NCBI GenBank assembly: GCA_035500755.1 | Contig: DATJXB010000067.1 | Coordinates: 36,023 to 100,022 of the forward strand | Direction of reading: 5' to 3' | Origin: Thermoanaerobaculia bacterium | GTDB lineage: Bacteria > Acidobacteriota > Thermoanaerobaculia > UBA5066 > Gp7-AA6 | DNA: 64,000 bases | Shown here: positions 1 to 64,000 of the stretch, in pieces | Position numbering within the stretch: the first letter of the stretch is position 1 | Layout: each line of letters begins with the position of its first letter | The notes under the pieces: generated by a model | What the model was told of the DNA's origin: nothing | What the model saw: the letters and a program-made list of their open reading frames with translations, nothing else | Databases searched by the model: none | Program-made: the position numbers and the translations under genes

Positions 1-238
1 CGTCGGCGGAGGCGTGGCAGTTCGGGACCCGCACGATCACCGGCAGCGACGCTCCCTCGGCGCCGCGCACCATCCGCTCGACGGACTCCGGGTTGAAGTA
101 GCCGTGCTCGGTGTCGACGACCGAAAAGTCGAAACCGGCGAGGCCGAGCACCTCGAGCGATCCCTCGACGGGCCAGGTCAGGAAGGCGCCGAGGAGAGGC
201 GCGCCGGAGAGGACGCGGGAGCGGAAGGTGTCGGACAT
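1..238 (-). CDS. HpcH/HpaI-family aldolase (2-keto-3-deoxy-acid aldolase / citrate-lyase-beta-like); N-terminal part only, gene runs off the left edge of the window
   Basis: Reverse complement of 1-238 reads from ATG (cat at 236-238) as MSDTFRSRVLSGAPLLGAFLTWPVEGSLEVLGLAGFDFSVVDTEHGYFNPESVERMVRGAEGASLPVIVRVPN. The LGxFL...GFDFxxVDxEHG motif is typical of HpcH/HpaI aldolases. Absent from the ORF table because it is truncated. Confidence 0.55.
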   Translation of the reverse strand, partial: MSDTFRSRVLSGAPLLGAFLTWPVEGSLEVLGLAGFDFSVVDTEHGYFNPESVERMVRGAEGASLPVIVRVPNCHASAD

Positions 239-245
239 CGACTCG

Positions 246-287
246 CCCCCCTCACCCTTGCCCTCTCCCCCCAAGGGGAGGAGAGGG
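246..287. repeat. Copy 1 of a ~40-bp C/G-rich palindromic repeat family (CCCCTCACCC..CCCTCTCCC..GGGAGAGGG); intergenic, between the aldolase start and the ChlI-like gene stop
   Basis: cccccctcacccttgccctctccccccaaggggaggagaggg. Internal inverted repeat ccctctcc / ggagaggg. Near-identical copies at 48257-48300, 58979-59015 (opposite strand) and 63499-63535 (opposite orientation). Confidence 0.8.
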
Positions 288-318
288 AATCTGAGGGAAG
301 CCGGTGGTCGCAAGCATC

Positions 319-1872
319 TCAGTTGGCCCGGTTCTTGACCAGGTTGAACTTCAGCATCTCCGTGTAGGAGATCCGCGAGTCGAGGTCCTCGCGCGCGATC
401 TTCAGGTGCTGCGTCAGCCCCTCGAGGACGAGCTCCATGCCGATGGCGAGCTCCTCTTTCGACGCCGGAGAGAAGTGTTCCTCGACCGCTTTCTTCAGGC
501 CCGGCACGGATTCGAGCGCCTTCAGGTGCTCGGCGAAGGGCGTTTCGTCGGAGATCGTGACGCGGTTGTCGGCGGCGAACCAGGCGGCGATCGGCTCGTA
601 GAGCGGGTGAATTTTCTCGGGCGGGGGCGTCGCCTGCCGCGCGCGGCGGACGGGCCCGGCCGTCTCCTCGTCGTCGTCGAGCTCCGGGCGGCGCCGCTCG
701 GTCGGGCGCCCCGCGTCCGGCGCCGGGAACTTCGCGTCGAAGAGCTTCTTGACCGCCGCCCCAATGAGCTTCTTGGCGATCACCTCGGCGCCCTGCTGCT
801 CGCCCTCGTAGACCATCTCGACCTTGCCGGTGATGGCCGGGAGCGTCGCCGGCAGGTCGCAGAGGCGCGGCGCCACGCGCGCCTCGCCGTGGACGAGCCC
901 GCGCCGCTCGAGGTTCGAGACGAGGATCTCGAGCGCCGAGATCGGCATGCGCGCGGACACGCCCGAGGACTGGTCGACGAACTCGGAGCCGCGCGCCGCG
1001 AACGCGATCTCCTCGACGAGCTCGCGGAAGAGCTCCGGGATCTCGATCGAGGGGCCGCCGGCGCGGTCGACCCACGCCTCCTGGGCCGTGATCTTCGCGG
1101 CCGTCTTCACGTCGTCCGGGTAGTGCGTGAAGATCTGCGACGAGATCCGGTCCTTCAGCGGCGTGATGATGTTGCCGCGGTTCGTGTAGTCCTCGGGGTT
1201 GGCCGAGAAGACGAGCAGGATGTCGAGCGGGATCCGCACCGGGAAGCCGCGGATCTGGAGGTCGCGCTCCTCGAGGATGTTCAGCAGGCCGACCTGGATG
1301 CGGGGCTGGAGGTCGGGCAGCTCGTTGATGGCGAAGATGCCGCGGTTGGTCCGCGGCACGATGCCGAAGTGGATGACTTCCTCGTCGGCGTAGGAGCGGC
1401 GCTCGGTGGCGGCCTTGATCGGGTCGATGTCGCCGATCAGGTCGGCGATCGAGACGTCCGGGGTCGCGAGCTTCTCGCGGTATCGGTCGGACCGCGGGAT
1501 CCACGCAATCGGGGCCGCATCGCCCTTTTCGGCGAGGATGCGCTGCCCGTACTTGGTGATCGGCAGGAGCGGGTCCTCGTTGAGTTCGCTGCCGGCGATC
1601 GCCGGGATCTCGGGATCGAGCAGGTTGACGAGCAGGCGCAGCAGCCGCGTCTTGGCCTGGCCGCGCAGGCCGAGGAGCAGGAAGTCGTGCCGCGACAGGA
1701 CGGCGTTCGAAAGCGCCGGCAGGACCGTCCGCTCGTAGCCGTGGATTCCGGGGAACGGTTTCTCGCCGCGGGAGAGCGCGCGCTTCAGGTTGTCGCGCAA
1801 CTCGTCCTTGACGCTGCGGGATCGGTATCCGGTCGCCTTGAGTTCGCCGAGGGTCTGGGGTTTCTTGGTCAC
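319..1872 (-). CDS. ChlI/BchI-like AAA+ ATPase (Mg-chelatase-related family) with a degenerate Walker A
   Basis: 517-aa ORF. Contains the ...FAINELPDLQPRIQVGLLNILEERDLQIRGFPVRIPLDILLVFSANPEDYTNRGNIITPLKDRI... block typical of ChlI/MoxR-type ATPases (sensor/arginine-finger region). Walker A is GLRGQAKT, not canonical GxxGxGKT. Confidence 0.7.
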   Translation of the reverse strand: MTKKPQTLGELKATGYRSRSVKDELRDNLKRALSRGEKPFPGIHGYERTVLPALSNAVLSRHDFLLLGLRGQAKTRLLRLLVNLLDPEIPAIAGSELNEDPLLPITKYGQRILAEKGDAAPIAWIPRSDRYREKLATPDVSIADLIGDIDPIKAATERRSYADEEVIHFGIVPRTNRGIFAINELPDLQPRIQVGLLNILEERDLQIRGFPVRIPLDILLVFSANPEDYTNRGNIITPLKDRISSQIFTHYPDDVKTAAKITAQEAWVDRAGGPSIEIPELFRELVEEIAFAARGSEFVDQSSGVSARMPISALEILVSNLERRGLVHGEARVAPRLCDLPATLPAITGKVEMVYEGEQQGAEVIAKKLIGAAVKKLFDAKFPAPDAGRPTERRRPELDDDEETAGPVRRARQATPPPEKIHPLYEPIAAWFAADNRVTISDETPFAEHLKALESVPGLKKAVEEHFSPASKEELAIGMELVLEGLTQHLKIAREDLDSRISYTEMLKFNLVKNRAN

Positions 1873-1912
1873 GGGGAGCTTTCTCCGGCTACCTGCCGGC
1901 GTTGCGCGAGCC

Positions 1913-2395
1913 TCAACCGGGTTTGACCTGGGGGGCCGTGTCGTCGGGGCGAAACAGGGGAGCGTGCTCCCGGCCGGCGCCCTCGGCGGCGCGCCGGGCG
2001 AAGCCCTCGAGTCGGGCGCGGTCGAAGCCCTCGACGGTCTCGGCGACGACCCCGTCGGGGCCGACGCGCACGAACGTGGGAACCGTCGTCAGGCCCAGGG
2101 CCTCGGAGGACGGCCACGGTTCGCCGTCGTACGCGGTCTCGAGGCGAGCGCCGAGCCGCTCGCCGAAGGCGCGCGTGGGCGCCGGCGCGTCCTGCGAGAC
2201 GCCGAGCACGCGGAACGAGCCGCCGTCCCCGGCGCGGCGAATGCGGTCGAGGTACGGCCACGTCAACTCGCACGTGGGGCACGTCGTCTTGAAGAAGACG
2301 TAGAGGGTCTCGCCCGCCGGGCGCGGGAAGGGAGCGCCGCGCTCGTCGCGGAGCGCCAGGGGAGGCAGCGGATCGCCGGGCTGCGGGACCGACAC
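1913..2395 (-). CDS. Thioredoxin-fold thiol-disulfide oxidoreductase (TlpA/peroxiredoxin-like, CPTC active site)
   Basis: 160 aa: ...LYVFFKTTCPTCELTWPYLDRI...VLGVSQDAP. CxxC in the thioredoxin-fold context. Confidence 0.7.
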   Translation of the reverse strand: MSVPQPGDPLPPLALRDERGAPFPRPAGETLYVFFKTTCPTCELTWPYLDRIRRAGDGGSFRVLGVSQDAPAPTRAFGERLGARLETAYDGEPWPSSEALGLTTVPTFVRVGPDGVVAETVEGFDRARLEGFARRAAEGAGREHAPLFRPDDTAPQVKPG

Positions 2396-2425
2396 GCGGG
2401 CGATTATAGACTCGCGTCACCGCGC

Positions 2426-3778
2426 ATGAAGGAAGGCTCGCGGCGCCGCTCGTCGCGCCGACAATTCGTGAAGACCGCGAGCGCCGCGCTCGCGGCGAGC
2501 GTGCTTCCCGGCCTGGCGTGCCGCCCCGCGGAACGCCGCGCCGCGGCGCCGCCGAAGAAGGCGCTGCGCATTCTCCAGTGGAGCCACTTCGTGCCGGGCT
2601 ACGACCGCTGGTTCGACGGCGTGTACACGAAGCAGTGGGGCGAGCGCCACGGCACGCAGGTCATCGTGGACCACATCGCGCCGACCGAGATCAACGCGCG
2701 CGGCGCGGCCGAGGCATCGGCGCAGAAGGGGCACGACCTCTTCCTCTTCCAGTCGCCGCCGGCCGCCTACGCGGCGCAGGTGCTCGACCTGCGCGACGTG
2801 GTCCGGGAGGTCGAGCGGCGGCACGGCAAGATGATCGAGCTCGCCGAGCGGTCCACGCTCGACCCGAAGACCGGGAAGTCCTTCGCGTTCTCGGATTCCT
2901 ACGTGCCCGATCCCGGCAACTACCGCATCGACCTCTGGAGCGAGGCCGGCTACCCGAAGGGCCCCGACTCGTGGGAAGACCTGCGGGTCGGCGGCCGGAA
3001 GATCAAGGAAAAGTTCGGCAATCCGGTCGGCCTCGGCCTGTCGCAGGAGACCGACTCGAACATGGCGCTGCGCGCGCTGCTCTGGTCCTTCGGCGGCGCG
3101 GAGACGGACGTCGACGGCCGCGTCGTCCTCAACTCGAAGGAGACGGTCGACGCGCTCGAGTTCGCGCGCGCCCTCTACCGCGAGACCGAGACGGCCGAGG
3201 TCTTTACGTGGGACCCCGCCTCCAACAACCGCGCGATGCTCGCCGGGCGCATCTCGTACGCGCAGAACGCGATCTCGATCACCCGGACGGCCGAGAAGGA
3301 GAACCCGGAGATCGCCCGGAAGATCGGGCTGACGACGGCGTTGAGAGGGCCGGTCCGCCGGATCGCGGCCGAGCATCTGATGAACTGCTACGTGATCTGG
3401 AAGTTCGCCGAGAATCCCGACGGCGCCAAACAATTTCTCGTCGACCTCATGGACGACTTCGGCTCCGTGTTCCGCGAGAGCGAGTTCTACAACTTCCCGT
3501 GCTTTCCGGCGACCGTCCCGGATCTGGCCGGCGAGCTCGCCGGCGATCCGAAGGCGGATCCCCGCGGCAAGTACTCGGCGCTCGCGACGGTTCTCGACTG
3601 GACGACCAACGTCGGCTACCCGGGCTACGCCACGCCGGCGACCGACGAGGTCTTCAGCACGTTCGTGATCCCGACGATGTTCGCGCGCGTGGCGCGCGGC
3701 GACACGCCGGCCGAGACGGCCGCGGCCGACGCCCAGAAAGAAACCGAGCGCATCTTCGCCAAGTGGCGGAAGACGTAG
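2426..3778 (+). CDS. ABC transporter extracellular solute-binding protein (carbohydrate type), TAT signal; orphan paralogue of the SBP at 17706-19040
   Basis: In-frame ATG at 2426 within ORF 1790-3778: MKEGSRRRSSRRQFVKTASAALAASVLPG... Twin-arginine motif. Alignable along its whole length with the 17706-19040 protein (ILQWSHFVP.WD.WF.G.Y.K.WG...GHDLF.F.SPPA.Y..QV.D...V...). The upstream 212 codons of the table ORF overlap the divergent thioredoxin gene and are not coding. Confidence 0.85.
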   Translation: MKEGSRRRSSRRQFVKTASAALAASVLPGLACRPAERRAAAPPKKALRILQWSHFVPGYDRWFDGVYTKQWGERHGTQVIVDHIAPTEINARGAAEASAQKGHDLFLFQSPPAAYAAQVLDLRDVVREVERRHGKMIELAERSTLDPKTGKSFAFSDSYVPDPGNYRIDLWSEAGYPKGPDSWEDLRVGGRKIKEKFGNPVGLGLSQETDSNMALRALLWSFGGAETDVDGRVVLNSKETVDALEFARALYRETETAEVFTWDPASNNRAMLAGRISYAQNAISITRTAEKENPEIARKIGLTTALRGPVRRIAAEHLMNCYVIWKFAENPDGAKQFLVDLMDDFGSVFRESEFYNFPCFPATVPDLAGELAGDPKADPRGKYSALATVLDWTTNVGYPGYATPATDEVFSTFVIPTMFARVARGDTPAETAAADAQKETERIFAKWRKT

Positions 3779-3786
3779 GGGGCGCG

Positions 3787-4203
3787 ATGTCGGAACCGGC
3801 GATCGGCGACAGCGCGGCGGTCGGCATGGCCGCGAAACCTTCGGACCTCGCGAGCGCGTTCACGCTCGGTCCGGAGGACGCTTTTCCGCCGGTCTTCGCG
3901 ACGGCCCGCATGGTCGCGCTCATGGAGCTCGCTGCCGCGCGCGTGCTTCGCCCGCACCTCGGGCCCGGCGAGTACTCGGTCGGCGTGACGGTGGACGTGA
4001 CGCACTCGGCGGCCACGCCCGAGGGCGCGCCGGTCGAGGCCACGGCCCGATACCTGGGCCGCGACGGAAAGCTCTTCGCGTTCGAGGTCGTGGCCCGCGA
4101 CGCGGGCGGCGAAGTCGGCCGCGGGACGCACCGCCGCGCGGTCGTCTCGGGCGAGCGGCTCGTCGCCGGGGCGCGACGCCGCACCGGCCTCGCGCCGGGC
4201 TGA
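3787..4203 (+). CDS. Hotdog-fold thioesterase-superfamily protein
   Basis: In-frame ATG at 3787 inside table ORF 2518-4203: MSEPAIGDSAAVGMAAKPSDLASAFTLGPEDAFPPVFATARMVALMELAAARVLRPHLGPGEYSVGVTVDVTHSAATPEGAPVEATARYLGRDGKLFAFEVVARDAGGEVGRGTHRRAVV. Pattern of small hotdog thioesterases. The rest of the 561-aa table ORF is antisense to the SBP gene. Confidence 0.5.
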   Translation: MSEPAIGDSAAVGMAAKPSDLASAFTLGPEDAFPPVFATARMVALMELAAARVLRPHLGPGEYSVGVTVDVTHSAATPEGAPVEATARYLGRDGKLFAFEVVARDAGGEVGRGTHRRAVVSGERLVAGARRRTGLAPG

Positions 4204-4217
4204 TAGGCTCCTCGGCG

Positions 4218-4511
4218 ATGACGCCTCCGGAAGAGCCCGCCGCGCTCGGACTGACGAACGCGCGCGGCCTCGGCCTCGGCCGGGTTCCCGTGCGCCTGCG
4301 CGAGCTCGGCGTGACGCTGGGCGCCTGGAGGCTCTCCCTCGACAGCGACGAGGGGGAGGGCACGGTGACGCTCATCGAGCGCGACTCGGGAGCCCTCTAT
4401 CGGGGCGACGGCGCCTGCCTGGGCTGGAGCCAGGAACGCCTCGCCGCCGCTTACGCCGCGCTCGCGCCGCGCGACGAGGCCGCGGCGCTCGAGCTCCCGC
4501 AGCTCGGCTGA
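4218..4511 (+). CDS. Hypothetical protein (97 aa)
   Basis: ORF fits the gap between the thioesterase and the convergent hemerythrin-like gene. No recognisable motif. Confidence 0.3.
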   Translation: MTPPEEPAALGLTNARGLGLGRVPVRLRELGVTLGAWRLSLDSDEGEGTVTLIERDSGALYRGDGACLGWSQERLAAAYAALAPRDEAAALELPQLG

Positions 4512-4514
4512 GCC

Positions 4515-4955
4515 TCAGAGCTCGCGAGCGGCCTTCTCGAGCGCCGCGCGCTCGCCCGCGGTCAGGGCCGTCGCCGCGGCGGGGTAGTAGACCTCGAGCA
4601 CGCCGCGCTCGTGAGCGTCGAAGCGGCGCGACAGGTTCTCCACGAGACCGAGCACGTCGGAGAGCGGCGCGGTCGCCTCGATCTGGAACCGGAGCTGGCG
4701 CGTCAACTCCCGCAGCTGCACGAACTCGAGCGTGAGCTCGCGCCGGGAGTCGCGCCCCGCGATCGGCGCCCGCTCGAGCGCCGGGACGAGGTGGCGCTCC
4801 TCTTCGGCCGTCCAGCGGCCGAGCGCCTGCTGGAAGTCGGCGAGCGCGAGTCGGTAGGCTGGCCCGTCGCGCCGCTGAAGCGCCTGCCGGAAGTCGTCGA
4901 ACCGGCTCCGAAGCGAGGCCTGCGCCGCGCGGAAGGCCGCCGTGGCATCCTCCAC
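4515..4955 (-). CDS. Hemerythrin-like (HHE cation-binding) domain protein, last gene of the fdn operon
   Basis: C-terminal 146 aa of table ORF 4515-5213: ...WTAEEERHLVPALE...SRRFDAHERGVLEVYYPAA carries H/E-rich hemerythrin-type motifs. Probable GTG start at 4953-4955, 3 nt after the fdhE stop. The N-terminal half of the table ORF overlaps fdhE out of frame. Confidence 0.45.
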   Translation of the reverse strand: MEDATAAFRAAQASLRSRFDDFRQALQRRDGPAYRLALADFQQALGRWTAEEERHLVPALERAPIAGRDSRRELTLEFVQLRELTRQLRFQIEATAPLSDVLGLVENLSRRFDAHERGVLEVYYPAAATALTAGERAALEKAAREL

Positions 4956-4957
4956 GT

Positions 4958-5773
4958 TCAGAGCCCCGCCAGGCCCGGCTCGATCCGCTCGAGGCCCTCG
5001 CGGACGGCCCAGAGGTCGAGCGACAGGCTCACGAGGTCGTCGACCTCCGGAATCGGCCGCGCGTCTTCCGACAAGTCGAGCGACTTGACGTAGCGGCGGC
5101 AGGTCTCGCAGGTCTCGAGGCGCACGGCCGGATGCTCGGGGGCCGAGAACGAAGGCAGCTTGACCGGGTCGTCTTCCCCGCAGGCGGGGCAGAGAATGCG
5201 GGCAAACGGCCATTCCCCGCCGCAGAGCGCGCAGGCGAGCAGGCGCCGGGCGCCCTCCATCGTCGAGCCCTCGCGCCGCGCCGAGACCCAGGGAAGTCCG
5301 CCGCAGAACGGACAGCGCCCCTGCTTGTGGGAGCGGTCGGGCGGCACCGGGAAGGAGCGCAGCGTCTCGACGTACGGACGCAGGATCGCGCGCGAGAGGT
5401 AGTCCTCGCGGGCGTCGCGGCCGCCGGCCCAGTAGACGAGCAGGCGCGTCCGGCGAGTGGCCGGAAGGTCGTCTCGCCGCGCCCGAGCCGCCGCGGCGAG
5501 ACCGTCGGGGCCGGCGTCGGCGGCGTAGCGCAGGAGCTCGGGGACGCGATCGAGGAACCGGTCGACGTCGTCGTCGAGGCGGCCGGTCAGCGGCGCGTCG
5601 GCGTGGGTGCGCTCGAGCGATTCGGCGACGGCCGCTTGAGCCCGGTACAGACCGGCCGCGAAGCGGAGCGGCTCTTCGACCGACGGGGTCTTTCCCGCCA
5701 GGATCTCCGCGCGGGCGGCGCGGCGCTCGAATGCCGACGCGAGGGCCGAGCCGCTAGGGGCGCCGCTCTTCAC
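4958..5773 (-). CDS. fdhE: Formate dehydrogenase accessory protein FdhE
   Basis: 271 aa with paired CxxC clusters (CPFCGG...CALCGGEW...CPACGE...CETCRRY) and FdhE-like length. Immediately downstream of fdnI with a 20-nt overlap. Confidence 0.85.
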   Translation of the reverse strand: MKSGAPSGSALASAFERRAARAEILAGKTPSVEEPLRFAAGLYRAQAAVAESLERTHADAPLTGRLDDDVDRFLDRVPELLRYAADAGPDGLAAAARARRDDLPATRRTRLLVYWAGGRDAREDYLSRAILRPYVETLRSFPVPPDRSHKQGRCPFCGGLPWVSARREGSTMEGARRLLACALCGGEWPFARILCPACGEDDPVKLPSFSAPEHPAVRLETCETCRRYVKSLDLSEDARPIPEVDDLVSLSLDLWAVREGLERIEPGLAGL

Positions 5774-6449
5774 CCGTGACTTTTCGATACCACGCCGGGT
5801 GGTGCAGCCGCGCCCACGCCCGCGTCACGGTGCCGCGGATCATCGACCCGAACGTCCCCGGCTCGGCGGCCGTCCCGAGGTAGACGTGGAAGACGAGGGA
5901 GACGGCGAAACAGATGAACGTGAAGTCGTGGATCAGGTACGCGAGCTGCATGAGGCCCTTCGGAAAGGACTGCGGAAACCACATCATCAGTCCCGAGAGC
6001 AGCAGCCCGACCGCCCCGAGGGAGACCGCCCAGAAATAGAGCTTCTGTCCGCCGTTGTACTTGCCGGTGCGCGGGTCGTCCTCCTCGTAGCGCATGTATC
6101 GGAACACGCGCGGGCCGACCCAGTCCTTTTCCCACGGCTCGAGCCGCATGTCCGAGATCCACTCGACGAATTGGACGAAGGAGGCGATGACGAACGCCAC
6201 TCCCGCCCAGGGATGGACGACGCGGCAGACCGAAAGGCCGCCGAAGAGGTGCGCCATCCAGCCGAACAGCGGCGTCCAGATCGGCATGCCGCTCAGCATC
6301 GAAACGACGAACGTCAGCGCCACCGCCCAGTGGACCAGACGGGAGTAGAGGCGGTGGCGAACGATCACGGGACCGACGACCACGTCTTCGCGCGTCCGCG
6401 CGACGGCGATCGCCGGATCCATCGGGGCGTGGGGAGCGGCGCTGCTCAT
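5754..6449 (-). CDS. fdnI: Formate dehydrogenase-N cytochrome b556 gamma subunit
   Basis: Start at internal Met (MSSAAPHAPMDP...) 19 nt after the fdnH stop, preceded by GGAGGGAACCG. Four TM helices with conserved His (RLVHWAVAL...HPWAG...LIHDFTF...FHVYLG) as in FdnI/FdoI. The first 73 codons of the table ORF overlap fdnH out of frame. Confidence 0.85.
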   Translation of the reverse strand: MSSAAPHAPMDPAIAVARTREDVVVGPVIVRHRLYSRLVHWAVALTFVVSMLSGMPIWTPLFGWMAHLFGGLSVCRVVHPWAGVAFVIASFVQFVEWISDMRLEPWEKDWVGPRVFRYMRYEEDDPRTGKYNGGQKLYFWAVSLGAVGLLLSGLMMWFPQSFPKGLMQLAYLIHDFTFICFAVSLVFHVYLGTAAEPGTFGSMIRGTVTRAWARLHHPAWYRKVTGEERRP

Positions 6450-6468
6450 CGGTTCCCTCCGTCGGCGT

Positions 6469-7350
6469 TCAAGCGGTCGGGCGGTTCGCGTTCGGGTCGT
6501 CCGGGGGCGGCACCTTGGGGCCGTACTTCGTGTAGTGCGCGAAGGCGCCGGCGACCGCGCCGAAGATCGCGAGAACGCCGATCGGCCGGAGCACCTTCTT
6601 CCAGAACTTGACGCCCCACGGCACGTGCGGGTCGGCCGGGAGGCCGTAGAGCCCGGGCTGGTCGCCAAACGCGAGCACGGTGACGACGGCCGTGCCGCCG
6701 ACGCCTGGCGGGTCGTAGACGGCGGCCTGTTTGAAGCCGCTCGCCTGGAGCTGGTGGACCCGGTTCTTCGCGAGCTCGAGCATGTCCTCCTTCGTCCCGA
6801 AGTGGAGGCAGCCCGTCGGGCAGGATTTGATGCACGCGGGCTCGAGGCCGACCGACACGCGGTCGACGCAGAGCGTGCACTTGGCCATCTTCCCCGTCGC
6901 CTGCGAGAAGCGCGGCACGTCGAACGGGCAGCCGGTCTCGCAGTACTTGCAGCCGATGCACTGGTCCGGGTTGACGTCCACGATGCCGTTGGCGTACTGC
7001 ACGATCGCGCCCGGCGCCGGGCACGCCGCGAGGCAGCCGGGCTCGTCGCAGTGCATGCACTGGTCCTTGCGCATCAGCCAGGCGAAGCCGCCTTCGAAGT
7101 CGTGCTCGTTGAACCGGATCAGGTTCCAGAATTCGGCGTGGAGGGTCGGCAGCGTCTGATAGCTCCCGACCTGCTGCGTGGCGACCGGGCCGAGGTCGTT
7201 CCACTCCTGACAGGCGACCTCGCAGGCTTTGCAGCCGATGCACGTCGTGGTGTCGATGTACTTGGAAACGGTGTCCGCGTGGCGGAGTCCCGAGAAGCTC
7301 CCGAGGACCGAGGCCGAGGAGCGGCGAAGGTCGAGCGCTTGTGTGGCCAT
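6469..7350 (-). CDS. fdnH: Formate dehydrogenase-N iron-sulfur beta subunit (4x[4Fe-4S], C-terminal TM anchor)
   Basis: 293 aa with four ferredoxin-type cysteine clusters (CIGCKACEVAC, CMHCDEPGCLAAC, CIGCKYCETGC, CTLC...CIKSC) and a C-terminal hydrophobic helix. Confidence 0.9.
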   Translation of the reverse strand: MATQALDLRRSSASVLGSFSGLRHADTVSKYIDTTTCIGCKACEVACQEWNDLGPVATQQVGSYQTLPTLHAEFWNLIRFNEHDFEGGFAWLMRKDQCMHCDEPGCLAACPAPGAIVQYANGIVDVNPDQCIGCKYCETGCPFDVPRFSQATGKMAKCTLCVDRVSVGLEPACIKSCPTGCLHFGTKEDMLELAKNRVHQLQASGFKQAAVYDPPGVGGTAVVTVLAFGDQPGLYGLPADPHVPWGVKFWKKVLRPIGVLAIFGAVAGAFAHYTKYGPKVPPPDDPNANRPTA

Positions 7351-7359
7351 CGCGTCCTC

Positions 7360-10300
7360 CTAGGCTTTCTCGAGCTGGACGAGGAACGTCTTGAATTCGG
7401 GCGTCCACGTGTTCGGATCCATGGCGGACGGGGTCAGGAAGTTGGCCAGCGGTCCCGTGTGCCCGCCCGTGGCGTCGTAACCCCAGTGCAGCGGGAAGCC
7501 GATGTACCAGACCTGCTTGCCGTCGACGGTGAGCGGACGCAGGCGCTTGGTGACCATGGCGACGCCCTCGATCGAGCCGCGCGCCGACGTGACCCGCGCC
7601 CGGCCGCCGTTGGTGATTCCCTTGTCCTTCGCGAGCTGCTCCGGGATCTCGATGAAGAAGCCCGGCTGGAGCTGGTTCAACCGGTCGATGTTCTTGGTCC
7701 AGTAGTGGTACATCTCGGTCAGGCGATACGTCGTGCAGATGATCGGGAACTTGTCCGCCGAGCCGTAGACGTCCTTGTCCGACTTGAACTTCTTGACGAC
7801 CGGGCTGGAGGTCACCTTCGGGTGCAGCGGGTTCGGGACGGCCGCCTCGACGGCCTCGTAGTGCTCGGGGAAGGGGCCGTCGTTCAACGGCGCGAAGAGC
7901 TTGCCGACGCCTTCCGGCAGCATGATGAAGGCGCCGAATTCTCCGGGCGGCGAGTCGGGCTTGATGTCGGGGACGTCGCCGACCCACTTCTCGCCGTTCC
8001 ACTTGATGCCGACCCGGGTCGGATCCCAGGGTTTTCCGGCCGCGTCCGCCGAGGCGCGGTTGTACATGACCCGCCGGTTCGCCGGCCAGGAGAAGGTCCA
8101 GTTGGGGTACATGCCGAGGTTCGACGGGCTGTCCACCGACACGCGGCGCTGCGTCAGGTTGCCGGCTTCCGTGAAGCAGCCCGACATGAGCCAGTTGCCG
8201 CACATCGTCGAGCCGTCGTCCTGGAGCTGCCCGAACCCGTCGAGCTGCTGGCCGGCGGTCTTGAGGACCTTCGTCTTGTCCTTGGGGTCCGGGATGTCCG
8301 CGAGGGCCTTGCCGTTCAACTCCTTCAGGCACTCCGCAAGATCCGGAGAGGTCGGGTTGGAGTAGGACCAGTCGACGTTGAGCACCGCCTCGGGGAGGGC
8401 CCCGCCCTCCTTCCGGTAGAGCTCGCGGACGGCGAGGAAGATGCGCGCCAGGATCTCCTGATCCGACTTGGCCTGGCCGGGCGGATCCACGGCCTTCCAC
8501 TTCCACTGGATCCAGCGCGCGGAGTTGGTGAAGGAGCCGTCCTTCTCGGCAAACGTCGCCGCCGGAAGCTGGAAGACCTCCGTCTGGATCTGCGCCGCCG
8601 GCGCGCCGCCGTATTCCTTGGGCGCCTGCCAGAAGTTGGCCGACTCGATCTCGTGGTTCTCGCCGACGACCAGCCACTTCAGCTTCGAGAGGGCGGCGAC
8701 CATTTTGGGCACGTTCGGGCCGATGCCGACCGGGTTCATGCCGAACGTGATCAGGCCTTCGGGGCCCGGCTCCTTGGCGCCGGCGCGGTCGGCGTTGCCG
8801 CGGTACATGTCGTCGTAGATGTACATCCACGAGTAGTTGCCGTCGGTTTTCGGCAGCCAGTCGTAGCCGAAGTCGTTTTCCTTCGTGGCCGCCTTCCCAT
8901 AGACGGCCTTCAGGAGCGAGACCATGAACTTGGGGTAGTTCTGCCAGTAGTTCATCGACGGGCCGAGGGCCTTCGGGACGTTGGCCTCGTTGTATTCCTT
9001 CAGGCTCTGCCACTGGGACGTCGGCGTCTTGACGTAGCCCGGCAGGATCTCGAAGGTGCCCGCGGTGTCGGTCGCGCCCTGGATGTTGGAGTGGCCGCGC
9101 AGGGCGTTGACGCCGCCGCCGGGCCGCCCGACGTTGCCGAGGAGCAGCTGCAGCATGGCGGCCGCCCGGATCATCTGGACGCCGACCGAGTGCTGAGTCC
9201 AGCCGAGCGCGTACATGATCGTCCCGCAGCGCTGCGCGTTGCCGGTCGAGGTCACGACCTCGGCGACCTTCAGGAACGTGTCTTTCGGCGTGCCGCAGAC
9301 CTTCTCGACGGTTTCCGGCGTGTAGCGGTCGACGTGCTGCTTCAGCAACTGGAAGATGCAGTGGGGGTCCTGCATCGTCGGGTCCGTCTTCGCAAATCCG
9401 GTCTTCGCGTCGAGCTGGTAGCTCCAGGAATCCCGCTTGTAGCTGCCGGAGGCCTCCTCGAAGCCGGAGAAGAGCCCTTCGTCGAACTTGTAGTCGGGGT
9501 TGACGAGAAGCGGGCCGCTCGTGAACAGCTTGACGTATTCCTCGTGGTAGCGGTTGTTCGCGATCGCGTAGCGGATGATCCCGAGCAGATACGCGATGTC
9601 GGTCCCCGGCCGGATCGGCGAGTAGAGATCCGCGACCGCGGCGGTCCGCGTGAAGCGCGGGTCGACGGCGACGAGCTTGGCGTTACGGGTCTTCTTCGCC
9701 TCGATCGCCCACTTGAATCCGCAGGGATGGTTCTCGGCGGGGTTGCCGCCCATGCACAGGACGACGTCGGCATTCTTGATGTCGACCCATCCGTTGGTCA
9801 TCGCCCCCCGGCCGAACGTGGCGGCCAAACTGGCCACCGTGGGGCCGTGTCAAACCCGGGCCTGGCTGTCCCGGTACGGCACCCCCAGGGCCGTGATCGT
9901 CTTCCACTGAAGCCAGTTGAATTCGGTCGTGTCGGTGCACCCGCCGATCATCGCGATGCCGGGCGTGCGGTTGACCAGCTGGCCCTTGGCGTTTTTCGCG
10001 ACGAAAGTCCTGTCGCGGGTCGTCTTGATGTGGCGGGCGATCTGGGAGATGGCGTCGTCCCAGGAGATGTCCTCCCAGTGGTCCGACCCGGGACGCCGGA
10101 CCTTGGGCGTCGTGAGACGGTCCTTGCTGTTGATGTCGTCCTTGACCGTTGCGCCCTTGGGGCAGAGCGTGCCGCGGTTGATCGGGTGGTCGGGATCGCC
10201 CTCCACGTACACGACGGATGCCGTCGCGTTCTTGGCCTTGTCGCCGAGGGTATGGATGATCATCCCGCACGAGACCGCGCAGTACGGACAGGTACTTCGC

Positions 10301-10425
10301 GTCTCGGTCGTGCGCGCGATCTTGAACTCGCGCATTTCGGCCTCGGCCCTGGAGACGTCGAACCCGAGGGCGATGGTGGTTCCGAGACCGGTGGCCTTCA
10401 AGAACCCGCGACGGGTGACCTCCAT
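7360..10425 (-). CDS. fdnG: Formate dehydrogenase-N catalytic alpha subunit; selenoprotein with in-frame UGA (Sec) at 9850-9852, TAT signal
   Basis: Table ORFs 9850-10425 (191 aa, MEVTRRGFLKATGLGTT...CPYCAVSCG...SQARV) and 7360-9837 (825 aa) are one frame. The junction reads DSQARV-TGA-HGPTVASLAATFGRGAMTNGWVDIK, matching the E. coli FdnG/FdoG RV-U-HGPTVASLAPTFGRGAMTN selenocysteine site. RR TAT motif at the N-terminus. Molybdopterin oxidoreductase motifs throughout. Confidence 0.9.
9820..9852 (-). promoter_or_regulatory. Candidate bacterial SECIS hairpin downstream of the fdnG UGA codon
   Basis: mRNA: UGA CACGGCCCCAC GGUGGCC AGUUU GGCCGCC. A 7-bp stem (one G.U) with a 5-nt loop starts 11 nt after UGA, matching E. 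coli fdhF/fdnG SECIS geometry. Confidence 0.5.
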
Positions 10426-10530
10426 GGACCCTCCTCTCCAGGGAATCCTGAAGCAAATGCCGCGCCCAGGTGAATTCCATTCCTCGCTGCCGCCGAAGTC
10501 AAGGAAAAGTCGAAAATTCGGCCGCTCGGT

Positions 10531-11949
10531 TCAGGCGGTTGGCGCCGCGGCGGGTTCACGGGCCGGCGCCTTGACCACGGTAACGGTGCAGGTCGCCTCC
10601 GCCGCCACCCGGGAGGAGACGCTGCCGAGGTAACGCCGCAGCGTCGAGCTGCCCCGGGAGCCGACCACGAGGTGGTCGACGTGGTTGGCCGCTGCGAACT
10701 CGACCAGGGCCGACCCCGGATCGGGAGCCTCGAGGACGTGATGAGTCACGCGGCCGACCCCGAGGCCCAGCGGCCTCGCCCAGTGCCGCAGCTCGACGAG
10801 GAGCTGGACTCGGACGCTGCGTCCTTGCGCGTTCAGGGTCGAATCCATCGCAATGCGAGAGGTTTTGAGGACGGTCAGGCACGCCAGGCGCGCGCCCGGC
10901 TCGGTTTCGAGGACCCGCCGTGTCGTCAGGAGGAGCGCCTCGAGCAGGGCTTCCGACCCCTGGGAAAGGTCGAGCGCGACCGCCACGAGGGGGGCCCGCG
11001 AAATCTGGCCCGCGGCCGACCTTCCGAGGTCCGGCTCCTCCCCGTGGGTGCGCAGCCGCCGCTTGAGGACCGTCAGGGCGCCGTCCCGGGCGAGGCGGCT
11101 CGAGCGGGCCGTCAGCGGAATCTCCTCGGGGTGCTGAAGATCGAAGGCGAGGTGGGCGGCCGTCTGGTAGCGCGTTCCGGGCGCCACTTCCAGGCACCGG
11201 AGGATCACTTCCTGGAGCCAGGGCGGACACTCGGGGTTGCGGGCGCGCGGCGGGACCGGGTCGCGGTAGAGACGCTGGCGGAGCCCCCGCACGCTCGTCG
11301 GGTTGCCGAAGGGCCGTTGGCCGGTGGCGAGGTAGTAGAGGACGACGCCGAGGGAGAAGAGGTCGCTGCGCGGATCGTTCCGGATCTGGGCGATCTGCTC
11401 GGGCGAGATGTACGGCCCCGTGCCGATCGGCAGCCGGAACTGCTCGGCCAGCAGGTCGGGCAGCCGGTCGTGCCGCGACAGCCCGAAGTCGATCAGGACC
11501 GCCGCGCCGCCCTCGCGGAACATGACGTTGGACGGTTTGACGTCGAGGTGGATGACGTGCTGCCCATGGAGGTCATGGAGGGCGTCGGCGATCCGGGCGC
11601 CGTAGGAGGCCACTTCTCGGGGCGGCAGCGGCGCGTCGTCGACCCGGGCGCGGAGCGACGGTCCGGCGAGGTGCTCCAGGACGATGTACGGCTGGGTCGA
11701 CCAGTCGCCGGCCGCCACGAAGCGCGGCACGTGGATCCCGGAGAGTGTCGGCAGGATCATCTGCTCGACCTCGAAGCCGACGAGGGCGGCGGGGTCGTCG
11801 CCGTCGCGGAAAGACGGAATCTTCATGACGAGCGGATCGGCGCCTTCGGGACGGCGCACCCGCCAGATCTCCGCCATGCTTCCCTGGTGGATCTTCTCCT
11901 CGAGGACGTAGCCGTCGAGGACGAGTCCGGGCCGTCGCGCCGCGGTCAC
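10531..11949 (-). CDS. Ser/Thr protein kinase (Hanks type) fused to a C-terminal universal stress protein (UspA) domain
   Basis: GTG start overlapping the phosphoesterase stop (GTGA). Kinase motifs ...GSMAEIWRV...VMKIP...HLDVKPSNVMF...DFGLS...GTGPYISPE. C-terminus ...HVDHLVVGSRGSSTLRRYLGSVSSRVAAEATCTVTVVK is UspA-like. The upstream 229 codons of the table ORF are out-of-frame overlap. Confidence 0.8.
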   Translation of the reverse strand: MTAARRPGLVLDGYVLEEKIHQGSMAEIWRVRRPEGADPLVMKIPSFRDGDDPAALVGFEVEQMILPTLSGIHVPRFVAAGDWSTQPYIVLEHLAGPSLRARVDDAPLPPREVASYGARIADALHDLHGQHVIHLDVKPSNVMFREGGAAVLIDFGLSRHDRLPDLLAEQFRLPIGTGPYISPEQIAQIRNDPRSDLFSLGVVLYYLATGQRPFGNPTSVRGLRQRLYRDPVPPRARNPECPPWLQEVILRCLEVAPGTRYQTAAHLAFDLQHPEEIPLTARSSRLARDGALTVLKRRLRTHGEEPDLGRSAAGQISRAPLVAVALDLSQGSEALLEALLLTTRRVLETEPGARLACLTVLKTSRIAMDSTLNAQGRSVRVQLLVELRHWARPLGLGVGRVTHHVLEAPDPGSALVEFAAANHVDHLVVGSRGSSTLRRYLGSVSSRVAAEATCTVTVVKAPAREPAAAPTA

Positions 11950-12713
11950 GGGACGGCCTCCAGGCGGATGTTGAAGGTCGGCGGCAGGCCGGCCTCGCGG
12001 ATCTTGCGGATCGCGGTCTCGACGTCGTACGGCACCCGGTGAAAGGTCAGGACGTCGGTCGCGTCGTCGAGGATCGCGTAGCAGGCGGCCGGGTTTCCGT
12101 CGCGCGACTGGCCGACCGATCCCGGGATCGCGAGCCACCGCCGCGGCCGGCCGAGCGGGATCGCGGTCCCGGGTGTCGGCGTGAAGGCGCCGGGACGGTC
12201 GTCGGGGCCGAGGTGGTAGAGGGCCGGCGTGTGCATGTGTCCGCAGAAGGTCAGGCGGCAGCGCGTCGCCCGCATGCTGTGCCCGGCGTCGAACGGCGAG
12301 GTCACGTACTCCCAGCGCTCCGGCGCCCAGGCGTTGGCGTGGACGTAGAGGCGGCCGTCCTCCTCGAGCGAAAGCGGCAGGCGCGCGAGGAACTGGAGCT
12401 GCGTCGGACCGAGCTGCGCGCGCGTCCACGCGATCGCGGCCCGTGCGTCGGGGTTCATGCGGGGTGAGGGTTCTTCGAGCGTGGCGTGGTCGTGGTTGCC
12501 CAGAACCGCCACGCCGCCGCGGGCGACGAGGCCGGAGACGACGTCGAGAACCGCCGCCGGATCGGCGCCGTAACCGACGAGGTCCCCCAGAAACACGCAG
12601 CGTGCGGCGCCGGCGCGGTCCGCGTGCGCGAGGCACGCGAGGAGGGCCTCCAGGTTCGCGTGGACGTCTGTCAGGAGCGCGATGCGCACGGGTCCTCCGC
12701 GGGCCGGCGCCAT
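11946..12713 (-). CDS. Metallophosphoesterase (calcineurin-like Ser/Thr phosphatase / diadenosine-tetraphosphatase family)
   Basis: 255 aa with DVHAN...GDLVGYG...GNHD...GHMH motifs. Confidence 0.8.
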   Translation of the reverse strand: MAPARGGPVRIALLTDVHANLEALLACLAHADRAGAARCVFLGDLVGYGADPAAVLDVVSGLVARGGVAVLGNHDHATLEEPSPRMNPDARAAIAWTRAQLGPTQLQFLARLPLSLEEDGRLYVHANAWAPERWEYVTSPFDAGHSMRATRCRLTFCGHMHTPALYHLGPDDRPGAFTPTPGTAIPLGRPRRWLAIPGSVGQSRDGNPAACYAILDDATDVLTFHRVPYDVETAIRKIREAGLPPTFNIRLEAVP

Positions 12714-12823
12714 GCTACCGCGCGGTGAAGGCCGGACGCGGCCGGGGTTGACGCGTTTGCATCAGCGGCGCCGGCTCCTGCAGTAGCATCCTCGGGCTGC
12801 CACAGTCCTGCGAGGAGGGCGCG

Positions 12824-14737
<1,914 letters not shown>

Positions 14738-14761
14738 CGCGGGCGGCCGCGAGGACCGCCC

Positions 14762-15604
14762 CTATTTCACCGAGCCGACCGTGAAGCCGGCGATGAACCG
14801 GTCGAGAAACAGGTTGTAGATGAAGCCGATCGGCAGGCTCGCGATCAGACACGCCGCCATCAGGGATCCCCAGTAGTAAACGTCCCCACGGACGAGGAAG
14901 ATCGGCACGCCGACCCCGATCATCTGGTTCGACTCGGGCGAGATGAACGTCAGCGCGTAGACGAATTCCTGCGTGACCAGGGTGAAGCTGAAAATGACGA
15001 CGGTCAGGATCCCCGAGACCGAGATCGGCACGACCATCTTCAGGAACGCGCCGAAGCGCGTCAGGCCGTCCACCATCGCCGCGTCCTCGAGCTCCTTCGG
15101 GATCGACTTGAAGAAGCCCATGAGGAGCCAGATCGAGAACGGGATCGTCATGCTCGGGTACACGAGCACGACCGAGAAGATCGAGTCCTGGAGCCCGAGG
15201 AGCGCGACGACGCGAGAGAGCGGAATGAAGAGGAGCGTCGGCGGGATCAGGTAGGTCAGGAAGATCGCGATCCCGAGCCGCTGCCCCCAGCGCCCGGTCA
15301 GGCGGGCCAGCGCGTAGGCCGCCGGCACGGCGATGGCGAGCGTGATCGCCACGACGATGGCGCCGACCAGCGCCGTGTTGCCGAGCCACCGGACGAAGCG
15401 AGTCTGCGTGAACAGAAATCGGATGTGCTCGAACGTGGGCGGCAGGTTGAACTTGAACGGGTTGTTCTCGACCGTATAGAGGTCGATGTTCTGCTTGAAC
15501 GACGCGATCAGCATCCAGAAGAAGGGAAACGCGAGAACGGTGGTGAAGAAGACCAGGACCCCGACGTGCAGGACCTTGCCGGCGACCTTCCGCCGCGCGC
15601 TCAC
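14762..15604 (-). CDS. Carbohydrate ABC transporter permease (MalG-like)
   Basis: GTG start (VSARRKVAGK...) overlapping the upstream permease stop (GTGA). Six TM with EAA-loop region ...PKELEDAAMVDGLTRFGAF... The upstream 171 codons of the table ORF are artefact. Confidence 0.8.
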   Translation of the reverse strand: MSARRKVAGKVLHVGVLVFFTTVLAFPFFWMLIASFKQNIDLYTVENNPFKFNLPPTFEHIRFLFTQTRFVRWLGNTALVGAIVVAITLAIAVPAAYALARLTGRWGQRLGIAIFLTYLIPPTLLFIPLSRVVALLGLQDSIFSVVLVYPSMTIPFSIWLLMGFFKSIPKELEDAAMVDGLTRFGAFLKMVVPISVSGILTVVIFSFTLVTQEFVYALTFISPESNQMIGVGVPIFLVRGDVYYWGSLMAACLIASLPIGFIYNLFLDRFIAGFTVGSVK

Positions 15605-16509
15605 ACGACCTCCGCGCGGTGCGCCACGCGCAGCATGAGATAGGCGACGAGCACGAGCACGGGCACGAGGAAGAGGGAGATCGCGGCGCCCGCGGCGAGG
15701 TCGCTCCCGGCGATCCCGGTCGCGAACGCGAGCGAGGGGAGCGTCTGGGTCGAGTCGAAGGGGCCGCCGGCCGTCAGGATGTAGACGACCGTCATGTCCG
15801 TGAAAGTGAAGATGATGCCGAAGAGGACGGCGACCGACAGGATCGGCGTCATCATCGGCAGGTTGATCTGGAACGTCGTCCGCCAGAAGCCCGCGCCGTC
15901 GATCGCGGCCGCCTCGGGGATCTCCTTGGAGATCGCGGAGCGTCCGGCCAGCATGATCACGGTCGAAAACGGGATCAGGCGCCAGCAGTGCACGAGGATC
16001 ACCGACGCCATCGCCAGGTGCGGCTCCCCGAGCCACATCGGGGCGTTGAACGGCTTGACGAGGTGGAGGGCGACGAGCACCCAGGTGATCACGCTGTAGA
16101 TCGAATCGAGGATCCACTTCCAGCCGATCGTCCCGAGCGAAACCGGCGCGACCCAGGGCAGCAGGATCAGGAACCGCACGAAGCCGCGCCCGCGGAACGG
16201 CTTCTCGAGGGCGATCGAGAGAATGTTGGAGCAGACGATCACGATCAACTGGGCGCAGAGCGTGAAGACGATCGAGTTGCGCAGCGCCTTCCGGAAGCTC
16301 GGGCTCTGGAGGATGCTGCGGAAGTTCTCGACGCCGACGAAGTGGAGGCCGGTCGACCCGATGCGGGCGTCGCTGAAGGCGTAGAGCACGGCGAGCGCGA
16401 AGGGCACGCCGATGAGCAGCACGATGTAGAGGACCGACGGCGCGAACATCGCCGTCCCGAGGACCCAGCCCGGCGCGGTCCCGGCCGCCCGGCGGCGGTC
16501 GCCGGTCAC
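15601..16509 (-). CDS. Carbohydrate ABC transporter permease (MalF-like)
   Basis: Probable GTG start (VTGDRRRAAG...MFAPSVLYIV) overlapping the ATPase stop (GTGA). EAA loop ...ISKEIPEAAAIDGAGFWRTTFQINLP. Confidence 0.75.
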   Translation of the reverse strand: MTGDRRRAAGTAPGWVLGTAMFAPSVLYIVLLIGVPFALAVLYAFSDARIGSTGLHFVGVENFRSILQSPSFRKALRNSIVFTLCAQLIVIVCSNILSIALEKPFRGRGFVRFLILLPWVAPVSLGTIGWKWILDSIYSVITWVLVALHLVKPFNAPMWLGEPHLAMASVILVHCWRLIPFSTVIMLAGRSAISKEIPEAAAIDGAGFWRTTFQINLPMMTPILSVAVLFGIIFTFTDMTVVYILTAGGPFDSTQTLPSLAFATGIAGSDLAAGAAISLFLVPVLVLVAYLMLRVAHRAEVV

Positions 16510-17594
16510 TGCCACGTGTGCGGCCGCGCGGCGGTGCGCTTGCCGGAGGCCCGGTCGTAGAACTTCAGGTGGCGCTCGGTGACGGCGAAGGCCTGCACGC
16601 TGCCGGGCTCGCAGCGCACGGTCAGGGTGGAGGACAGGCGGGAGATCACCTTCCTGCCGTGGAACGCGCCGCCTTCGATCGCGCCGTAGACGATGCGCTC
16701 GGCGCCGAGGTACTCCTCGTGGCCGACACGCAGCGAGAGGGGCACGTAGGGGCCTTCGCGATCGGCGACGCGGATCGGCTCGGGGACCGCCGCCCGGCCC
16801 GCGAGCACGGCGACCGGGAAGAAGTGCTCGGGGCGGAATCCGACCACGACGTCGTCTCTCTCGACGAGGTTCATCGGCGGCGAGCCGAGGAAGGTCGCCA
16901 CGAAGGTGTCGGCCGGATCGTCGTAGACCTCGGCGGGAGTGCCGATCTGGCGCACCTCGCCGAAGTTCATGACGACGATTCGGTCGCCCATGGCCATGGC
17001 CTCGACCTGGTCGTGCGTGACGTAGATCGTGGTCGTGCCGACGCTCGTGTGGAAACGCTCGAGCTCCTCGCGCGCGGAGGCGCGGAGCTTCGCGTCGAGA
17101 TTCGAGAGAGGCTCGTCGAGCAGGAACACGGCGGGCTCGCGGACGATGGCGCGCGCGAGCGCGACGCGCTGCCGCTCGCCGCCCGAGAGCTCGCGCGGCT
17201 TGCGGTCGAGGAGCCGGCCGATGCCGAGGAGGCCCGCGGCCCACTCGACCTTCTTCCGGTGGTCCGCCTTCGGCACGCCCTGTGCCTTCAGCGGGAACGC
17301 GATGTTCTTGTAGACCGTCAGGTGCGGATAGAGGGCATAGCTCTGGAAGACCATCGCGATCCGCCGCTCGCGCGGCGACAGGTCGTTGACGACCCTGCCG
17401 CCGATCAGAATTTCGCCAGACGTGGGCGTCTCCAGGCCCGCGATCATGCGAAGCAGCGTGGTCTTGCCGGAGCCCGAGGGCCCGAGGAAGACGAGAAACT
17501 CGCCTTCGAGCGTCGTCAGGCTGACGTCGTTGACGGCGCCGAGCTCGCCCTGTTTGAAGACCTTGGTGAGTCTCCTGGTCTCGACGATTGCCAT
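16506..17594 (-). CDS. ABC transporter ATP-binding protein (MalK/UgpC-like, with C-terminal regulatory domain)
   Basis: 362 aa: Walker A GPSGSGKTT, signature LSGGERQRVALARA, Walker B FLLDEPLSNLD, H-loop YVTHD, TOBE-like C-terminus. Confidence 0.9.
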   Translation of the reverse strand: MAIVETRRLTKVFKQGELGAVNDVSLTTLEGEFLVFLGPSGSGKTTLLRMIAGLETPTSGEILIGGRVVNDLSPRERRIAMVFQSYALYPHLTVYKNIAFPLKAQGVPKADHRKKVEWAAGLLGIGRLLDRKPRELSGGERQRVALARAIVREPAVFLLDEPLSNLDAKLRASAREELERFHTSVGTTTIYVTHDQVEAMAMGDRIVVMNFGEVRQIGTPAEVYDDPADTFVATFLGSPPMNLVERDDVVVGFRPEHFFPVAVLAGRAAVPEPIRVADREGPYVPLSLRVGHEEYLGAERIVYGAIEGGAFHGRKVISRLSSTLTVRCEPGSVQAFAVTERHLKFYDRASGKRTAARPHTWQ

Positions 17595-17705
17595 GGGGTC
17601 ATCCGCTCCATGCGCCGTTGCGGCGCCGCCGGCGGCGAAGAAACGAAGGCTCCGGCCGCGTGCCGCGACCGGAGCCTATCGAAGAACGTGTCTCGGATCC
17701 GTCTT

Positions 17706-19040
17706 CTATTTCCAGCGAGCGAAAATCCTCTTGTACTCCGCTTCCGCCGCCTTCGCGGCGTCCTCGGGGCTCTCGTCGCCCCTCGCGACCTTCGCGAACA
17801 TCGTCGGGATGACCCACGTGCTGAAGGCCTCGGAGATCCCGGCCGTCGCGTAGCCGGGGTAGCCGACGTTGGTTGCCCAGTCGAGGACGTTGCCGAGCAC
17901 TTTGTACTTGTCGGGCGGGTTGGCGCGGTCGTCCTTCGCGATGAGCGTCTGGAGGTCGGGGACCGTCGAGGGGAAGCAGGGGAAGTTGTAGAACTGGCCG
18001 GCCACGAAGCCGTCCCGGAAATGGTCGATCCAGTCGATCAGGAACTTCTGCGCGCCGTCCTTGTTTTCGGCGAAGTTCCAGATCACGTAGCAGTTCATGA
18101 CGTGCTCGGCGGCGATGCGGCGCGCCGGGCCTTTCAGCGCCGGGCTGATCATGATCTTCGAGTCGATCGGCAGCTTCTCGCGCTCGGACTGCCGCGTGAT
18201 CGAGATCGCGTTGGCGACGTAGCTGACGCGGCCGGCGAGCATGGCCTGGTTGTTCGAGGGTGGCGTCCAGGTGAAGACCTCGGGCGTCTCCGTCTGCTGG
18301 TAGAGGTCCTTCATGTACTTGAGCGCGTCGATCGTCTGCTTGGAATTGATCGTGACGTTGCCGGCCTCGTCCTGCTCGGCGCCCCCGAAGGACCACAGGA
18401 GAGCTCGCATCGCCATGGAGGTGTCGAGCTCCTGCGCGAGGCCGAGGCCGCAGGGGTGGCCCGTCGCGTCCCGGATCTTCTTCGCGCCCTTGAGCAGGTC
18501 TTCGTAAGTGTCGGGGCCGTTGGGATAGCCGGCGTCGGTCCACCAGTCCTTGTGCCAGTTGCCGGGATCCGGCGTGTACGCGTCGGAGAAGGCGTAGTAC
18601 TTCCTGGTCTTCGGATTGAACGTGGACTTGTGCGCGAGGTCGATCTTCTTGCCGTGCTTCTTCTCGACCTCGGCGTACACGTTCGTCATGTCGACCACCT
18701 GCGACTCGTAGGAGGCCGGCGGCGACAGGAACATGAAGAGGTCGTGGCCTTTCTTCGCCGAGACCTCCGAGGCGGCCCGGGCGGGCAGGTCCACGAGGTT
18801 GATGTTGTCGACGATCACCTCGGTGTCGTTCTTCTGGCCCCACTCCTTGACGTACGTGCCGTTGAACCACGTGTCCCACGCCGGGACGAAGTGGCTCCAC
18901 TGGATGATCTTCAGGGTCTTCCCGGCCGCCTTCGCCCGGTCTGGAAAGAGAAAGGCCGGCCCGCCGGCCGCGAGCGCGCCGACACCGGCGAGCTTCGTGA
19001 ACTGCCGGCGGGTCAGGCCGCGAGTGTTTTTCCTGGCCAT
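17706..19040 (-). CDS. ABC transporter extracellular solute-binding protein (carbohydrate type), TAT signal
   Basis: 444 aa: MARKNTRGLTRRQFTKLAGVGALAAGG... RBS AAGGAG. Paralogue of 2426-3778. Confidence 0.9.
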   Translation of the reverse strand: MARKNTRGLTRRQFTKLAGVGALAAGGPAFLFPDRAKAAGKTLKIIQWSHFVPAWDTWFNGTYVKEWGQKNDTEVIVDNINLVDLPARAASEVSAKKGHDLFMFLSPPASYESQVVDMTNVYAEVEKKHGKKIDLAHKSTFNPKTRKYYAFSDAYTPDPGNWHKDWWTDAGYPNGPDTYEDLLKGAKKIRDATGHPCGLGLAQELDTSMAMRALLWSFGGAEQDEAGNVTINSKQTIDALKYMKDLYQQTETPEVFTWTPPSNNQAMLAGRVSYVANAISITRQSEREKLPIDSKIMISPALKGPARRIAAEHVMNCYVIWNFAENKDGAQKFLIDWIDHFRDGFVAGQFYNFPCFPSTVPDLQTLIAKDDRANPPDKYKVLGNVLDWATNVGYPGYATAGISEAFSTWVIPTMFAKVARGDESPEDAAKAAEAEYKRIFARWK

Positions 19041-19068
19041 GGTCGACTCCTTCGCTTTCTCGCAGGCC

Positions 19069-20667
19069 TCAGATGTCGGCGGTCAGGTCGCGGTCCTTCG
19101 TCTCGCGCAGGAACAGGCTGCCGATGACGAACGACATCAGCGCGACGACGATCGGGTACCAGAGGCCGGCGTAGATGTCGCCCTTGGACGCCACCATCGC
19201 CGTCGCCAGCAGCGGCAGCATGCCGCCGAACCATCCGTTGCCGATGTGGTACGGCAGAGACATCGACGTGTAGCGGATGCGGGTGGGAAAGAGCTCGACG
19301 AGGAACGCCGCGATCGGGCCGTACACCATGGTCACGTAGATCACCAGGACGACCAGGATCAGGATGGTCATCGTCCAGTTGAGCCGTGTCTTGTCGAATT
19401 TCTCCGGGTAGTTGGTGGTTTTGAGGGCGTCCTTGTACTTGGCTTCGTCGAAGCCTTGCAACTCGATGTTGCCGATCTTCGTGACGACCGTCTGGCCGGC
19501 AACGGGGGGCAATTCCTGAAAGGACAGGCCCGCCTTGTTCAGAAAGCCGCGTGCTTTGTCGCAATCGGAGTAGACGGTCTTCGGCCCGGGGAAGATGTGG
19601 ACCTGGCAGTCCGTCGCCGCGACGCTGATCGGGGTCGAGGCCGAGTAGGCCTCGATGGCTGGGTTGACATTGTGAGTGAGAGCTTTGAAGAGGGGAATGT
19701 AGGTCAGCGCCGCGACGAGACAGCCCGTCATGATGATCCACTTCCGTCCGATCCTGTCCGAGAGGCTGCCGAAGAAGATGAAGAACGGCGTTCCAATCAC
19801 GAGCGAAGCGCCGATCAGAAGATAGGCGGTCAGATAGTCGACTTTGAGATAGAGCGTCAGGAAGAACAATGCGTAGAACTGACCCGTGTACCAGACGACG
19901 CCCTGGCCGGCCGTGGCGCCGAGGAGCGCGAGGATGACGATCTTCAGGTTGCTCCAGTGCGCGAAGCTCTCCGTGAGCGGGGCCTTCGAGCCCTTTCCCT
20001 GGGACTTCATCGCCTGGAAGATCGGCGATTCCTGGAGCTTCAACCGGATGTAGACGGAGACGGCGAGCAGGATGATCGAAACGAGAAACGGAATGCGCCA
20101 GCCCCAGCTCTTGAAATCTTCGGTCGACATCTTGCCGCGGCAAAGCCCGATGACGATCAGGGCGAGGAGCAGTCCGAGGGTCGCGGTCGTCTGGATCCAG
20201 GCCGTGTCGCGACCGCGCTTGCCGTGGGGCGCGTGCTCGGCGACGTAGGTCGCCGCGCCGCCGTACTCGCCCCCGAGAGCCAGGCCCTGGACCAGGCGCA
20301 GGATCAGGAGGATGGCCGGCGCGGTGAAGCCGATCGAGGCGTACGTGGGCAGCAAGCCGACCGCGGCGGTGGAGCTGCCCATCACGACGATGGTGATCAG
20401 GAAGGTGTACTTGCGGCCGACGAGATCGCCGATGCGCCCGAACACGAGGGCGCCGAAAGGCCGCACGAGGAATCCGGCCGCGTAGGCGACGAATGACGCG
20501 AGCAGGGCCGCCGTCGCATTCTCCGGCGGAAAGAAGAGCGCGGCGAAAAAGGGAGCCAGGGTCGCGTAGAGGTAGAAGTCGTACCACTCGAAGACCGTTC
20601 CCAGGGACGAAGCGAAGATGACCCGCTTGGCCTCGGGCGCCAGGTTCTGCTCCGCGGCGGTCGCCAT
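19069..20667 (-). CDS. MFS transporter, metabolite:H+ symporter (MHS; ProP/KgtP/ShiA-like) family with a large central loop
   Basis: 532 aa; RBS GAGGAGG. N-terminal motifs ...FEWYDFYLY...GRIGDLVGRK...GGEYGGAATYVAEHAPHGKRG are hallmark MHS-family sequences. Confidence 0.85.
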   Translation of the reverse strand: MATAAEQNLAPEAKRVIFASSLGTVFEWYDFYLYATLAPFFAALFFPPENATAALLASFVAYAAGFLVRPFGALVFGRIGDLVGRKYTFLITIVVMGSSTAAVGLLPTYASIGFTAPAILLILRLVQGLALGGEYGGAATYVAEHAPHGKRGRDTAWIQTTATLGLLLALIVIGLCRGKMSTEDFKSWGWRIPFLVSIILLAVSVYIRLKLQESPIFQAMKSQGKGSKAPLTESFAHWSNLKIVILALLGATAGQGVVWYTGQFYALFFLTLYLKVDYLTAYLLIGASLVIGTPFFIFFGSLSDRIGRKWIIMTGCLVAALTYIPLFKALTHNVNPAIEAYSASTPISVAATDCQVHIFPGPKTVYSDCDKARGFLNKAGLSFQELPPVAGQTVVTKIGNIELQGFDEAKYKDALKTTNYPEKFDKTRLNWTMTILILVVLVIYVTMVYGPIAAFLVELFPTRIRYTSMSLPYHIGNGWFGGMLPLLATAMVASKGDIYAGLWYPIVVALMSFVIGSLFLRETKDRDLTADI

Positions 20668-21050
20668 TGGCTCCTCCTCAGTCAGGCCGCCGGACAGGGT
20701 CCGGCGGCAAGATAAACGAGCGGACAGAAATGCCTGGCCGCCGTGGAACGAAACGGATTCGGAAGGGGAGGCGACGCGCGCCGGCTGACTCCGCGGTCAC
20801 TCGCGGGCGCGATGCTTCGTTTGAGCGCGTCGACGAGTAGCCTGAAGCCATTGCTCACGGCACCTCGGATTGCGGTGAAGTCTTTTGGAAGGCCTCCCCG
20901 AAGTCAAGCGATTGTCCCGCGGTCACGGGCGAGGCCTCGGCGCGTCGCGGCGGCTCGCGGGTGTTCGCGGAGAGCTTGCCGCTTCGGGTGGAGGAGTTAT
21001 ATTGCGGCGGTTCCCGGCGTGGCGGGAACGACAGCCGAAAGGAATCGCGT

Positions 21051-23021
21051 ATGGCCGACGCCAATGACCGGATCCTCGAGGCCCTCCTGCAAGAGAAGCG
21101 CCAGTTCGCGCCTCCCAGGGATTTCGCGAAGAAAGCCAACGTTTCGAGCCCGGCCGTGTACCGCAAGGCCGACCGCGCGTTCGCGAAATTCTGGGAAGGC
21201 TTCGCGAAAGAGCTCGACTGGTACAAGCCCTGGAAGAAGGTGCTCGACTGGAAGCCGCCGAAGGCGAAGTGGTTCGTCGGCGGCAAGCTGAACGTCTCGG
21301 TCAACTGCGTCGACCGGCACCTGAACGGTCCGCGCAAGAACAAGGCCGCTCTCGTCTGGGAAGGCGAGCCGGGCGACCAGCGGACCTTGACCTACCGCGA
21401 TCTTTACCGGGAGGTCGGCAAGTTCGGGAACGCACTGCGTAAACTCGGTGTGAAGAAGGGCGACCGGGTCACGCTCTATCTGCCGATGATCCCGGAGCTG
21501 CCGATCGCGATGCTCGCCTGCGCCCGCATCGGCGCGATCCATTCGGTGGTCTTCGGCGGCTTCTCGGCCGAGTCGCTCCGGGACCGGATCAACGACCAGG
21601 GCGCGAAAGTCCTCGTCACCGCCGACGGCGGCTGGCGGCGCGGCAACGTCGTCCCCCTGAAGCAGATCGCCGACGAGGCGCTCCAGAACACGCCGTCGAT
21701 CGAAGCGGTCGTCGTCGTGCGCCGCACCGGGACGCCGATCCAGTTCAACGAGGGCCGCGAGCACTGGTGGCACCGTCTGATGGAGGGCTCTCCGATCCCG
21801 TGCAAGCCCGAGAAGATGGACGCCGAGGATCCGCTCTACATCCTCTACACGTCCGGCACGACGGGGAAGCCCAAGGGGATCCTCCACACGAGCGGCGGCT
21901 ATCTGGTCGGCACGTACGCGACGTCGAAGTGGATCTTCGACTTGAAAGACGACGACGTCTACTGGTGCACGGCGGACATCGGCTGGGTCACCGGCCACTC
22001 GTACGTGGTCTACGGGCCTCTGGCCAACGGCGCGACGTGTCTCATCTACGAGGGCTCGCCCGACACGCCGGCGCGCGACCGGTTCTGGGATCTCATCGAG
22101 CGGCACGGCGTCACGATCCTGTACACGGCGCCGACGGCGATCCGCGCCTTCATGAAGTGGGGCACCGAGTGGCCGGCGAAGCACGACCTTTCGTCGCTGC
22201 GGCTGCTCGGCTCGGTCGGCGAGCCGATCAACCCCGAGGCCTGGATCTGGTACCAGAAGTACATCGGCGGCGGGAAGTGCCCGGTCGTCGACACGTGGTG
22301 GCAGACGGAGACCGGGATGATCCTGATCTCGCCGCTGCCCGGGATCACGAAGACGAAGCCGGGATCGGCCACGCGCGCGTTCCCGGGCATCGAGGCGAAG
22401 ATCCTCGACCTCGCCGGCAAGGAAGTCAAAGTCGGCGGCGGCTACCTCGCGATCACGCGTCCGTGGCCCGCGATGCTGCGCACGATCTGGGGTGACGACG
22501 AACGCTACGTCAAGACCTACTGGTCGAAGTGGGGCAAGGACGTCTACTTCCCGGGCGACGGGGCCAAACGAGACGCCGACGGCTACTTCTGGCTCCTCGG
22601 CCGCGTCGACGACGTGATGAACGTCGCGGGGCACCGGATCGGCACGATGGAGGTGGAGTCGGCGCTCGTCGACCATCCGTCGGTCGCCGAGGCGGCGGTG
22701 GTCGGCGTGTCCGACGAGATCAAGGGCACCGCGATCGCCGCCTTCGTCATCCTCAAGGAGCGCGACAAGACCGCGGCGGCGCACGCCGACAAGGGCCTCC
22801 ACGACACCGTCCGAAATCACGTTGGGAAGAAGATCGGCGCCATCGCCAAGCCCGACCGCCTCTTCTTCGTCTCGGACCTGCCGAAGACCCGGTCCGGCAA
22901 GATCATGCGGCGGCTCCTGCGGGACATCGCCGAGGGCCGCGTCCTCGGCGACACGACGACCCTCGCCGACGCCAACGTCGTCGCCGCGCTCAAGAGCCAG
23001 TACGAGGAGAAAGAGGGATAG
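21051..23021 (+). CDS. acs: Acetyl-CoA synthetase (AMP-forming)
   Basis: In-frame ATG at 21051 ([22 protein letters not shown]...) within table ORF 20961-23021. Full-length match to the Acs pattern (...TYRDLYREV..., [33 protein letters not shown]). Confidence 0.9.
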
Positions 23022-23077
23022 CGGCGGGAGCGGATTAACCTCGCCAAAGGCGGAGGGACGGGTCTAGAATCGATTCG

Positions 23078-24190
23078 GTGAAGGCATCCGGAAGCGTTCT
23101 GGACGGCCAGACACTTGGCCGACTTGATCGCTGGCGGAAAGCGCGCGCCGTGTTCGTCAGACCCGACGGGCTGGAGGCCGAGCGCGCGGTTGCCGCGGCG
23201 TGCGGGCGGAGCTGGGCGCGGGCGCCCATGTACGGTCGGGCGCGGCGCCTCCTGGTCGAGCGCACCCCCGAGCAGTTTCTCGAGGACCTCGAGAAAAACG
23301 TCGGTCCCATGGCCGAGCGCGTGCGGGTCGCACCCGAGGACATGCGCCAGACCAAGTGGGACGCGATGAGCCGCCTGCAGCCCCTGCCGCGGGCGCGCCG
23401 CGAGGTCGACGCACTCTGGCTCGCCGACGAGTTGACGTCGGGAGAGTTCTTCGTCGAGTTTCAGCCGATCTTCGACCTCGCGACCGGCGGCGTGATCGGC
23501 CACGAGGGGTTGATGCGCGGCCGCGGCGACGGCCGGACGCCGCGCCTGGCGGCCGACATGTTCCCCGCGGCGGAATCGCTCCAGGTGGACCGGACCTTCG
23601 AGCGCTTCTCGTGGACGTGCGTGCTCGAGGCGGCGCGGGGTCTTCCGGCCGAGAGCCTCATCTTCCTGAACGTCAACCCGCGGCTGATCGGGCGCTCCGA
23701 GCACGCCCTGGTCGCTCTCGGAGAAGAAACGGAGCGGCGCGGCGTGCCGTTCTCGCGGCTCGTGCTCGACCTCGTGGAGATCGAGACGCTGCCGTCGGCG
23801 CCCGAGCTCGCGCCGGCGCTGACGGTGCCGCGCGATCTCGGCACGGTGATCGCGCTCGACGACGTCACGTCCGGCTACGGCGCCCTCCAGCTGTGCCACG
23901 CGCTCCAGCCCGAGTGGATCAAGGTCGACAGCGAGGTCACGCGCGGCATCGCCCGCGACCCGAGGCGCCGCGCGATCCTGAAGTTTCTGGCCGACTTGTC
24001 GCGCGAGTTCTCGTTCACGCTCGTCGCCGAGGGCATGGAGTCGGCCGAAGACCTGGACGTGTGCGCCGCCGAAGGCGTCGGCGCGGCGCAGGGCTACTTC
24101 CTGGCGCGCCCCGCCGTCGAGCCGCCGCCGCCGTCGGCCGGCTTCCGCGACTGGATCGCGTCCCGCCCGCACGGCCAGCAGTCGGCTTGA
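23078..24190 (+). CDS. EAL-domain protein (putative c-di-GMP phosphodiesterase), no GGDEF domain
   Basis: 370-aa ORF. EAL motifs EFQPIF, ...NVNPRL..., ...DDVTSGYGALQ..., ...IKVDSEV..., ...LVAEGMES... Exact start is uncertain (GTG at 23078 or a downstream ATG). Confidence 0.75.
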   Translation: MKASGSVLDGQTLGRLDRWRKARAVFVRPDGLEAERAVAAACGRSWARAPMYGRARRLLVERTPEQFLEDLEKNVGPMAERVRVAPEDMRQTKWDAMSRLQPLPRARREVDALWLADELTSGEFFVEFQPIFDLATGGVIGHEGLMRGRGDGRTPRLAADMFPAAESLQVDRTFERFSWTCVLEAARGLPAESLIFLNVNPRLIGRSEHALVALGEETERRGVPFSRLVLDLVEIETLPSAPELAPALTVPRDLGTVIALDDVTSGYGALQLCHALQPEWIKVDSEVTRGIARDPRRRAILKFLADLSREFSFTLVAEGMESAEDLDVCAAEGVGAAQGYFLARPAVEPPPPSAGFRDWIASRPHGQQSA

Positions 24191-24567
24191 GCGATTCCCT
24201 CCGGCTCGACGTCTGGCTCGACGTCGCCTGCGTCTTCCCGACGCGGTCGCAGGCCAAGGCGGCGTGCGAGGGCGGCAAGGTCGACGTCAACGGCGCGCGG
24301 GCAAAGGCCCACCGCGAGGTGAAGCCGGGCGACCGGATCGCCCTGCCGGGCCCCGGCGGGACGCGGCGCGAGCTCGTCGTCGTCGGCCTCGCGGCGCGCT
24401 CGATCCCGAAGGCCGAGGCACGCAAGCTCTACGAAGACGTCACACCCGCGCCGGCGCCCGAGGTGGTCGAGGCGCGGCGCCTCGACCGGATGCTCGCGCC
24501 GCGCGGGGAGGCGGGCCGCCCCGACAAGCGCGAGCGCCGCGAACGGCGGCGGCTGAAGGGCTGGTAG
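24187..24567 (+). CDS. S4-domain RNA-binding protein (Hsp15/ribosome-associated heat-shock-protein-like)
   Basis: Within table ORF 23200-24567. Probable TTG start at 24187 overlapping the EAL stop. LSDSLRLDVWLDVACVFPTRSQAKAACEGGKVDVNGARAKAHREVKPGDRIAL fits the S4/Hsp15 pattern (RLDKWL...RS.A..li..G.V.vNg...k.s..v..gD.i), followed by a basic tail. Confidence 0.6.
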   Translation: MSDSLRLDVWLDVACVFPTRSQAKAACEGGKVDVNGARAKAHREVKPGDRIALPGPGGTRRELVVVGLAARSIPKAEARKLYEDVTPAPAPEVVEARRLDRMLAPRGEAGRPDKRERRERRRLKGW

Positions 24568-24608
24568 GGAAGCGCCCGGGGCGCGCGAGGGTCTAGACTG
24601 GGGGAGCC

Positions 24609-24896
24609 ATGGACTTCGAGCTCTTCTGCCCCTGCTGCGGTGCGCGTCTCAAGATCGACCCGGACCTGAAGGCGGTCATCGACCACGAGGCGCCGAAGGT
24701 CGCGCGCAAGTACTCGAGCGTCGACGACGCCCTGGGCGCGTTGAAGGGCCAGGACGAAGAGCGCGAGAAGAAGTTCGCCGCCTCGATCGAAGCCGAGAAG
24801 TCCAAGAAGGACGTCCTCAACAAGAAGTTCTCGGAGCTCTTCGAGAAGACCAAGGGCGACTCCTCCAAGCCCCTCCGCGACATCGACCTCGACTGA
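24609..24896 (+). CDS. Small hypothetical protein with N-terminal CPCCG zinc-ribbon-like motif and Lys/Glu-rich tail
   Basis: 95 aa: MDFELFCPCCGARLKIDPDLKAVIDHEAP... Lower-GC codon usage than neighbours. RBS GGGGGAG. Confidence 0.5.
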   Translation: MDFELFCPCCGARLKIDPDLKAVIDHEAPKVARKYSSVDDALGALKGQDEEREKKFAASIEAEKSKKDVLNKKFSELFEKTKGDSSKPLRDIDLD

Positions 24897-24903
24897 GGCG
24901 GGT

Positions 24904-25848
24904 CTACTTCTGGTAGGCCATCGCGTTGAGCAGCGCGATGCGCCGGGCGACCGGCGGGTGGGTCGACCACAGCCCGGTGAAGAACCCCTGCCGGTCCGCC
25001 TCGGTGCCGCCGCGCGGGTCTTCGATGCAGAGGTGCGCCACGCCCTGTTTGATCGACGGCGTCGGCGCCACGGCCGCCGAGATCTTCCGCAGCGCCGAGG
25101 CGAGCGCGAGCGGGTTGCGCGTCAGCTCGGCGCCGGAAGCGTCGGCGAGGTACTCGCGCTGGCGGGAGACGGCGAGCGAGACCACCTGCGCGATGATCGG
25201 GGCGAGCAGGACCGCGACGACCCAGAGCGCGACGAAGAGAATGCCCAGCCCGCCGCCCTTGCCGTCGTCGCTCCGGCGCCGCCCGCCCCACCCGAGGCCG
25301 CGGCGGCTCCAGTCCGAGAGCAGCAGCACGGCCCCGGCGAGCGCGGCGACGACCGTCATGAGGCGCACGTCGTAGTTGCGGACGTGCGACAGCTCGTGGC
25401 CGACGACGCCCTGGAGCTCGTCGCGGTCGAGCGTGTCGAGCAAGCCCCGCGTCACGGCGATCGACGCGCGCTCCGGGCCCACGCCGGTGGCAAACGCGTT
25501 GGGGTCCGAGTCCGGGACGACGTAGACCGCCGGTTTCGGGATCCCGCCGGCGATCGCGATCTCCTCGACGACGTTGTCGAGGACGCGCTGCTTCGGGTCG
25601 TTGCGGTCGAGCGGGATCGCGCCCGTCGACTGGAGCACGGCCTTGTCGCCTTCGCGGAGAGACCACCACGCCGACATCCCCCCGAAGGCGATCGCGCCGA
25701 GCGTGGCGAAGGGGATTCCGGGAGAAAATCCGCCCGCGTAGAGCAGCCCGTCGGCGCCGAGCCCCATCAGGGCGAGCAGCACCACGAAGAACGCGATGAA
25801 GAGCCGGGTGTTGCCGAGGTTCTTCTTCTGCTGGTCGTAAAGGTTCAT
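24904..25848 (-). CDS. M48-family zinc metalloprotease (HtpX-like)
   Basis: Internal Met (MNLYDQQKKNLGNTRLFIAFFVVLL...). HEXXH in GHELSHVRNYD with TM helices either side. The first 202 codons of the table ORF are artefact. Confidence 0.85.
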   Translation of the reverse strand: MNLYDQQKKNLGNTRLFIAFFVVLLALMGLGADGLLYAGGFSPGIPFATLGAIAFGGMSAWWSLREGDKAVLQSTGAIPLDRNDPKQRVLDNVVEEIAIAGGIPKPAVYVVPDSDPNAFATGVGPERASIAVTRGLLDTLDRDELQGVVGHELSHVRNYDVRLMTVVAALAGAVLLLSDWSRRGLGWGGRRRSDDGKGGGLGILFVALWVVAVLLAPIIAQVVSLAVSRQREYLADASGAELTRNPLALASALRKISAAVAPTPSIKQGVAHLCIEDPRGGTEADRQGFFTGLWSTHPPVARRIALLNAMAYQK

Positions 25849-25877
25849 GGCAGAGGTCGGCCGGCGACCTCCGATGT

Positions 25878-26471
25878 TCAGGACTTCGTGCGATCGGCCC
25901 GGATGTTCAGGTCGACCCGCGGCACCGCTCGCTGCGTCTCGTCCTTGAGCTCGAAGAGCTCGACCGGCTGGAACTTGAACGTCTGCGCGATCAGATTGTC
26001 GGGGAACATCTGCTGCGCCGTGTTGAAGCGTGTCGCGATGTCGTTGTAGAACTGGCGCGCGAAGCCGATGCGGTTCTCCGTCGAGGAGAGCTCCTCCATC
26101 AGCGCCTTGACCTGCTCGTTCGACTTCAGCGTCGGGTAGTTTTCCGCCAGGGCGAAGAGGCGCGAGAGCGTGGCGGTCAGGGCGTTCTCCTTGTCCGCCG
26201 CCTCGGCCACGCCGTGCGCGGCGACCGCGGAGTTGCGCGCCTGGATCACCTTCTCGAGCGTGTCCTGCTCGAACTGCATCTCGCCCTTCACCGCGGAAAC
26301 CAGGTTCGGGATGAGGTCGTGCCGGCGTTTCAACTGGACGTCGATCTGCTTCCAGCCGTTGGAGACCTGGTTCCGGAGGGAGATGAGGTTGTTGTAGCGC
26401 CAGATGGCCCAGATCGCGCCGACGACGGCGAGAACGACGAGCAGCGTCAGGCAACCTCCGATGGCGGCCAT
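25878..26471 (-). CDS. LemA-family protein
   Basis: 197 aa: N-terminal TM, then ...WRYNNLISLRNQVSNGWKQIDVQLKRRHDLIPNLV...ENYPTLKSNEQ..., the conserved LemA core. Confidence 0.85.
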   Translation of the reverse strand: MAAIGGCLTLLVVLAVVGAIWAIWRYNNLISLRNQVSNGWKQIDVQLKRRHDLIPNLVSAVKGEMQFEQDTLEKVIQARNSAVAAHGVAEAADKENALTATLSRLFALAENYPTLKSNEQVKALMEELSSTENRIGFARQFYNDIATRFNTAQQMFPDNLIAQTFKFQPVELFELKDETQRAVPRVDLNIRADRTKS

Positions 26472-26529
26472 TTCTTTGGAGTGATCCCCTACCCGTTTCT
26501 TACGAAGACGGCCCTCGACGGTTTCCGCC

Positions 26530-27657
26530 TCACGAGTTCAACCCCTGGCGCAGCTCCCGGGCGAGGATTTCGACCCCCGACCGGGTTCCGCCCGTGAGCT
26601 TTTCCTTCCAGATGGTCTCGGTCTCGAACCGGCGGTCGCCGATCGACTCCGCCCACGGGCGCAGGGCGGCGTCGAGCTCGCCCGCCGACCAGACGTCCCC
26701 GCCGCGCTTGCGGACCATCGCGATCACGTAGGGCACGATCCGGATGAAGGCCCGCAGCGAGGTCGAGCTCTTGATCGAGTACTTGCGGCCGGCGAAGGCG
26801 GCGGGGAAGGCGCGGGCCGCCGCCTTGAAGTAGTTCAGGAAGAAGCGCCGTGAGTTCTCGCGGAACTCCCGGGCGATCCGGCCTCCGGCGGTGTCGATCG
26901 CCGCGAACACGTCGCGCAGCTCGTCGGCCAGCGAGGCCTGGGTCACCGAGCCCTTGCCGATCCCCAGCACCTTGATCGAGCCCTTCAGGGGCGAGCCCTC
27001 GTCCTCGTTCAGGGTCCGGATGACGTCGTGGGCGGCGGCCAGGTTGTCGTCGCGATAGAGCCGGCGGCCCGCCAGCGAGATCAGGTGCGACGGGTTCAGT
27101 TTCGTGTGCTTGCTGTTGATCGTCACGAAGAGCTCGACGACCTGGTCGGCCGTCAGGCTGTCGAAGACGACGGCGGGGACCTGGAAGTCCTTCAGGCTGT
27201 GCTTCTCCGCGAGCTGGTGCAGCGCGAGAAGCCGGTGCTGGCCGTCCAGGGCGCGGAGGATCCCGGACTCCTCGGGCAGCTTCAGCGACCCGGCGTCGGA
27301 CCGTCCGCTCGACGGGGAAAACTCCAGGCGCTTCTCCGACACGAGGAGAACGCTTCCCGGAATCGCGGGCAGCGTGCCGGAGTCGGCGCACTGCAGGTAA
27401 TAAGCGACGAGCTCGTCGATCTTCTTCTTGATGATGGGGCGCTGGAAGGCCTGCTCCGAGGCCGAGATCTTCCGTTCCAGGAACTCCCAGTTCACCCGTC
27501 CCGCCGCGACCTTCGCGTGGCCCCGCGTCGTCTGGCTGCCCGGCCCGAAGGAGAGGACCTCGAAACCCACCAGCGACTGGAGGTCCTCTCCCGACAGGAG
27601 AGCCTCGTAGAAGCGCACGCCGAACTGATTCAGGCGGAGCGAGGGAACCGAGATCAT
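26530..27657 (-). CDS. DGQHR-domain protein (DndB-like, ParB/Srx-fold)
   Basis: ATG with GGAGG RBS (MISVPSLRLNQFGVRFY...). Signature ...LRALDGQHRLLAL... plus ...FVTINSKHTKL... The upstream 172 codons of the table ORF are not coding. Confidence 0.75.
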   Translation of the reverse strand: MISVPSLRLNQFGVRFYEALLSGEDLQSLVGFEVLSFGPGSQTTRGHAKVAAGRVNWEFLERKISASEQAFQRPIIKKKIDELVAYYLQCADSGTLPAIPGSVLLVSEKRLEFSPSSGRSDAGSLKLPEESGILRALDGQHRLLALHQLAEKHSLKDFQVPAVVFDSLTADQVVELFVTINSKHTKLNPSHLISLAGRRLYRDDNLAAAHDVIRTLNEDEGSPLKGSIKVLGIGKGSVTQASLADELRDVFAAIDTAGGRIAREFRENSRRFFLNYFKAAARAFPAAFAGRKYSIKSSTSLRAFIRIVPYVIAMVRKRGGDVWSAGELDAALRPWAESIGDRRFETETIWKEKLTGGTRSGVEILARELRQGLNS

Positions 27658-27806
27658 GTCCACCTCCTGGCCCGGATACCGCAGCGTCCTCCGGAAGGGC
27701 TCGCGAGCCGGACTCCGGAGCGGGGAAAGGGTATACCGGGCGCCCGTCCGTTGAACCCATGAGATTGGGGCCGAAAACGGGCCCGTCGGGTCCGATCCGG
27801 AGGGAC

Positions 27807-28148
27807 TCAGGGCGGGGACACGGACTTCCAGTCTTCGCCGGCCATCATCTGCCCGTGAATCTGGCTGGCCCCGATCAGGATGCCCTTGAGCTCGGCCGTG
27901 AGGATCGCGGCGAGCTCGGGAAGGGCCTCGGGCCGGGCGACCGGAACCGAGCACTCGACGGTCGACTGGCCGAGGGACGCGAAGAAAGGAGACGGCCGGC
28001 GCGTCCAATCGGAGTCGCTGCGCCGGTGCTTGGTCATCAGGAACGCCGCCAGCCGCCGCTCGTCCCAGGGTTCCGACATCATCCAGCAGAAGTTCGCGCG
28101 GAGCGCTTTCTGCTCGACGGTGGGCGTGTCGCTGGCAATCGAGATCGA
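27807..28148 (-). CDS. Hypothetical protein (about 113 aa), no recognisable domain
   Basis: Strong GC3 bias in this frame (MSISIASDTPTVEQKALRANFCWMMSEPWDERRLAAFL...). Sits 150 nt upstream of the DGQHR gene. Confidence 0.4.
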   Translation of the reverse strand, partial: SISIASDTPTVEQKALRANFCWMMSEPWDERRLAAFLMTKHRRSDSDWTRRPSPFFASLGQSTVECSVPVARPEALPELAAILTAELKGILIGASQIHGQMMAGEDWKSVSPP

Positions 28149-28193
28149 CATGTCCCGCCTCAAACGATAGCATTCCCGCGTTCGACCAACACC

Positions 28194-28952
28194 GTGAAAA
28201 GCGCTGTTTTAGGGCTCCTGACGCTCGCCGGAGCAGCCGTGCTCGCCGCCTCGCCGGGCGACGAGCGGGTGTACGCCTCGCACCTGATGGTGGATCAGGA
28301 AGTCACGGTGGCGGCCCGCATCACGGGCATCATCGACACGATCCTCGTCGACCGCGGCAGCGCCGTGACGCAGGGCCAGGTGCTCGCGACGCTCGAGGCG
28401 AGCGAGTACGACGCGGCGATCCGGCAGGCCAGGGAAGACATGGACCTGAAGAAGATCGAGTACGAGCGGGCCGAATCGCTGGTCTCCTCGAGCGTCATGA
28501 GCGCCCAGGATCGCGACGAGAAGAAGGCCCAGTACCAGGTCGCCGTCGCGACGTGGGAGCGGGCCAAGGCGGTGCGCGACTACACCGTCATCCGGGCGCC
28601 CTTCGCGGGGATCGTCACGGAGAAGTACGCGCGCCTCGGCGAAAAGGTCATCGAGGACAAGAACGACCCGCTCTTCAAGATCACGGCGGTCGAGCCGCTG
28701 CTCGCCCGCGTGTACCTGCCGGAGGAGCAGCTCCTCCGGGTCAAGGTCGGGGACCGCGTCGAAGTGGTCGCGGATCGTTTCCCCGACGTGAAGACGAGCG
28801 GCGAGGTGCAGTTCGTCAGCCCGACCGTCGACGCCGCGAGCGGCACCTTCCAGGTGGTCGTGCGCGTCCGGAGGGACCCCGCCCGCACGGTGCTCCGGCC
28901 GGGCCTCGCCGTTCAGGTGCGATTCGCCCAGCCCGCGGCCGGGACGCGGTAA
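28194..28952 (+). CDS. HlyD-family / RND-type periplasmic adaptor (membrane-fusion-protein-like), short form with N-terminal signal anchor
   Basis: GTG start (VKSAVLGLLTLAGAAVLAAS...), then the biotin-lipoyl-like motif ...VAARITGIIDTILVDRGSAVTQGQVLATLE...IRAPFAGIVTEKYARLGE..., a short alpha-hairpin and a beta-barrel domain. No cognate pump gene adjacent. Confidence 0.7.
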   Translation: MKSAVLGLLTLAGAAVLAASPGDERVYASHLMVDQEVTVAARITGIIDTILVDRGSAVTQGQVLATLEASEYDAAIRQAREDMDLKKIEYERAESLVSSSVMSAQDRDEKKAQYQVAVATWERAKAVRDYTVIRAPFAGIVTEKYARLGEKVIEDKNDPLFKITAVEPLLARVYLPEEQLLRVKVGDRVEVVADRFPDVKTSGEVQFVSPTVDAASGTFQVVVRVRRDPARTVLRPGLAVQVRFAQPAAGTR

Positions 28953-28968
28953 CGCCGGCCGACGGGCC

Positions 28969-29669
28969 ATGGCCGGAAAGCCGCGCTCCTCGGCCCGTCT
29001 GCGCACGACGCTCGACCGGGTCCTCGTTCACGACGTCAAGAACGTTTCCTTCCGCCTGCGGCTGCTGCTGTCCAATCTCGACGAGCACTGGGACGATCCC
29101 CAGTTCCGGGAGACCGTCAAGGAGCTGCTGGCTTCGACGGTCGAGCGCCTCGAGCAAGCCGTCGGGCGGCTCTCGACCGACGAGGACGCCGTCCTCATCA
29201 AGGTCTCGCTCGACGTCAACGGCCTGATCCACGAGGTCGTCGCCCGGCCGCCGCGGCGGCAGCGTCCCGGGGCCCGGGCGGCCCCGGCGCGCCTCGCCCT
29301 CGGACAGGTGCCCCGGATCTGGGGCGACCCGTTCTACCTAGGCGACGCCTTCGCGAGCCTGCTCGAGAACGCGGCCGAGGCCGCCGGTCCGGACGGCCGG
29401 GTGCTGGTGCGGACGTTCGCGACGGGCTCCGGCCGGCGCGCGCGCGTCGTGGTCGAGGTCATCGACAACGGATCCGGGATGACCCAGGAATTCCTGCGCG
29501 ACCGCCTCTTCCGGCCGTTCGAGACCACCAAGCCCGAGGGCGTCGGGCTCGGTCTGGCGACGGCCAGCCAGATCGTGCGCTTCCACCGCGGGACGATCCG
29601 GATCCTGTCGCAGCCGGGCGGCGGCACCCTCGTGCGCTGCGCGTTCCCGGCGGCCGCGGAGGCCTCGCC

Positions 29670-29673
<4 letters not shown>
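28969..29673 (+). CDS. Soluble sensor histidine kinase (HisKA + HATPase_c, essentially no sensor domain)
   Basis: 234 aa: H-box VLVHDVKNVSFRL; ATP-lid motifs ...ENAAEAAGPDGRVLVRT...VIDNGSGM...GVGLGLA. Confidence 0.8.
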
Positions 29674-31040
<1,367 letters not shown>

Positions 31041-31163
31041 GTAGATTAATTATTCAACCGACGGCGAGTTAATTTTTCATCCTCCCGGTATCGTGGGAAA
31101 GCGACCAGGCCGTAAACATCTGAAAGATAAAGATCAGATTAGAGACGCCGAGCCACGGCAGGC

Positions 31164-31179
31164 TGGCCCCGGTCTTGCG
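31164..31179 (+). promoter_or_regulatory. Sigma-54 (-24/-12) promoter for the repeat-peptide gene
   Basis: TGGCCC-cggtc-TTGCG versus consensus TGGCAC-N5-TTGCA. GG and GC elements at correct spacing. About 11 nt from the implied TSS, about 30 nt upstream of RBS/ATG. Directly downstream of the sigma-54 activator gene. Confidence 0.65.
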
Positions 31180-31209
31180 ATGAACGCTGGCCAGGAGGGA
31201 AGAAATCAA

Positions 31210-31554
31210 ATGGCCAACGAAGTGAAAATCAGACTGACGGACGCCCAGAAGGCGAAGATCAAGGAAGCCACTGGGAAGGACCTTCCGGAGATTCACGTCG
31301 AGAGTTTCGGCTCCACGCCGGCGGTTTCGGCGCCCGCTCCGAGCGCTTCGCTCAAGTCGGCGAAGTCGATGCGCGCGGCGAAGTCGCTCCGCGCCGCCAA
31401 GTCGATGCGCGCGGCGAAGTCGCTCCGCGCGGCGAAGTCCATGCGGTCGGCCAAGTCGATGAAGGCGGCGAAGTCGATGCGCTCGGCCAAGTCCATGCGC
31501 TCCGCCAAGTCGATGCGCTCGGCCAAGTCGATGCGGTCGGCCAAGTCGCTCTAA
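31210..31554 (+). CDS. Small secreted-peptide-like protein: 48-aa N-terminal region followed by ~11 tandem basic hexapeptide repeats (AKSMRS/AKSLRA)
   Basis: ATG at 31210 with RBS AGGAGGGAAG 7 nt upstream: MANEVKIRLTDAQKAKIKEATGKDLPEIHVESFGSTPAVSAPAPSASLKS(AKSMRA)(AKSLRA)...(AKSL). Table ORF 31093-31554 is the same frame with a longer, RBS-less start. A rho-independent terminator follows. Confidence 0.7.
   Translation: MANEVKIRLTDAQKAKIKEATGKDLPEIHVESFGSTPAVSAPAPSASLKSAKSMRAAKSLRAAKSMRAAKSLRAAKSMRSAKSMKAAKSMRSAKSMRSAKSMRSAKSMRSAKSL
31351..31554 (+). repeat. Tandem 18-bp direct repeat (~11 units, consensus GCSAAGTCGATGCGCKCG), in-frame within the peptide gene
   Basis: Units begin at 31360, 31378, 31396, ... 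Each encodes A-K-S-[ML]-[RK]-[AS]. Not CRISPR: no unique spacers. Confidence 0.9.
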
Positions 31555-31573
31555 TCCCGGTCCGAAGCAGGAA

Positions 31574-31603
31574 CGCCCCGCTTCGGCGGGGCGTTTTTTT
31601 TTG
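31574..31603 (+). terminator. Rho-independent terminator after the repeat-peptide gene
   Basis: gccccgc-ttcg-gcggggc followed by a 9-T run. Confidence 0.75.
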
Positions 31604-31699
31604 CGGTTCTAGCGGCGGCTCGACGCCGCCGAACAGGAGCAGGCGGCCGCTACCGACCAGCCCATGGTTGTGGCGCGGCCTCGCGGGGAAGAGTCGCCG

Positions 31700-33853
31700 C
31701 TACCACCAGATCACGGTCTGGAGCCAGTGGCGCAGGACGCGCCACGAGCGCGACAGAAACGAGCGCCGGCCGAGCGAGATCTTGGCGTGCCCGGTCATGC
31801 CGGGCAGATAAGCGCCATCGGGGTTGTCGAAGGCGACGACCGCCACGAAACGCTCCGGCAGGTCGCGCGCCCGGAGCGTCTGCGTCGTGCCGTCGGCGGT
31901 GTGGGGCAGCTCGTGCGCCGCCGCGCCGACCTGGACGATGCGTCCTTCGAGGATCCGCGCGGGTCTCGCCCTCAGCTGCATCGCCACCGGTGCCCCCGGG
32001 TGCAGGTAGGCGAGCAGGCGCTCGGAGACGGGAATCTCGGCCTTCAGTCGGTCGCACTCGCCGACGCGCGCGATGACGGCACCGGCGGGAACGAAGCGAT
32101 CCGCCAGGTCCTGGGTTCGGCGGGTGAGCAGGCGCCCGGCGATGGGGCTCTCGACCGAGAGGCGCCGCAGGCGATCCTCCTCGCGGGCGAGCGCCATCGC
32201 GGCGGCGACCTCGCGGTTCTCGGCGTGGAAGACACCCTGGGCGTCGGCGGCGTCGCGCTGCCGGCTCGTGCGCTTGCGCGAGGCGTCGCGGACGGCCGAG
32301 GCGCCGGCGAATCCGGACGCGACGTCGGGGCTGTCGAGGACCGCGACGACGTCGCCCATCTTCACGCGGTCGCCTTCGCGGAAGCGCACGGCGACGATCG
32401 TGCCGTCGTCGGGCGCCTGGATCGCCGCCTCGGTCCAGGGTTGCAGCTCCGCCTCCGTCTCCAGTCTCCACGGCGCCCAGGGCACGATCAGTGCCAGCAG
32501 GAGGACGGCCCCTCCGGCGACGAGAGCCGTCCGGGATCGACGGGACATGAGCAACTCCTTCTTGTCGAGGTAGAGGAGGCGGAGGCCCTGGAGGAACGCG
32601 CGGACGTCCTTCCGGAAGAGGCGCAGCAGCGTCAGGATCAGGAGAACGAGGGCGACGTGGGGGAAGTATTTCGCGTAGAAGTTGTAGAAGAGCTTCGCGA
32701 GGAACACCATGATGAAGACGGTGAACCCGAGGGCGAGCGGGGCGTAGACGAGGAAGATCCGGCGCTTGCGCCGCGACAGGACCGGCACCTCGACGTTCAG
32801 GCGCAGGACGTGGCGCTTGAGCAGCGCGCCCAGGTACTCGATCGAGTCCTCGCGCAGCTCCGGGATCTCGAGGACGCTGCACAGGGCGTGGTAGCCGTCG
32901 ACCTTGCGGAGCGGGTTGATGTTGAAGAAGAGCGTGGAGATGCCCGTGAAGAGCATCAGCTTGTACGCGAGCTCGTGAAGCAGCGTGTCGGGGTACGACG
33001 CCACCCAGGCCGCGACCGCGAAGCTGCAGATGATCGCCTCGATGTACATGCCGGCCAGCACGACCCACAGCCGGTGCCACTTGTTCTGGAAGAGCAGCGC
33101 GTCGGTCGTGTCGCAGTAGAACGCCGGCATGAAGTAGAGCAGCGCGACGCCGATGTCGTGGACGTCGCCGCCGTAGAACTTGCAGACGTAGCCGTGCGCC
33201 ATCTCGTGGATCAGGCCGATGCCGCAGAGGATGACGAAGAACTGGACCGCGTCCCAGAACGGTTTGCGGAGAAACGCGTAGAGCTCGAGTGTCTGCTCCC
33301 AGATCGGGCCGAAGTGCCGGACGATGACGCCGGTCATCAGCGCGATCATCACGAGCGACACGGCGACGGTGGCGGGGCGCCAGATCCAGCGGACGTACTT
33401 CTGGGTCCGGTTCATGAACTCGTTCGGGTCGAAGACGTGGAAGGGGATGAGGAAGATGTCGAACCCTTCCGCCTTCTGCTCCGCCGTCCGGCGACGCGCG
33501 TCCTTGATCCAGTTCAGCTGCTCGAGGTTGCGCTCGACGGAGGACTTCTCGAGCAGGTCCATGTTCCGGAGAGACTCTTCGTACTCCGGGACGAGCGAGG
33601 CCTCGATCGGCTCGGTGAAGCGGGCCTGGTACGCGTCGTGGATCTCGGACAGAGTCCGCGTTCCGTCGAAGAGCTTCATGAGGTCCCAGGTGGCCTCGTC
33701 GAAGCTGTAGTACTGGGTCCGGTCGGGATTCTTGACGACCCAGTTGACCTCGCCCATCTGAACGACGCGGCGAATGACGAGGTTGCTCTTCAACCGCGGC
33801 CGGCCGGTCGAGCCCTTCTTGAACGCGGCCAGGGGAGCCGCGCCCGACTCCAT
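31700..33853 (-). CDS. Three-part fusion: N-terminal PqqD-like RiPP-recognition-element (RRE) domain, site-2-protease (peptidase M50) polytopic metalloprotease, C-terminal HlyD-like periplasmic domain
   Basis: C-terminal 717 aa of table ORF 31700-35161 (MESGAAP... start; MGEVNWVV at 33757 is the alternative). N-terminus ...YYSFDEATWDLMKLFDGTRTLSEIHDAYQARF...VPEYEESLRNMDLL fits the PqqD pattern (LNETGAxIWxLxDGxRTVxEI...). HEXXH (LIHEMAHGYV) inside a TM helix plus NINPLRKVDGYH (NxxPxxxxDG), the S2P signatures. C-terminal ...GTIVAVRFREGDRVKMGDVVAVLD...SPIAGRL... is HlyD/biotin-lipoyl-like. The upstream part of the table ORF overlaps the GAF gene out of frame. Confidence 0.75.
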   Translation of the reverse strand: MESGAAPLAAFKKGSTGRPRLKSNLVIRRVVQMGEVNWVVKNPDRTQYYSFDEATWDLMKLFDGTRTLSEIHDAYQARFTEPIEASLVPEYEESLRNMDLLEKSSVERNLEQLNWIKDARRRTAEQKAEGFDIFLIPFHVFDPNEFMNRTQKYVRWIWRPATVAVSLVMIALMTGVIVRHFGPIWEQTLELYAFLRKPFWDAVQFFVILCGIGLIHEMAHGYVCKFYGGDVHDIGVALLYFMPAFYCDTTDALLFQNKWHRLWVVLAGMYIEAIICSFAVAAWVASYPDTLLHELAYKLMLFTGISTLFFNINPLRKVDGYHALCSVLEIPELREDSIEYLGALLKRHVLRLNVEVPVLSRRKRRIFLVYAPLALGFTVFIMVFLAKLFYNFYAKYFPHVALVLLILTLLRLFRKDVRAFLQGLRLLYLDKKELLMSRRSRTALVAGGAVLLLALIVPWAPWRLETEAELQPWTEAAIQAPDDGTIVAVRFREGDRVKMGDVVAVLDSPDVASGFAGASAVRDASRKRTSRQRDAADAQGVFHAENREVAAAMALAREEDRLRRLSVESPIAGRLLTRRTQDLADRFVPAGAVIARVGECDRLKAEIPVSERLLAYLHPGAPVAMQLRARPARILEGRIVQVGAAAHELPHTADGTTQTLRARDLPERFVAVVAFDNPDGAYLPGMTGHAKISLGRRSFLSRSWRVLRHWLQTVIWW

Positions 33854-33894
33854 GGGGGCGGCGGAGGCGAGTCGGGCCGTCCGCGGCCTGGCGC

Positions 33895-36357
33895 TCACGG
33901 CAGCAGCGGCCAGAGCTTGAGCCAGAAGTAGCGCACGGGCTTGCGGAAGAGGGCGTAGCCGAGCGGTCGGGTCGCCGCCGCGACCTTTCCCGTGCCGAGC
34001 ATCCCGGGCTTCATCGCTTCGTCCGGGTTGTCGACGCGGGCCTCCGCGATGACGAAGCTCTCCTCGCCTTCCTGGCGGAGCTCCGCGCCGACGCGCTCGA
34101 CCCGGCCGCGGAACACGCGTGTCGGGTAAGGATTCATTTTCAGCGCGACCGGCTGACCCGCCTTGACCAGCGCGGCCTCGGCTTCGGGGACGGCGACTTC
34201 GGCGGTGACGCTGCCCAGATCGGCGACGATCGCGAGCTCCGCGCCGCGGGCGAGCGCCTGTCCGACGCGCTGCTCGACGTGCGGCGTGATCAGGACGCCG
34301 GCCGCCGGAGCGCGCAGAAGGGTCTTGGCGAGCTGCTCCTCGGCGAGCGCCCGCCGGGCCTTCTGCTCCTCGCACCGCGCGCGGGCCTCGAACATCGCCG
34401 CGGCGTCGCCCTCCTGGGTGTGCTGCGCGACGTCGCTCTCGGCGATCGCGAGGGCCGCCGAGGCCTCGGCCAGCGCGGCCCGGTAGGACTCGTCCTTCAG
34501 CGTCGCGACGACGTCGCCGGCGGCGACGCGGTCGCCCTCGCGGTGGAGGACCTCTTTGACGACGCCCTCGACGGCGGCCGTGATGGCGGCCCGGCGCGCC
34601 GGGAGCACGCGGACCGGCCCCTCCACGCGAATCTTCCACGGCACCGCGACAAGGGCGACCAGCACGATCCCCGCGCCGATCAGCCACGCCTGCCGCCGAC
34701 GGATCGGGATGTCGAGAAGCTTCCGGCGCTTCTCGAGCAGGGGGGCCAGGAACCCGGCGAGCGGGACCTGCTGATAGAGCTGGGCGTTGCGGACGGCGAC
34801 GGTGGCCTGGTTGACGAGGATCGCGAGCAGGTCGCGGTTCCCTTCGTCGAAGGCGAGGGGCTCGGCGCTCTCGAAGCCGAGCGCGCCGAGTTTTCCCTCC
34901 TCGTCCTTGAGGAGGACGCCGAAGAACGACTTGAGGCCCGTCTCGGCGAAGATTGCCCGGAACTTCTCGACCGTCTCCGGCCGCTCGGCCGTGATCTCGC
35001 CGTCCTCGGTCTGGGTGACGGCGACGTCGGTGCCGGAGAGGAAGACCCAGTTGAGCAGATCGTCCAGGCGCCGGACGTTCGGGTCCTTGCGGTCGATCTC
35101 CTTGGCCCCCGAGACGGCGCCGAGGCGGAACCGCCCCTTCTCGAAAATGCCGATGGCGCACCGGTCGTACGGGATCAGCGCGGACGTGGCGTTGACGACC
35201 GTGGCCATGACCTTGTCGAGGTCGAGGGTCGCCGTGATCTCGCGGCTGACGGCGAGCAGGGCGTCGAGCTCTTCGACCTTCTTCTCGGCCTCGTGCTGCC
35301 GCGCGGTGCGGAGCGCGCGCACCGCCTGGCGCGACAGGTCGGCGAGGAGCTCCTCGTCTTCCGCCGAGAACTCGGGGTGGCGGCCGCGCTTGTTGACGAG
35401 GACGAGCGCGCCCACGGGGATCTCGTCCTCCACGAGCGCGATGCCGAGCACCGAGCGCGCGAGGTAGCCGTCGTTCTCCGTGGCGACGGGATCACCTTCG
35501 GGGATCCGGTTGCGCCGCAGCGGCGCCTGGTCGGCCAGGAGGTCGCCGACGACCGGGCTCCCGACGGCCTCGGGCGCGTTCTCGACGTCGTAGTTCTCGT
35601 TGAGAGCGGTCGCGGCGAGCGTCACGTCCTCGCCGTCGAGCCGCCAGAGGGACGCGACCTCGGCGGTCAGGAAGTCGGCCGCTTTGCGCACGATGAGGTC
35701 CGAGAGCTCTTGCTCGTCGATGGTCGACCCGAACGCCTTCGAGAGGTCGTAAAGATTCGTCAGGCGCTCGATGGCGTGGAGCATGCCGACGGTCTTGCGC
35801 TCGGAGCGCAGGGCCCGGCCGAGGGCCGGCGCCGCCTGCTCGAGAAAGCGCTCGAGCCGCGCGAGCGCCTCGTCGGCGTCGGGCATCTCGGTGAAAAAGA
35901 GCGCCAGGAGTCCGACGACGAGGTTCTCGGCTTCGAGCGGCACCGCGAGGCACGCGCGGAAGCCGGGCGGCAGGCCGCGGACGAACGGGTCGCCGTCCGT
36001 GAGCTCCGCACCCGTCAGCACGATCGGCTGCCGGTCGCGGACGAGGTCGTGGACGAAACCGGTCTCTCGAGGCGCCGAACGCCTCAGGAATTTGTCGACG
36101 CCCTCGCCGGAGGCGCCGATGCAGAGAAAGAGCGGGTTGACGGTGTCGGGCGCCCAGAGCAGCGTCGCGTCGGCGCCGGCCATGACCGTGCTCCACCGGG
36201 CCGCCCAGCCGGAAGTCTGGGACAGGTTCTCGCAGAGGGCCAGCTCGGCGAGCGCCGTGACCTCCGCCTCCGCCGCCGAGGTGTCGGCCTCCTCGGCCGC
36301 GTCGCCGTCCTCCCCGTCGACCGGTTCGTCCTCCGGATCCTCGGGTTCGTCCGCCAA
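33895..36357 (-). CDS. Acidic N-terminal tail + three GAF domains + TM + C-terminal HlyD-like periplasmic domain
   Basis: 820 aa: MADEPEDPEDEPVDGEDGDAAEEADTSAAEAE (acidic), three GAF-like blocks (ends ...VGLLALFF, ...VGALVLVNKRG, ...LGALGFESAEP), a TM helix (WLIGAGIVLVALVAVPW) and an HlyD-like domain (...AAITAAVEGVVKEVLHREGDRVAAGDVVATL...LRAPAAGVL...). Confidence 0.8.
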   Translation of the reverse strand: MADEPEDPEDEPVDGEDGDAAEEADTSAAEAEVTALAELALCENLSQTSGWAARWSTVMAGADATLLWAPDTVNPLFLCIGASGEGVDKFLRRSAPRETGFVHDLVRDRQPIVLTGAELTDGDPFVRGLPPGFRACLAVPLEAENLVVGLLALFFTEMPDADEALARLERFLEQAAPALGRALRSERKTVGMLHAIERLTNLYDLSKAFGSTIDEQELSDLIVRKAADFLTAEVASLWRLDGEDVTLAATALNENYDVENAPEAVGSPVVGDLLADQAPLRRNRIPEGDPVATENDGYLARSVLGIALVEDEIPVGALVLVNKRGRHPEFSAEDEELLADLSRQAVRALRTARQHEAEKKVEELDALLAVSREITATLDLDKVMATVVNATSALIPYDRCAIGIFEKGRFRLGAVSGAKEIDRKDPNVRRLDDLLNWVFLSGTDVAVTQTEDGEITAERPETVEKFRAIFAETGLKSFFGVLLKDEEGKLGALGFESAEPLAFDEGNRDLLAILVNQATVAVRNAQLYQQVPLAGFLAPLLEKRRKLLDIPIRRRQAWLIGAGIVLVALVAVPWKIRVEGPVRVLPARRAAITAAVEGVVKEVLHREGDRVAAGDVVATLKDESYRAALAEASAALAIAESDVAQHTQEGDAAAMFEARARCEEQKARRALAEEQLAKTLLRAPAAGVLITPHVEQRVGQALARGAELAIVADLGSVTAEVAVPEAEAALVKAGQPVALKMNPYPTRVFRGRVERVGAELRQEGEESFVIAEARVDNPDEAMKPGMLGTGKVAAATRPLGYALFRKPVRYFWLKLWPLLP

Positions 36358-36397
36358 CTTGTCCTCGCCGAGCGTGGGCCGTGCCCGGTCGGCCGGC

Positions 36398-36733
36398 CTA
36401 GAAGCTGGAGACTGCCGCCTCGAGATCCTCGTGGATCTCGAAGACGGAGTCGAGCTTGGTCATCTGGAGGAGCTTGCGGACCTGCTGGCCGGCGTGGAGG
36501 AGCTTGGCCTGACCGCCCTCCTTCTGGGCGAGCGTGAGCGCCCGCACGAGCGCGCCGAGGCCGGAGCTGTCGAGGAAGCCGACCGCCTTCAAGTCGACGA
36601 GCAGGTTGGTCTTGCCCTCTTCGAGCAGACGCGTGACCGTCTTCTTGAACGTCGTCTCGGGCTCGCCGATGACGAGGTCTCCAACCACCGTCAGAATCGT
36701 GACGTCGCCGTCTTCGCTTGTCGTCAGGTCCAT
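36398..36733 (-). CDS. STAS-domain protein (anti-sigma-factor antagonist, SpoIIAA-like), first gene of the GAF-HlyD / M50-HlyD operon
   Basis: 111 aa from internal Met of table ORF 36398-38395: MDLTTSEDGDVTILTVVGDLVIGEPETTFKKTVTRLLEEGKTNLLVDLKAVGFLDSSGLGALV... Conserved DSSGLG phosphorylatable-serine region. Confidence 0.8.
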   Translation of the reverse strand: MDLTTSEDGDVTILTVVGDLVIGEPETTFKKTVTRLLEEGKTNLLVDLKAVGFLDSSGLGALVRALTLAQKEGGQAKLLHAGQQVRKLLQMTKLDSVFEIHEDLEAAVSSF

Positions 36734-36814
36734 TGGAACGGGGCGGATTATGTCAAAAAAGGCCCGGCGCGCCAGTGGGGAGGCCGGGGCTTGAAAGGCG
36801 GTAAATTGCACCCC

Positions 36815-37825
36815 ATGACGACTCTCGATCGCCGCCGGTTCGTCGCCCTGTCCGCCGGGTCGCTCGCCGCGCTGCGCTGGCGGCAACCCGCGCCCCCGGC
36901 GCCCACGCCCGCGGCGGAGGTCAAGACCGCCGGCATCCGGATGATCCCGGTCGAGGGCGGCAAGTACAAGGTCTGGACCAAGAAGCTCGGCGCCGGGAAG
37001 ATCAAGGTGCTCACGCTGCACGGCGGTCCGGGCGTCACGCACGAGTACTTCGAGTGCTTCGAGGACTTCCTGCCGCAGGCGGGGATCGAGTTCTACTACT
37101 ACGACCAGCTCGGCTCCTTCTACTCCGATCAGCCGGAGGACAAGAGCCTGTGGACGATCGAGCGCTTTCGCGACGAGGTCGAGCAGGTGCGCCTCGCCCT
37201 CGGGCTCGACCACTTCTTCCTCTACGGGCAGTCTTGGGGAAGCATGCTCGCGATCGACTACGCGCTGAAGTACCAGAGCCACCTGAAGGGCCTGGTCCTC
37301 TCGAGCATGACGGCCTCGATCGCTTCCTACGTCGAGTACGTCAACAAGCTGCGGGCGCGGCTGCCGCCCGAGGTTCTCGCGGTGCTCGTCAGGTACGAGA
37401 GCCAGGGCCAATTCGACGCGCCCGAGTACCAGGAAGTGATGTTCAAGGAGGTCTACGGCCGGCACGTCTGCCGGCTCGACCCCTGGCCGGACCCGGTCGC
37501 CCGGGCGTTCAAGCATTTGAATCCGCAGGTCTACAACACGATGCAGGGGCCGAACGAGTTCGTGGTGACGGGGACGTTCAAGGACTGGGACCGCTGGAAG
37601 GACCTGCCGAAGATCCAGACCCCGACGCTCCTGATCGGGGCGACCCACGACGAGATGAATCCCGAGGACATCGAGAAGATGGGCCGCCTGATCCCCGACT
37701 CGCGGGTCGCGATCTGCCCGAACGGCAGCCACCTGGCGATGTGGGACGACCAGGAGGCCTATTTTCGGGCCCTGATCCCCTTCCTGCTGGACGTCGAGGC
37801 GGGGCGCTTTCCCTCGCGGTCGTAA
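36815..37825 (+). CDS. Alpha/beta hydrolase (proline iminopeptidase family), TAT signal
   Basis: In-frame ATG at 36815 of table ORF 35771-37825: MTTLDRRRFVALSAGSLAAL... GQSWGS nucleophile elbow, HGGPG oxyanion motif. Confidence 0.8.
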   Translation: MTTLDRRRFVALSAGSLAALRWRQPAPPAPTPAAEVKTAGIRMIPVEGGKYKVWTKKLGAGKIKVLTLHGGPGVTHEYFECFEDFLPQAGIEFYYYDQLGSFYSDQPEDKSLWTIERFRDEVEQVRLALGLDHFFLYGQSWGSMLAIDYALKYQSHLKGLVLSSMTASIASYVEYVNKLRARLPPEVLAVLVRYESQGQFDAPEYQEVMFKEVYGRHVCRLDPWPDPVARAFKHLNPQVYNTMQGPNEFVVTGTFKDWDRWKDLPKIQTPTLLIGATHDEMNPEDIEKMGRLIPDSRVAICPNGSHLAMWDDQEAYFRALIPFLLDVEAGRFPSRS

Positions 37826-38087
37826 CCCTCGCCCGGGGGCGGCATCGAATCTCCGGCGGGATGAGATCCGGGACGTCCGGTTTCTCGTATTCGTGTCTGG
37901 AGGTCCTCGAAGGCCGCATGAATCTTGACGTCGCGGCGGGGAGGCGGAGGTAAGATTCGGCGCCAATGGCGCTCCCCGCGGGAGGAGCGCGAGGCAAACC
38001 GGTCGATCGCAGGCGTAGCTCGGCACGGCCATGTCGGCTGGACCGAATTCGATGACGCCCCGTCGGGGCAAGAAAAGGAGACTGGGG

Positions 38088-38495
38088 ATGAAGAAGGGTG
38101 ACCTGACGACGAAGGCGATCGGGTTGGCGATCGCCGGCGTGCTCGCGGGCTCGGGCCTGGCGAGCGCGATTCCTGCCAAGAACGCGAGCGCGAAGACGAC
38201 CGCCGGCGACGAGAAGGCCAAGGACACGAAGGCCGCGTCGGACAAGCACGTCTGCAAGGGCCAGAACTCCTGCAAGGGCAAGGGCGGCTGCAAGAGCGGC
38301 GACGCCGGCTGCGCGGGCAAGAATTCCTGCAAGGGCAAGGGTGGCTGCGCCTCGGCCGACATGAAGCACTCCTGCAAGGGCATGAACTCCTGCAAGGGTC
38401 ACGGCGGCTGCAAGACGGGCGACGGCGGCTGCGCGGGCAAGAACTCCTGCAAGGGCAAGGGCGGCTGCGCGGTCCCGGTCAAGAAGGCGGCGTAA
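38088..38495 (+). CDS. Bufferin-like RiPP precursor (BUF_6/12Cys type): Sec signal peptide + 12-Cys core of four CKGxNSCKGKGGC-type repeats
   Basis: ATG at 38088 with RBS AAAAGGAG: MKKGDLTTKAIGLAIAGVLAGSGLASAIPAKNASA... then ...HVCKGQNSCKGKGGCKSGDAGCAGKNSCKGKGGCASADMKHSCKGMNSCKGHGGCKTGDGGCAGKNSCKGKGGCAVPVKKAA. Lower GC than flanks. Immediately upstream of the MNIO + DUF2063 genes. Confidence 0.75.
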   Translation: MKKGDLTTKAIGLAIAGVLAGSGLASAIPAKNASAKTTAGDEKAKDTKAASDKHVCKGQNSCKGKGGCKSGDAGCAGKNSCKGKGGCASADMKHSCKGMNSCKGHGGCKTGDGGCAGKNSCKGKGGCAVPVKKAA

Positions 38496-38505
38496 GTCGG
38501 ATCCG

Positions 38506-38535
38506 TTCTGCCCGGGGGTCCTCGCGGCCCCCGGG
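38506..38535 (+). terminator. Hairpin / candidate partial terminator (attenuator) between precursor and MNIO genes
   Basis: cccggggg-tcctcgcg-gcccccggg (perfect 8-bp stem) followed by a T-rich tract catttctcttt, in the 60-nt precursor-MNIO gap. Confidence 0.4.
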
Positions 38536-38555
38536 CATTTCTCTTTGACGACTCC

Positions 38556-39449
38556 ATGACCCCGAACGCTGCCTCCCGCGTCCCCGCCGTCCGGAACCGC
38601 TGGGGCTTCGAAGACCTCGGCATCGGCGTGGGCCTCCGGACCATTCACTATCCGCACATCCTCGAGAACCGGCCCGACGTGGACTTCTTCGAGATCCTCT
38701 CGGAGAACTACATGGACACGGGCGGCCGCCCTCTCTGGGTGCTCGACCAGGTCGCGGAGCGCTACCCGATCGTGATGCACGGCGTCTCGATGAACATCGG
38801 CAGCGCCGATCCGCTCGACCGCGAGCACCTGGCGAAGTTGAAAGCCCTCGCCGGGCGCACCAGGGCGCGCTGGGTGTCGGACCATCTCTGCTGGACCGGC
38901 GTCGCCGGCCGCAACACGCACGACCTCCTGCCGATGCCGCTGACCGAAGAGGCGCTCGCGCATGTGGCCGCGCGGGTCCGCCAGGTCTCGGAGATTCTCG
39001 AGCGCCCGCTGATGCTCGAGAACGCTTCGACCTACGCCGAGTTCGCGGCCTCCTCCATGCCCGAGTGGGAGTTCTTCGGTCGCCTGATGGAGGCGGCCGA
39101 CTGCGGCATGCTCCTCGACGTCAACAACGTCTACGTCAGCTCCTTCAACCACGGCTTCGACCCCGAGCGGTACGTGGACGCGATCGACCCGGCGCGCGTG
39201 ACGCAGTACCACCTCGCCGGGCACACCAACAAGGGCACGCACATCATCGACACGCACAACGACCACGTGATCGACCGCGTCTGGGAGCTCTACGCGCGGT
39301 CCTCGGCGAGGACGGGCAACGTCTCGACGCTCCTCGAGTGGGATGCCGACATCCCGGCCTTCGACGTCGTCCACGCCGAGGCCCTGAAGGCCCGCGCGCA
39401 CCGGCGCGCGGAGAAGAGGGACAAGAAGGTTGCCGCCGCCGCCTCTTGA
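38556..39449 (+). CDS. MNIO enzyme (DUF692, multinuclear non-heme iron oxidative enzyme; MbnB/BufB family)
   Basis: 297 aa: ...LGIGVGLRTIHYPHILENRPDVDFFEILSENYMDTGGRPL...YPIVMHGVSMNIGSADPLD...WVSDHLCWTG...LENASTY... match DUF692 blocks. Confidence 0.85.
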   Translation: MTPNAASRVPAVRNRWGFEDLGIGVGLRTIHYPHILENRPDVDFFEILSENYMDTGGRPLWVLDQVAERYPIVMHGVSMNIGSADPLDREHLAKLKALAGRTRARWVSDHLCWTGVAGRNTHDLLPMPLTEEALAHVAARVRQVSEILERPLMLENASTYAEFAASSMPEWEFFGRLMEAADCGMLLDVNNVYVSSFNHGFDPERYVDAIDPARVTQYHLAGHTNKGTHIIDTHNDHVIDRVWELYARSSARTGNVSTLLEWDADIPAFDVVHAEALKARAHRRAEKRDKKVAAAAS

Positions 39450-40278
39450 TCTCGGCCTGCCGCACTTGCAGCGGTGGATGCAGGCGGTGATCGAGCAGCC
39501 GGGCACCGTCGACGACGCGGTCGTCTCGCCCGCGGCGCGCCGCGAGCTCGACCCCGTCCGGATCGGCCGCGTGGTTCTCCCGTCGAAGACGCTCACGTCG
39601 GTCGAGCGCGTCGGCGTGTACCAGGGCATGTATCTCCTCCGGATGATCGAAGCGCTCGAGGGCGACTATCCGGCCGTCGCGCACTTCCTCGGCGACGAGG
39701 AGTTCGCCGACCTCGTGACCCGCTACGTCGCGGCGCACCCGTCGACGAGCTACACGTTCAACCGCCTCGGAAAGCGATTCCCCGAGTTCATCCAGGAAGC
39801 GCGCGGCGTCCGGAAGAAGGGCTTCGTCGCCGATCTCGCGCGCCTGGAGCTTTCCGTGACGGAGGTCTTCGACGCGCCCGAGTCGCCGGCGTGGCCGGAC
39901 GACGCGGTGGCCCGCCTCCCGAAGGAGGCCTGGGCGTCGGCCGTGCTCAAGCCGATCGCCGCGTTCCGGCTCGGGAGCTACGCCCATCCCGTCAACGCCT
40001 ACCTGCAGTCGGTCAAGGAGGAGAACCACGACCATCCGGGCGTGGGCCGCCAGGCGACCCGCGTCGTCGTGTGGCGCAAACGCTACGAAGTGTGGCGCCT
40101 CGAGCTCTCGAAGCCGGCCTTCGATTTTCTCGCCTCGCTCGCCAAGGGGCGTCCGTTCGGCAAGGCCGTCGTCGCCGCCGCCCGCGGCCTGCAGGGGAAC
40201 CCCGGCGAGCAGCTCTTCCGCTGGCTGCGCGACTGGGTCGCCGAGGGGATGTTCGAAGGCGTCCAGACGGCGGGCTGA
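39430..40278 (+). CDS. DUF2063-family protein (MNIO partner, BufC/MbnC-like)
   Basis: 282 aa, 20-nt overlap with the MNIO gene (translational coupling). N-terminal ...LPHLQRWMQAVIEQPG... conserved start of DUF2063. Confidence 0.8.
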   Translation: MPPPPLDLGLPHLQRWMQAVIEQPGTVDDAVVSPAARRELDPVRIGRVVLPSKTLTSVERVGVYQGMYLLRMIEALEGDYPAVAHFLGDEEFADLVTRYVAAHPSTSYTFNRLGKRFPEFIQEARGVRKKGFVADLARLELSVTEVFDAPESPAWPDDAVARLPKEAWASAVLKPIAAFRLGSYAHPVNAYLQSVKEENHDHPGVGRQATRVVVWRKRYEVWRLELSKPAFDFLASLAKGRPFGKAVVAAARGLQGNPGEQLFRWLRDWVAEGMFEGVQTAG

Positions 40279-40312
40279 GCCCAAGCGCGCGATCACGATA
40301 GGCTCTGCCGCG

Positions 40313-42241
40313 ATGCGCGAGTGGCTCGAGGCCGACGGCCTCGGCGGGTTCGCGTCCGGGACCGCCGACGGCCTCCGGACCCGGCGCTACCACGCGCTGC
40401 TGCTGACCGCGAAGAATCCGCCGACCGGTCGGGTCGTGCTCGTCAGCGGCTTCGACGCCTTCGTCGAGACGGCGTCGGGGCGCTTCGCGATCTCGTCGCA
40501 GCGCTACGCGCCCGACGTCGTTTCTCCCGACGGCGCCGGGCGGGCCGAGTCGTTCGACCAGGAGCCCTGGCCGCGCTGGGTCTTCGCGCTGCCGGACGGC
40601 ACCCGCGTGGCGCAGGAGATCTTCGTCCCGAAGGACGCGTCGGCGGTCGCGGTCTCCTGGAAGCTGCTGACCGGAGCCGGTCCCGTGCGCCTCGAGGTGC
40701 GCCCGTTCTTCGCGGGGCGCGACTACCACGCGCTGCACCACGAGAACCCCGCCTTCCGCTTCGACGCCGCGGAGGGCGACGCCGGCCTCGTCCGGTTCCG
40801 GCCCTATCCGGACATGCCGTCGGTGTCCGTCCGCTCGAACGGCGCCTTCGCGCCGGCGCGCGACTGGTATCGCCGTTTCGCGTACGCCGAGGAAGAAGCG
40901 CGCGGACTCGACTTCGAGGAGGACCTCGCGTCCCCGGCGCTCTTCCGCTTCGACCTCGCGGCCGGCGAGGCGGTCTGGCTCGCCGCGGCGGAGGGCCACG
41001 AGGCGGCTCTCGGGTCCGGCGGCGCCGCGGCGGCGCTGGAAGCCCTGCGCCTCGCCGAGCGCAGCCGGCGGGCCCGTTTCGTCGACCGCCTGGACCGGTC
41101 GGCCGACGCCTACCTCGTCCGCCGGGGGAGCGGCCGCACGATCGTCGCCGGCTACCCCTGGTTCACCGACTGGGGGCGCGACACGTTCATCGCGCTGCGA
41201 GGCCTGTGCCTGGCGACGGGCCGTCTTGCGGAAGCCGAAGGCATCCTCGTCGAGTGGGCGGGCGCGGTTTCGGAGGGCATGCTGCCGAACTTTTTTCCGG
41301 ACGCGGACGCCGAGCCCGAGTTCAACGCGGTCGACGCGTCGCTCTGGTACGTGATCGCGGTCTATGAGTACCTGGAAGCGATGGCCTCGACGGGCCGCGT
41401 CGCCGCGCGGGCGTCGGTGGCGAAGCTCCAGGCGGCGGTCGAAGCGATCCTGACGGGCTACGCGAACGGCACCCGCTTCGGGATCCGTGCCGACGGCGAC
41501 GGTCTTCTCGCGGCCGGGAAGCGCGGCGTCCAGCTGACGTGGATGGATGCGAAAGTCGGCGACTGGGTCGTCACGCCGCGGATCGGCAAGCCCGTCGAGG
41601 TGCAGGCCCTGTGGCTGAACGCGCTGTGGATCGCGACCGCGTTCTCGGAGCAGTGGCGGCCGCTCCACGACCGCGCGTTCGCGGCGTTTGGGGCCCGGTT
41701 CTGGAACGAGGCCGGCGGCTACCTCCACGACGTCGTCGACGTCGACCACGACCCGGGAACCGCCGACCCGACGTTTCGCCCCAACCAGATCTTCGCGGTG
41801 GGCGGCCTGCCGTTCCCGGTGCTCGAAGGGGAGCGCGCGCGGCGCGTCGTCGACGCGGTCGAGGCCAGGCTGTCGACGCCGCTCGGCCTGCGGTCGCTCG
41901 ACCCGGGCGACCCCGCCTACACCGGACGCTACGAGGGCGGGCCTCGGCAGCGGGACGGCGCCTACCACCAGGGCACCGTGTGGCCGTTCCTGGCGGGAGC
42001 GTTCGTGGACGCCTGGGTCCGTGTGCGCGGTGAAACGGAGGCGGCGAAGGACGAGGCGCGGCGCCGCTTCCTCGAGCCCTTGCGCGCGCACCTCGGCGAA
42101 GCCGGCCTCGGGCACGTCTCGGAGATCGCCGACGGGGACGCCCCGCACACGCCGCGCGGGTGTCCGTTCCAGGCCTGGTCGGTGGGAGAGCTGATCCGGA
42201 TCGAGAAGGTGATTCTGGGACGGCCCTCGACACGCTGCTAG
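40313..42241 (+). CDS. Amylo-alpha-1,6-glucosidase / glycogen-debranching-enzyme-family glycoside hydrolase (GDE_C)
   Basis: 642 aa with ...GYPWFTDWGRDTFIALRGL... and the six-hairpin (alpha/alpha)6 catalytic-domain pattern ...LTWMDAKVGDWVVTPRIGKPVEVQALW... Confidence 0.8.
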   Translation: MREWLEADGLGGFASGTADGLRTRRYHALLLTAKNPPTGRVVLVSGFDAFVETASGRFAISSQRYAPDVVSPDGAGRAESFDQEPWPRWVFALPDGTRVAQEIFVPKDASAVAVSWKLLTGAGPVRLEVRPFFAGRDYHALHHENPAFRFDAAEGDAGLVRFRPYPDMPSVSVRSNGAFAPARDWYRRFAYAEEEARGLDFEEDLASPALFRFDLAAGEAVWLAAAEGHEAALGSGGAAAALEALRLAERSRRARFVDRLDRSADAYLVRRGSGRTIVAGYPWFTDWGRDTFIALRGLCLATGRLAEAEGILVEWAGAVSEGMLPNFFPDADAEPEFNAVDASLWYVIAVYEYLEAMASTGRVAARASVAKLQAAVEAILTGYANGTRFGIRADGDGLLAAGKRGVQLTWMDAKVGDWVVTPRIGKPVEVQALWLNALWIATAFSEQWRPLHDRAFAAFGARFWNEAGGYLHDVVDVDHDPGTADPTFRPNQIFAVGGLPFPVLEGERARRVVDAVEARLSTPLGLRSLDPGDPAYTGRYEGGPRQRDGAYHQGTVWPFLAGAFVDAWVRVRGETEAAKDEARRRFLEPLRAHLGEAGLGHVSEIADGDAPHTPRGCPFQAWSVGELIRIEKVILGRPSTRC

Positions 42242-42253
42242 GATTCGCGCCGC

Positions 42254-43156
42254 TTGATCAGACGACTTGCGGTCTGGGCCGGCCTCCTCCTGGCCACGGG
42301 ACTGGGCGCGGCCTCCGCGCAGCAGCTCGAGCCGCGCGCGTATGTGCCCGTCCCCGTCGACGTCAATGTCGCCGGAATGCCGTTCGTCTACCAGACCGGC
42401 GCGGTCGTGACGGATCCGTCGCTCCCGTTCTCGAACATCGACGCCCACGTCGAGACGCTCGCCGCGTTCTACGACCGGAGCTTCGCGTTCTTCGGCCACT
42501 CGGCCACGGCGCTCGTCTCCGTGCCCTGGGTCTGGGCGCAGGTGTCGGGGGAGGTGTTCGAGCAGGCCCGGCGGGTGACGCGGTCCGGTCTGGCCGACAT
42601 GTCCATGCGCTTCAGCGCGAACATCCTCGGTTCGCCGGCCCTCACGCCGCAGGAGTTCGCGAAGACGCCGATCAAGCCGACCCTGGGGGCGAGCCTGACC
42701 GTCACGGCGCCGACCGGCCAGTACGATGGCACGAAACTGATCAACATCGGCACGAACCGTTGGGGCTTCAAGCCGGAGGTGGGGCTTTCGGTGCCGACGG
42801 GTCCCTGGACGTTCGAGGCCTACGCCGGCGCCTGGTTCTACACCCCGAATGACGACTTCTTCGGCGGGCGTCGCCGCACCCAGGATCCGATTCCCGAGTT
42901 TCAGGGCCACGTCGGCTATACGTTCAAGCCGGGGCTCTGGCTATCGATCGACGGGACCTGGTACTCGGGCGGCCAGACCACGACGGCGGGCGTGTTGGAC
43001 GACGACCGGCTGAAGAACACGCGCGTCGGGGCGACGTTCGCCGTGCCGCTCGGGCACGGCAACGACATCAAGCTCGCCGGGGCCCGGGGCGCGACGACTC
43101 GCTTCGGACAGAACTTCACGACCGTCGGCCTGACGTTTCAGCACCACTGGTTCTGA
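42254..43156 (+). CDS. Outer-membrane beta-barrel protein ('transporter'/MetA-pathway-like family), signal peptide
   Basis: 300 aa: MIRRLAVWAGLLLATGLGAASAQQ..., alternating hydrophobic beta-strand pattern, C-terminal ...TFQHHWF aromatic terminus typical of OM beta-barrels. Confidence 0.6.
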   Translation: MIRRLAVWAGLLLATGLGAASAQQLEPRAYVPVPVDVNVAGMPFVYQTGAVVTDPSLPFSNIDAHVETLAAFYDRSFAFFGHSATALVSVPWVWAQVSGEVFEQARRVTRSGLADMSMRFSANILGSPALTPQEFAKTPIKPTLGASLTVTAPTGQYDGTKLINIGTNRWGFKPEVGLSVPTGPWTFEAYAGAWFYTPNDDFFGGRRRTQDPIPEFQGHVGYTFKPGLWLSIDGTWYSGGQTTTAGVLDDDRLKNTRVGATFAVPLGHGNDIKLAGARGATTRFGQNFTTVGLTFQHHWF

Positions 43157-43204
43157 CGGGGCGACGCCGCGCCGCGGTATAGGCTGAAACGGGAAGGAGC
43201 CGAC

Positions 43205-43672
43205 ATGCCGTTCATGGACCGGGCCTCGCGGCTGCGCCGTCTCGTGCACGCGGTGTCGAACCGGCTGCGGTGGCTGCCGCCGACCGTCGCGCGCGTCACG
43301 ATCGGCTGGATCTTCCTGCAGTCGGGCTGGGGCAAGCTCACGAACCTGGCAAAGGTCGTCGGGTTCTTCACCGAGCTGGGGATTCCGGCCCCGGAGATCC
43401 AGGCGCGCCTGGCGGCCGCATCGGAGTTTCTCTGTGGCCTCCTGATCCTGGTCGGCCTCGGCACGCGCGTCGCGACGCTGCCGCTCCTCGGCGTGATGGC
43501 CGTCGCGATCCTCACGGCCCGCCGGGGCGACATCCACGAGCTTTCGGACCTCTTCGCGATGGCCGAGTACCTCTACATCGTGATCCTGCTCTGGCTCGGA
43601 GCCTACGGCGCGGGCCCGATTTCTCTCGATGCCTTCTTCGCCAGGCGCCTCGAGCGGGAAGAGAAGGGGTAG
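43205..43672 (+). CDS. DoxX-family membrane protein
   Basis: 155 aa, four TM: ...RVTIGWIFLQSGWGKLTNL...ASEFLCGLLILVGLGTRVATLPLLGVMAVAI... Confidence 0.8.
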   Translation: MPFMDRASRLRRLVHAVSNRLRWLPPTVARVTIGWIFLQSGWGKLTNLAKVVGFFTELGIPAPEIQARLAAASEFLCGLLILVGLGTRVATLPLLGVMAVAILTARRGDIHELSDLFAMAEYLYIVILLWLGAYGAGPISLDAFFARRLEREEKG

Positions 43673-44038
43673 CGGCCGACTCGGCCTCACGAACTTTCCG
43701 AGAATTTTCGTCCGAAGCCGCCCCGCTCCGGGCCGGCGTTCGGCTTTTTGGGCGTTCCCCGGCTTTCCCGGTTCAAAACTCCGGAACCGCGATCCGTGCG
43801 GGTCCGGCCGCGTTTCGCGAATCCCGTCCCGCGAGCGGCTCGTCATCGGCGACGCGGGGCTCGTCCGCCGTTCCGGTTTCGTCCCGCCGCTTCGGTGAAC
43901 CGACCGCGCGTCCACGATTCTGAATGGGGCGACGCGCGGCCTCGTGCGGCGACGTCCGCGGTCCCGCGCGGCGCACGCTTCGTCCGCTCGCGCGCGGCGC
44001 TCGGCCCCGAGCGGCCGCGCTCCACGGTTTCGGACGCG

Positions 44039-44054
44039 TGGCACCCGCGTTGCT
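44039..44054 (+). promoter_or_regulatory. Sigma-54 (-24/-12) promoter upstream of the TonB-dependent-receptor-like gene
   Basis: TGGCAC-ccgcg-TTGCT, perfect match to TGGCAC-N5-TTGCW. About 50 nt upstream of AGGAGG RBS and the ATG at 44106. Confidence 0.65.
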
Positions 44055-44105
44055 CTCCGCATCCGTTGCGCCGACGCCTCGCCGGCGTAAGGAGGAATGA
44101 CGAGA

Positions 44106-47018
44106 ATGAACTGTCACCGACCGACGCGCCGGAAAGCGGCCTGGCTCTGGGCGGCGGCCCTCACCGCCGCGCTGGCCCTCGCGCCGCTCGTCTCCGCGCA
44201 ACAGCTCACCGGCAACATCTTCGGCAAAGTCGTCGACGAGCAGGGCGGCAAGCTGCCGGGCGTGACGGTCACGCTCTCCGGCATCGGCGCCGCGAAGACG
44301 CAGACGACCGACGCCCGCGGCGAGTTCCGCTTCCCGAACCTCGCTCCCGGCGTCTACACGCTGACCTACGAGCTCCAGGCATTCACGAGGGTCACCAACA
44401 GCGACGTGAAGGTCTCCGTCGGCCAGAACACGGAGACGAACGCGACGCTGAAGATCTCGAGCGTCGAGGCGACGGTCGTCGTCGAAGGCGCGCCGGCCCT
44501 GCTCGACACGCGGCAGGTCCAGACGGGAGCCGTCGTCGATCAGACCGAGCTGACGCAGATCCCGACGGCCCGCGACCCGTGGGTCATCCTGTCGACCGTA
44601 CCCGGCGTGCAGCTCGACCGCGTCAACGTCGGCGGCAACGAGAGCGGCCAGCAGTCGACGTACGTCGGCAAGGGCGCCGACTCGAGTCAGAACACGTGGA
44701 ACGTGGACGGCGTCACGATCACCGACATGGGCGCTCTCGGTTCGTCGCCCAACTACTACGACTTCGATTCCTTCCAGGAGATGCAGGCATCGACGGGCGG
44801 CAGCGACGTGACGGCCGCTTCGCCGGGCGTGCAGCTGAACCTCGTGACCAAGCGCGGGACCAACGACGTCCACGGCTCGGCCCGCTACTTCCTCGCCAAC
44901 AGCGACCTGCAGTGGAACAACGTCACGCCGGAGGACCAGGCCGAAGGCGTCGTCAACGGCGGCAACCGGATCAACGAGGTGCAGGACTACGGCATCGAGA
45001 TCGGCGGCCCGCTGTGGCGGGACAAGATCTGGGCGTGGGGCGCCTACGGCCGCAACCAGATCAACCTCTTCAACGCCCAGGGCAACCCCGACAACACGAC
45101 GCTGATCGACTACAACGCCAAGATCAACTGGCAGTTGTTCGACTCGACCTCGCTCGCGGGCACCTTCTCCAACGGCAACAAGGAGAAGTTCGGCCGCAAC
45201 GTGTCTTTCTCGCGGCCGCCGCCCGCGTCGTGGGACCAGACCGGCCCGACGACGATCTGGCGCGGCGAGATCTCGCAGATCTTCTCGTCGTCGCTGTTCT
45301 TCACGGCGTCCTACTCGTCCGTCTCGGCCGGGTTCTCGCTGACGCCGCAGGGCGGCACGGACGTGAACGATCTCTACATCAACGAGCAGGGGCAGTTCAT
45401 CGGCAGCTACCTCTACGCCGACACGGTCCGCCCGCAGAAGCAGGCGACCGCGAGCGGGTCCTACTTCTTCAACACGGGCTCGGTCGGCAACGAGCTCAAG
45501 TACGGGTTCAACTACCGGACGACCGACGTCGACTCCGTCTCCTCGTGGCCCGGCAACGGCAACTACGGGGACCTCGCGGACTTCAACTCGCCGGTCGCCA
45601 TCATGACCCGCAACGCGGTCCTGAACACGCGGCTGCGGTACTACAGCGGGTATCTCTCCGACACGCTGACGTTCGGGAACCTCACGATCAACGCCGGCGT
45701 GCGGTACGACAACCAACAGGGACACAACCTCGCCTCGACGACGCCGGCGAACCCGGTCATCCCGGATCTGCTGCCCGGCATCACGACCACCGACCAGCCG
45801 GCGCCGTTCACCTGGGAGAACGTCGTCCCGCGCATCGGCGCGACGTACGCGCTCGGCCAGGACAAGAAGACGCTCCTGCGGGCGAGCTATTCGCAGTACG
45901 CGGACCAGCTCGGGGCGAACGCCGTGGCGTTCACCAACGCCGGGGCGCTCGCCGGGCTCTACTACTACTGGAACGACGCCAACGGGGACCACGTCATCAC
46001 GCGCAACGAGCTGAACCTGAACACCCTGGTCTCGCACTACGGCGTCGACCCCGCCAACCCGGGTTCTTCCACGTCCCCCAACGTCGTCGACCCCAACTTC
46101 AAGGCCGGGAAGACGACCGAAGTCATCGCGGGCATCGAGCACGAGCTGCTCGACGGTCTGGTGGTCGGCGTGGCCTACACGTACCGCAAGTACGACGGCG
46201 CGCTTTGGCCCCATCGCACGGGGCTGACCGAGAACGACTACGAGGTCGGCGGCGAGCTGACCGGCACGCTCTTCAACGGAGTTCCCTTCCAGGTTCCGTA
46301 CTACCAGCTCAAGCCGGGCGTGGACGTTCCGGCGGGTCTGACCCTCTCGAACCGCCCCGACTGGAACACGACGTACAACGGCGTCGACCTGACCTTCCAG
46401 AAGCGGCTCTCCGACAAATGGCTGGTGCGCGGCGGCGCGACGTACCAGACGTGGAATCAGCACGGCGGCGCCGGGTCCTGCTACGACCCGACGAGCGACC
46501 GCGGCGGCAACAACGAGCTCTGGCCCGGCACGCCGATCGGCATCCAGACCGGCTCCACCTGCGCGGGCAACGACATTGCCGCGCTTCCCGCCGGCGCCGC
46601 CAGCGGCGCGCGCAACGAGGTCTTCCTGAACGCGCGCTGGCTCTTCAACGTCAGCGGGCTCTACCAGCTCCCGGCGGGCTTCGCCGTCGCCGCCAACTTC
46701 TTCGGCCGCGAAGGCTACCCGTACGTCAACTACTACCGGTTCGACCCGGGCGACGGTCTCGGCCCGCGCGACAACATCCTCACGCAGCTCTCGACGTACC
46801 GCTATGGCAACGTTTACGAGCTGGATCTGCGCCTGGAGAAAGTCATCACGGTCAAGCCGCTCGAGATCACGATCGCCGCGGACGTCTTCAACGCGGCGAA
46901 CTCGGGCACCGTGCTCCAGCGCAACGCGCGCGTCGACCTGGGCCCCGGCGTCTACAACCAGATCATCGAGATGCAGAGCCCGCGCGTCGTGCGCTTCGGC
47001 GCGCGGCTGTCCTTCTGA
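44106..47018 (+). CDS. Outer-membrane TonB-dependent-receptor-like protein with N-terminal carboxypeptidase-regulatory-like domain (Acidobacteria-type)
   Basis: ATG at 44106 (9-nt spacing from AGGAGG): MNCHRPTRRKAAWLWAAALTAALALAPLVSAQQLTGNIFGKVVDEQGGKLPGVTVTLSG...GEFRFPNLAPGVYTL..., then plug-like ...PGVQLDRVNVGG... and a long beta-barrel ending ...VRFGARLSF. The table start at 44097 has no RBS spacing. Confidence 0.8.
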   Translation: MNCHRPTRRKAAWLWAAALTAALALAPLVSAQQLTGNIFGKVVDEQGGKLPGVTVTLSGIGAAKTQTTDARGEFRFPNLAPGVYTLTYELQAFTRVTNSDVKVSVGQNTETNATLKISSVEATVVVEGAPALLDTRQVQTGAVVDQTELTQIPTARDPWVILSTVPGVQLDRVNVGGNESGQQSTYVGKGADSSQNTWNVDGVTITDMGALGSSPNYYDFDSFQEMQASTGGSDVTAASPGVQLNLVTKRGTNDVHGSARYFLANSDLQWNNVTPEDQAEGVVNGGNRINEVQDYGIEIGGPLWRDKIWAWGAYGRNQINLFNAQGNPDNTTLIDYNAKINWQLFDSTSLAGTFSNGNKEKFGRNVSFSRPPPASWDQTGPTTIWRGEISQIFSSSLFFTASYSSVSAGFSLTPQGGTDVNDLYINEQGQFIGSYLYADTVRPQKQATASGSYFFNTGSVGNELKYGFNYRTTDVDSVSSWPGNGNYGDLADFNSPVAIMTRNAVLNTRLRYYSGYLSDTLTFGNLTINAGVRYDNQQGHNLASTTPANPVIPDLLPGITTTDQPAPFTWENVVPRIGATYALGQDKKTLLRASYSQYADQLGANAVAFTNAGALAGLYYYWNDANGDHVITRNELNLNTLVSHYGVDPANPGSSTSPNVVDPNFKAGKTTEVIAGIEHELLDGLVVGVAYTYRKYDGALWPHRTGLTENDYEVGGELTGTLFNGVPFQVPYYQLKPGVDVPAGLTLSNRPDWNTTYNGVDLTFQKRLSDKWLVRGGATYQTWNQHGGAGSCYDPTSDRGGNNELWPGTPIGIQTGSTCAGNDIAALPAGAASGARNEVFLNARWLFNVSGLYQLPAGFAVAANFFGREGYPYVNYYRFDPGDGLGPRDNILTQLSTYRYGNVYELDLRLEKVITVKPLEITIAADVFNAANSGTVLQRNARVDLGPGVYNQIIEMQSPRVVRFGARLSF

Positions 47019-47042
47019 CGCGTCGCCGTTCCTCCGTCCGGT

Positions 47043-47075
47043 TGCCGGCGGGCCGAAAGGCCCGCCGGACTTTTT
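47043..47075 (+). terminator. Rho-independent terminator after the outer-membrane receptor gene
   Basis: gccggcgggcc-gaaa-ggcccgccgg followed by acttttt. Confidence 0.65.
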
Positions 47076-47300
47076 CGGCGGGACGCGGCCCGTGGCAAGA
47101 TACGGCGCCTGAGCCGCGCCGCCGCCGAAACCGCCGTTGGACCGCCGAATTCCGGCCGGTTCGACCTCCTCTGCCTTCCGATCATCGACTGGGGCTTCCG
47201 GTTCCAGCGGCCCCAGCAGCTCCTGTCGCGCTTCGCGGCCGACGGACACCGTGTCTTCTACGCCGCGACCGGGTTTGCGGGCCTCGACCGCGAGCCCGCG

Positions 47301-50300
47301 GTGACGGCGGCGGCCGAGCGCGTCTTCGAAGTGAGGCTTCCGGGCGAGCACGACTTCGACGTCTACGCCTCCTCGCTCTCGGGCGAAACGCTCTCGCAGG
47401 CGCTCGCGGCGATCGAGGCGCTCGCCGAGCGGTTCGGCTTCACCGACGATCTCGTCGTCTTCGTCGAGTACCCGTCATGGGAGCCGCTCGCCCGGGCGCT
47501 GCGGGAGCGCTTCGGCTGGCGCGTCGTCTACGACTGTATGGACGAGCACACGGGGTTCGGCACGCACGGCCCGGAGACGGAGAGCGACGAACGCCGGCTC
47601 GTCGCGGAGGCGAACCTCGTCGCCGCCACGTCGCGCCTCCTCCTCGAAAAAGTCCGCCGGGTTCGACCCGACGTGCTCGCGGTACCCAACGCGGGCGATC
47701 CGGCGCATTTCGAGGCGCTGCCCGCGCGCGCGGCGAGCCCGCTCGCGGCGCTGCCGCGGCCCGTCGTCGGCTATTACGGGGCGATCGCGGCCTGGTTCGA
47801 CGCGCCGGCGGTGGCCGACGCGGCGCGGCGCCACCCGGAGTGGTCCTTCGCGCTCGTCGGCGGCGTCTCCGGCGCCGACCTCGCGAGCCTCGAGGGCCGG
47901 CCCAACGTCCACCGCTTTGGCGAAGTGCCCTACGAGAAGCTGCCCGCCTGGGTCGCGGGGTTCGACGTGTGCACGATCCCGTTCGAGCGCTCGCCCCTGA
48001 CCGAGGCGACCAACCCGGTCAAGGTCTTCGAGTACCTGGCGACCGGCAAGCCCATCGTCGCGCGCCGGCTCCCCGAGCTCGAGGCGCTGGGGGACGCGGT
48101 GAGCCTGTACGACGCGCGCGAGCGGTTTGCCGCCGCGCTCGAGCAGGCGGTGCGCGAGGACCCGGCCGCCCCGGTCGTCGCCCGCCGCCGCGCCCTCGCC
48201 CGCGAGAACACGTGGGACGCGCGTTACCGGGTGCTGAAGGACGCGATCGCGGGCATCCCCCCCTCACCCCGACCCTCTCCTCCTCGAGGGGGAAGAGGGA
48301 GCCTGGACGGCGCCGCGCTCGCCGCGCGCGTGCGCGAGATCCGCCGCCTCGACGGGATCATCCGCGAACAAAAGGAGGGGATCGAGTACCTCCGCGCCGT
48401 CGTCGACCAGCGGGAGCGAGAGCTCGAGGAAGCCCGCAGCATCTCGGACGCGAGGGACGTGCACCTCTCCGCCGCGCTCGCCGAGCTCGAGCGCTGGGAG
48501 AAGTCGCGGCTCGGGCGCCTTCGACGCGCCGCCGAACGCGTCAAGGGCGCCGCCGGCCGGGCGACGGCGCCGGGCACGCCTCTCTTCGCGGTCGGGTCGA
48601 GGGTTCTTCCGCGGCCGCTCGCGCGCTTCCTGCGGCGCGCGTTCGCGCCCGTCGCCTCGAAGGCCATGGTCGAGGCCGCCGACGCCTCGGAGACGGCCTC
48701 GGGCCGCCGCACGACGGCGGCGATTCCCATGGAGCCCGCGGGCCGCTACGACACGATCGTCTTCTCGATCATCGACTGGGACTTCCGCTTCCAGCGTCCG
48801 CAGCAGCTCGCGACCCAGTTCGGCCGCCACGGCCACCGCGTCTTCTACCTGTCGACGTCGAAGTTCCTCAACCCGAAGGGGCCGGCCTGGGACCTCGCGC
48901 GCCAGGCGGAGAACGTCGCGGAGCTGAGGCTCCGTTCCCGCCGAGGCCTCGACGTCTACGGAGGCCGCCTCGACGCCGCCGACGTCGACGGTCTCGTCGC
49001 TTCCTTCGAGGCGCTCGCCCGGGACCTCGCGATCGGCGACGCGGTCTGCCTCGTCCAGATCCCGTTCTGGGCCCCGCTCGCCTTCGCCTTGAAACGCCGG
49101 CTCGGCTGGAAGGTCGTCTACGACTGCATGGACGAGTGGACGAATTTCCCCGGCTTCGGCGAGAGCGTCCTCTCGCTCGAGGAGAGCCTCGTGCGGGCCG
49201 CCGACGCGACGATCGTCTCGGCGGACCGCCTCGAGCAGAAGTGGCGGGCGGCGGCGCCGCGCCTGATCCTCGCCCGCAACGCGATGGACGCCGAGCACTA
49301 CCGGAGCCGGTTCGGGCCCAACGACCTGCTCGCCGGCGCGCGGCACCCGATCATCGGCTACTACGGCGCGCTCGCCTCGTGGGTCGACGCGCCCCTGCTG
49401 GCGAAGATCGCGGCGAGGTACCCGAACGGCACGCTCGTGCTCGCGGGCGGCCGTTTCGACGTGGACCTCTCGACGATCGAGAAGCTGCCGAACGTGCGCC
49501 TGCTCGGCCAGCGGCCGTACGACGAGATGCCGAAGCTCCTCTGGGACTTCGACGCCTGCATGATCCCGTTTCTCGTCAACGACATCACCGAGGCGACGAA
49601 CCCGGTCAAGTTCTACGAGTATCTCTGGGGCGGCAAGCCCGTCGTCGCGCCGGCGCTGACGGAGCTTCTGCCCTACGCCGGGATCTCCTATCTCGCCCAC
49701 GGCCACGACGAGTTCCTCGCCCAGCTCGACCGCGCGCTCGCCGAGGCCCCGGACGACCCGCGCCGGGCCGAGCGCCGCCGCGTGGCCGAAGAGAACGACT
49801 GGGCTCACCGCTACGCGACGATTGCCGGCGCCCTCGACGCGGCGTTCCCGGTCGTTTCCGTCGTCGTCGTCACGTACGGCGGGCTCGAGCTGACCCGGGC
49901 GTGCCTCGCCTCGCTCCTCGAGCGCGAGACGTGGCCGCGCCTCGACGTCGTCGTCGTCGACAATGCCTCCACCGACGGGACGCCGGAGTACCTCGCCGAG
50001 GTCGCCCGCCGCGACCCGCGCGTGCGCGTGATCGCGAATCGCGAGAACCGCGGCTTCGCGGCGGCGAACAACCAGGGCATCGCGCTCTCGGCCGGCGAGA
50101 TCGTCGTCCTCTTGAACAACGACACGGTCGTGCCGCCCGGCCTGATGGGCCGCCTCGCGGGCCACCTCCAGCGCGACGCGTCGATCGGCCTTCTGTGTCC
50201 GACGACCAACTTCTGCGGCAACGAGGCGCGCGTCGAGCCGGACTACGCGGACCTCGCGGATCTCCCGGCCTACGCCGCGCGGCGTGCCCGCGAGCACCGC

Positions 50301-50660
50301 GGCCGCGTCTTCGACATCGGCGTCGCGGCGATGTACTGCGTCGCCGCGCGGCGGGCGGTTCTCGACGACGTGGGCCCCCTCGACGAGGCCTACGGCATCG
50401 GCATGTTCGAGGACGACGACTTCGCGGTGCGGATGCGCGGAAAGGGCCACCGCGTCTGCTGCGCCGAGGACGCGTACGTGCACCACGTCGGCCAGGGCGC
50501 GTTCCGCAAGCTCTCGCCCGAAGCCTACGACGCGTTGTGGAAGAAGAACCAGGCCTACTTCGAGAAGAAGTTCGCACGAGAGTGGAAGGCGCACGTGCCG
50601 CGGGAAGGCGTGGCGGCGGTGGCGTCGAAGGTCGGAGCGGAACAGGGGGAGCGCGCATGA
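47301..50660 (+). CDS. Tri-modular glycosyltransferase: two tandem GT4-like (group 1) modules separated by a coiled-coil linker, plus a C-terminal GT2 (family 2) domain; homology continues upstream to ~47150 with no canonical start codon
   Basis: Module 1 ...IIDWGFRFQRPQQL...EVPYEKLPAWVAGFDVCTIPFERSPLTEATNPVKVFEYLATGKPIV... and module 2 ...IIDWDFRFQRPQQL...QRPYDEMPKLLWDFDACMIPFLVNDITEATNPVKFYEYLWGGKPVV... are clear internal duplicates. C-terminus ...VVVVTYGGLELTRACLASL...VVVVDNASTDGTPEYL... is GT2. First in-frame ATG/GTG/TTG is GTG 47301, yet the conserved module-1 N-terminus is encoded from ~47150 in the same frame. Confidence 0.75.
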   Translation: MTAAAERVFEVRLPGEHDFDVYASSLSGETLSQALAAIEALAERFGFTDDLVVFVEYPSWEPLARALRERFGWRVVYDCMDEHTGFGTHGPETESDERRLVAEANLVAATSRLLLEKVRRVRPDVLAVPNAGDPAHFEALPARAASPLAALPRPVVGYYGAIAAWFDAPAVADAARRHPEWSFALVGGVSGADLASLEGRPNVHRFGEVPYEKLPAWVAGFDVCTIPFERSPLTEATNPVKVFEYLATGKPIVARRLPELEALGDAVSLYDARERFAAALEQAVREDPAAPVVARRRALARENTWDARYRVLKDAIAGIPPSPRPSPPRGGRGSLDGAALAARVREIRRLDGIIREQKEGIEYLRAVVDQRERELEEARSISDARDVHLSAALAELERWEKSRLGRLRRAAERVKGAAGRATAPGTPLFAVGSRVLPRPLARFLRRAFAPVASKAMVEAADASETASGRRTTAAIPMEPAGRYDTIVFSIIDWDFRFQRPQQLATQFGRHGHRVFYLSTSKFLNPKGPAWDLARQAENVAELRLRSRRGLDVYGGRLDAADVDGLVASFEALARDLAIGDAVCLVQIPFWAPLAFALKRRLGWKVVYDCMDEWTNFPGFGESVLSLEESLVRAADATIVSADRLEQKWRAAAPRLILARNAMDAEHYRSRFGPNDLLAGARHPIIGYYGALASWVDAPLLAKIAARYPNGTLVLAGGRFDVDLSTIEKLPNVRLLGQRPYDEMPKLLWDFDACMIPFLVNDITEATNPVKFYEYLWGGKPVVAPALTELLPYAGISYLAHGHDEFLAQLDRALAEAPDDPRRAERRRVAEENDWAHRYATIAGALDAAFPVVSVVVVTYGGLELTRACLASLLERETWPRLDVVVVDNASTDGTPEYLAEVARRDPRVRVIANRENRGFAAANNQGIALSAGEIVVLLNNDTVVPPGLMGRLAGHLQRDASIGLLCPTTNFCGNEARVEPDYADLADLPAYAARRAREHRGRVFDIGVAAMYCVAARRAVLDDVGPLDEAYGIGMFEDDDFAVRMRGKGHRVCCAEDAYVHHVGQGAFRKLSPEAYDALWKKNQAYFEKKFAREWKAHVPREGVAAVASKVGAEQGERA
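48257..48300. repeat. Copy 2 of the C/G-rich palindromic repeat family, inserted in frame in the glycosyltransferase linker (encodes PPSPRPSPPRGGRGS)
   Basis: ccccccctcaccccgaccctctcctcctcgagggggaagaggga. Confidence 0.8.
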
Positions 50661-51391
50661 ACGAGGCCACAGACCTTCCGACGTCGCCGGACGATCCGCG
50701 GCTGCAGGGCTGGTACCACACGATCGACCTCGGCAACGGGCTGGTGTCGAAGGGCGCGTACGACCACCGGCCGGTCGTGGACCGGTACGGCATCCCGGAG
50801 TCGCTCGCCGGAAAGACGGCGCTCGACGTCGGCACGTTCGACGGGTTCTGGGCCTTCGAGCTCGAGCGCCGCGGCGCCGCCGTGACCGCGATCGACATCG
50901 CGCGCATCGGCGATTTCGACTGGGTGCCGTCGGCGCGGGCCGCGCTCGGGCCGAACGCGGATCGGCAATCCAACTTTTCCCTCGCGAAGCGCCTGCGCGG
51001 CTCCCGCGTCGAGCGGCGCCTCTGCAGCGTCTACGATCTGTCGCCCACGACCGTGGGAACGTTCGACGTCGTCTTCTGCGGCGACGTCCTGCTTCATCTG
51101 TTCAACCCGATCCAGGCGCTCATCAACATCCGAAGGGTGACCCGCGAGGTGGCGATCATTCAGAGCTCGCTGCACGAGGGCATCGAGTCGCTGCACCCGG
51201 GGATGCCGTGGATCCATTTCGGCGCCCGTGACTTCGAGAAGACCCTCGGCGAGCACTGCACCTACTGGATCTTCAGCACGAAGGCGCTGTCCGAGATGAT
51301 GGAGTACGCCGGCTTCGCGTCGACCGAGCCTCAGCCGACGTTCAAGATTCCGGGCGGCCCGGTCTCGACGTCCGTCATCGGCCGCGTGTAG
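50657..51391 (+). CDS. Class I SAM-dependent methyltransferase
   Basis: ATG overlapping the glycosyltransferase stop (ATGA). MNEATDLPTSPDDPRLQGWYHTIDLGNG...GKTALDVGTFDGFWAFELERRGAAVTAIDIA (motif I) ...FDVVFCGDVLLHL... In the same frame as the giant artefactual ORF 43748-51391. Confidence 0.75.
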   Translation: MNEATDLPTSPDDPRLQGWYHTIDLGNGLVSKGAYDHRPVVDRYGIPESLAGKTALDVGTFDGFWAFELERRGAAVTAIDIARIGDFDWVPSARAALGPNADRQSNFSLAKRLRGSRVERRLCSVYDLSPTTVGTFDVVFCGDVLLHLFNPIQALINIRRVTREVAIIQSSLHEGIESLHPGMPWIHFGARDFEKTLGEHCTYWIFSTKALSEMMEYAGFASTEPQPTFKIPGGPVSTSVIGRV

Positions 51392-53744
51392 CGACCTGCC
51401 GGCGAGCCCGGCCCCGAAAGGCGAGCGCGCCGGTCACGAGGAGCGCCACGGCGGTGATCAGCGCCCCGATTCGGAGGGAGCGGGGCGCCATCAGGAAGCG
51501 CACGGTGTGCCGGCCGGGCGCCAGGGCCACGCCGTCGAAGGCGTAGTCGACGCGCAGCAGCGGAGCCGGGGCGCCGTCCACCGCGACCCGCCAGCCCGGG
51601 TCGTAGGACTGGCTGAGGACGAGGATGCTCGGTTCGGCGACGCGCGCGGTGAGCCGGACGTCGTTGGTCCTCTGGACGAAGTCGGAGACGCCGGGCGGCA
51701 GCTCCGGCGCCGCCTCGCCGCGGAACGGGACCGGCGCCGGCGCCGGGAGCACGACCGAGCGCGCCGGGTCGAACTCGGCCGACGTGACGCGGGCACGCTG
51801 AGCCTCCGGCGAAGGGGCGACGTCGATTCCCCACGCCGGCACCAGGAACGCGCGCGGGAGAACGGTGCGGTTCTCGAAGACGCGGACGCTCCCGTCGGCG
51901 AACACGAGCCGGAAACGGTCCGGCTGCGACGCGAGGTTTCCGACGCTCCGATTCCACGTCGTCGCGGCCAGATACTTCACGTTCATCAGATCGAGCAGCC
52001 GATTCCGATCCTCGACGATCCGCTGCGACTGGACGGCCGGCACGCCCTGGGACGTCCCCAGCGTCGCCAGGAGCGATTCCGTCCGCCAGGGAATGACGTT
52101 GAACCCGGTCGCGGACTCCAGGCCGTAGGCGAGCTCGGCGCCGGCCGGATACGTGCCGTCGACCGAGGAGACCCGATGCGGCTCCGGATCCTTTTTCAGG
52201 AACTCGAACGTGGGCGCCGCCGGGAAGATCTCCGAGGGCCGCACGAAGGGGAGGAACCGAAAACTCGCGGTGACGAGGTCGGCGGCGACGAAGGCCAGAG
52301 CCAGCGCCGCGAAGCGTGCGGGACCGAGGCGGCCGGCCAGGGCGAGGACCAGAACGAGCACGGCCGCCAGGAGAATCGCCGCCGACGACGCCGGCCCGCG
52401 GAAGGTCCGAAGAGAAACGAGCGCGTGGGTGTGGGAAGCGAACCTCCCCTGCCACCGGATCAGCGCGATTCCGCTTCCCGCGATCACGACGGCTCCGGCC
52501 GCCAGGACCCAGAACGCGGGACGTGCATGCCGGCGCTCTCGAAGCTCGACGGAAAGCGCCGAGATGCCGAGGCTCGCCAGGACGGCGAGGGAGAGGTCGG
52601 CGACGGCGAGAAGCCTCCCGTTGGGAATTCCCCGGAGGACCGGAACGTGACGCGAGAGCCCGTAGAGCGGGCCGACGCCGTACACGATCGAGAGAGCGGT
52701 CACGAGGAGGGCGAGAAAAAAGATCGCGTCGCGGCGGTTGCGGTGGAGGAGCGCCAGCGGCGCCACGAGGAGGGTCAGGATTCCGGCGTAAGCGGCGCCC
52801 TCCGGGATCGCGACGCCGGCGGAATTGGGCGTCGATCCGAGATCTCGCGAGAGGAAGGCCACGATCTCGGAGAGCGGCCGCGGGCCCCAGCGGGCGTCCA
52901 TCCCCCGGTTGAGCTGGCCGATGAATTCGAGGGCGGGGAGCGCCTGGACGGCGGCGAGACCGAGCGCGAGCAGGCCGGAGATCGCGAAGGCGGCGGCGAA
53001 GCGGAAGCGGCCAGGACCCCCGTCGGCCGGAAGCGCGAAACGAAAGAGAAAGAACGCCAGCGCCACGAGGGTCACGTGGGCGGCGCTCTCGGGCTGGCCG
53101 GCCAGCACCGGCAGGGAGAGCGCGGCGGCCGTCAGCGCGACGCGGGGTCCGGAAATCCGCCGGCGCAGCCGGTCGATCGCGAAGAGCGCGAGGGCGAGCC
53201 AGGTCACCGTGTCCAGGTGGGGCCGCGTCTGAAAGGCCGTGACCCATCCGCTGAAGGCGAAGACGACGCCCGCCGCCAGCGCGGCCAGCTCCTCCGCGCC
53301 GAGAGCGTGAGCGAGCAGCGTGACGAAGAGACCGGCGAGGACCGTGCGCAGCAGAAACTGCAGCGACCACGCCAGGGGTGTGGGCAGGAGCGCGTAGAGC
53401 AGCGTCGGCGGATAGAACAGGGCCGGCTGGGGATCGCCGACGAACGTGGTGCCGAGCAGGGAATGGCGATTCCAGAGCGGGAAGGTCCCCTCGAGAGCCG
53501 CGCGGCGCGTGTGCAGCTTCCACGGATACATCTCGGTCACGAGGTCGCCCGCCTCGGCGTGCGGGCTCGCCGTCGCGTTCGGGCCGCGCACGGACTCGAA
53601 CGGCGGGAATTGCGTCACCAGATCCGCCGGGAACGGGACCCGGCCGAAGAGCATCGGCCAGTAGTTCAGCAGGGTGAGCCCGGCGAGCAGCAGAGCGCCG
53701 CGCCGAAGGACGCGCCGATCGGGACTCCCGCGCGGGGAGTTCAC
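51375..53744 (-). CDS. YfhO-family polytopic membrane protein (GT-C-fold glycosyl/polymer transferase-like)
   Basis: GTG start overlapping the upstream stop (GTGA): VNSPRGSPDRRVLRRGALLLAGLTLLNYWPMLFG... About 14 TM, then a C-terminal soluble domain ending ...SQSYDPGWRVAVDGAPAPLLRVDYAFDGVALAPGRHTVRF..., the characteristic YfhO C-terminus (SYDKGWKATVNGK...). The first ~450 codons of the 1242-aa table ORF are out-of-frame overlap. Confidence 0.75.
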   Translation of the reverse strand: MNSPRGSPDRRVLRRGALLLAGLTLLNYWPMLFGRVPFPADLVTQFPPFESVRGPNATASPHAEAGDLVTEMYPWKLHTRRAALEGTFPLWNRHSLLGTTFVGDPQPALFYPPTLLYALLPTPLAWSLQFLLRTVLAGLFVTLLAHALGAEELAALAAGVVFAFSGWVTAFQTRPHLDTVTWLALALFAIDRLRRRISGPRVALTAAALSLPVLAGQPESAAHVTLVALAFFLFRFALPADGGPGRFRFAAAFAISGLLALGLAAVQALPALEFIGQLNRGMDARWGPRPLSEIVAFLSRDLGSTPNSAGVAIPEGAAYAGILTLLVAPLALLHRNRRDAIFFLALLVTALSIVYGVGPLYGLSRHVPVLRGIPNGRLLAVADLSLAVLASLGISALSVELRERRHARPAFWVLAAGAVVIAGSGIALIRWQGRFASHTHALVSLRTFRGPASSAAILLAAVLVLVLALAGRLGPARFAALALAFVAADLVTASFRFLPFVRPSEIFPAAPTFEFLKKDPEPHRVSSVDGTYPAGAELAYGLESATGFNVIPWRTESLLATLGTSQGVPAVQSQRIVEDRNRLLDLMNVKYLAATTWNRSVGNLASQPDRFRLVFADGSVRVFENRTVLPRAFLVPAWGIDVAPSPEAQRARVTSAEFDPARSVVLPAPAPVPFRGEAAPELPPGVSDFVQRTNDVRLTARVAEPSILVLSQSYDPGWRVAVDGAPAPLLRVDYAFDGVALAPGRHTVRFLMAPRSLRIGALITAVALLVTGALAFRGRARRQVATRGR

Positions 53745-55075
53745 CCCATCGCCGGACTCTGCGCGCGGATCCAGCCGAGGACGGCGACGGCGACGGCGGC
53801 CGGCGCAAGCTGCTCGAGCAGCCGCGGGTATGCCTGCGCGACGTGGAGCTCGAGCGGCCACGTCGTGAAGAGAAACGGCGCGATGAGTATCGCTCCCGCG
53901 GCGGCGGTCGCGCCGGCGAGGCATCGCTCGAGCGCCGAACCGCGCCGGAGGAGCACGAGCGCGGCGGCCGCGAACGCCGGCCAGAGCAGCCCCCAGCGGC
54001 GCGGCGGGAGCGCCGCCTCGAAGCACAGCCGCGCCACGTGCCGGATCCGGTGGAGCGCCTCCGTCAGATGAACGGCGTCGGGCGCGGAATACTCGAGGTC
54101 GGGCACCGCGAGCCAGCGCAGGTAGGTCAAGCGCACGGCCAAGAAGCCGGCGATCACGGCCGCGGCCTTCCACGGGCGCCGGGAGGGAGCCGGCGTGGCG
54201 CGGCGCTCGAGCCGGCGGCAGAGGAGCGCGGCCGCGCAGGCGATCACAGCCAGGATCGTGCCCTCCGCTTTGACCGTCGTCAAGCCGCCGACGAGCCACG
54301 CCAGCGCGTCGTCGTCCCTGCGGAGCGCGGCGCCGACGACGCCGGCGACGAAGGCTGCCTGGGGCATGTCGGCGTAGCCGCCGGCGGAGTGCCGCGTCGA
54401 CAGCAGCGGCAGGAACGCGAGCAGCAGCGCCCCGGTCATCGCGAGCCGCGTCGAGGCAACGGCACGAAGGCCGCCGAAGATCGAGACGAGGAGCGAGACG
54501 TAGAACGGCACGAAAACGGGCTTGACGAGGTCGAAGTCGAAGCGTCCTCGAACGCACAGGAGCAGAGCCTCGAACAGGGGCACCAGCGGCGGGTAGCGCA
54601 GGTGCCGGAGCTCGTACGCGTCGTCCGGGTACCACGCGCGGCCGAGCGAGCCCTCGTGGAAGAGCACCTGGGCCTTGCTCGCCCAGATGACGAGCCCGTC
54701 CCAGTGCAGGTCGTGGCGCAGGTCGAGCGCGAGGAAACAGCCGACGGCCACGAGGATGCCGGCGAGCGCGGCGGCCGTCCACGGGTCGAGCTCGGCCCGC
54801 CGACGGGGCGGCGCGGGACGTCGGCCGCGGAGGCGGCGCACGGCCGCCGCGGCGAGGCAGGCCGCGAGCAGACCGAGCTCGACGGACAGCGCGGCGCCCC
54901 GGGCGAGGAGCGAGAGTGGAAAGAGGGCGGCCGCGGCGACGGCCATGCCGGTCAGGAACGCCGCGTTCGCCGACACGAGGCCGCGCGACGCGCGGCCGAG
55001 CACGAGCTCCCCGGCGGCGGTGAAGGCGGCCACGAGGAGCGCCGTGGCGGCGAGGCCCGCGGCGGCGGCCGTCAT
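53741..55075 (-). CDS. Polytopic integral membrane protein (about 444 aa; possibly a GT-C-like membrane transferase)
   Basis: ATG (MTAAAAGLAATALLVAAF...) overlapping the upstream stop (ATGA). More than 10 predicted TM helices. The upstream 152 codons of the table ORF are artefact. Function not assignable from sequence alone. Confidence 0.55.
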   Translation of the reverse strand: MTAAAAGLAATALLVAAFTAAGELVLGRASRGLVSANAAFLTGMAVAAAALFPLSLLARGAALSVELGLLAACLAAAAVRRLRGRRPAPPRRRAELDPWTAAALAGILVAVGCFLALDLRHDLHWDGLVIWASKAQVLFHEGSLGRAWYPDDAYELRHLRYPPLVPLFEALLLCVRGRFDFDLVKPVFVPFYVSLLVSIFGGLRAVASTRLAMTGALLLAFLPLLSTRHSAGGYADMPQAAFVAGVVGAALRRDDDALAWLVGGLTTVKAEGTILAVIACAAALLCRRLERRATPAPSRRPWKAAAVIAGFLAVRLTYLRWLAVPDLEYSAPDAVHLTEALHRIRHVARLCFEAALPPRRWGLLWPAFAAAALVLLRRGSALERCLAGATAAAGAILIAPFLFTTWPLELHVAQAYPRLLEQLAPAAVAVAVLGWIRAQSPAMG

Positions 55076-55521
55076 GGCGCCGCGAGCGCGCCGAGCCAGA
55101 CATGCGGCTCGACGGTGGGCAGCGCGCCGAGGTCGGCGGCCTCGACGAACCCGAGGTCCGGCGGGCGGCGCGCGAGCGCGACGCCGTGCCGGATCGCCCA
55201 CCGCCTCTCGAGCGCCGCGACCTCCGCGCGCGTCACGGGCTCGAAGCGGACGAGCACGACGTGGCGCGGATAGAGGAGCCGCTGGATCAGCCAGGCGTAC
55301 CAGAGCTCCTCGGTGCGCGTGTTGCCGATCAGGAGCAGCGGCTCGCCGGCCGGCACGCGCGCCTCGATCGCCGCGATCTGGGGGGCGAGCGACGCGGGAG
55401 CGTTCGTCGGCCCGGCCTCGCCGAAGGTCGCGCGGAAGTCCCGCGAGAATGCGGCGACGCCCGAGCCGACGCCCGCGGCGAGAACGACGGCAGCCGCAGC
55501 GCGCAGGACGAGGCTCGGCAC
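55072..55521 (-). CDS. Small membrane-anchored hypothetical protein
   Basis: 149 aa with an N-terminal TM (LVLRAAAAVVLAAGVGSGVAAF). Translationally coupled (ATGA) to the downstream membrane protein. Confidence 0.4.
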   Translation of the reverse strand: MPSLVLRAAAAVVLAAGVGSGVAAFSRDFRATFGEAGPTNAPASLAPQIAAIEARVPAGEPLLLIGNTRTEELWYAWLIQRLLYPRHVVLVRFEPVTRAEVAALERRWAIRHGVALARRPPDLGFVEAADLGALPTVEPHVWLGALAAP

Positions 55522-55558
55522 GTCCCCGCATGATACGGGAGGTTCCGGGGCGGAGCCC

Positions 55559-56755
55559 CTATTCGCCGGGCGCCGGCAGCGCGCGATAGGCGAACGGCGG
55601 GTCGGGCTTCCCGGGAGGACCCGACGCCCGCAGCATGTCGGGCGGCCCTCCCGAGGCCTCGACGCTCTCGAGGAAGAACGCCGCGATGCGGCGCGCGTGC
55701 TCGTCCAGGCGCTCGCCTTCGATGTTCGACAGCATGACCGTCACCAGGCGGGCATGCGGCACGATGACGATCGCGGCACGGCCGCCGACGCCCCGGCCGC
55801 CGTGCCAGACGTAGCGCCGCCCGCGCGCGTCGCGGTCCACGTGCCAGCCGAGCCCGTAGCCCGTCTCGGTCCCGCCGCGCGTCTTCTGCGGCGTGAACAT
55901 CGCCTCGAGCGTCTCGCGCTTGACGATGTCGCCGTTGACGAGCGCCGCCCCGAAGCGGACGAGGTCGCTCGTCGTCGACACCAGGCCGCCCGCGCCCCAG
56001 CGGCAGCTCGTGTCGACGGGCCGCGCGGCGCCGAGGAGGCCGAACCAGCCGCGCTCGTAGAACTGCGTGCGGCCGGGGAGGAAGCGCCGCGGGTCGTCCA
56101 CCATCGTCGAGGCCATGCCCGACGGCGACGCGACGGTCTCGGCGAGGAGATCCGAGAACGTCCTGCCCGACGCCGACTCGAGGACGGCCGAGAGCAGCAC
56201 GTAGCCGGGCCTCGACGGCGTGTAGGAGAGCCCGGCCGGCCGGACGAAGAGGCGCGCGGGCAGGCGGCGGCAGGCCTCGCGGGCGCTGGCGCAGGGCGCG
56301 GCGACGTCCTCGTCGTCGGCGAAATCGCGCGCGCCGGACAGGTGCGCGGCGAGCTGGCGCGACGAGATCGGCGCGTTCGCGTCGATCAGGAAGGGAAGGT
56401 AGCGCTGGATCGGCGCATCGAGGTCGAGGCGTCCCTCGTCGGAGAGGCGCGCCATCACGGCCGCCGTCAGCGGCATCGCGGCCTCGTACACCCGGAACTG
56501 CGTGGCCCGCGACACGGCCCGGTGGCGCTCGACGTCGGCGTAGCCGAAGGCCGTCGACCAGACGATGTCGTTGCCGACGGCGACCGCGACCGCGGTCCCG
56601 GGGTAGAGCTGGAGGACCTCGTCGAGCATCGCCCGCGACTGCTCGATCGCGCGGGCGTAGGGCACGGGCGCCGAGCCGCCGAGGACGGGCCGCGTCGCGA
56701 GCGCGAGCGCCACCGACGCGGCGAGAGCTCCGCGGGAGAGGGTGGGGCGTCTCAT
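55559..56755 (-). CDS. Beta-lactamase-fold (class C / PBP4-like) protein with signal peptide; catalytic SxxK apparently degenerate
   Basis: ATG overlapping the kinase stop: MRRPTLSRGALAASVALALA... Family blocks ...YGLGW...GGRGVGGRAAIVIVPHARLVTV..., but the expected F-R-[IV]-x-S-x-x-K position reads FRVYEAAMPL by my alignment. Confidence 0.7.
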   Translation of the reverse strand: MRRPTLSRGALAASVALALATRPVLGGSAPVPYARAIEQSRAMLDEVLQLYPGTAVAVAVGNDIVWSTAFGYADVERHRAVSRATQFRVYEAAMPLTAAVMARLSDEGRLDLDAPIQRYLPFLIDANAPISSRQLAAHLSGARDFADDEDVAAPCASAREACRRLPARLFVRPAGLSYTPSRPGYVLLSAVLESASGRTFSDLLAETVASPSGMASTMVDDPRRFLPGRTQFYERGWFGLLGAARPVDTSCRWGAGGLVSTTSDLVRFGAALVNGDIVKRETLEAMFTPQKTRGGTETGYGLGWHVDRDARGRRYVWHGGRGVGGRAAIVIVPHARLVTVMLSNIEGERLDEHARRIAAFFLESVEASGGPPDMLRASGPPGKPDPPFAYRALPAPGE

Positions 56756-57882
56756 CCCGCGAACGCCAGCGGAATCGAGAGCGCCACGCGGCACCCGCGC
56801 CCCGGCGCTCCGTCGAAGGAAAAGGCGTGGTCCGGACCGAAGAGGAGATCGAGGCGGTCGCGGGTGTTGCGCAGCCCGACGCCCTCGCCGCCGCCGCGCC
56901 GGCCGCCCGGGGGCGGCCCCGGACCGTCGTCCCGCACGACGAGCCCGAGGCGGCGCTCGCCCTCGCGTGCCACGCAGACCTCGACGCGTCCCGCGCCCGG
57001 GCGGGCGGCGATGCCGTGCTTGATCGCGTTTTCGACGAGCGGCTGCAGGATCAGCGTCGGCACGAGGGCGTCGCCGAGTCCCGGCGCGACGTCGAAGGAG
57101 ACCGTCAGGCGGTCCTGGAACCGCGTCTCCTGGATCTCGAGGTAGACCTTGAGGAGCTCGATCTCCTGGCAGAGCGGCAGCAGGTCGCGCGTCTCGTTCT
57201 GGAGCGAGAGCCGGAGCAGATCCGACAGGCGCACGACCGTCCGCGAGGCGGCGTCGGCGTCGCGGAACACGAGCGGCAGGATGCTGTTGAGCGCGTTGAA
57301 GAGAAAGTGCGGGTGGAGCTGCATCTTCAGCGCTTCGAGGCGGGCGCTCGCCAGGCGCGTCTTGACCTGCGAGGCGCGGATCTCGCGTTCGCGCGAGAGC
57401 TTCGCGTAGGTGAGAGCCCACGCGAAGCCGACGATGGCCCAGAACGTCACGAGGTGCGTCGGCAGCGACAGCCGGAGCAGTCCCGGCAGCGCCGAGAGCT
57501 GCGCCGACACGACGCAGGGGAATCCCATCAGGAGCGGATACGCGAGCTGGTAGAGCGCGCCGTGGAACACCGCGAAGACGACGGACGCCGCCGCGAGAAG
57601 GCCGAGCGGCGCGGCCCAGGCGTCCTTGCGGGGGCGGCACCGCTTTGCCAGCGCGACGACGAACGGCGTGAAGGCCGCCCAGAGGTAGGCCCAGAGGAGA
57701 CACTGCGCGAGCGCTTCCCAGGCGCCGAACTCGAGACGGCGCAGCTGAAATGGATCCGAGAAATAGCGGTCGGCGGCGCGGAAGATCCCGACGAGGGTCC
57801 AGCCGCCGACGATCCACGCGGCGCGGCGCACGCGGCGGTCGGTGCTCGAGCGGGCGGCGGCGCCCTGGCCGAGGCGGCTCAT
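56752..57882 (-). CDS. LytS/YehU-type sensor histidine kinase (His_kinase PF06580-like), copy A
   Basis: ATG overlapping the upstream kinase stop. 4-5 TM, then ...LKMQLHPHFLFNALNSILPLV... (H-box) and an HATPase_c region. Confidence 0.8.
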   Translation of the reverse strand: MSRLGQGAAARSSTDRRVRRAAWIVGGWTLVGIFRAADRYFSDPFQLRRLEFGAWEALAQCLLWAYLWAAFTPFVVALAKRCRPRKDAWAAPLGLLAAASVVFAVFHGALYQLAYPLLMGFPCVVSAQLSALPGLLRLSLPTHLVTFWAIVGFAWALTYAKLSREREIRASQVKTRLASARLEALKMQLHPHFLFNALNSILPLVFRDADAASRTVVRLSDLLRLSLQNETRDLLPLCQEIELLKVYLEIQETRFQDRLTVSFDVAPGLGDALVPTLILQPLVENAIKHGIAARPGAGRVEVCVAREGERRLGLVVRDDGPGPPPGGRRGGGEGVGLRNTRDRLDLLFGPDHAFSFDGAPGRGCRVALSIPLAFAG

Positions 57883-59030
57883 GCCGCGCCCTCCGCGGGA
57901 AGCGTCGACTCCGACAGGGGCGCGTAGGGCAGCCACAGCGCGACCTCGTGGCCCTTCTCGAGCTTGTCGGAGATCGCGACGCCGTGCGCCGCCGGGTACA
58001 GGAGCTCGAGCCGGCGCTTCGTGCGCCGGATGAACGAGTCGTCGAGGGGCGCCGGCGAGGCGCCATACGACGGGCCGGCCGGGGATTCGTCCACCTCGAC
58101 GTGGAGAGCGTCGCTCTCGACGCGGGCGCGCAGGACGACGCGCGCGCGTCCGGCCCGCGCCGAGGCGCCGTTGGCGATCGCCCCCTCGCAGAGCGGCAGG
58201 AGGACGAGGTTGGGCACGGCCGCGTCGAGCGCCTCGGGCGCGATCGCGAAGACGACCTCGAGGCGGTCCTTCAGGCGCGTCTGCTCGATCTGGAGGTAGA
58301 GCCGGACGACGTCGAGCTCGGCCTTCAACGGCACGAGGCTCGTGGCGTCGTTGTGCAGCGCGAGCCGGAGGATGTCGCCGAGCTGGACGACGGTGCGGGC
58401 GGCCGCCCGCGGGTCGGTTCGGATCAGCGGCAGGATCGTCGCGAGCGTGTTGAACAGGAAGCCGGGGTGGAGGCGGAGCTTCAACGTCTCGAGCTGGGTG
58501 CCGACGAGCTCGCGCTCGAGCTCGGAGGCCTGGAGCTCGTGCTCGCGGTAGGCGTGGAAGTCGTCGATCGCCCAGGTCACGCCCGCGATGCCGACGAAGG
58601 TGGCCAGCCGCGCCGCGCCGCCGAAAGCGAGGGTCGCGAGGAAAGTCGCCATGAAGTCGGGCCCGCGGCCGGCCTCGTCGGCCGCGCTCCAGAAGAGGTT
58701 CGTCGCGAGCAGGTGGACGAGGGCCGCGGCCAGTCCCGCGGCCGCGAGCCCGAGCGCGTTCCGGACGAAGACGCCGCGGCGCGGACGGAAGCGCCGCGCC
58801 GCGCGCATGCAGAGCGGGGTCAGGAGCGCCCAGATGAAGGCGGTCACGGCGCTCGCGGCGACCGCGCGCCCCCACGGCAGCGCCAGGCGCGGCTGCAGCG
58901 ACGGCCCGCGCAGGTAGCGCTGGGTCGCGATGAAGAAGGCGACGGCGGTCCAGACGAGGGCGATAGAAAGCCTCGCCGCCCCTCTCCCTCCGGGAGAGGG
59001 GGTAGGGGTGAGGGGCATCCGCTCGCTCAC
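57879..59030 (-). CDS. LytS/YehU-type sensor histidine kinase, copy B (tandem paralogue); a repeat-element copy is embedded at its 5' end
   Basis: ...LKLRLHPGFLFNTLATILPLI... Same architecture as copy A. N-terminus MSERMPLTPTPSPGGRGAARLS is encoded by the repeat element at 58979-59015. Confidence 0.8.
   Translation of the reverse strand: MSERMPLTPTPSPGGRGAARLSIALVWTAVAFFIATQRYLRGPSLQPRLALPWGRAVAASAVTAFIWALLTPLCMRAARRFRPRRGVFVRNALGLAAAGLAAALVHLLATNLFWSAADEAGRGPDFMATFLATLAFGGAARLATFVGIAGVTWAIDDFHAYREHELQASELERELVGTQLETLKLRLHPGFLFNTLATILPLIRTDPRAAARTVVQLGDILRLALHNDATSLVPLKAELDVVRLYLQIEQTRLKDRLEVVFAIAPEALDAAVPNLVLLPLCEGAIANGASARAGRARVVLRARVESDALHVEVDESPAGPSYGASPAPLDDSFIRRTKRRLELLYPAAHGVAISDKLEKGHEVALWLPYAPLSESTLPAEGAA
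58979..59015. repeat. Copy 3 of the C/G-rich palindromic repeat family (forward on the minus strand), inside the 5' end of kinase copy B
   Basis: Plus strand: cccctctccctccgggagagggggtaggggtgagggg. Confidence 0.8.
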
Positions 59031-59040
59031 TGCCCGCCTT

Positions 59041-59808
59041 CTAGACCGCCAGCTTGCGGAAGTCCTTCAGGCGCTCGCGGTACGTGCTCGAGAGCGTCAG
59101 CCGCGTTCCGTCCTTCAGCGTCACGGCGTAGTCGCCGTTGAACCACGGGTGCATCTCGCGGATCTTCTCGATGTTGACGATCGTCGAGCGGTGGATGCGG
59201 AAGAAGCGCCGCGGATCGAGCCGCGACTCGATGCCCGACGTCGTCTCGTGGTAGACGTAGATCTCCTTGCCGACGTGCAGCCGCACGTTGTTGCGCGCCG
59301 ACTCGATCCAGTCGATGTCCTCGACGCGGAGGAACACGCTGCGGTCGTCCTTCTTGATGAGGAGCCACTCGGGATAGGCGCGCTCGCGCTGGATGTCCTG
59401 GAGGAGCGTGTGGAGCGCGGCCTTCAGGTGCTTCGAGGAGCTGCGGTCGACGGCGGCCCGGGCGCGCTCGACGGCCTCGTGCAGGCGCTCGGACGAGAAG
59501 GGCTTCATCAGGTAGTCGACGGCGTGCGCTTCGAAGGCCTTCAGCGCGTAGCGGTCGAACGCGGTGACGAACACGACGGCGGGAAGGTCCTCCGCGTCGA
59601 CGCTGGCGAGAACCCCGAAGCCGTCGAGACCGGGCATCTGCACGTCCAGGAGGACCAGGTCCGGCTTCTCGGCGGCGATGGTCTTGACCGCTTCGAAGCC
59701 GTCGCCGCACTCGCCGATGACCTCGAGGTCCGGCTCGTTCTGGAGCCCGTTGCGGACCCATTCGCGCGCGAGGGGCTCGTCGTCCACGATGAGAGTTCGG
59801 ATGGTCAT
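59041..59808 (-). CDS. LytTR-family response regulator (REC + LytTR DNA-binding domain)
   Basis: ATG with strong RBS GAAGGAGGACAGGG: MTIRTLIVDDEPLAREWV...LLDVQMPGLDGF... and the C-terminal LytTR domain. Confidence 0.85.
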   Translation of the reverse strand: MTIRTLIVDDEPLAREWVRNGLQNEPDLEVIGECGDGFEAVKTIAAEKPDLVLLDVQMPGLDGFGVLASVDAEDLPAVVFVTAFDRYALKAFEAHAVDYLMKPFSSERLHEAVERARAAVDRSSSKHLKAALHTLLQDIQRERAYPEWLLIKKDDRSVFLRVEDIDWIESARNNVRLHVGKEIYVYHETTSGIESRLDPRRFFRIHRSTIVNIEKIREMHPWFNGDYAVTLKDGTRLTLSSTYRERLKDFRKLAV

Positions 59809-59966
59809 CCCTGTCCTCCTTCGTATTTCTTGCAACGACGCAGTCCGTGATACGTAAGGAAACACAGGGAGTTAAGGAATATGCCGGCGGCGCCGAACTC
59901 AAGAATCCGGACGAACCGTTCAGATTCCGGAATGGTGTGACGCTTTCGCCCACCGGCGGGAAATCC

Positions 59967-60410
59967 GTGAGGACGAAGGGACAATTCCGGCGGACGGCCG
60001 GAAAGGCGCGGCGGGCGCGCGGTGACGTTCGTCCCCTTGAACTTTTTTTTCTGAGTGTCGCCCTGGCGCTCGGGGCCCTCGCGCCGGCGTCCCGGTGCGG
60101 CTCGGAGGCGTCGAGCGCGGCGCGCCCGACTCCGGGGGCCGTCGAGGTCGCCGCGGCAAGACCCGTGTCCCCGACGGCGGTCACGACCGCTCCCGCCGCG
60201 ACCTTCGCCGCCTCCGCGCGGCCGGTGCTCCTCGCCCGCTGCGCGCCCTGCCACGAGCCGGGCGGGAAGATGTACGCGACGCTGCCGTTCGACGAGCCGA
60301 CGGTCGTGGCCGGCCATCGGGCGGGGATCCTCCGGCGGCTGCAGGGGGAGAACCGCGACGCCGTGGCGAAGTGGCTGGCCACGCTGCCGCCGCCGGCGGA
60401 GTCCCCTTGA
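59967..60410 (+). CDS. Small secreted protein with PSCyt1-like (planctomycete-type) mono-heme cytochrome c domain
   Basis: ...FAASARPVLLARCAPCHEPGGKMYATLPFDEPTVVAGHRAGILRRL: CxxCH plus flanking residues resembling the PSCyt1 pattern (vRPIL...C..CHG....ggLrLd). Start is uncertain: candidate GTG at 59967 gives a signal-like VRTKGQFRRTAGKARRARGDVRPLELFFLSVALALGALAPAS. The table ATG at 59847 lies in an AT-rich probable promoter region. Confidence 0.5.
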   Translation: MRTKGQFRRTAGKARRARGDVRPLELFFLSVALALGALAPASRCGSEASSAARPTPGAVEVAAARPVSPTAVTTAPAATFAASARPVLLARCAPCHEPGGKMYATLPFDEPTVVAGHRAGILRRLQGENRDAVAKWLATLPPPAESP

Positions 60411-60459
60411 GCCTCATCCCTTGACGGCGCCGCCGGCCTTGTCCTAGGCTCGTCACCGT

Positions 60460-60475
60460 TCATCGATATCGATGA
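60460..60475. promoter_or_regulatory. Perfect 16-bp palindrome TCATCGATATCGATGA, candidate PadR operator
   Basis: Located 22 nt upstream of the padR-like ATG, between a TTGACG -35-like hexamer (60421) and the RBS AGGGGGA. Confidence 0.5.
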
Positions 60476-60497
60476 TCTATAGGGGGACGCCGCGGCC

Positions 60498-60830
60498 ATG
60501 CCGCCCCGACGCACCGAGCTCCTGAAGGGGACTCTGGATCTGCTGATCCTCCGGACGCTCGCGCTCGAGCCTCGGCACGGCCAGGCGATCGCCGACCGGA
60601 TCGCCCAGATCACGCGCGGCACTTTCGTCGTCAAGCCGGGCTCGCTCTTTCCGGCGCTCCACCGCCTCGAGCAGGAAGGCTTCGTCGTCGGGGCGTGGGG
60701 CGAGTCCGAGGACGGCTACCGGGTCAAGACGTACCGCCTCGCGGCGGCCGGCCGCCGCCAGCTCGAGCGCGAGACCGAGCAGTGGAAGCGGATCGTCTTC
60801 GCGGTCGGCCGGGTGCTCGAGGCGGAGTAG
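60498..60830 (+). CDS. PadR-family transcriptional regulator
   Basis: 110 aa: ...LKGTLDLLILRTLALEPRHGQAIADRIAQITRGTFVVKPGSLFPALHRLEQEGFV..., the winged-helix core of PadR. Confidence 0.85.
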   Translation: MPPRRTELLKGTLDLLILRTLALEPRHGQAIADRIAQITRGTFVVKPGSLFPALHRLEQEGFVVGAWGESEDGYRVKTYRLAAAGRRQLERETEQWKRIVFAVGRVLEAE

Positions 60831-60839
60831 AGAGGCCGC

Positions 60840-63494
60840 ATGCCGCTCGCGCCGCGCCTCGCGAGCCTCTGGCGGACGCTCTTCGGCAAGCGGCGCCTCG
60901 AGGCGGAGCTCGACGCGGAGCTGGAGTTCTACCGGCGCGCCTCGGCCGAACAGAAGCGGCGCGAAGGACTCGACCCCGACGCCGCGGCTCGGGCGGCCGA
61001 CGCCGAGATCGGCGACGTCGCGCGGGTCAAGGAAGCGGCGCGGGACGCGCGCGTCGGCGCCGCCTTCGACGCGGCGGTTCGCGACGCCCGCTACGCCTGG
61101 CGCGGCCTCTGGCGCTCGCCGGGGTTCGCCGCGGCGACGATCCTGACGCTCGGCCTCGGCATCGGCGCGAACACGGCGATCTTCTCGGTGGTGAACGCGC
61201 TCCTGCTCGCGCCGCTGCCGTACCGCGACTCGGCCCGGCTCGTCTTCGTCTGGTCCGACATGACCGAGGAGGGCTACCCGCGCGCACCGCTCTCGGGGCC
61301 GGAGCTCGCGGACCTCCGGCAGCGAGCGACGCGCTTCGGCGGGTTCGGCGCCATCTGGTCGAACAGCGCCGCCTTGAATGGCGAGGGCGAGCCCGAGCAG
61401 ATCCGGATCGGGCGCGTCACGACGGACTTCTTCTCGGTGCTCGGCGCCGAGGCCACGGTTGGGCGCACGTTCCGCGCCGGCGACGACGCGAAGAACGCCG
61501 AGCCGCGCATTCTCCTCGCCGACGCGCTCTGGCGGCGGCGCTACGGCGGCGATCCGTCGATCGTCGGGCGGCGGATCCTCGTCGACGGCCAGCCGACGAC
61601 GGTCGTCGGCGTGATGCCGTCGTCGTTCCGCTTGCTCCTGCCGCCGGACTCGGCGGTGCCGGACGACCTCGAGGCGTTCGTGCCGTTCTGGCCCGGGATG
61701 ACCGAGGGCAATCGCGGCCAGCAGTTCCTCCGCGTCGTCGGGCGGTTGAAGCCCGACGCCACGCTCGCGCAGGGAAGGGGCGAGGTCGACGCGATCGCCG
61801 CGCGCGTCTCGAGGGAGTTTCCCGAGTACGGGAGCGCCGGGCGACGCTACAACACGGTCGGGCTCCACGACGACGGGGTGCGCGAGGTCCGTCCGGTCCT
61901 GATCGCCCTCTTCGGCGGCGTCGGCATCCTGCTGCTGATCACGTGCGTCAACGTCGCCGGGCTGCTCGCGGCGCGGGCGGCCGCGCGCCGTCCCGAGATC
62001 GCCCTGCGCGTCGCGCTCGGCGCGGGACGGGGCCGCTTGTTCCGGCAGTGCCTCGTCGAGGGCCTCGTGCTCGCGGGCCTCGGCGCCGCCGCGGGGCTCG
62101 CCGTGGCCCAGGGCGCGCTGCGCCTCCTCGTCGCGGCGCGGCCGGCGAGCCTCGACCGCATCGCGGCCGCCGGGATCGACGGGAGCGTCCTCGCGTTCAC
62201 GGCGGGCACGAGCCTCCTCTGGGGACTCCTCCTCTCGCTCGCGCCGCTCTCCGAGGTCGCGCGGACGTCGGCCGCCGCGGGGCTGAAGGGCGCCGGACCG
62301 GGCGCGCGGTCGCGGACGCGCCACCTGCTCGTCGCCGCGCAGGTCGCGCTCGGCGTCGTGCTCGCCGTCGGCGCCGGGCTCGTCGGGCGGACGTTCCTGC
62401 GGCTGCAGGCCGTCGATCCGGGGTTTCGCGCCGACCACGTTCTCTCGTTCCGCCTCGCGCTGCCGGACTCGCGCTACGAGGATCCGGCGGCGTTCAACGC
62501 GTTTTCGCGGCGCTTCGAGACGGAGCTCCGCGCCCTGCCCGGCGTCACGGCCGCCGGCGTCGTCAGCCACTTTCCCTTCGACCACATCCCGAACTGGGGA
62601 GGCCCGTACCTCGCCCGGCCCGTCGCGGACGAGTCGGCGTCGCCGATGGCGGACTACCGCGCGGCGTCGCCCGGCTTCTTCGACGCCGTCGGCGCCCGCA
62701 TCGTCGCCGGGCGCGCCTTCGAGGAGTCGGACGACGAGCGCGGGGAGCGCGTCGTGATCGTGGACGAGAAGCTGGCGCGCGTGGCGTGGCCGGGCGAGAG
62801 CGCGGTCGGGAAGCGCCTCCGCGTCGACCCGCAGTCCAACGGCAAGCCCGAGACGTGGGTGACCGTCGTCGGGGTCGTGCGGCATGTGCGCCACCGCCGG
62901 CTGACCGACGAAGTGCGGGAGCAGATCTACTTTCCCGAACGCCAGATCAACCGCAACCCGGCGGCCTACGTCGTGCGCGCCGCGTCGGACCCGGCGGCGC
63001 TCGTCGGTCCGATCCGCGAGGCGCTTGCGAAGCTCGACCCGGCCCTCCCGATCTCGGAGGTGCGCCCGCTCCAGGACTACGTCGCGGCCGCCCGCGGCGC
63101 GCAACGGTTCATGACGATCCTCGCCGCGGCGTTCGCGGCCGTGGCGCTGTTCCTCGCCGGCGTCGGCCTCTACGGTGTCGTCGCGTACTCGGTGACCCGC
63201 CGCCGCAAGGAATTCGGCGTCCGCCTCGCGCTCGGCGCGCGGCCGGGCCAGATCGAGGCGCTCGTGCTCGCCGAGGGGTTGGGCGTGACCGCCGTCGGCC
63301 TGGCGGCGGGGCTTCCCGCGGCGGCCCTCGTCGCCCGGCTCCTGCGCGCGCAGCTCTTCGGCGTCTCGCCCCGGGACGCCGCGAGCTGGGGCGCCGCGGT
63401 CGCGCTGTTGTCGGGAGCGGCGCTGCTCGCGTCCTGGATCGCCGCGCGGCGGGCGGCGCGGGCGAACCCGCTCGAGGCGCTGCGCGCGGATTGA
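60840..63494 (+). CDS. FtsX-like duplicated ABC permease (ADOP family: two MacB-like periplasmic domains and two 4-TM FtsX modules)
   Basis: 884 aa. N-terminal cytoplasmic region then ...AATILTLGLGIGANTAIFSVVNALLL...; two FtsX-type TM bundles (around 61900-62300 and 63100-63450). Immediately downstream of PadR, the characteristic Acidobacterial pairing. Confidence 0.85.
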   Translation: MPLAPRLASLWRTLFGKRRLEAELDAELEFYRRASAEQKRREGLDPDAAARAADAEIGDVARVKEAARDARVGAAFDAAVRDARYAWRGLWRSPGFAAATILTLGLGIGANTAIFSVVNALLLAPLPYRDSARLVFVWSDMTEEGYPRAPLSGPELADLRQRATRFGGFGAIWSNSAALNGEGEPEQIRIGRVTTDFFSVLGAEATVGRTFRAGDDAKNAEPRILLADALWRRRYGGDPSIVGRRILVDGQPTTVVGVMPSSFRLLLPPDSAVPDDLEAFVPFWPGMTEGNRGQQFLRVVGRLKPDATLAQGRGEVDAIAARVSREFPEYGSAGRRYNTVGLHDDGVREVRPVLIALFGGVGILLLITCVNVAGLLAARAAARRPEIALRVALGAGRGRLFRQCLVEGLVLAGLGAAAGLAVAQGALRLLVAARPASLDRIAAAGIDGSVLAFTAGTSLLWGLLLSLAPLSEVARTSAAAGLKGAGPGARSRTRHLLVAAQVALGVVLAVGAGLVGRTFLRLQAVDPGFRADHVLSFRLALPDSRYEDPAAFNAFSRRFETELRALPGVTAAGVVSHFPFDHIPNWGGPYLARPVADESASPMADYRAASPGFFDAVGARIVAGRAFEESDDERGERVVIVDEKLARVAWPGESAVGKRLRVDPQSNGKPETWVTVVGVVRHVRHRRLTDEVREQIYFPERQINRNPAAYVVRAASDPAALVGPIREALAKLDPALPISEVRPLQDYVAAARGAQRFMTILAAAFAAVALFLAGVGLYGVVAYSVTRRRKEFGVRLALGARPGQIEALVLAEGLGVTAVGLAAGLPAAALVARLLRAQLFGVSPRDAASWGAAVALLSGAALLASWIAARRAARANPLEALRAD

Positions 63495-63498
63495 ATGA

Positions 63499-63535
63499 CC
63501 CCTCTCCCGGCGGGAGAGGGCGGGGGTGAGGGGGG
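63499..63535. repeat. Copy 4 of the C/G-rich palindromic repeat family (reverse orientation), intergenic after the permease
   Basis: cccctctcccggcgggagagggcgggggtgagggggg. Confidence 0.8.
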
Positions 63536-63540
63536 CCTCC

Positions 63541-64000
63541 CTACCGCAGCCGCCGGAACGCGTGCGTCTTGACCGCGATCCAGACGTCGACGCCGGGCAG
63601 GAGACCGAGCTCCTCGGCCGCCGCGCGCGTGACCCGCGCGGTCCACTCGACGCCGCCGGCGGCGATCCGCGTCCAGGCGTTGGCGCCGGACGGGTCGACC
63701 GCCGTGACCTTGCCCGAGAGGACGTTGCGCGCCGAGACGCCTTGGAGCGGATGGGTCGAGACGAGCACGTCCTCCGGCGCGACGGAGTACACCGCGGCGG
63801 CGGCGGGATGCTCGGCGTCCTCGCCGGGGACCGCGAGCTCGAGGCTGCCGACCCGGAAGCAGCCGGCGCCGCCCGCGCGCGCCGCGTCGAGACGGCCGGC
63901 GAGGATGTTGTCGAAGCGCGCCTCGGGGTCTTCGCGGCCCATCGCCGCCAGCGCCGCCTCCGGGGTCCCCGCGAAGACGACCGTGCCTTCCTTCAGCACG
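63541..64000 (-). CDS. C-terminal TOBE (Mop) domain of an ABC-transporter ATPase (ModC/CysA-like); gene start lies beyond the right edge
   Basis: ...LQGVSARNVLSGKVTAVDPSGANAWTRIAAGGVEWTARVTRAAAEELGLLPGVDVWIAVKTHAFRRL. The SARN...G.V motif and OB-fold pattern are typical of molybdate/sulfate-transporter TOBE domains. Confidence 0.55.
   Translation of the reverse strand, partial: VLKEGTVVFAGTPEAALAAMGREDPEARFDNILAGRLDAARAGGAGCFRVGSLELAVPGEDAEHPAAAAVYSVAPEDVLVSTHPLQGVSARNVLSGKVTAVDPSGANAWTRIAAGGVEWTARVTRAAAEELGLLPGVDVWIAVKTHAFRRLR

What the first reader, a model, noticed from the sequence alone, without database searches (positions are those of the whole stretch)
246..287. A ~40-bp C/G-rich palindromic repeat family occurs four times in 64 kb, in both orientations
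Copies at 246-287, 48257-48300, 58979-59015 and 63499-63535 share the architecture CCCCTCACCC-(2-4 nt)-CCCTCTCC(C)-(3-8 nt)-GGGAGAGGG with an internal stem. Two are intergenic and just 3' of genes, so they may act as REP-like terminators or mRNA stabilisers. Two are inside coding sequence. This looks like a genome-wide REP/MITE-like element. Such elements are useful markers for strain typing, and their hosts in this (apparently Acidobacterial) lineage are poorly catalogued.
Basis: seen in the sequence. Interest (0 to 1): 0.55.

Follow-up and report, generated by a model that had tools for sequence, protein, structure and literature searches.

The report
Known BoxC repeats, tied to endonuclease gene
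The four G/C-rich palindromic repeats are real copies of a short repeat family already known from E. coli (BoxC, also called PIT or TM_ECO), here in an acidobacterial genome with two copies read in frame inside genes; follow-up suggests the family forms the inverted ends of a small selfish element that carries a DUF559 endonuclease gene.

Summary
All four copies exist at the stated coordinates. Three fit a strict pattern with 0 expected by chance. The source is a Thermoanaerobaculia (Acidobacteriota) MAG.

Read on the G-rich strand, each copy is CCCTCTCCC-loop-GGGAGAGGG-N3-GGGTGAGGG. This is the published BoxC / PIT / TM_ECO "intrastrand triplex" repeat (Holder et al. 2015, 3610 copies in 262 proteobacterial genomes, function and origin unknown). 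The repeat kind is therefore already known.

New points for this window:
- Two copies lie in frame inside genes: a glycosyltransferase linker, and codons 2-13 of a histidine kinase.
- Orthologues carry the repeat at the same linker in either orientation.

New point for the family: in three independent samples it flanks a about 115-aa DUF559 (Vsr-like) endonuclease gene as about 35-nt terminal inverted repeats.
- All 10 DUF559 genes or fragments found in 240 BoxC-selected loci adjoin a copy.
- 50 of 80 DUF559 loci chosen by protein alone carry BoxC within 250 nt, 27 on both sides.
- One element pair is 88% identical exactly end to end, with unrelated flanks.

I read the window copies as solo, non-autonomous derivatives of that element. 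No DUF559 gene was seen in the about 74 kb of this genome examined, and the mobilisation chemistry is inferred, not shown. The terminator or mRNA-stabiliser idea is not supported.

The parts
246..287 (-). BoxC copy 1, solo. Minus strand reads CCCTCTCCTCCCC-TT-GGGGGGAGAGGG-CAA-GGGTGAGGGGGG, with an extended 12-bp hairpin plus the third arm. It lies in the 80-nt spacer between the AAA_5 gene stop (319) and the ATG (238) of an HpcH/HpaI aldolase gene, ending 8 nt before that ATG.
48257..48300 (-). BoxC copy 2, solo and degenerate. Minus strand reads CCCTCTTCCCCC..GGAGGAGAGGG-TCG-GGGTGAGGGGGG. It is in frame on the plus strand inside the GT1-GT2 glycosyltransferase gene and encodes PPSPRPSPPRGGRGS in the inter-domain linker.
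58979..59015 (+). BoxC copy 3, solo: CCCCTCTCCC-TCC-GGGAGAGGGG-GTA-GGGGTGAGGGG (10-nt arms, 3-nt loops). On the minus strand it is codons 2-13 (PLTPTPSPGGRG) of the His_kinase gene that starts at ATG 59018.
63499..63535 (+). BoxC copy 4, solo and an exact fit to the published TM_ECO pattern: CCCTCTCCC(63500-08)-GGC-GGGAGAGGG(63512-20)-CGG-GGGTGAGGG(63524-32)-G. It nearly fills the 46-nt spacer between the convergent MacB/FtsX gene (stop 63494) and the TOBE-domain gene (stop 63541).
47301..50660 (+). Host gene of copy 2: a 1119-aa glycosyltransferase with GT1 (Glyco_trans_1_4) and GT2 (Glycos_transf_2) domains. Orthologues carry BoxC at the same linker in either orientation or reading frame.
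57879..59018 (-). Host gene of copy 3: a LytS-type histidine kinase (PF06580). Its N-terminal tail is built from the repeat. The orthologue in L123 has a different, longer tail and no repeat.

Best explanation
The four sequences belong to the BoxC / PIT / TM_ECO family of short interspersed repeats. Each is a 9-10 bp G/C hairpin (CCCTCTCCC / GGGAGAGGG) followed after about 3 nt by a near-repeat of the second arm (GGGTGAGGG).

I infer that the family is the about 35-nt terminal inverted repeat of a small (about 390-540 bp) selfish element. Its only gene encodes a about 115-aa DUF559 protein, a Vsr-like PD-(D/E)xK endonuclease. The hairpins sit at the outer ends and the third arms face the gene. 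On this reading the window copies are solo, non-autonomous derivatives, comparable to REP relative to its RAYT gene or to a MITE or solo end relative to its parent transposon. They persist where they do no harm: in tight intergenic spacers, or in frame in disordered protein segments. The repeat can be read without a stop in the frames seen here, encoding Pro/Ser/Gly/Arg-rich peptide.

Shown:
- Family membership.
- The physical association of BoxC with DUF559 genes.
- Element boundaries that coincide with the repeats.
- In-frame tolerance of the repeat.
- Turnover of the repeat at one orthologous site.

Inferred:
- That the DUF559 nuclease recognises the repeats and drives their spread.
- That spread proceeds by a homing or repair-templated route rather than cut-and-paste transposition.
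- That solo copies need the nuclease supplied in trans.

No host function is required by this explanation.
For: Family membership
- Copy 4 fits the published pattern CCCTCNCCC N3-6 GGGNGAGGG N3 GGGNGAGGG exactly.
- Copy 3 fits with 10-nt arms.
- Copies 1 and 2 are degenerate versions.
- E. coli K-12 copies listed in PMC4666352 are nearly identical, for example CCCTCTCCCTGTGGGAGAGGGCCGGGGTGAGGGC.

Association with DUF559
- Among 120 BoxC-selected genome loci, ORF clustering put DUF559 third among recurrent families, after ABC ATPases and enoyl-CoA hydratases.
- All 7 DUF559 genes or fragments there lie within 150 nt of a copy, and 3 are flanked on both sides by inverted copies.
- Among 120 BoxC-selected viral contigs, all 3 DUF559 genes are flanked within 42-131 nt.
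- Reciprocally, 80 metagenomic DUF559 loci were chosen by protein motif alone. Of these, 50 carry BoxC within 250 nt and 27 carry it on both sides. The dominant layout has the left copy reading toward the gene 10-50 nt upstream and the inverted right copy 0-50 nt downstream. Background further away is 14 copies in 134 kb.
- Left and right repeats of one element share variant arms and loops (L129, L152, L172, L189).

A discrete unit
- L157 and L169 are 88% identical over 435 bp. The homology starts 2 nt before the left hairpin and ends about 4 nt after the right hairpin, and the flanks are unrelated.
- A whole repeat-DUF559-repeat unit sits in frame in the MetRS linker of three Burkholderiales-type loci.

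E. coli K-12
- ycjD (DUF559) has an intact BoxC, the original envM/fabI one, 163 nt downstream.
- Its stop codon overlaps a degenerate right-end repeat.

Protein identity
- Pfam DUF559 matches 6 of 6 proteins.
- The PDB match is 3HRL at E = 1e-34.
- Putative catalytic D...ExD...H positions are invariant.
- The Vsr/DUF559 clade includes a group I intron homing endonuclease (PMC3424549).

Turnover in this lineage
- Glycosyltransferase orthologues carry consensus-quality BoxC at the same linker in opposite orientations. The window has the C-rich orientation and its 89%-identical relative L121 has the G-rich one.
- L122 has the C-rich orientation and L123 has an interrupted copy.
- The copy 3 site is empty in L123.
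Against: - No DUF559 gene or fragment was found in the window, in about 10 kb beyond its left end, in three related loci or in three other acidobacterial loci. A partner in this genome is therefore unverified.
- All evidence that DUF559 mobilises BoxC is associative. No activity is known for the protein.
- A about 115-aa nuclease cannot by itself carry out strand transfer.
- Full elements show no target-site duplication (observed 4.04 against a null of 3.95).
- Of five E. coli filled-versus-variant comparisons, only pstA-pstB gave a clean 84-bp unit flanked by an 8-bp direct repeat. That pattern could equally be a microhomology deletion.
- The 80 DUF559 loci were the ones most similar to a BoxC-associated query, so 62% may overstate the rate for the whole DUF559 family.
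- 30 of those 80 loci have no detectable repeat.
- The intact BoxC near E. coli ycjD is in the non-canonical orientation.
Confidence: 0.68

Rival explanations
1. The repeats are host-serving RNA or DNA hairpins. They would act as REP-like transcription terminators or 3' mRNA stabilisers, maintained by selection at gene ends.
For: Copies 1 and 4 lie just 3' of genes, and copy 4 sits between convergent genes where a bidirectional terminator would be expected. The hairpins of copies 1, 3 and 4 are stable at -10.5 to -11.8 kcal/mol.
Against: - No T/U run follows any copy.
- Copies 2 and 3 are translated.
- Orientation relative to transcription differs between copies.
- Hairpin z-scores are only -1 to -1.5, and copy 2 is no better than shuffles.
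- Functional tests in E. coli summarised in PMC4666352 found no promoter or terminator activity and no effect on RNA polymerase.
- This rival does not explain the conserved third arm, the cross-phylum sequence identity or the DUF559 association.
Confidence: 0.07
2. The repeat is selected for the non-B DNA structure it can adopt: a purine-motif intrastrand triplex, or a G-quadruplex/hairpin switch. It would act as a built-in generator of local genome variability or as a regulatory switch. The DUF559 association would then be secondary.
For: - The arms obey purine-motif triad rules. Arm 3 (GGGTGAGGG) antiparallel to GGGAGAGGG gives G*G:C, T*A:T and A*A:T triads; this is my reading of the sequence.
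- The single-stranded oligonucleotide forms a stable triplex in vitro, and BoxC loci are more variable between E. coli strains (PMC4666352).
- The G-rich strand also fits G3N3G3N3G3N3G3 and shows a K+/Mg2+-dependent switch in CD spectra (PMC5100583).
- I saw structure-linked instability directly: a 12-nt slippage deletion between arms 2 and 3, and a deletion collapsing an inverted pair to one hairpin.
Against: - In duplex form no triplex was detected, and in vivo DMS footprinting gave no protection.
- Triplex or G4 rules would tolerate many arm variants, yet GGGAGAGGG and GGGTGAGGG are near-invariant across phyla. This is partly enforced by my search pattern.
- That degree of conservation points to sequence-specific recognition or recent common descent.
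- Presence/absence variability is what a mobile element produces anyway.
- Selection for 'variability' does not explain paired inverted copies that bracket one particular gene.
Confidence: 0.12
3. BoxC is an independent REP-like element mobilised by some other, unidentified factor. DUF559 genes would simply be a favoured landing site or a passenger captured between two copies.
For: - Most copies are solo, with only about 4% of BoxC-selected loci holding DUF559.
- 30 of 80 DUF559 loci have no repeat.
- Tandem and oppositely arranged copies occur around some DUF559 genes (L140, L148, L154, L190, L200).
- None was found near the window copies.
Against: - Spacing and inverted orientation are consistent across unrelated contigs.
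- Left and right repeats co-vary within an element.
- The L157/L169 homology block ends exactly at the repeats and includes the gene.
- The whole unit is inserted in frame in MetRS.
- No other recurrent candidate gene family appeared in 120 neighbourhoods.
Confidence: 0.1
4. The similarity is chance low-complexity resemblance in a 70% G+C genome.
For: The 8-mer CCCTCTCC alone is not enriched, with 8 observed against 6.1 expected.
Against: The composite pattern gives 0 hits in 100 shuffles against 3 observed. The same 33-40 nt sequence occurs in hundreds of unrelated genomes. It also matches a published family base for base.
Confidence: 0.01

Closest known systems
BoxC / PIT (potential intrastrand triplex) element / TM_ECO triplex motif of E. 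coli and other Proteobacteria (Bergler 1992 and Hoyne & Maher 2000 as cited in Holder et al. 2015; Holder et al. 2015, PMC4666352; Kaplan et al. 2016, PMC5100583)
   Same: The three-arm architecture and near-identical arm sequences are the same. So are the 3-6 nt first loop and about 3 nt second loop, occurrence in both orientations, occurrence as solo copies and inverted pairs, and presence/absence variation between relatives.
   Different: - The host is an acidobacterium, whereas the published census under the strict pattern listed Proteobacteria.
- Two of the four copies are translated in frame, whereas E. coli copies are 'always intergenic'.
- The gamma-proteobacterial unit carries an extra conserved outer flank (CTCGGTCGGYC) that the window copies lack.
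- The published work found no linked mobility gene. Here a DUF559 gene is linked.
REP / REPIN elements with their RAYT (TnpA_REP, IS200/IS605-type Y1 transposase) genes
   Same: The logic matches: a short palindromic repeat in many solo or paired copies, plus a rare single-copy gene flanked by inverted copies of the same repeat. There is also no target-site duplication.
   Different: The associated protein is a PD-(D/E)xK (Vsr-like) nuclease, not an HUH tyrosine transposase. There is no GTAG/CGTC tag. The repeat has a third arm. No Y1 transposase recurred near BoxC.
MITEs (non-autonomous derivatives of DDE transposons)
   Same: Inverted pairs of BoxC with a short spacer look like internally deleted full elements. 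Examples are E. coli hrpB-mrcB, L008 and L031.
   Different: There is no detectable target-site duplication at full elements, no DDE transposase, and solo single-end copies predominate.
Free-standing or intron-borne homing endonucleases of the Vsr-like clade (I-Bth0305I, PDB 3R3P; grouped with DUF559 in PMC3424549)
   Same: The nuclease fold clade is the same. Both are small selfish genes, both insert into conserved host genes without destroying them, and both recur at the same site in related genomes.
   Different: There is no intron or intein here. The element is simply translated through, and it has terminal inverted repeats that also exist alone in large numbers. Homing alone would not explain spread to new, non-homologous sites.

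Membership tests
BoxC / PIT / TM_ECO repeat | Sequence pattern 5'-CCCTCNCCC N3-6 GGGNGAGGG N3 GGGNGAGGG-3' with at most one arm mismatch (PMC4666352) | tested here: met
   Copy 4 matches exactly. Copy 3 matches with 10-nt arms and 3-nt loops. Copies 1 and 2 match with 2-3 arm substitutions and a longer or extended first loop.
BoxC / PIT / TM_ECO repeat | Multi-copy and interspersed, with no strand bias | tested here: met
   There are four copies in 64 kb, two per strand. Other acidobacterial genomes also carry copies (L026, L088, L101). The genome-wide count for this MAG could not be obtained.
BoxC / PIT / TM_ECO repeat | Intergenic location ('always intergenic' in E. coli K-12) | tested here: not met
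   Copies 2 and 3 lie in frame inside coding sequence. I treat this as a descriptive property of the E. coli set rather than a defining one, because in-frame copies also occur elsewhere (L002, L012).
BoxC / PIT / TM_ECO repeat | Single strand folds into a purine-motif intrastrand triplex | not testable with these tools
   The arm sequences satisfy G*G:C, T*A:T and A*A:T triads on inspection. Only the hairpin part can be computed, at -10.5 to -11.8 kcal/mol for copies 1, 3 and 4.
Terminal inverted repeat of a DUF559-endonuclease element (proposed here) | Two inverted copies bracket a DUF559 ORF, with hairpins outermost | tested here: not met
   This holds for the family at large. It does not hold for the window copies: an HMM search of six-frame translations found no DUF559 in the window or the neighbouring 10 kb. 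The window copies are solo.
REP/RAYT (REPtron) | Y1 (HUH) transposase gene flanked by the repeats, with a conserved GTAG/CGTC tetranucleotide at the hairpin foot | tested here: not met
   No recurrent transposase family appeared in 120 neighbourhoods, and there is no GTAG/CGTC tag in the consensus. I did not run a dedicated Y1_Tnp profile search.
Intrinsic terminator | G/C hairpin immediately followed by a T-run on the transcribed strand | tested here: not met
   No T-run follows any copy on either strand.
Any Rfam RNA family | Covariance-model match at the gathering score | tested here: not met
   The only hit in the window is SECIS_3 at 9797-9855.

The most novel reading that the evidence does not exclude
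The BoxC / PIT / TM_ECO repeats were catalogued in E. coli in the early 1990s and have been studied since only as triplex or G-quadruplex curiosities with no known origin. On this reading they are the terminal inverted repeats, and the abundant solo or paired derivatives, of a pan-bacterial family of about 430-bp selfish elements. The sole gene of each element is a DUF559 (YcjD-type, Vsr-like) endonuclease. These elements and their solo ends insert without target duplication, often in frame into inter-domain linkers and protein termini. They turn over repeatedly at the same site, and so add Pro/Ser/Gly/Arg-rich linker peptide to host proteins. None of the papers found in the searchable library links DUF559 or ycjD to these repeats. 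Holder et al. state that they found no mobility gene nearby.
Probability: 0.55. Interest if true: 0.75.

Novelty: new member of a known kind. Interest (0 to 1): 0.55.

Why it matters
Taken as given, the finding re-discovers a catalogued repeat. Its practical value is for annotation. These 35-40 nt units explain odd Pro/Ser/Gly/Arg-rich insertions in proteins (PSPxPSPxGGRG, PLSxRERxGVRG, PLTPxLS), shifted start sites and tight intergenic palindromes in acidobacterial and many other genomes.

The larger value lies in the link to DUF559.
- If confirmed, it gives a widespread domain of unknown function (E. coli YcjD) a role.
- It gives a long-unexplained repeat family a parent element.
- It adds a second, mechanistically different counterpart to the REP/RAYT system.
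- It recasts the reported 'genomic instability' at triplex motifs as ordinary mobile-element turnover.
- It makes the question directly testable with E. coli genetics, using ycjD and the 23 BoxC copies.

Tried and rejected
- **Rfam.** A gathering-threshold scan of the whole window found no family at any copy.
- **Folding energy as evidence.** z-scores are weak because any shuffle of this composition folds well.
- **Arm covariation (triplex rule).** The loci were fetched with a pattern that fixes the arms, so variation is censored. I counted variants but draw no conclusion from them.
- **Conserved flanks of solo copies.** There is nothing beyond 1-2 pyrimidines on the left, apart from lineage-specific flanks in gamma-Proteobacteria.
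- **Target-site duplications at 25 full elements.** None found.
- **Palindromic target hypothesis.** Flanks are slightly more reverse-complementary than chance (3.44 against 2.54 of 10, p about 0.002). I could not separate this from repeats that extend a few nt beyond my pattern.
- **E. coli filled-versus-empty comparisons at five K-12 BoxC sites.** Only pstA-pstB is clean: an 84-bp unit plus an 8-bp direct repeat AACCGTGT. The others show recombination between sub-repeats, replaced sequence or unrelated REP insertions. The direction of change (insertion or deletion) was not polarised with an outgroup.
- **Source-genome look-ups.** Two of five exact-protein look-ups failed, probably because my start codons differ from those of the recorded gene calls. 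The right-hand extension of the contig was therefore not examined.
- **DUF559 in the window's lineage.** None was found in the sequence held. I did not spend a 5.8-billion-protein search on it because the top-120 listing was unlikely to settle the lineage question.
- **Regex classification of linker peptides.** On the glycosyltransferase tree it over-calls the G-orientation class in distant clades. Only the DNA-verified cases and the clear peptide signatures are used.
Full report
**1.

The composite pattern CCCTCACCC N1-8 CCCTCTCC N2-14 GGAGAGGG finds three of them, against none in 100 dinucleotide-preserving shuffles. The fourth copy (48257-48300) has the same layout with a degenerate hairpin and appears once mismatches are allowed. 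Two copies have their G-rich strand on plus and two on minus.

Read on the G-rich strand, every copy is arm 1 (CCCTCTCCC), a short loop, arm 2 (GGGAGAGGG, the complement of arm 1), about 3 nt, then arm 3 (GGGTGAGGG, a one-base variant of arm 2).

The hairpins of copies 1, 3 and 4 are stable as single-stranded DNA (-10.5 to -11.8 kcal/mol). They are only about 1-1.5 SD better than shuffles of the same G/C-rich sequence, and copy 2 is no better than shuffles. Folding energy is therefore not the evidence here. Sequence recurrence is.

**2. Context in the window**

Gene calls come from third-position G+C, Pfam and the gene calls recorded for the source contig.

| Copy | Position | Context |
|---|---|---|
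| 1 | 246-287 | 80-nt spacer between an AAA_5 gene (stop 319) and an HpcH/HpaI aldolase gene (ATG 238), both on minus |
| 2 | 48257-48300 | In frame in a 1119-aa GT1-GT2 glycosyltransferase; encodes PPSPRPSPPRGGRGS just after the GT1 domain |
| 3 | 58979-59015 | Follows the ATG (59018) of a LytS-type histidine kinase and supplies codons 2-13. No alternative start exists downstream before conserved sequence |
| 4 | 63499-63535 | Nearly fills the 46-nt gap between convergent MacB/FtsX and TOBE-domain genes |

The source is a Thermoanaerobaculia (Acidobacteriota) MAG: a 100% identical protein carries that annotation.

**3. What the repeat is**

A full-text search for the two arm sequences led directly to Holder et al. 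2015 (PMC4666352).

- Their Table 1 lists 23 E. coli K-12 copies such as CCCTCTCCCTGTGGGAGAGGGCCGGGGTGAGGGC.
- They define the pattern CCCTCNCCC N3-6 GGGNGAGGG N3 GGGNGAGGG, named TM_ECO. It was earlier called BoxC, and later PIT (potential intrastrand triplex) element.
- They counted 3610 copies in 262 proteobacterial genomes.
- They showed that the single strand forms a purine-motif triplex in vitro. They found no triplex in duplex DNA or in vivo.
- They recall earlier negative tests for promoter and terminator activity.
- They found more strain-to-strain variation at these loci.
- They state that they never found transposase or integrase remnants nearby.

Kaplan et al. 2016 (PMC5100583) re-found the same motif as a G-quadruplex/hairpin switch.

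Copy 4 fits the published pattern exactly and copy 3 fits with 10-nt arms. Copies 1 and 2 are degenerate. The family is therefore known, and its function and origin are not.

**4. Distribution**

- Hosts include Alpha-, Beta- and Gammaproteobacteria, Cyanobacteria and Chloroflexota.
- They also include Planctomycetota, Verrucomicrobiota and Myxococcota.
- Thermodesulfobacteriota, Omnitrophota and Bipolaricaulota are represented.
- There are three further Acidobacteriota.

A scan of viral contigs also hit its ceiling. IMG/VR contigs can include host DNA, so this shows possible vehicles, not proof of phage carriage.

Outside the core, only 1-2 pyrimidines on the left are conserved. The exception is gamma-Proteobacteria, where E. 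coli and Pseudomonas copies share an outer flank, CTCGGTCGGYC.

**5. The link to a gene**

I called ORFs in the 120 genome loci and clustered them all-against-all. After two very large housekeeping families, the most recurrent family was a about 115-aa protein. It matches Pfam DUF559 in 6 of 6 cases, NCBIfam NF007294 and PDB 3HRL at E = 1e-34.

- All seven occurrences, including one fragment, lie within 150 nt of a BoxC copy. Three are bracketed by inverted copies. Sequence within that distance of a copy makes up roughly a tenth of these loci, so seven of seven is far beyond chance.
- The viral set replicated this, with three of three flanked.
- For the reciprocal test I fetched 80 metagenomic DUF559 loci selected by a protein motif only.
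  - 50 carry BoxC within 250 nt: 39 on the left, 38 on the right, and 27 on both sides.
  - The dominant layout has the left copy reading arm 1, arm 2, arm 3 toward the gene 10-50 nt upstream.
  - The right copy is inverted, 0-50 nt downstream.
  - Further than 250 nt away there are only 14 copies in 134 kb.
- Complete units measure 390-540 bp, typically 420-450 bp.
- The two ends of a unit share their variant arms and loops. L129 and L152 carry GGGGGAGGG-type arms on both sides, and L172 and L189 carry matching loops.
- L157 and L169 are 88% identical over 435 bp. The homology begins 2 nt before the left hairpin and ends about 4 nt after the right hairpin, with unrelated DNA beyond. This delimits a discrete unit with the repeats as its ends.
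- In E. coli K-12 the only gene of this family named in the record, ycjD, has the historical envM/fabI BoxC 163 nt downstream. Its stop codon overlaps a decayed right-end repeat, TCACCCTCTCCCTGAAAGAGCGAGGGGGCAGACCGAGCC.

None of the papers in the library that mention DUF559, ycjD, BoxC or intrastrand triplexes in bacteria makes this connection. The library does not cover subscription journals.

**6. In-frame copies and turnover**

In-frame carriage is not peculiar to this window.

- A whole repeat-DUF559-repeat unit lies in frame between the MetRS core and its C-terminal tRNA-binding domain in three Burkholderiales-type loci.
- A solo copy lies between the membrane and ATPase domains of a verrucomicrobial ABC exporter.

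For the window's glycosyltransferase, 47 orthologues (65-89% identity) were aligned. Many carry repeat-derived peptide at the same linker in three different readings:
- PSPxPSPxGGRG: C-rich strand, one frame.
- PLTPxLSRRERG: C-rich strand, another frame.
- PLSxRERxGVRG: G-rich strand.

DNA confirms this.
- The window and L122 have the C-rich orientation.
- The closest relative, L121 (89% protein identity), has a consensus-quality copy in the opposite orientation.
- L123 has a copy interrupted by a about 60-nt insert.

On a tree built without the linker the states are intermixed, including between sister taxa. Either the site is hit repeatedly, or an ancestral two-ended or double-armed copy lost different arms in different lineages. 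Double-armed forms do exist (L051, L064, L073). I could not decide between these.

The copy 3 site is empty in L123, where the kinase has a different, longer N-terminal tail and a 4-nt spacer after the upstream gene.

**7. How it most likely works**

*Shown:* the repeats are the boundaries of a gene-carrying unit, they also occur alone in much larger numbers, they are gained, lost and re-oriented between relatives, and they are tolerated in frame.

*Inferred:* the DUF559 nuclease recognises the repeats and initiates their spread, and solo copies depend on it in trans.

Full elements lack target-site duplications. The protein is far too small to be a conventional transposase. Its fold clade includes a homing endonuclease (PMC3424549). 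A nick or break followed by repair-templated copying therefore seems more likely than cut-and-paste.

The repeat's own geometry suggests a substrate. Arms 2 and 3 are 12-nt-offset direct repeats that differ at one base. Slipped pairing would therefore create a single mismatch of the kind Vsr-type enzymes nick. This is speculation.

I did see structure-linked instability directly.
- A 12-nt deletion that removes one arm plus the loop.
- A collapse of an inverted pair to a single hairpin.
- One clean 84-bp presence/absence allele at pstA-pstB, flanked by an 8-bp direct repeat. This last pattern cannot distinguish insertion from microhomology deletion, and it did not recur at four other sites.

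**8. Limits**

- No DUF559 gene was found in the window, in 10 kb beyond its left end, in three syntenic relatives or in three other acidobacterial loci. The partner in this lineage is unverified.
- The 62% figure comes from the DUF559 loci most similar to a BoxC-associated query.
- The arm-sequence invariance I report is partly imposed by my search pattern.
- All mechanistic steps beyond physical association are inference.

**9. Verdict**

The repeat is a known kind (BoxC / PIT / TM_ECO) in a new host lineage, with two translated copies. The terminator and mRNA-stabiliser reading is not supported, and the REP/MITE-like reading is right in spirit. The most interesting outcome is outside the window: a reproducible association that identifies these repeats as the ends of a DUF559-endonuclease element.

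Noticed in passing
window 9797-9855 (-), with ORFs 7360-9849 and 9850-10530 (-): Rfam SECIS_3 match (68.7 bits, above the gathering score) lies at an in-frame stop joining two high-GC3 ORFs. L221 gene calls show Molybdop_Fe4S4 plus Molybdopterin domains followed by Fer4, a cytochrome b and FdhE. This is a probable selenocysteine-containing formate dehydrogenase operon.
   Followed up: partly
L123 about 10960-11100 (glycosyltransferase linker of a related Thermoanaerobaculia contig): The BoxC copy at the orthologous linker is split inside arm 2 by a about 60-nt insert (CCGTCCAGCGAAGGCAGACCCGCGGCAGTAGGCAACGCCGGCCCGGAGGGCCGGCGGTATC) bounded by GGGAG on both sides. The same about 20-aa peptide (EPSSEGRPAAVGNAGPEGRRY) recurs in orthologues P0008 and P0048. 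This may be a second small palindromic element nested in the first.
   Followed up: no
L209 (E. coli AHM21C2872I, pstA-pstB spacer) compared with L205: A natural allele lacks exactly 12 nt (GAGGGTTAGGGT), that is one arm plus the 3-nt loop. This is the product expected from replication slippage between arms 2 and 3.
   Followed up: partly
L051 6874-6922, L064 1138-1181, L073 439-492: 'Double-armed' copies: one hairpin with a CCCTCACCC arm on the left and a GGGTGAGGG arm on the right. These are symmetric forms that could yield either orientation by losing one arm.
   Followed up: no
L011, L039, L113 (Pseudomonas) and L205, L214 (E. coli): Gamma-proteobacterial copies share about 11-30 nt of extra conserved sequence outside arm 1 (…CTCGGTCGGYC-CCCTC…). 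The repeated unit there is therefore larger than the 35-nt core, consistent with the 56-bp BoxC of the older literature.
   Followed up: partly
L152, L163, L192 (metagenomic contigs with orthologous flanks): Flanks align at 76-80% identity over about 1.2 kb, but the about 500-bp segment holding the DUF559 element does not align at the same threshold. The element is more diverged than its surroundings, or different variants occupy the same site.
   Followed up: no
window 246-257 relative to ATG 238: The G-rich third arm of copy 1 (GGGTGAGGGGGG on the minus strand) ends 8 nt upstream of the aldolase start codon, where a Shine-Dalgarno-like purine run would sit. The repeat may incidentally supply or disturb the ribosome-binding site.
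   Followed up: no
L219 (E. coli DETEC-S589, zntA-tusA spacer): Next to the conserved BoxC copy, this strain has an extra 167 bp made of classical REP/BIME units (GCCGGATGCGGCGTGAACGCCTTATCCGGCCTAC type). Two unrelated repeat families have accumulated in one spacer.
   Followed up: no

Follow-up and report, generated by a model that had tools for sequence, protein, structure and literature searches.

In the Escherichia coli system, SelB-GTP in complex with Sec-tRNA(Sec) binds the loop of the mRNA hairpin known as the SECIS element and competes with release factor 2 (RF2) at the UGA. A minimal SECIS element in this organism consists of an apical stem-loop that begins 11 nt after the UGA and whose loop carries a conserved G-U. 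The selenocysteine-containing formate dehydrogenases of Desulfovibrio are soluble enzymes of two subunits and do not have a cytochrome b subunit. Among bacterial selenoproteins, the formate dehydrogenase subunit FdhA is the most widespread, with 67 of 75 Sec-using genomes containing it, and selenoproteins also occur in some Acidobacteria (PMC1794560).

The stretch of DNA analyzed here, referred to as the window, is 64,000 nucleotides (64 kb) long. Unlike E. coli, its host is a 70% GC Acidobacteriota-like organism represented by a metagenome-assembled genome (MAG). On the minus strand of the window we find a gene that, with a probability of roughly 0.93, codes for the selenocysteine-containing catalytic subunit of a periplasmic, membrane-bound enzyme of the formate dehydrogenase-N type, in which a UGA codon is recoded. 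Translation reveals a single frame running from 10425 to 7360 that comprises 1021 codons and has the TGA at 9852-9850 as its sole internal stop. Around this stop the translated sequence is DSQARV*HGPTVASLAATFGRG. The upstream part is an ORF of 191 aa (9850..10425, minus strand) terminated by the TGA, and the downstream part is an ORF of 825 aa (7360..9837, minus strand) in the same frame. The original prediction that the TGA is the only break between these two ORFs is confirmed by the translation. Its coordinates, 9820-9852, were exact and extend from the UGA through the last nucleotide of the hairpin; the strand, which was left unstated, is the minus strand.

When the internal stop was replaced, the merged protein scored 1352.6 bits with the NCBIfam family TIGR01553, whose cut-off is 814.2. 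This match crosses the TGA in one stretch, from residue 3 to residue 1020 of the protein and from position 2 to position 1009 of the 1009 in the profile. A search of the Protein Data Bank with the first 322 residues gave E. coli FdnG (1KQF_A) as the top match (E = 2.9e-114), and in a global alignment the two proteins are 52.5% identical over 1005 aligned positions. Codon 192, the TGA, aligns with residue 196 of 1KQF_A, which is a selenocysteine. The annotated E. coli fdnG, a single CDS in RefSeq, likewise has an in-frame TGA at codon 196 that is aligned with the TGA of the window. The TGA had been assigned to the conserved selenocysteine site of FdnG, and an alignment around U196 had been suggested; both the structure and the annotated gene place codon 192 on U196, as expected.

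The residues around the active site are also retained. By alignment, U192, H193, and R443 correspond to U196, H197, and R446 of E. coli, and the 4Fe-4S cysteines C46, C49, C53, and C88 correspond to C50, C53, C57, and C92. The N terminus, MEVTRRGFLKATGLG, contains a T-R-R-x-F-L-K motif as read from the translation, which is consistent with a twin-arginine signal peptide, and it aligns with MDVSRRQFFK of E. coli FdnG. The window protein and E. coli FdnG, which has FdoG as a paralogue, are thus alike in their Tat-type N terminus, Fe-S cysteines, Sec-His pair, and the arginine at E. coli position 446. The activity predicted for members of TIGR01553 is the oxidation of formate with a Mo-bis-MGD cofactor. 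The periplasmic Sec-containing W/Mo formate dehydrogenases of Desulfovibrio (PDB 6SDR and 1H0H) belong to the same family, and their selenocysteine is aligned within an R-[VI]-U-H motif. Matched to the N-terminal 322 residues with E = 2e-91, they are more distant than E. coli FdnG, and in contrast to these enzymes, which are without a cytochrome b subunit, the window contains fdnI.

The gene is part of the operon fdnG-fdnH-fdnI-fdhE in an uncultured bacterium of the Acidobacteriota (Thermoanaerobaculia-like). Directly behind fdnG come fdnH and fdnI, and the last gene is only fdhE-like by its score. The positions of the features are listed in the table. The order fdnG-fdnH-fdnI is identical in E. 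coli. In the E. coli locus that was compared, no fdhE-like gene is present after fdnI, whereas such a gene directly follows fdnI in the window. The start that gives fdnI a length of 231 aa is the one called on L001, an ENA metagenome contig from an independent assembly on which the fdnG gene is 100% identical to that of the window and the flanks are ~98.6% identical. The fdhE-like gene on L001 contains the Pfam domains FdhE_C and FdhE_central.

Table. Features of the fdn locus in the 64-kb window
Feature	Position	Strand	Remarks
fdnG, formate dehydrogenase-N alpha subunit	7360..10425	-	One CDS, 1021 codons plus TAG stop, UGA read through at codon 192
Purine-rich, putative ribosome-binding-site-like sequence GGAGAGGAGGG	10429..10439	-	Upstream of the ATG
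Twin-arginine (Tat) signal peptide region, MEVTRRGFLKATGL...	10336..10425	-	Approximate extent; TRRGFLK motif from translation; cleavage site putative
UGA selenocysteine codon, codon 192	9850..9852	-	E. coli FdnG U196 by alignment
SECIS element, Rfam RF01989 SECIS_3, inside coding sequence	9797..9855	-	68.7 bits, gathering score 63
Apical SECIS hairpin GGUGGCC(A)-GUU-(U)GGCCGCC	9820..9838	-	Begins 11 nt after UGA; loop G, U at 9830, 9829
fdnH, formate dehydrogenase beta (Fe-S) subunit	6469..7350	-	TIGR01582 369.8 bits, cut-off 334.7
fdnI, formate dehydrogenase gamma (cytochrome b) subunit	5754..6449	-	TIGR01583 159.9 bits, cut-off 115.85
fdhE-like accessory gene	4958..5773	-	TIGR01562 84.3 bits, below cut-off 187.65; C-terminal half only

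For comparison with other organisms, 80 related loci were obtained from one scan of GTDB species representatives. The nearest relatives are Thermoanaerobaculia/Acidobacteriota MAGs with 87-92% amino-acid identity, followed by Myxococcota and then by Terriglobia, Planctomycetota, Nitrospirota, and Proteobacteria. At the aligned codon, TGA is present in every one of the 80. The original prediction had named related strains with a cysteine codon (TGC) as evidence that would speak against recoding; a cysteine codon at the selenocysteine position was sought in the 80 loci and found in none.

This conservation bears on the possibility that the TGA simply ends translation, leaving the 825-aa part either dead or separately translated from the GTG at 9837. 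Gene callers do report the gene as two pieces, of 191 and 825 aa. It had been foreseen that automated pipelines would split the gene in this way, and the automatic gene calls on L001 contain exactly these fragments; the fdnG of E. coli is given by NCBI as a single read-through CDS. However, the TGA is situated exactly at the position of Sec196, it is retained in the 80 orthologues across phyla, and a SECIS_3 element is present. A split would also cost the gene its catalytic residue. Crude pN/pS values calculated against seven relatives are 0.14-0.33 for the part before the TGA and 0.19-0.37 for the part after it, so that purifying selection is similar on either side. Together with the full-length match to TIGR01553, these observations exclude a pseudogene, as had been claimed, and an interrupted gene is extremely improbable.

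Almost no weight can be given either to a sequencing or assembly error at this position or to a reassignment of UGA in the genetic code, for which nothing speaks except that a stop lies in frame. The TGA is found in all relatives as well as in the independent assembly L001, where the gene is the same to the last nucleotide. Furthermore, TGA is the normal stop of 14 of the 21 confident genes in the window, which indicates that UGA is an ordinary stop here and that the standard genetic code is used. Pseudogene, split gene, sequencing error, and code reassignment were accordingly rejected on the TGA in 80 of 80 loci, the pN/pS values, the L001 copy, and the use of TGA as a stop.

A 1312-aa ORF on the plus strand (6535-10473) runs antisense across all of fdnG, and other long overlapping ORFs are present too. 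Since the window has 70% GC, these long ORFs are read as artefacts of composition and not as genes. In this window, the length of an ORF is by itself no evidence for a gene.

The recoding signal was examined at the RNA level. The SECIS_3 model is matched over positions 1-59 of 59 with E = 5.5e-14 for the whole window, and the match begins 3 nt before the UGA. No other Rfam family reaches its gathering threshold anywhere in the 64 kb. The model represents the bacterial selenocysteine insertion sequence of FdnG-type genes, and at six of its base-paired positions the window sequence has a non-canonical pair. The hairpin GGUGGCC-AGUUU-GGCCGCC at 9838-9820, which had been described as lying 11 nt downstream of the UGA, is present in the sequence exactly as given and constitutes the apical stem of the SECIS_3 model; the spacer of 11 nt between the TGA and the hairpin is CACGGCCCCAC. 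RNAfold adds one A-U pair, resulting in a stem of 8 bp with a GUU loop and a folding energy of -14.9 kcal/mol. The proposed bacterial SECIS placement agrees both with the distance of 11 nt and with the match to RF01989 above its gathering score.

Folding of the region downstream of the UGA had also been proposed, and here the outcome is divided. The hairpin is predicted, but when all 66 nt downstream of the UGA are folded, dinucleotide shuffles are just as stable (z = -0.29); this control disregards the coding constraint. A second control was made in which the peptide was kept fixed and synonymous codons were resampled from the codon usage of the window. The 5000 synonymous recodings had a mean of -9.6 kcal/mol, and 99.5% of them were less stable than the apical hairpin at -14.9 kcal/mol. 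The loop codons are rare in the confident genes of the window, where AGT accounts for 0.8% of Ser codons and TTG for 4.2% of Leu codons, with a GC3 of ~94%.

The SECIS region is well preserved among the relatives. The 68 distinct sequences of 59 nt can be aligned without gaps, and the loop G26 and U27 (T27) are invariant across the alignment. A hairpin is predicted in 68 of 68 sequences, and in 64 of them it begins 11 nt after the UGA. Compensatory changes are observed in the apical stem: pair 21-33 is GC in 22 sequences and CG in 20, and pair 22-32 is UG in 43 and GC in 25. The covariation score of the apical helix is 0.185 compared with 0.050 for shuffled alignments, with none of 500 shuffles as high, a result to be read with the small number of independent events and the different pairing registers of the lineages in mind. 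The amino-acid changes A->S and A->G (VASLA to VSSLG) carry compensatory changes in the stem. Because the stem changes are carried by amino-acid replacements, the protein accommodates the RNA structure. Support for the lower helix of the Rfam model is poor in the relatives, where 68.8% of cells are paired.

An Rfam scan was performed on seven of the loci. The SECIS_3 threshold is reached by L010, L014, L055, and L080, and the scores of L002, which is the closest named relative, and of L025 and L027, both Terriglobia-type variants, are below the gathering score. Although they retain the UGA, L025 and L027 would be missed by Rfam-based annotation. In the Terriglobia/Bryobacterales variants (L025, L027, and others), alignment columns 18-36 read GGUCUCC/GGUCUCA ... 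GGGGCC/GGGACC, and their pairing register is unlike that of the window and that of E. coli.

The SECIS element of E. coli fdnG has its hairpin 11 nt after the UGA as well, and 44 of the 59 SECIS nucleotides are identical to those of the window. The E. coli hairpin (GG-U-AGCAA GUC UUGCU CC) contains a bulged U and has a folding energy of -6.0 kcal/mol, whereas that of the window is predicted to have a continuous stem of 8 bp. The bulged U in the upper stem of E. coli fdhF and fdnG is absent from the predicted window fold, where this U pairs with G34. The U is able to pair, and the stem is continuous, because the next codon is GCC (Ala) in place of CCA (Pro) in E. coli. The same replacement is found in the Acidobacteriota/Myxococcota relatives. 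The bulged U characterizes the E. coli elements, and membership in the Rfam family does not require it. The hairpin without a bulge is a minor variant and no new kind of element, and it probably reflects lineage-specific co-evolution of SelB and SECIS.

The proposed mechanism follows the E. coli system. The in-frame UGA at codon 192 would be recoded as selenocysteine, with the SECIS hairpin inside the coding sequence as the signal and its apical stem-loop placed from 11 nt past the UGA. By analogy, SelB-GTP carrying Sec-tRNA(Sec) is predicted to bind the apical loop of the SECIS as the ribosome nears, and SelB would then deliver the Sec-tRNA(Sec) to the UGA in competition with RF2. The inserted selenocysteine would serve as the molybdenum ligand of the active site. 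We infer that selenocysteine is the residue actually inserted at codon 192.

Such a mechanism implies a set of decoding genes, and these had been expected in the organism. In the 64-kb window, ARAGORN identified no tRNAs and Rfam no tRNA-Sec. SelA, SelB, and SelD are absent among ~40 ORFs of the window that were scanned for NCBIfam and Pfam families, and tblastn with the SelA and SelB proteins of L055 gave no match in the 64 kb. Among the 80 relatives, only L055 and L014 have selA and selB within 10 kb of fdnG; no sel genes are found within this distance in the other 78 relatives or in the window. The missing sel genes are therefore uninformative. Judging from the conservation of the UGA and the SECIS element, selA, selB, selC, and selD are likely to be present elsewhere in the genome of this organism.

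Two of the related loci show how such genes can be arranged. L055, a Rhizobacter MAG, contains a compact fdnGHI-fdhE-selA-selB-tRNA-Sec cluster at 10001-19275, and it is the only relative with a tRNA-Sec in its flanks. In L014, a Polyangia MAG, selA and selB adjoin fdnG (6166-9260).

Alternatively, the UGA could be decoded as Cys (or Ser) by an opal suppressor, either a selC*-type tRNA-Cys(UCA) or an acidobacterial allo-tRNA. Both kinds of tRNA exist; allo-tRNAs are common among Acidobacteria, and selC* tRNA-Cys is found in delta-proteobacteria as well as in other anaerobes (PMC5389517). The lack of a tRNA-Sec and of sel genes in the 64-kb window would fit this reading. Against it, the conserved SECIS with its invariant loop G-U is the canonical signal of the SelB pathway, no suppressor tRNA is indicated in the window, and FdhA with selenocysteine is by far the commonest case (PMC1794560). 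Suppressor decoding is thus very unlikely. It is also very improbable that the bulge-less FdnG SECIS of this Acidobacteriota/Myxococcota lineage is read by a divergent SelB, or that the UGA is decoded as Cys by a tRNA-Sec-like suppressor.

Insertion of selenocysteine at the UGA of fdnG is an already known, textbook case of recoding, and both the protein and the RNA signal match curated families. The finding adds no new biology. Its main value lies in annotation, where a single selenoprotein of 1021 residues should replace the separate 191-aa and 825-aa fragments. It also marks the organism as a probable user of selenium with respiratory formate oxidation.

Several other genes were observed in the window. 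Two paralogues of acetate-CoA ligase, at 12824-14737 (+) and 20961-23021 (+), match NF001208 with 703 and 1024.5 bits and were noted within 8 kb upstream of the fdn operon. The gene calls on L001 place a Ser/Thr kinase-Usp gene and a metallophosphatase between fdnG and the first acetate-CoA ligase. An ORF at 26530-28173 (-) contains a DndB-like (DNA-sulfur modification-associated) domain, PF14072, with 53.5 bits. At 29670-31040 (+) there is a sigma-54-dependent response regulator; it matches the PEP-CTERM-box regulator family TIGR02915 best, at 439.4 bits, below the cut-off of 502.6. Finally, a gene of the MbnB/TglH/ChrH family (PF05114, 360.9 bits) is directly followed by a DUF2063 gene (PF09836) at 38556-40278 (+). 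The pairing of PF05114 and PF09836 is typical of loci for RiPP-type peptide modification, and candidate small ORFs are situated upstream at ~38031-38495.

Follow-up and report, generated by a model that had tools for sequence, protein, structure and literature searches.

The cassette and its repeat-peptide gene

The analysed stretch of DNA (64,000 nucleotides, hereafter the window) contains a cassette of six conserved genes, and the spacer studied here separates the third of these from the fourth. In the numbering of the loci the window is L152, with an offset of 21209 between the two sets of coordinates (e.g., the first cassette gene, at 28239-28952, is 7030-7743 of L152). This first gene, on the forward strand, encodes an HlyD/RND-type periplasmic adaptor (TIGR01730, HlyD_D23/HlyD_3) and opens an HlyD-histidine kinase-bEBP operon. 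It is followed by a gene for a minimal histidine kinase of 234 aa (28969-29673, +), which has an H-box (LVHDVKN) and an HATPase_c domain (PF02518, E=1.3e-19), has neither a sensor nor a membrane-spanning domain, and shows similarity to the PrsK C-terminus. Since the kinase is sensorless, the signal would have to enter via a partner, possibly the HlyD adaptor or the triple-GAF HlyD protein described below.

The stop codon of the kinase gene overlaps the start codon of the third gene (29670-31040, +), which encodes an NtrC-family response-regulator bEBP of 456 aa. Its domains scored above gathering thresholds (PF00072, REC; PF00158, Sigma54_activat, E=9.5e-69; PF25601, AAA_lid_14; PF02954, HTH_8), the GAFTGA motif is intact at ~30342, and the Walker A motif GESGTGKE is present in the translation. 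The protein thus combines the features by which NtrC-family bEBPs are recognised (REC, AAA+ with GAFTGA, and a C-terminal HTH), and the closest solved structures are those of Aquifex NtrC1/NtrC4 and of ZraR.

The fourth gene (31210-31554, +) encodes a peptide of 114 aa that begins with MANEVKIRLTDAQKAKIKEATGKDLPEIHVESFGSTPAVS, a conserved leader of ~40 aa, and continues as SAKSMR-type basic tandem repeats. The remaining two genes are convergent to it, on the reverse strand. The first of these (31700-33853) encodes a fusion of a PqqD-like N-terminus, an M50-type HExxH intramembrane metalloprotease, and HlyD (NF041824, PF02163, PF05402). Its match to NF041824 (daptide_HExxH; E=4e-52) reached 177.6 bits, under the 300-bit cutoff, and all of its protease-family matches were below family cutoffs. 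The PqqD-like assignment (PF05402, RRE; residues 72-116) is faint, with 22.8 bits against a gathering threshold of 23.4. The fusion is likely to be a processing and export component for the peptide. The last gene (33895-36357) codes for an HlyD protein that also has three GAF domains and one transmembrane segment, as identified by domain search and synteny. The order and orientation of all six genes (HlyD+, kinase+, bEBP+, peptide+, M50-HlyD-, GAF-HlyD-) were kept in 65 of the 66 loci with long flanks. Among these six conserved genes we found no modifying enzyme of the kind that a RiPP cluster would have, and no ABC or RND pump. Immediately to the left of the cassette, and outside its conserved part, lies a DGQHR/DndB-like gene (26530-27657, -; TIGR03187, PF14072), a neighbour that suggests a DNA-modification or defence locus.

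Related loci were gathered by alignment of the leader. A leader search of 1.84 billion representative proteins gave 80 matches, mostly short leader-carrying proteins. The complete set comprises 151 loci, nearly all from Acidobacteriota/Thermoanaerobaculia MAGs: 71 come from species-representative genomes (with a single exception, these carry the label of Acidobacteriota or Thermoanaerobaculia MAGs) and 80 from metagenomes. Together with the window, these yielded 136 distinct upstream regions and 124 different peptides (median length, 138 aa). The homologues share a near-invariant leader, M[AS]NEVKIKLTDAQKAKIKEATGKDLPEIRVESFGS.PAVS, in which 20 columns within residues 1-37 are invariant or nearly so, followed by entirely different basic repeats (e.g., KAMRAQ, KHLKHT, APRAN, AGAKAPTR). 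In the cores, A, R, S, K, and T are abundant (K+R, 22%; D+E, median 0%), and the tandem periods range from 5 to 18 residues (mostly 5, 6, 8, 9, 12, or 18). A conserved leader with a variable core is the pattern expected of a RiPP precursor. No Pfam or NCBIfam model matched the peptide family.

Two of the related loci, both of them metagenome contigs, carry tandem paralogous peptide genes ~800 nt apart (L129, with peptide starts at 34 and 809, and L132, with starts at 163 and 962; 0-based), and each gene has its own TGG-N8-TTGC (the motif described below) where upstream sequence is present.

The -24/-12 element and the predicted transcript

The stop codon of the bEBP gene (31038-31040) and the ATG of the peptide gene (31210-31212) are separated by 169 bp. 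The first-pass annotation had described the tract before the promoter as strikingly AT-rich, and this description holds: the GC content is 0.46-0.48 over 31000-31149, compared with 0.66-0.78 in the flanking genes and ~72% for the genome. It had also placed a sigma-54 promoter, TGGCCC-N5-TTGCG with GG and GC at consensus spacing, about 30 nt before the RBS and ATG of the repeat-peptide gene. We recovered this element at the same position on the forward strand (31164-31179), with TGGCCC at 31164-31169, the spacer CGGTC at 31170-31174, and TTGCG at 31175-31179, and measured 31 nt from the C of TTGC to the ATG. The sequence TGGCCCCGGTCTTGCG agrees with TGGCAC-N5-TTGCW at 9/12 specified positions, and its GG and GC dinucleotides have the separation of 10 nt that is characteristic of sigma-54 promoters.

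Judged on the window alone, the promoter match is weak and not significant: TGGC-N7-TTGC was found three times in the 64-kb window against an expectation of 0.95, and 7/100 shuffled sequences also reached three. It is more than a chance occurrence because TGG-N8-TTGC is fixed in the orthologous DNA, where 135/136 distinct upstream regions have it at most 100 nt from the peptide ATG; its background frequency, counted over both strands of the whole locus DNA, is 0.0086 per 100 nt. Even the sole exception, L022, has the motif with a spacer that is 1 nt longer. Position and spacing are thus conserved in the way expected of a functional sigma-54 promoter, and in the regions with TGG-N8-TTGC the distance between GG and GC is constant though the spacer between the bEBP and peptide genes mostly spans 143-246 nt. 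When the regions were anchored on the motif, information content peaked on cTGGCCC..tCTTGC and stood at background level on either side. Similarly, a MAFFT footprint of 87 spacers projected on window coordinates showed that the promoter bases are kept and that most of the remaining spacer drifts.

The distance from the C of TTGC to the ATG was 28-35 nt in 99 regions and 41-78 nt in the other 36, whose leader is longer and whose -12 element is TTGCA. These 36 group B loci (e.g., L046, L064, L137) also show purine-rich conserved stretches in the 5' UTR (GACCCAA..GGGAAA, GAAAGAGGAGG), and several of them have a forward IHF-like TTCTCAAnnnnTTGC at -38.

It is conceivable that read-through from the HlyD-kinase-bEBP operon, or a sigma-70 promoter located in the AT-rich tract, accounts for most transcription of the peptide gene, and that TGG-N8-TTGC has no promoter role. 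Sigma-70 promoters are typically encountered where a GC-rich genome becomes AT-rich, and this explanation would agree with the lack of significance of the promoter match within the window. In addition, we found no intrinsic terminator in the spacer that separates the two genes, and some read-through transcription is therefore possible. However, a scan of 30800-31800 gave no sigma-70-like site, and the explanation does not account for the GG and TTGC bases and their spacing, which are maintained in nearly all regions while their neighbours drift. We consider it quite improbable that transcription of the peptide gene comes about mainly in this manner.

If the element acts as a sigma-54 promoter, canonical geometry would place the transcription start at ~31190 (12 nt past the C of the -12 GC), which gives a predicted 5' UTR of ~20 nt (31190-31209, +) with a Shine-Dalgarno sequence, AGGAGGG, at 31194-31200. 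The predicted transcript would be monocistronic, with a length of ~400 nt, and would end at an intrinsic terminator at 31579-31603 (+).

The conserved TGG...TTGC block could also be an RNA element of the 5' leader (e.g., one for translational control) instead of a DNA promoter. The block is close to the Shine-Dalgarno sequence, and in several orthologues the TTGCC region appeared, by eye, to be partly complementary to the bases before it. Yet what is conserved is a sequence with invariant spacing and not a set of covarying pairs, and the block would be situated upstream of the transcript if the geometry is canonical. The predicted fold of the 5' leader RNA has no significant structure (z = -0.40), and an Rfam search of 30900-31700 with a permissive E-value placed no family in 31041-31212; its sub-threshold matches fall only on the terminator hairpin. 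An RNA element thus seems extremely improbable to us, and in what follows we treat the block as the -24/-12 element of a sigma-54 promoter.

Sigma-54 binds promoters of the -24/-12 type and absolutely requires an activator with GAFTGA at an upstream enhancer; sigma-54 and its activators co-occur near-universally in diderm bacteria (PMC3162934). We did not find an RpoN box in six-frame translations of the 64-kb window and the 151 loci. Given the intact GAFTGA of the bEBP and the co-occurrence in diderms (PMC3162934), we infer that rpoN is present in the genome.

Predicted upstream activator sites and the IHF-like block

The AT-rich tract contains two direct repeats, TTAATTATTCAACC (31046-31059) and TTAATTTTTCATCC (31069-31082), which were 86% identical at 23-nt spacing in a repeat search. 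The first-pass annotation had noted these repeats as plausible activator or IHF binding sites and had suggested that conserved inverted repeats be sought among orthologous loci. The repeats proved to be real, and the search in the orthologues returned such a motif, GGTTGA-N5-TCAACC. Their interpretation as activator sites is supported; that as IHF sites is not, and the IHF-like block is a separate one further downstream.

Read against the orthologues, the direct repeats are the better-conserved right halves of two predicted tandem palindromes of 17 bp (GGTTGA-N5-TCAACC), the left halves of which are degenerate in the window. The putative distal upstream activator site (UAS), AGATTAATTATTCAACC at 31043-31059, matches this motif at 9/12 positions and is centred at ~-139 from the predicted start. 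The proximal UAS, GAGTTAATTTTTCATCC at 31066-31082, starts 23 bp after the distal one, matches at 8/12 positions, and is centred at ~-116. The distal UAS coincides with a conserved block in the MAFFT footprint, and the footprint also supports the proximal one. Shuffled controls sometimes reach 9/12 and 8/12 too, and the two sites of the window are convincing because of their position and their orthologues only, and not because of their own scores. A search of the window with up to 3 mismatches to the UAS was uninformative (35 matches against 13 expected, nearly all of them GC-rich coding sequences of the GTCGAC type).

Among the orthologues the pattern is much clearer. Two tandem palindromes directly follow the stop codon of the activator gene (e.g., GGTTGAATTCCTCAACC-CCGC-GGTTGAAAAAGTCATC in L014), and the best match to GGTTGA-N5-TCAACC was at least 10/12 in 108 of 135 regions, as against ~1% of shuffles. 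In 1.18 Mb of locus DNA we counted 85 copies at 11/12 or better, and all of these were 100-300 nt upstream of a peptide ATG, with none elsewhere. The motif is dyad-symmetric and specific to this promoter, and its distance is of the order expected for a UAS (~80-150 bp upstream), with the window copies at 9/12 and 8/12.

The placement of the sites is also constrained. Most of the 109 well-scoring pairs had a spacing of 19-24 bp between distal and proximal UAS. Counted from the T of TGG, the distal UAS started between -120 and -123 in 69 of the 109 pairs (-121 in the window). Besides the modal start at -121/-122, we observed minor peaks at -99/-100, -110/-111, -132, -143, and -154, i.e., in steps of ~11 bp. 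Of the 39 off-modal positions, 27-28 were in helical phase (p ~2e-5, a value that ignores shared ancestry). Such steps, and the constraint to one face of the helix that they suggest, are what looping of DNA between enhancer and promoter predicts.

The protein that binds the UAS is inferred to be the bEBP, as the sequence for its C-terminus immediately precedes the peptide gene in 126/136 loci. The contiguity of activator, promoter, and target that had been proposed for the window is thus a general feature of these loci. Taking the fixed TGG-N8-TTGC, its conserved bases, the palindromes and their phasing, and the adjacent bEBP gene together, the earlier sigma-54 reading is well supported, and it is very likely that the stretch at 31041-31212 is a real sigma-54 promoter with its own activator-binding sites.

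In the locus DNA, no UAS and no recurrent TGG-N8-TTGC were found before the other cassette operons (HlyD-kinase-bEBP and GAF-HlyD/M50-HlyD). With no UAS and no recurrent -24/-12 element there, we rejected autoregulation of the bEBP, or co-regulation of the export genes, from a similar site. The peptide gene appears to be the only local target of the activator, as far as the distribution of these motifs indicates.

The palindromes might instead bind another protein (another regulator, or IHF/HU), with the bEBP acting from elsewhere or from solution. The centres of the sites are A/T-rich, as nucleoid proteins prefer, which would be in line with this idea. Nevertheless, two tandem inverted repeats of 17 bp, about two helical turns apart, fit a dimeric HTH protein and not the asymmetric consensus of IHF, and a distinct IHF-like block is available downstream of them. 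The sites also co-occur strictly with the 3' end of the bEBP gene, at the canonical enhancer distance of -100 to -150 and with their helical phase relative to the promoter kept. We therefore give little credence to another protein at these sites and assign them to the bEBP.

Between the UAS and the promoter lies an IHF-like, bend-prone block, TAAACATCTGAAAGATAAAGA (31113-31133; centre ~-70), which was recognised from conserved columns of the footprint (AA at 31114-15, TGA at 31121-23, and AA at 31129-30). The expectation for an IHF-assisted promoter would be WATCAANNNNTTR in this interval; the window matches at 7/9 positions only, and in reverse orientation (TAAACATCTGAAA at 31113-31125 against the reverse consensus YAANNNNTTGATW, counted by hand). 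Matches of at least 8/9 were found in 30% of group A regions compared with 3% of shuffles, and matches to the consensus cluster at -51 (reverse) and -38 (forward). These results are suggestive of an IHF site, and the evidence is weaker than that for the UAS.

Regulatory model and comparison with known systems

We regard it as highly probable that the 169-bp spacer is a complete, enhancer-dependent sigma-54 promoter driven by the adjacent bEBP. Our observations concern the sequence elements, how these are conserved and phased, and how the genes are linked; the pairing of sites with protein, the start, the role of phosphorylation, the part played by IHF, and the inducing signal are proposals built on them. 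At TGGCCC-N5-TTGCG (31164-31179), RNA polymerase with sigma-54 would form a closed complex. The adjacent NtrC-type response regulator would receive its phosphate from the minimal histidine kinase co-transcribed with it, and dimers of the regulator would sit on the two tandem palindromes (31043-31059 and 31066-31082; centres ~-139 and ~-116). The bound regulator would then assemble into an AAA+ oligomer whose GAFTGA loop contacts sigma-54 via DNA looping, probably aided by the AT-rich IHF-like block at ~-70. Hydrolysis of ATP would open the promoter, with transcription starting near 31190, and the product would be a short monocistronic mRNA for the repeat-peptide precursor that ends at the terminator (31579-31603).

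The NtrC-activated promoters of the glnAp2 type in enteric bacteria, and the IHF-assisted nifH, Pu, and glnHp2 promoters, are the natural systems for comparison. The locus resembles these in its -24 GG and -12 GC at fixed spacing, in two tandem dyad-symmetric activator sites ~110-140 bp upstream, and in having, between these sites and the promoter, an AT-rich bend site (a candidate one here); as in glnAp2-type systems, the activator is a response-regulator bEBP with REC, AAA+ (GAFTGA), and a Fis-type HTH. It differs from them in several respects. The UAS is GGTTGA-N5-TCAACC, as opposed to TGCACC-N5-GGTGCA for NtrC and TGT-N10-ACA for NifA, and the -24 element of the peptide-gene family is TGGCCC in place of TGGCAC. 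The kinase has no sensor domain, and the target is a precursor of a small, presumably secreted peptide instead of a metabolic gene.

The best NCBIfam models for the kinase and the bEBP were those of PrsK/PrsR (TIGR02916/TIGR02915), the sigma-54 two-component system associated with XrtA/PEP-CTERM. The bEBP aligned over its full length to TIGR02915 (residues 8-455 against profile positions 1-443) with 439.4 bits, under the cutoff of 502.6, so that we describe it as PrsR-like and not as a member of that equivalog family. Similarly, the kinase was not accepted as PrsK, as it matched only the C-terminal third of TIGR02916 (profile 482-679) with 131.4 bits, under the cutoff of 300. No exosortase or PEP-CTERM gene was found among the scanned cassette genes.

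With regard to the peptide, the conserved leader with a hypervariable C-terminus recalls leader-plus-core systems whose peptides are processed by M50/HExxH membrane metalloproteases, such as the daptide protease (NF041824) and YydH/LiaK of epipeptides (NF058609), as do the neighbouring HExxH intramembrane protease and the PqqD-like N-terminus (faint here). In contrast to those systems, the cassette has no modifying enzyme, the core is a basic tandem repeat, and the protease is fused to HlyD, two more HlyD proteins occur beside it, and an ABC or RND pump is absent from the conserved genes.

The mechanism of the promoter is textbook; the peptide family and its cassette in uncultured Acidobacteriota appear to be undescribed, and searches of full-text literature gave no description of the peptides, of the cassette, or of sigma-54-controlled peptides in Acidobacteria. 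The promoter and the bEBP may constitute the dedicated switch of an undescribed peptide system that occurs across Thermoanaerobaculia. In this system, one gene, for a hypervariable polycationic repeat peptide with a leader, would be activated by the minimal kinase together with the NtrC-type activator, and the RRE-like/M50/HlyD fusion with two HlyD proteins would process and export the peptide without an ABC or RND pump. We propose this broader interpretation tentatively and judge its chances to be slightly below even. If it is true, the cassette would represent a new route to secreted peptides, possibly antimicrobial or signalling ones, and a strictly single-target UAS would make the switch directly testable with a reporter. 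The comparison of 136 lineages yields an unusually clean regulatory module, ready for experiments, from a class of Acidobacteriota that is uncultured, with a defined -24/-12 element, a new 17-bp activator motif unique to the promoter, phased enhancer spacing, and a single target. The module links a two-component system to one output, the hypervariable cationic repeat peptides, and could be moved to a heterologous host for peptide expression and study. In complete genomes, the UAS motif could serve to identify the regulon.

Several other features of the window and the related loci were noted. The other two matches to TGGC-N7-TTGC in the window are TGGCACCCGCGTTGCT at 44039-44054 (+) and TGGCGCTTCTCTTGC at 21089-21103 (-). 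The former is a better sigma-54-like sequence than the element at 31164-31179 (11/12 to consensus) and precedes the ATG (44097) of a 973-aa ORF by 43 nt, with a strong Shine-Dalgarno sequence, TAAGGAGG, in between; from its translation alone, the encoded protein was judged to be TonB-dependent-receptor-like. Twelve loci share a forward-strand TGG-N8-TTGC ~5000-5250 nt upstream of the peptide ATG, and the window has no equivalent match. Finally, at ~38088-40278 (+; L152 16879-19069), a 135-aa ORF is followed by MbnB/TglH/ChrH (DUF692, PF05114) and HvfC_N (PF09836) genes, a pair that is typical of methanobactin-like or heavy-metal-related peptide systems and that marks this region as a separate candidate peptide cluster.

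What the first reader, a model, noticed from the sequence alone, without database searches (positions are those of the whole stretch)
31210..31554. Small gene encoding ~11 tandem basic hexapeptide repeats (AKSMRS)n behind a leader-like N-terminus
The product is MANEVKIRLTDAQKAKIKEATGKDLPEIHVESFG...(A-K-S-M/L-R/K-A/S)x11, extremely basic and low-complexity. A helical N-terminal segment followed by a multi-copy core resembles multi-core RiPP precursors. It is expressed from its own sigma-54 promoter with a strong RBS and a strong terminator. It faces an operon encoding an RRE-containing membrane protease and HlyD-domain proteins. It could be a leader-dependent precursor cleaved into hexapeptides, or a secreted or surface-bound polycationic peptide. 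I know of no described family with this repeat.
Basis: partly seen in the sequence, partly recalled or inferred. Interest (0 to 1): 0.8.

Follow-up and report, generated by a model that had tools for sequence, protein, structure and literature searches.

The report
Leader-guided tandem-repeat peptide of Acidobacteriota
This small gene is real and belongs to an undescribed, widespread family in soil Acidobacteriota: a nearly invariant 37-residue leader followed by tandem repeats that differ in every species, always encoded beside a membrane protease with a leader-binding domain, which most likely cuts the peptide and passes it out of the cell.

Summary
ORF 31210-31554 (+) encodes 114 aa: a leader, a short linker and 10 full AKS[M/L][R/K][A/S] units (TRF: 18-nt period, 10.6 copies; net charge +22). 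It has a sigma-54 -24/-12 element, an AGGAGG ribosome-binding site and a strong terminator.

The genome is a Thermoanaerobaculia MAG. Leader homologues were found in 72 species-level genomes. The leader is about 70% identical pairwise, more than any neighbouring protein. The repeat unit differs by lineage (4-24 aa, 3-27 copies, usually basic, acidic in two loci).

In every locus with enough flank the gene sits in one module: HlyD, histidine kinase, sigma-54 response regulator, peptide, then convergent RRE-M50-HlyD and GAF-HlyD. The module persists where outer synteny is lost. It recurs in Blastocatellia, with the small HlyD gene moved (RANP repeats), and in a third lineage (RKAP repeats).

The protease N-terminus folds as an RRE (best PDB match: lasso TbiB1). 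Its closest HMM is the daptide RRE-site-2 protease, below cut-off.

No tailoring enzyme, ABC transporter or outer-membrane factor is conserved. I therefore read it as a leader-dependent, probably unmodified peptide, cut after a conserved Pro (P37) and exported. Cleavage into hexapeptides is unsupported here. Function is unknown, and no description was found in Pfam, NCBIfam, PADLOC, Rfam or the literature.

The parts
28194..28952 (+). Small HlyD-type periplasmic adaptor (HlyD1). It has an N-terminal signal or anchor. The start is placed at the GTG that gives MKSAVLG...
   Evidence: Pfam HlyD_D23 and HlyD_3, NCBIfam RND_mfp 149.6 bits, above its cut-off. One N-terminal hydrophobic segment. Present in 65/66 loci with enough upstream flank. 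In Blastocatellia it lies between M50-HlyD and GAF-HlyD instead.
28969..29673 (+). Sensor-less histidine kinase (234 aa; DHp and catalytic domains only, no transmembrane segment).
   Evidence: Pfam HATPase_c. Closest NCBIfam model is PrsK (PEP_his_kin), 131 bits, below its cut-off of 300, matching only profile positions 482-679. No TM segment. The Blastocatellia counterpart has a HAMP domain.
29670..31040 (+). Sigma-54-dependent response regulator (REC, AAA+ and Fis-type HTH domains), overlapping the kinase gene by 4 nt.
   Evidence: Pfam Sigma54_activat 231 bits, Response_reg, HTH_8. Closest NCBIfam model PEP_resp_reg, 439 bits, below its cut-off of 502.6. Present in 65/66 loci.
31047..31082 (+). 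AT-rich pair of enhancer-like sites (TTAATTATTCAACC and TTAATTTTTCATCC, 22 nt apart), about 100 nt upstream of the promoter.
   Evidence: Read from the sequence. Orthologous loci carry GGTTGAAAAnTCAACC-type palindromes at the same place; the 7-mers TGAAAAA, GGTTGAA and TTCAACC occur in 31-35 of 73 upstream regions. Binding by the regulator is inferred.
31164..31178 (+). Sigma-54 -24/-12 promoter element TGGCCC-N5-TTGC.
   Evidence: Pattern match, 3 in the window against 0.95 expected. A relaxed version (TGGY-N7-NTGC) lies within 200 nt upstream of the peptide gene in 72 of 73 sequences tested, and TGGCAT-N5-TTGCT lies upstream in Blastocatellia loci.
31193..31198 (+). Ribosome-binding site AGGAGG, 11 nt before the ATG.
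   Evidence: Read from the sequence. GGAGG is conserved in essentially all orthologues.
31210..31320 (+). Leader, residues 1-37: MANEVKIRLTDAQKAKIKEATGKDLPEIHVESFGSTP. It ends at the conserved junction Pro (P37).
   Evidence: 17 invariant columns in alignment A1. Mean pairwise identity over the first 40 residues is 0.70 across 52 species, higher than any module protein. A Pro lies 15+/-1 residues after the ATG-motif Gly in 63/70 orthologues, in the motif G-[SNDG]-[NS]-P. AF2 places a helix at residues 11-21.
31321..31357 (+). Variable Ala/Pro/Ser linker (AVSAPAPSASLK) between the leader and the repeats.
31358..31548 (+). Tandem repeat core: 18-nt period, 10.6 copies, encoding (AKS[ML][RK][AS])n. 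The ORF ends at 31554.
   Evidence: TRF. Codon analysis. AF2 single-sequence model gives one long helix, residues 48-113, with pLDDT above 90. Cations fall on every third residue; hydrophobic moment is 0.04 at 100 degrees and 0.79 at 120 degrees.
31574..31602 (+). Intrinsic terminator: 8-bp GC-rich stem, TTCG loop, nine T.
   Evidence: The only Rfam matches in the region are sub-threshold hits on this hairpin.
31700..33853 (-). RRE-M50 (site-2 protease)-HlyD fusion, 717 aa. It carries HEMAH and NINPLRKVDG, at least 5 TM segments, then a periplasmic adaptor domain.
   Evidence: Pfam Peptidase_M50 28.0 bits (cut-off 27.2), HlyD_3, HlyD_D23, and PqqD 22.8 bits (cut-off 23.4). NCBIfam daptide_HExxH E 3.9e-52, 177.6 bits, below its cut-off of 300. 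AF2 of the N-terminal domain gives three strands then helices; the top Foldseek PDB hits are the RRE proteins TbiB1 (5v1u, 5v1v) and lasso B1 (6jx3), plus the RRE-containing sactipeptide synthase entry 5why. Motifs and TM segments. Present in 64/64 loci.
33895..36357 (-). GAFx3-TM-HlyD protein, 820 aa: cytoplasmic ligand-sensing domains joined to a periplasmic adaptor.
   Evidence: Pfam GAF (3 stretches), HlyD_D23, HlyD_3. One TM segment at residues 558-576. Present in 62/62 loci and in the Blastocatellia and third-lineage modules.
36398..36742 (-). STAS-domain protein (anti-sigma-antagonist type). A frequent neighbour and possible accessory; not counted as core.
   Evidence: Pfam STAS 64 bits. 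Found next to GAF-HlyD in many loci, including some without outer synteny (L067, L075, L123), and near the module in L122 and L124.

Best explanation
The gene encodes the dedicated substrate of the convergent RRE-M50-HlyD protein.

Shown by comparison: a two-component sigma-54 activator gene lies next to it, and a conserved -24/-12 promoter with upstream palindromes precedes it. The peptide has an almost invariant 37-residue leader and a lineage-specific tandem-repeat core. It is inseparable from a module of RRE-site-2 protease-HlyD, GAF-HlyD and a small HlyD.

Inferred mechanism: the cytoplasmic RRE docks the leader, with the EVKIKL strand and the TDAQKAKIKEATG helix as the likely recognition elements. 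The M50 active site then cuts at the conserved G-x-(N/S/T)-P junction, after P37. This is by analogy with the daptide RRE-site-2 protease, whose leaders end in Pro(-1). Cleavage would free a 77-residue, Pro-free, helix-prone polycation (A38-L114, about +22). The three membrane-fusion-type adaptor proteins would pass it across the envelope, possibly gated by the GAF domains.

No tailoring enzyme is conserved, so the product is probably unmodified and bacteriocin-like rather than a RiPP in the strict sense.

What it does outside the cell is not shown. Candidates are a species-specific weapon, a polyanion-binding matrix factor or a signal. The rapid turnover of the repeat against a frozen leader is the pattern seen in competitive or recognition peptides.
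For: 1. Gene reality and anatomy.
2. Leader/core split: 72 genome loci and 145 representative proteins share the leader, while the cores differ in unit, period (4-24 aa) and even charge.
3. Module linkage: M50-HlyD in 64/64 loci, GAF-HlyD in 62/62, TCS and HlyD1 in 65/66, whereas outer synteny (DndB+LemA) holds in only 36/56.
4. The same six gene types occur in Blastocatellia at about 30% protease identity, with HlyD1 relocated, and in a third lineage reached by searching with the protease first. Protease-first look-ups found a family peptide in 4 of 4 cases.
5. RRE: three strands then helices by AF2; the top PDB matches are leader-bound lasso RRE proteins, TM 0.71 normalised to the target; PqqD is the top PDB sequence hit.
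6. M50 catalytic motifs are intact, and the closest HMM is the daptide RRE-site-2 leader peptidase (role described in PMC10036551). A review states that the M50 protease EpeP is thought to both cleave and export its peptide (PMC10885120).
7. Junction Pro is conserved in 63/70 orthologues and is reiterated as RANP or RKAP in the other lineages.
8. Co-variation: core similarity tracks divergence of the RRE (partial Mantel r 0.51) and M50 domain (0.38), but not HlyD1 (0.03), after controlling for RR54, HK and GAF identity.
9. The peptide has no TM segment or Sec-type signal, so any export must depend on the leader.
Against: - No ATPase, proton-driven transporter or outer-membrane factor is conserved in the module, so the export step has no identified energy source or exit duct. 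HlyD domains alone do not prove secretion.
- Cleavage, its site and RRE-leader binding are all inferred.
- The RRE model has moderate confidence (pLDDT 73), and Pfam PqqD is 0.6 bits below its gathering score.
- The daptide-protease HMM score is well below its cut-off.
- Partial Mantel tests are known to be anticonservative with related sequences, so the co-variation result is only suggestive.
- It is odd that the RRE co-varies more with the core than with the leader.
- The group-1 kinase has no sensor domain, so what turns the system on is unknown.
- The window's junction reads GSTP rather than the commoner GxNP.
Confidence: 0.6

Rival explanations
1. Multi-core precursor. After leader recognition the repeat region of this gene is cut at every unit into AKSMRS-type hexapeptides, which act as signals or antimicrobials, in the manner of yeast alpha-factor or fungal Kex2-processed repeat proteins.
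For: Near-perfect tandem units. In Blastocatellia and the third lineage every unit carries the same short motif as the leader/core junction (RANP, RKAP), with variable residues between. This is the layout of multi-core precursors. Several Thermoanaerobaculia repeats also contain Pro (KAPL, SPKL, PRANT, AAPRN).
Against: The AKS[ML][RK][AS] units of this window, and the AGKSIAGR and KAMRAQ types, contain no Pro and no copy of the junction motif. If the protease cuts after Pro(-1), there is one site only. Repeat periods range from 4 to 24 aa with no common motif across group 1.
Confidence: 0.12
2. Intracellular regulatory substrate. The peptide is not exported. Its regulated cleavage by the site-2 protease is a signalling step, for example a fragment feeding back on the sensor-less kinase or the sigma-54 activator, or the tail occupying or gating the HlyD assembly. 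The repeats serve as a tunable-length tether.
For: M50 proteases classically act in regulated proteolysis. The group-1 kinase has no sensor domain. GAF domains, STAS and, in other lineages, SpoIIE-type phosphatase or anti-sigma kinase genes cluster nearby. No transporter is present.
Against: The peptide has no TM segment, unlike regulated-proteolysis substrates. A frozen leader with a hypervariable core, and an RRE-protease fusion, are hallmarks of peptide-maturation systems. Three periplasmic adaptor domains are hard to explain for a purely cytoplasmic circuit. Core sequence, not only core length, co-varies with the protease.
Confidence: 0.15
3. Cytoplasmic histone-H1-like or nucleoid-associated protein. 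A small N-terminal strand-helix domain carries a lysine/arginine/alanine-rich tail that coats DNA or another polyanion inside the cell. The neighbourhood is coincidental.
For: Composition resembles H1-type tails: core A 30%, R 13%, K 9.5%. There are weak compositional hits to Hc2 (Pfam, on P0219) and to ribosomal L23 tails. The tail is predicted as a long helix.
Against: Orthologues have acidic repeats: (L[S/T]AQD)n at about -20, and net-acidic RANP and RKAP families. Linkage to the protease module is strict across three lineages. The conserved part is too short and Pro-interrupted for a ribbon-helix-helix fold. Database hits are far below cut-offs.
Confidence: 0.05
4. Not a gene: a chance ORF across non-coding tandem-repeat DNA.
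For: Low-complexity repeats in high-GC DNA often generate long spurious ORFs, and a mirror ORF exists on the other strand.
Against: The start, RBS, promoter and leader are conserved. Repeat periods are in frame (all multiples of 3) in 63 intact orthologues with different units. Differences between copies are biased to third positions, and GC3 is 0.90.
Confidence: 0.01

Closest known systems
Daptide maturation: MpaP, an RRE fused to an intramembrane site-2 (M50) protease that removes the leader (Ren et al. 2023, PMC10036551)
   Same: N-terminal RRE fused to an M50 intramembrane protease. It is the best HMM match of the window protein (NF041824, E 3.9e-52). A short soluble precursor has a conserved leader and a variable core. 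A conserved Pro lies at the leader/core junction (daptide leaders end in Pro(-1)).
   Different: The score is below the family cut-off (177.6 against 300). No MpaB, MpaC, MpaD or MpaM tailoring genes are present. The C-terminal residue is L, F, V or acidic, not the invariant Thr. The leader motif differs (IKLTDxQ...ATG, not ELExMEAP). The protease carries a C-terminal HlyD adaptor and works in a diderm with two further adaptor proteins. The core is a tandem repeat.
Epipeptide systems (YydF/EpeX with the M50 protease YydH/EpeP; LiaK family)
   Same: A membrane M50 protease matures a small ribosomal peptide and is thought to both cleave and export it (PMC10885120). There is a weak HMM match to RiPP_HExxH_LiaK (44.6 bits). 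Two-component control operates nearby.
   Different: No radical-SAM epimerase and no ABC transporter. An RRE and an HlyD domain are fused to the protease. The match is far below the cut-off of 225. The cores are repeats.
Peptidase-containing ABC transporters with HlyD-type accessory proteins for double-glycine-leader bacteriocins
   Same: The logic is shared: the protease that removes the leader is part of the export machine, a membrane-fusion protein is required, the products are unmodified, and an adjacent two-component system often induces the system.
   Different: The protease is M50, not C39. There is no ABC or ATPase module. The leader has no GG site. The promoter is sigma-54 type.
Multi-core precursors: yeast alpha-factor, fungal Kex2-processed repeat proteins (PMC7329392), cyanobactin PatE-type precursors
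   Same: One leader is followed by tandem units. In the Blastocatellia (RANP) and third-lineage (RKAP) relatives each unit carries a short invariant motif flanking variable residues.
   Different: The protease, the cellular compartment and, for cyanobactins, the tailoring all differ. The window's own repeats lack an internal junction motif.
PrsK/PrsR (PEP-CTERM/exosortase) sigma-54 two-component system
   Same: These are the closest curated models for the kinase (131 bits) and the regulator (439 bits). A sigma-54 promoter drives a small secreted-protein gene.
   Different: Both scores are below their cut-offs (300 and 502.6). The peptide has no PEP-CTERM motif. No exosortase was noticed next to the module. 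The kinase lacks the PrsK membrane sensor.

Membership tests
Peptidase family M50 (site-2 protease) | HExxH zinc motif in a TM helix and a second NxxPxxxxDG-type motif; Pfam PF02163 above its gathering score | tested here: met
   HEMAH at residue 216 and NINPLRKVDG at residue 311 of the 717-aa protein. PF02163 scores 28.0 bits against a cut-off of 27.2.
RiPP recognition element (PqqD-like winged helix) | Three-stranded sheet followed by three helices, structurally matching known leader-binding RREs | tested here: met
   AF2 model with strands E26-32, E35-42, E47-52 and helices H53-59, H68-78, H87-97; pLDDT 73. Foldseek PDB top hits are TbiB1-leader complexes 5v1u and 5v1v (E 5e-4, target TM 0.71), lasso B1 6jx3 and the RRE-containing sactipeptide synthase entry 5why. 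Pfam PqqD scores 22.8 bits, just under its cut-off of 23.4.
RiPP recognition element (PqqD-like winged helix) | Binds the leader of the cognate precursor | not testable with these tools
A multimer prediction or a binding assay is needed.
[quoted passage not shown] | Precursor with a leader (or follower) and a core | tested here: met
   Invariant leader with a hypervariable core in the 72 genome loci (L008-L079) and in further metagenome loci of two other lineages.
[quoted passage not shown] | At least one tailoring enzyme acting on the core, co-encoded with the precursor | tested here: not met
   The conserved module holds only HK, RR, three HlyD-domain proteins and the protease. The MbnB/TglH-family gene 7 kb away belongs to a separate Cys-rich-protein cluster and is absent from 25 or more loci. 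A distal enzyme cannot be excluded.
Daptides | Protease reaching the NF041824 (daptide_HExxH) cut-off | tested here: not met
   177.6 bits against a cut-off of 300.
Daptides | Invariant C-terminal Thr on the precursor, and MpaB/C/D/M-type oxidative decarboxylase, aminotransferase and methyltransferase genes | tested here: not met
   The window peptide ends in Leu; orthologues end in F, V, L or acidic residues. No such enzymes lie in the module. Defining features taken from PMC10036551.
Epipeptides (YydF/EpeX) | Radical-SAM epimerase and a YydH/LiaK-family protease above cut-off | tested here: not met
   No radical-SAM gene is present. NF058609 scores 44.6 bits against a cut-off of 225.
Sigma-54-dependent promoter with a bacterial enhancer-binding protein | GG-N10-GC (-24/-12) element upstream of the gene, a conserved upstream activator site, and an adjacent AAA+ activator | tested here: met
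   TGGCCC-N5-TTGC at 31164-31178. A relaxed element is present in 72 of 73 sequences tested, and conserved GGTTGA-N5-TCAACC palindromes lie about 110 nt upstream. The activator gene ends 124 nt before the promoter. Transcription itself was not tested.
PEP-CTERM / PrsK-PrsR system | Kinase and regulator reaching the TIGR02916 and TIGR02915 cut-offs; target protein with a PEP-CTERM sorting signal | tested here: not met
   131.4 bits against 300 and 439.4 bits against 502.6. The peptide has no PEP-CTERM motif or TM segment.
Type I / tripartite secretion system | Inner-membrane energised transporter (ABC, RND or MFS), membrane-fusion protein and outer-membrane factor | tested here: not met
   Three MFP-domain proteins are present, but no transporter or OMF gene is conserved in the module in any lineage. 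A distal TolC-type gene cannot be excluded.

The most novel reading that the evidence does not exclude
This may be a previously unrecognised peptide-export machine found in several classes of Acidobacteriota. An RRE-guided site-2 protease would be fused directly to a membrane-fusion adaptor and would work with two further adaptors, one gated by GAF domains. It would both mature and translocate a new class of unmodified, hypervariable tandem-repeat peptides without an ABC or RND engine. In lineages whose repeats each carry the junction motif (RANP, RKAP), one precursor would yield many copies of a short peptide, a bacterial counterpart of alpha-factor-type multi-copy precursors. The peptides would serve as species-specific signals or weapons.
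Probability: 0.25. Interest if true: 0.88.

Novelty: new variant of a known kind. Interest (0 to 1): 0.72.

Why it matters
Acidobacteriota are among the most abundant soil bacteria and are poorly understood genetically. This module appears in at least two of their classes (Thermoanaerobaculia and Blastocatellia), and more distant protease homologues carry Terriglobia names. A search with the Blastocatellia protease returned 3530 RRE-M50-HlyD homologues at E <= 1e-20.

The peptide leader is more conserved than any enzyme around it, while the repeat core is remade in nearly every species. That combination usually marks molecules used in competition or recognition.

If the model holds, it adds three things:
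1. A family of ribosomal peptides that standard RiPP and bacteriocin miners miss, because it has no tailoring enzyme, no ABC transporter and low-complexity cores that are often masked or break assemblies.
2. A second, diderm-adapted use of the RRE-site-2-protease architecture known so far from daptides.
3. A possible transporter-less route across the envelope built from membrane-fusion proteins.

The invariant leader and the junction Pro give immediate handles for heterologous expression and for leader-guided display of arbitrary repeat peptides.

Tried and rejected
- Family libraries. Pfam, NCBIfam and PADLOC scans of the peptide and of distant relatives gave only compositional noise (L23 tail, EntC, Hc2, LTXXQ), far below cut-offs. 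Rfam gave only sub-threshold hits on the terminator hairpin.
- Literature. Seven looked for a description of the system, using combinations of M50, HlyD, RiPP, PqqD, Thermoanaerobaculia, sigma-54, site-2 protease, GAF, tandem repeat, Acidobacteria and the string LTDEQ. They found no description of the family. Two looked for daptide papers; the first returned nothing.
- The idea that M50-HlyD identity is bimodal because it matches the repeat type was dropped. Per-domain identities show a gradient (73, 66, about 50%), and part of that table was corrupted by wrong-frame ORFs. It was replaced by query-anchored tblastn alignments and partial Mantel tests.
- Context look-ups for distant leader relatives P0263 and P0219 gave contigs under 1 kb, because the repeats break assemblies. 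The metagenome scan solved this.
- Contigs with double-glycine-ended relatives (L114, L116) were too short to show partner genes.
- An amphipathic alpha-helical antimicrobial-peptide reading is rejected for this core: the hydrophobic moment at 100 degrees is 0.04, against 0.51 for magainin 2.
- The MbnB/TglH-family gene 7 kb downstream was considered as a tailoring enzyme and rejected. It pairs with its own Cys-rich protein and HvfC-type gene and is absent from loci that keep the module.
Full report
**1. The observation**

The ORF 31210-31554 (+) is present as described. It encodes 114 residues: MANEVKIRLTDAQKAKIKEATGKDLPEIHVESFGSTPAVSAPAPSASLKS, then ten AKS[M/L][R/K][A/S] hexapeptides, then AKSL. 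Tandem Repeats Finder gives an 18-nt period with 10.6 copies at 31358-31548, 82% matches and no indels.

The frame is the coding one. GC3 is 0.90 against 0.49 and 0.57 in the other frames. Fourteen of 23 nucleotide differences between copies lie at third positions, and 10 of 18 variant codons are synonymous. The 83-aa ORF on the opposite strand is a mirror artefact of the repeat.

Upstream lies TGGCCCCGGTCTTGC (31164-31178), with the GG/GC spacing of a sigma-54 -24/-12 element, and AGGAGG at 31193-31198. Downstream lies an 8-bp GC stem with a TTCG loop and nine T (31574-31602). Rfam finds only sub-threshold matches on that hairpin.

**2. Neighbours**

On the + strand, upstream of the peptide gene:
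- a 252-aa HlyD-type adaptor with an N-terminal anchor (28194-28952);
- a 234-aa histidine kinase with no sensor or TM segment (28969-29673);
- a sigma-54-dependent response regulator (29670-31040).

The closest curated models for the last two are PrsK and PrsR of PEP-CTERM systems, both below cut-off.

Convergent on the - strand are two genes.
- A 717-aa protein (31700-33853) has a PqqD-like N-terminus, an M50 domain (HEMAH, NINPLRKVDG), at least 5 TM segments and a C-terminal HlyD adaptor.
- An 820-aa protein (33895-36357) has three GAF domains, one TM segment and a HlyD adaptor.

The best NCBIfam model for the protease is the daptide intramembrane metalloprotease (E 3.9e-52, 177.6 bits, cut-off 300).

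**3. The protease N-terminus is an RRE**

An AF2 model of residues 27-150 of the 743-codon reading (the first 124 residues of the 717-aa protein; 22-sequence alignment, pLDDT 73) has three strands followed by helices. Foldseek against the PDB ranks the lasso-peptide leader-binding protein TbiB1, in complex with its leaders, first (5v1u and 5v1v, E 5e-4, TM 0.71 on the target). Next come lasso B1 6jx3 and the RRE-containing sactipeptide synthase entry 5why. By sequence, the top PDB hit is PqqD (E 0.15).

**4. The family**

A protein search found 20 small proteins. Their first ~40 residues are nearly identical to the window's, and each has a different C-terminal repeat. Names attached to homologues of the protease place the window in Thermoanaerobaculia, Acidobacteriota.

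A scan of one genome per GTDB species with the leader alignment returned 72 loci, almost all labelled Thermoanaerobaculia or Acidobacteriota. Translation shows leader M[AGS]NEV[KR]IKLTD[AE]QKAKIKEATG[KRQ]..PEIRV.S[FL]G..P, then tandem repeats. Examples of the units are AKSMRA, KAMRAQ, AGKSIAGR, TKAPLRAG, PRANT, SPKL, SLKSP, AAPRN, AAAPRG, KLNA, SARSVEAAR, ARAQT/ARAET and (L[S/T]AQD)n.

Repeat statistics:
- Periods run from 4 to 24 residues, with modes at 9, 6, 8 and 5.
- Copy numbers run from 3 to 27.
- Core composition is A 30%, R 13%, S 10%, K 9.5%, with no Cys or Trp.
- Net charge is +7 to +37, except about -20 in two loci.

The seven frameshifted genes are all in long-read MFD assemblies. 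No fixed period and no fixed charge argue against a defined periodic fold or a purely polycationic role for the family as a whole.

**5. Linkage to the module**

tblastn of the window's proteins against the 72 loci gave these counts for loci with enough flank:
- M50-HlyD present in 64/64;
- GAF-HlyD present in 62/62;
- regulator, kinase and small HlyD present in 65/66 (the exception is L070);
- outer flanking genes (DndB-like and LemA together) present in only 36/56.

So the six-gene unit is conserved independently of wider synteny.

A profile search of 1.84 billion representative proteins found 145 leader matches. These include distant ones with other repeats: (EDRANP...)n, (APKVMAKKA)n, (AAKLPAK)n and (GKRGL)n.

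A metagenome scan with those leaders gave 39 loci. Their peptides have leader M(P/A)DKKEVTIKLTDEQRxQ(V/I)KxATGKDIxELKVGTV, followed by repeats that each carry an invariant RANP, for example LAIGAEETARANP or LTDRANPTS. They sit in the arrangement HK(HAMP), sigma-54 RR, peptide, then convergent M50-HlyD, HlyD and GAF-HlyD. Protease identity to the window is only about 30%, and the small HlyD gene has moved. Named homologues place this group in Blastocatellia/Pyrinomonadaceae.

Starting instead from protease homologues, four look-ups all found a family peptide:
- Two are a third type: leader MADPKSVVIKLTNEQQEAIRRATGQEITEFKVEALEGR followed by (DAESARKAPFGGG)n.
- One is a Thermoanaerobaculia type.
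- One is a 49-aa single-RANP form without an adjacent two-component system.

No lineage has a conserved tailoring enzyme, ABC/RND transporter or outer-membrane factor in the module.

**6. Regulation**

A relaxed -24/-12 pattern lies within 200 nt upstream of the peptide gene in 72 of 73 sequences tested (the window plus 72 loci). TGGCAT-N5-TTGCT is visible in the Blastocatellia loci. GGAGG precedes the start nearly everywhere.

A palindrome of the type GGTTGAAAAnTCAACC, often doubled, lies about 110 nt upstream of the promoter. The window's version is TTAATTATTCAACC / TTAATTTTTCATCC at 31047-31082. This is the layout expected for an enhancer-binding-protein-dependent promoter served by the adjacent regulator. 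Actual binding and transcription are inferred.

**7. Conservation pattern and co-variation**

Mean pairwise identities across 52 loci with all genes:

| Region | Mean pairwise identity |
|---|---|
| Leader (residues 1-40) | 0.70 |
| Response regulator | 0.66 |
| M50 domain | 0.65 |
| GAF region | 0.65 |
| GAF-HlyD adaptor domain | 0.58 |
| RRE | 0.57 |
| Small HlyD | 0.57 |
| Kinase | 0.57 |
| HlyD domain of the protease | 0.47 |

I then compared similarity of the repeat cores (3-mer Jaccard) with divergence of each region, controlling for RR54, HK and GAF identity:

| Region | Partial Mantel r | Permutation p |
|---|---|---|
| RRE | 0.51 | 0.001 |
| M50 domain | 0.38 | 0.001 |
| GAF-HlyD adaptor domain | 0.26 | 0.001 |
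| M50-HlyD adaptor domain | 0.20 | 0.001 |
| Small HlyD | 0.03 | 0.30 |

The RRE is the part of the protease gene farthest from the peptide gene, so simple co-transfer of adjacent DNA does not explain the ranking. Mantel tests on related sequences are anticonservative, so I treat this as suggestive support for direct protease-core contact.

**8. The junction**

In 63 of 70 Thermoanaerobaculia peptides a Pro lies 15+/-1 residues after the Gly of the ATG motif, in G-[SNDG]-[NS]-P (GNNP, GSNP, GSSP, GDNP). In the window this is G34-S-T-P37.

In Blastocatellia the same position reads DRANP or DRGNP, and the motif recurs in every repeat. In the third lineage it reads EGRESP, then RKAP in every repeat.

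[quoted passage not shown] It also reports that this protease (MpaP) removes the leader, and that the leader motif ELExMEAP ends in Pro(-1) (PMC10036551). A review notes that the M50 protease EpeP is thought to both cleave and export its epipeptide (PMC10885120).

By analogy I propose cleavage after the junction Pro. The window's repeats contain no Pro, so one cut would release A38-L114 (77 aa). AF2 without an alignment predicts residues 48-113 as one helix with pLDDT above 90. Cations fall on every third residue, giving no alpha-helical amphipathicity: the hydrophobic moment is 0.04 at 100 degrees and 0.79 at 120 degrees. In relatives with Pro-bearing units the same enzyme could cut every unit.

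**9. Interpretation**

Shown:
- It is a real gene.
- It has a frozen leader and a fast-evolving repeat.
- It has a conserved sigma-54 promoter and upstream sites.
- It is inseparable from an RRE-M50-HlyD / GAF-HlyD / HlyD / two-component module across deep divergence.

Inferred: RRE-leader docking, cleavage after P37, export through the adaptor proteins, and an extracellular role.

Weak points:
- There is no energy source or outer-membrane duct in the module.
- There is no experimental cleavage or localisation data.
- The RRE model has moderate confidence.
- The input signal is unknown, because the group-1 kinase has no sensor.

Rivals are listed with the results that would separate them: unit-wise cleavage, an intracellular regulatory substrate, an H1-like protein, and a non-gene.

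**10. Comparison with known systems and novelty**

The closest relative is the daptide RRE-site-2 protease, but daptide membership fails on score, on the C-terminal Thr and on the tailoring genes. Epipeptide, PEP-CTERM and type I secretion memberships also fail on defining features that were tested.

The working logic resembles protease-coupled bacteriocin export. In the sister lineages it also resembles multi-copy precursors such as alpha-factor.

No curated family and no paper in the searchable library describes the leader, the repeats or the RRE-M50-HlyD fusion module.

I rate it a new variant of a known kind (RRE-guided M50 leader peptidase systems). There is a real chance that the export machinery and the product class are new in kind.

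Noticed in passing
window 38031-38495 (+), 38556-39449 (+) and the ORF that follows: A 154-aa secreted-looking protein has repeated CKG(K/H)GGCK / NSCKGKGGC motifs. It lies directly upstream of an MbnB/TglH/ChrH-family (DUF692) gene (Pfam 361 bits) and, in orthologous loci, an HvfC_N gene. This resembles the HvfA-type Cys-motif protein modification clusters. It is separate from the repeat-peptide module and is absent from many loci that keep that module.
   Followed up: partly
window 44039-44053 (+) and 44097-47018 (+): A second good sigma-54-type element, TGGCACCCGCGTTGC, lies 44 nt before a 973-aa CarboxypepD_reg / Plug / OMP beta-barrel (TonB-dependent-receptor-like) gene. A third pattern match lies at 21089-21103 (-).
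   Followed up: partly
window 26530-27660 (-) and 27807-28163 (-): A DndB/DpdB-like protein (Pfam DndB 54.8 bits; PADLOC DpdB 44.6 bits) is 87-96% identical across many Thermoanaerobaculia loci. This is far more conserved than its neighbours. Next to it is a conserved ORF of about 114-118 aa with no family. No other Dnd or Dpd genes were seen nearby.
   Followed up: no
L122 9231-9464 (-): A second, 77-aa ORF with a related leader (MESNAMTLRLTEDQRQQVRKLTGRDLEELRL...) but no repeats sits between the repeat peptide and the protease in one third-lineage locus. It may be a second substrate or a decayed copy.
   Followed up: no
P0252, P0273, P0274; L114 762-938; L116 2151-2384: These small proteins join the same IKLTD(D/E)Q..QIK.ATGK leader module to a double-glycine-type end (...DL(D/E)xVAGG). 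Others (P0245, P0249, P0251) join it to ...ELS.EELEER..P, which resembles the daptide leader motif ELExMEAP. The leader module may be a portable recognition element used with other maturation systems. The contigs were too short to see partner genes.
   Followed up: partly
L124 7132-7281 (-): A 49-aa ORF (…EELKIERVEDRANPTADSELDPGTGG) lies convergent to a 43%-identical M50-HlyD, with GAF-HlyD and HlyD present but no adjacent two-component system. It is a single-unit, leader-truncated form of the RANP family, flanked by HicAB and PIN toxin-antitoxin genes.
   Followed up: partly
window 36398-36742 (-); L084 4417-6120; L122 13978-14745: Partner-switching parts recur beside the module in different lineages: a STAS protein here, an FHA-GAF-SpoIIE phosphatase in Blastocatellia, and STAS plus an HATPase_c_2 kinase in the third lineage. 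This hints at an extra regulatory layer.
   Followed up: no
L070 (CAVUIX010000002.1) 6000-10000: This is the only locus of 66 in which the kinase, regulator and small HlyD genes are missing upstream of the peptide gene, which has an acidic (LTAQD)n repeat. The sigma-54 element, M50-HlyD and GAF-HlyD remain.
   Followed up: no
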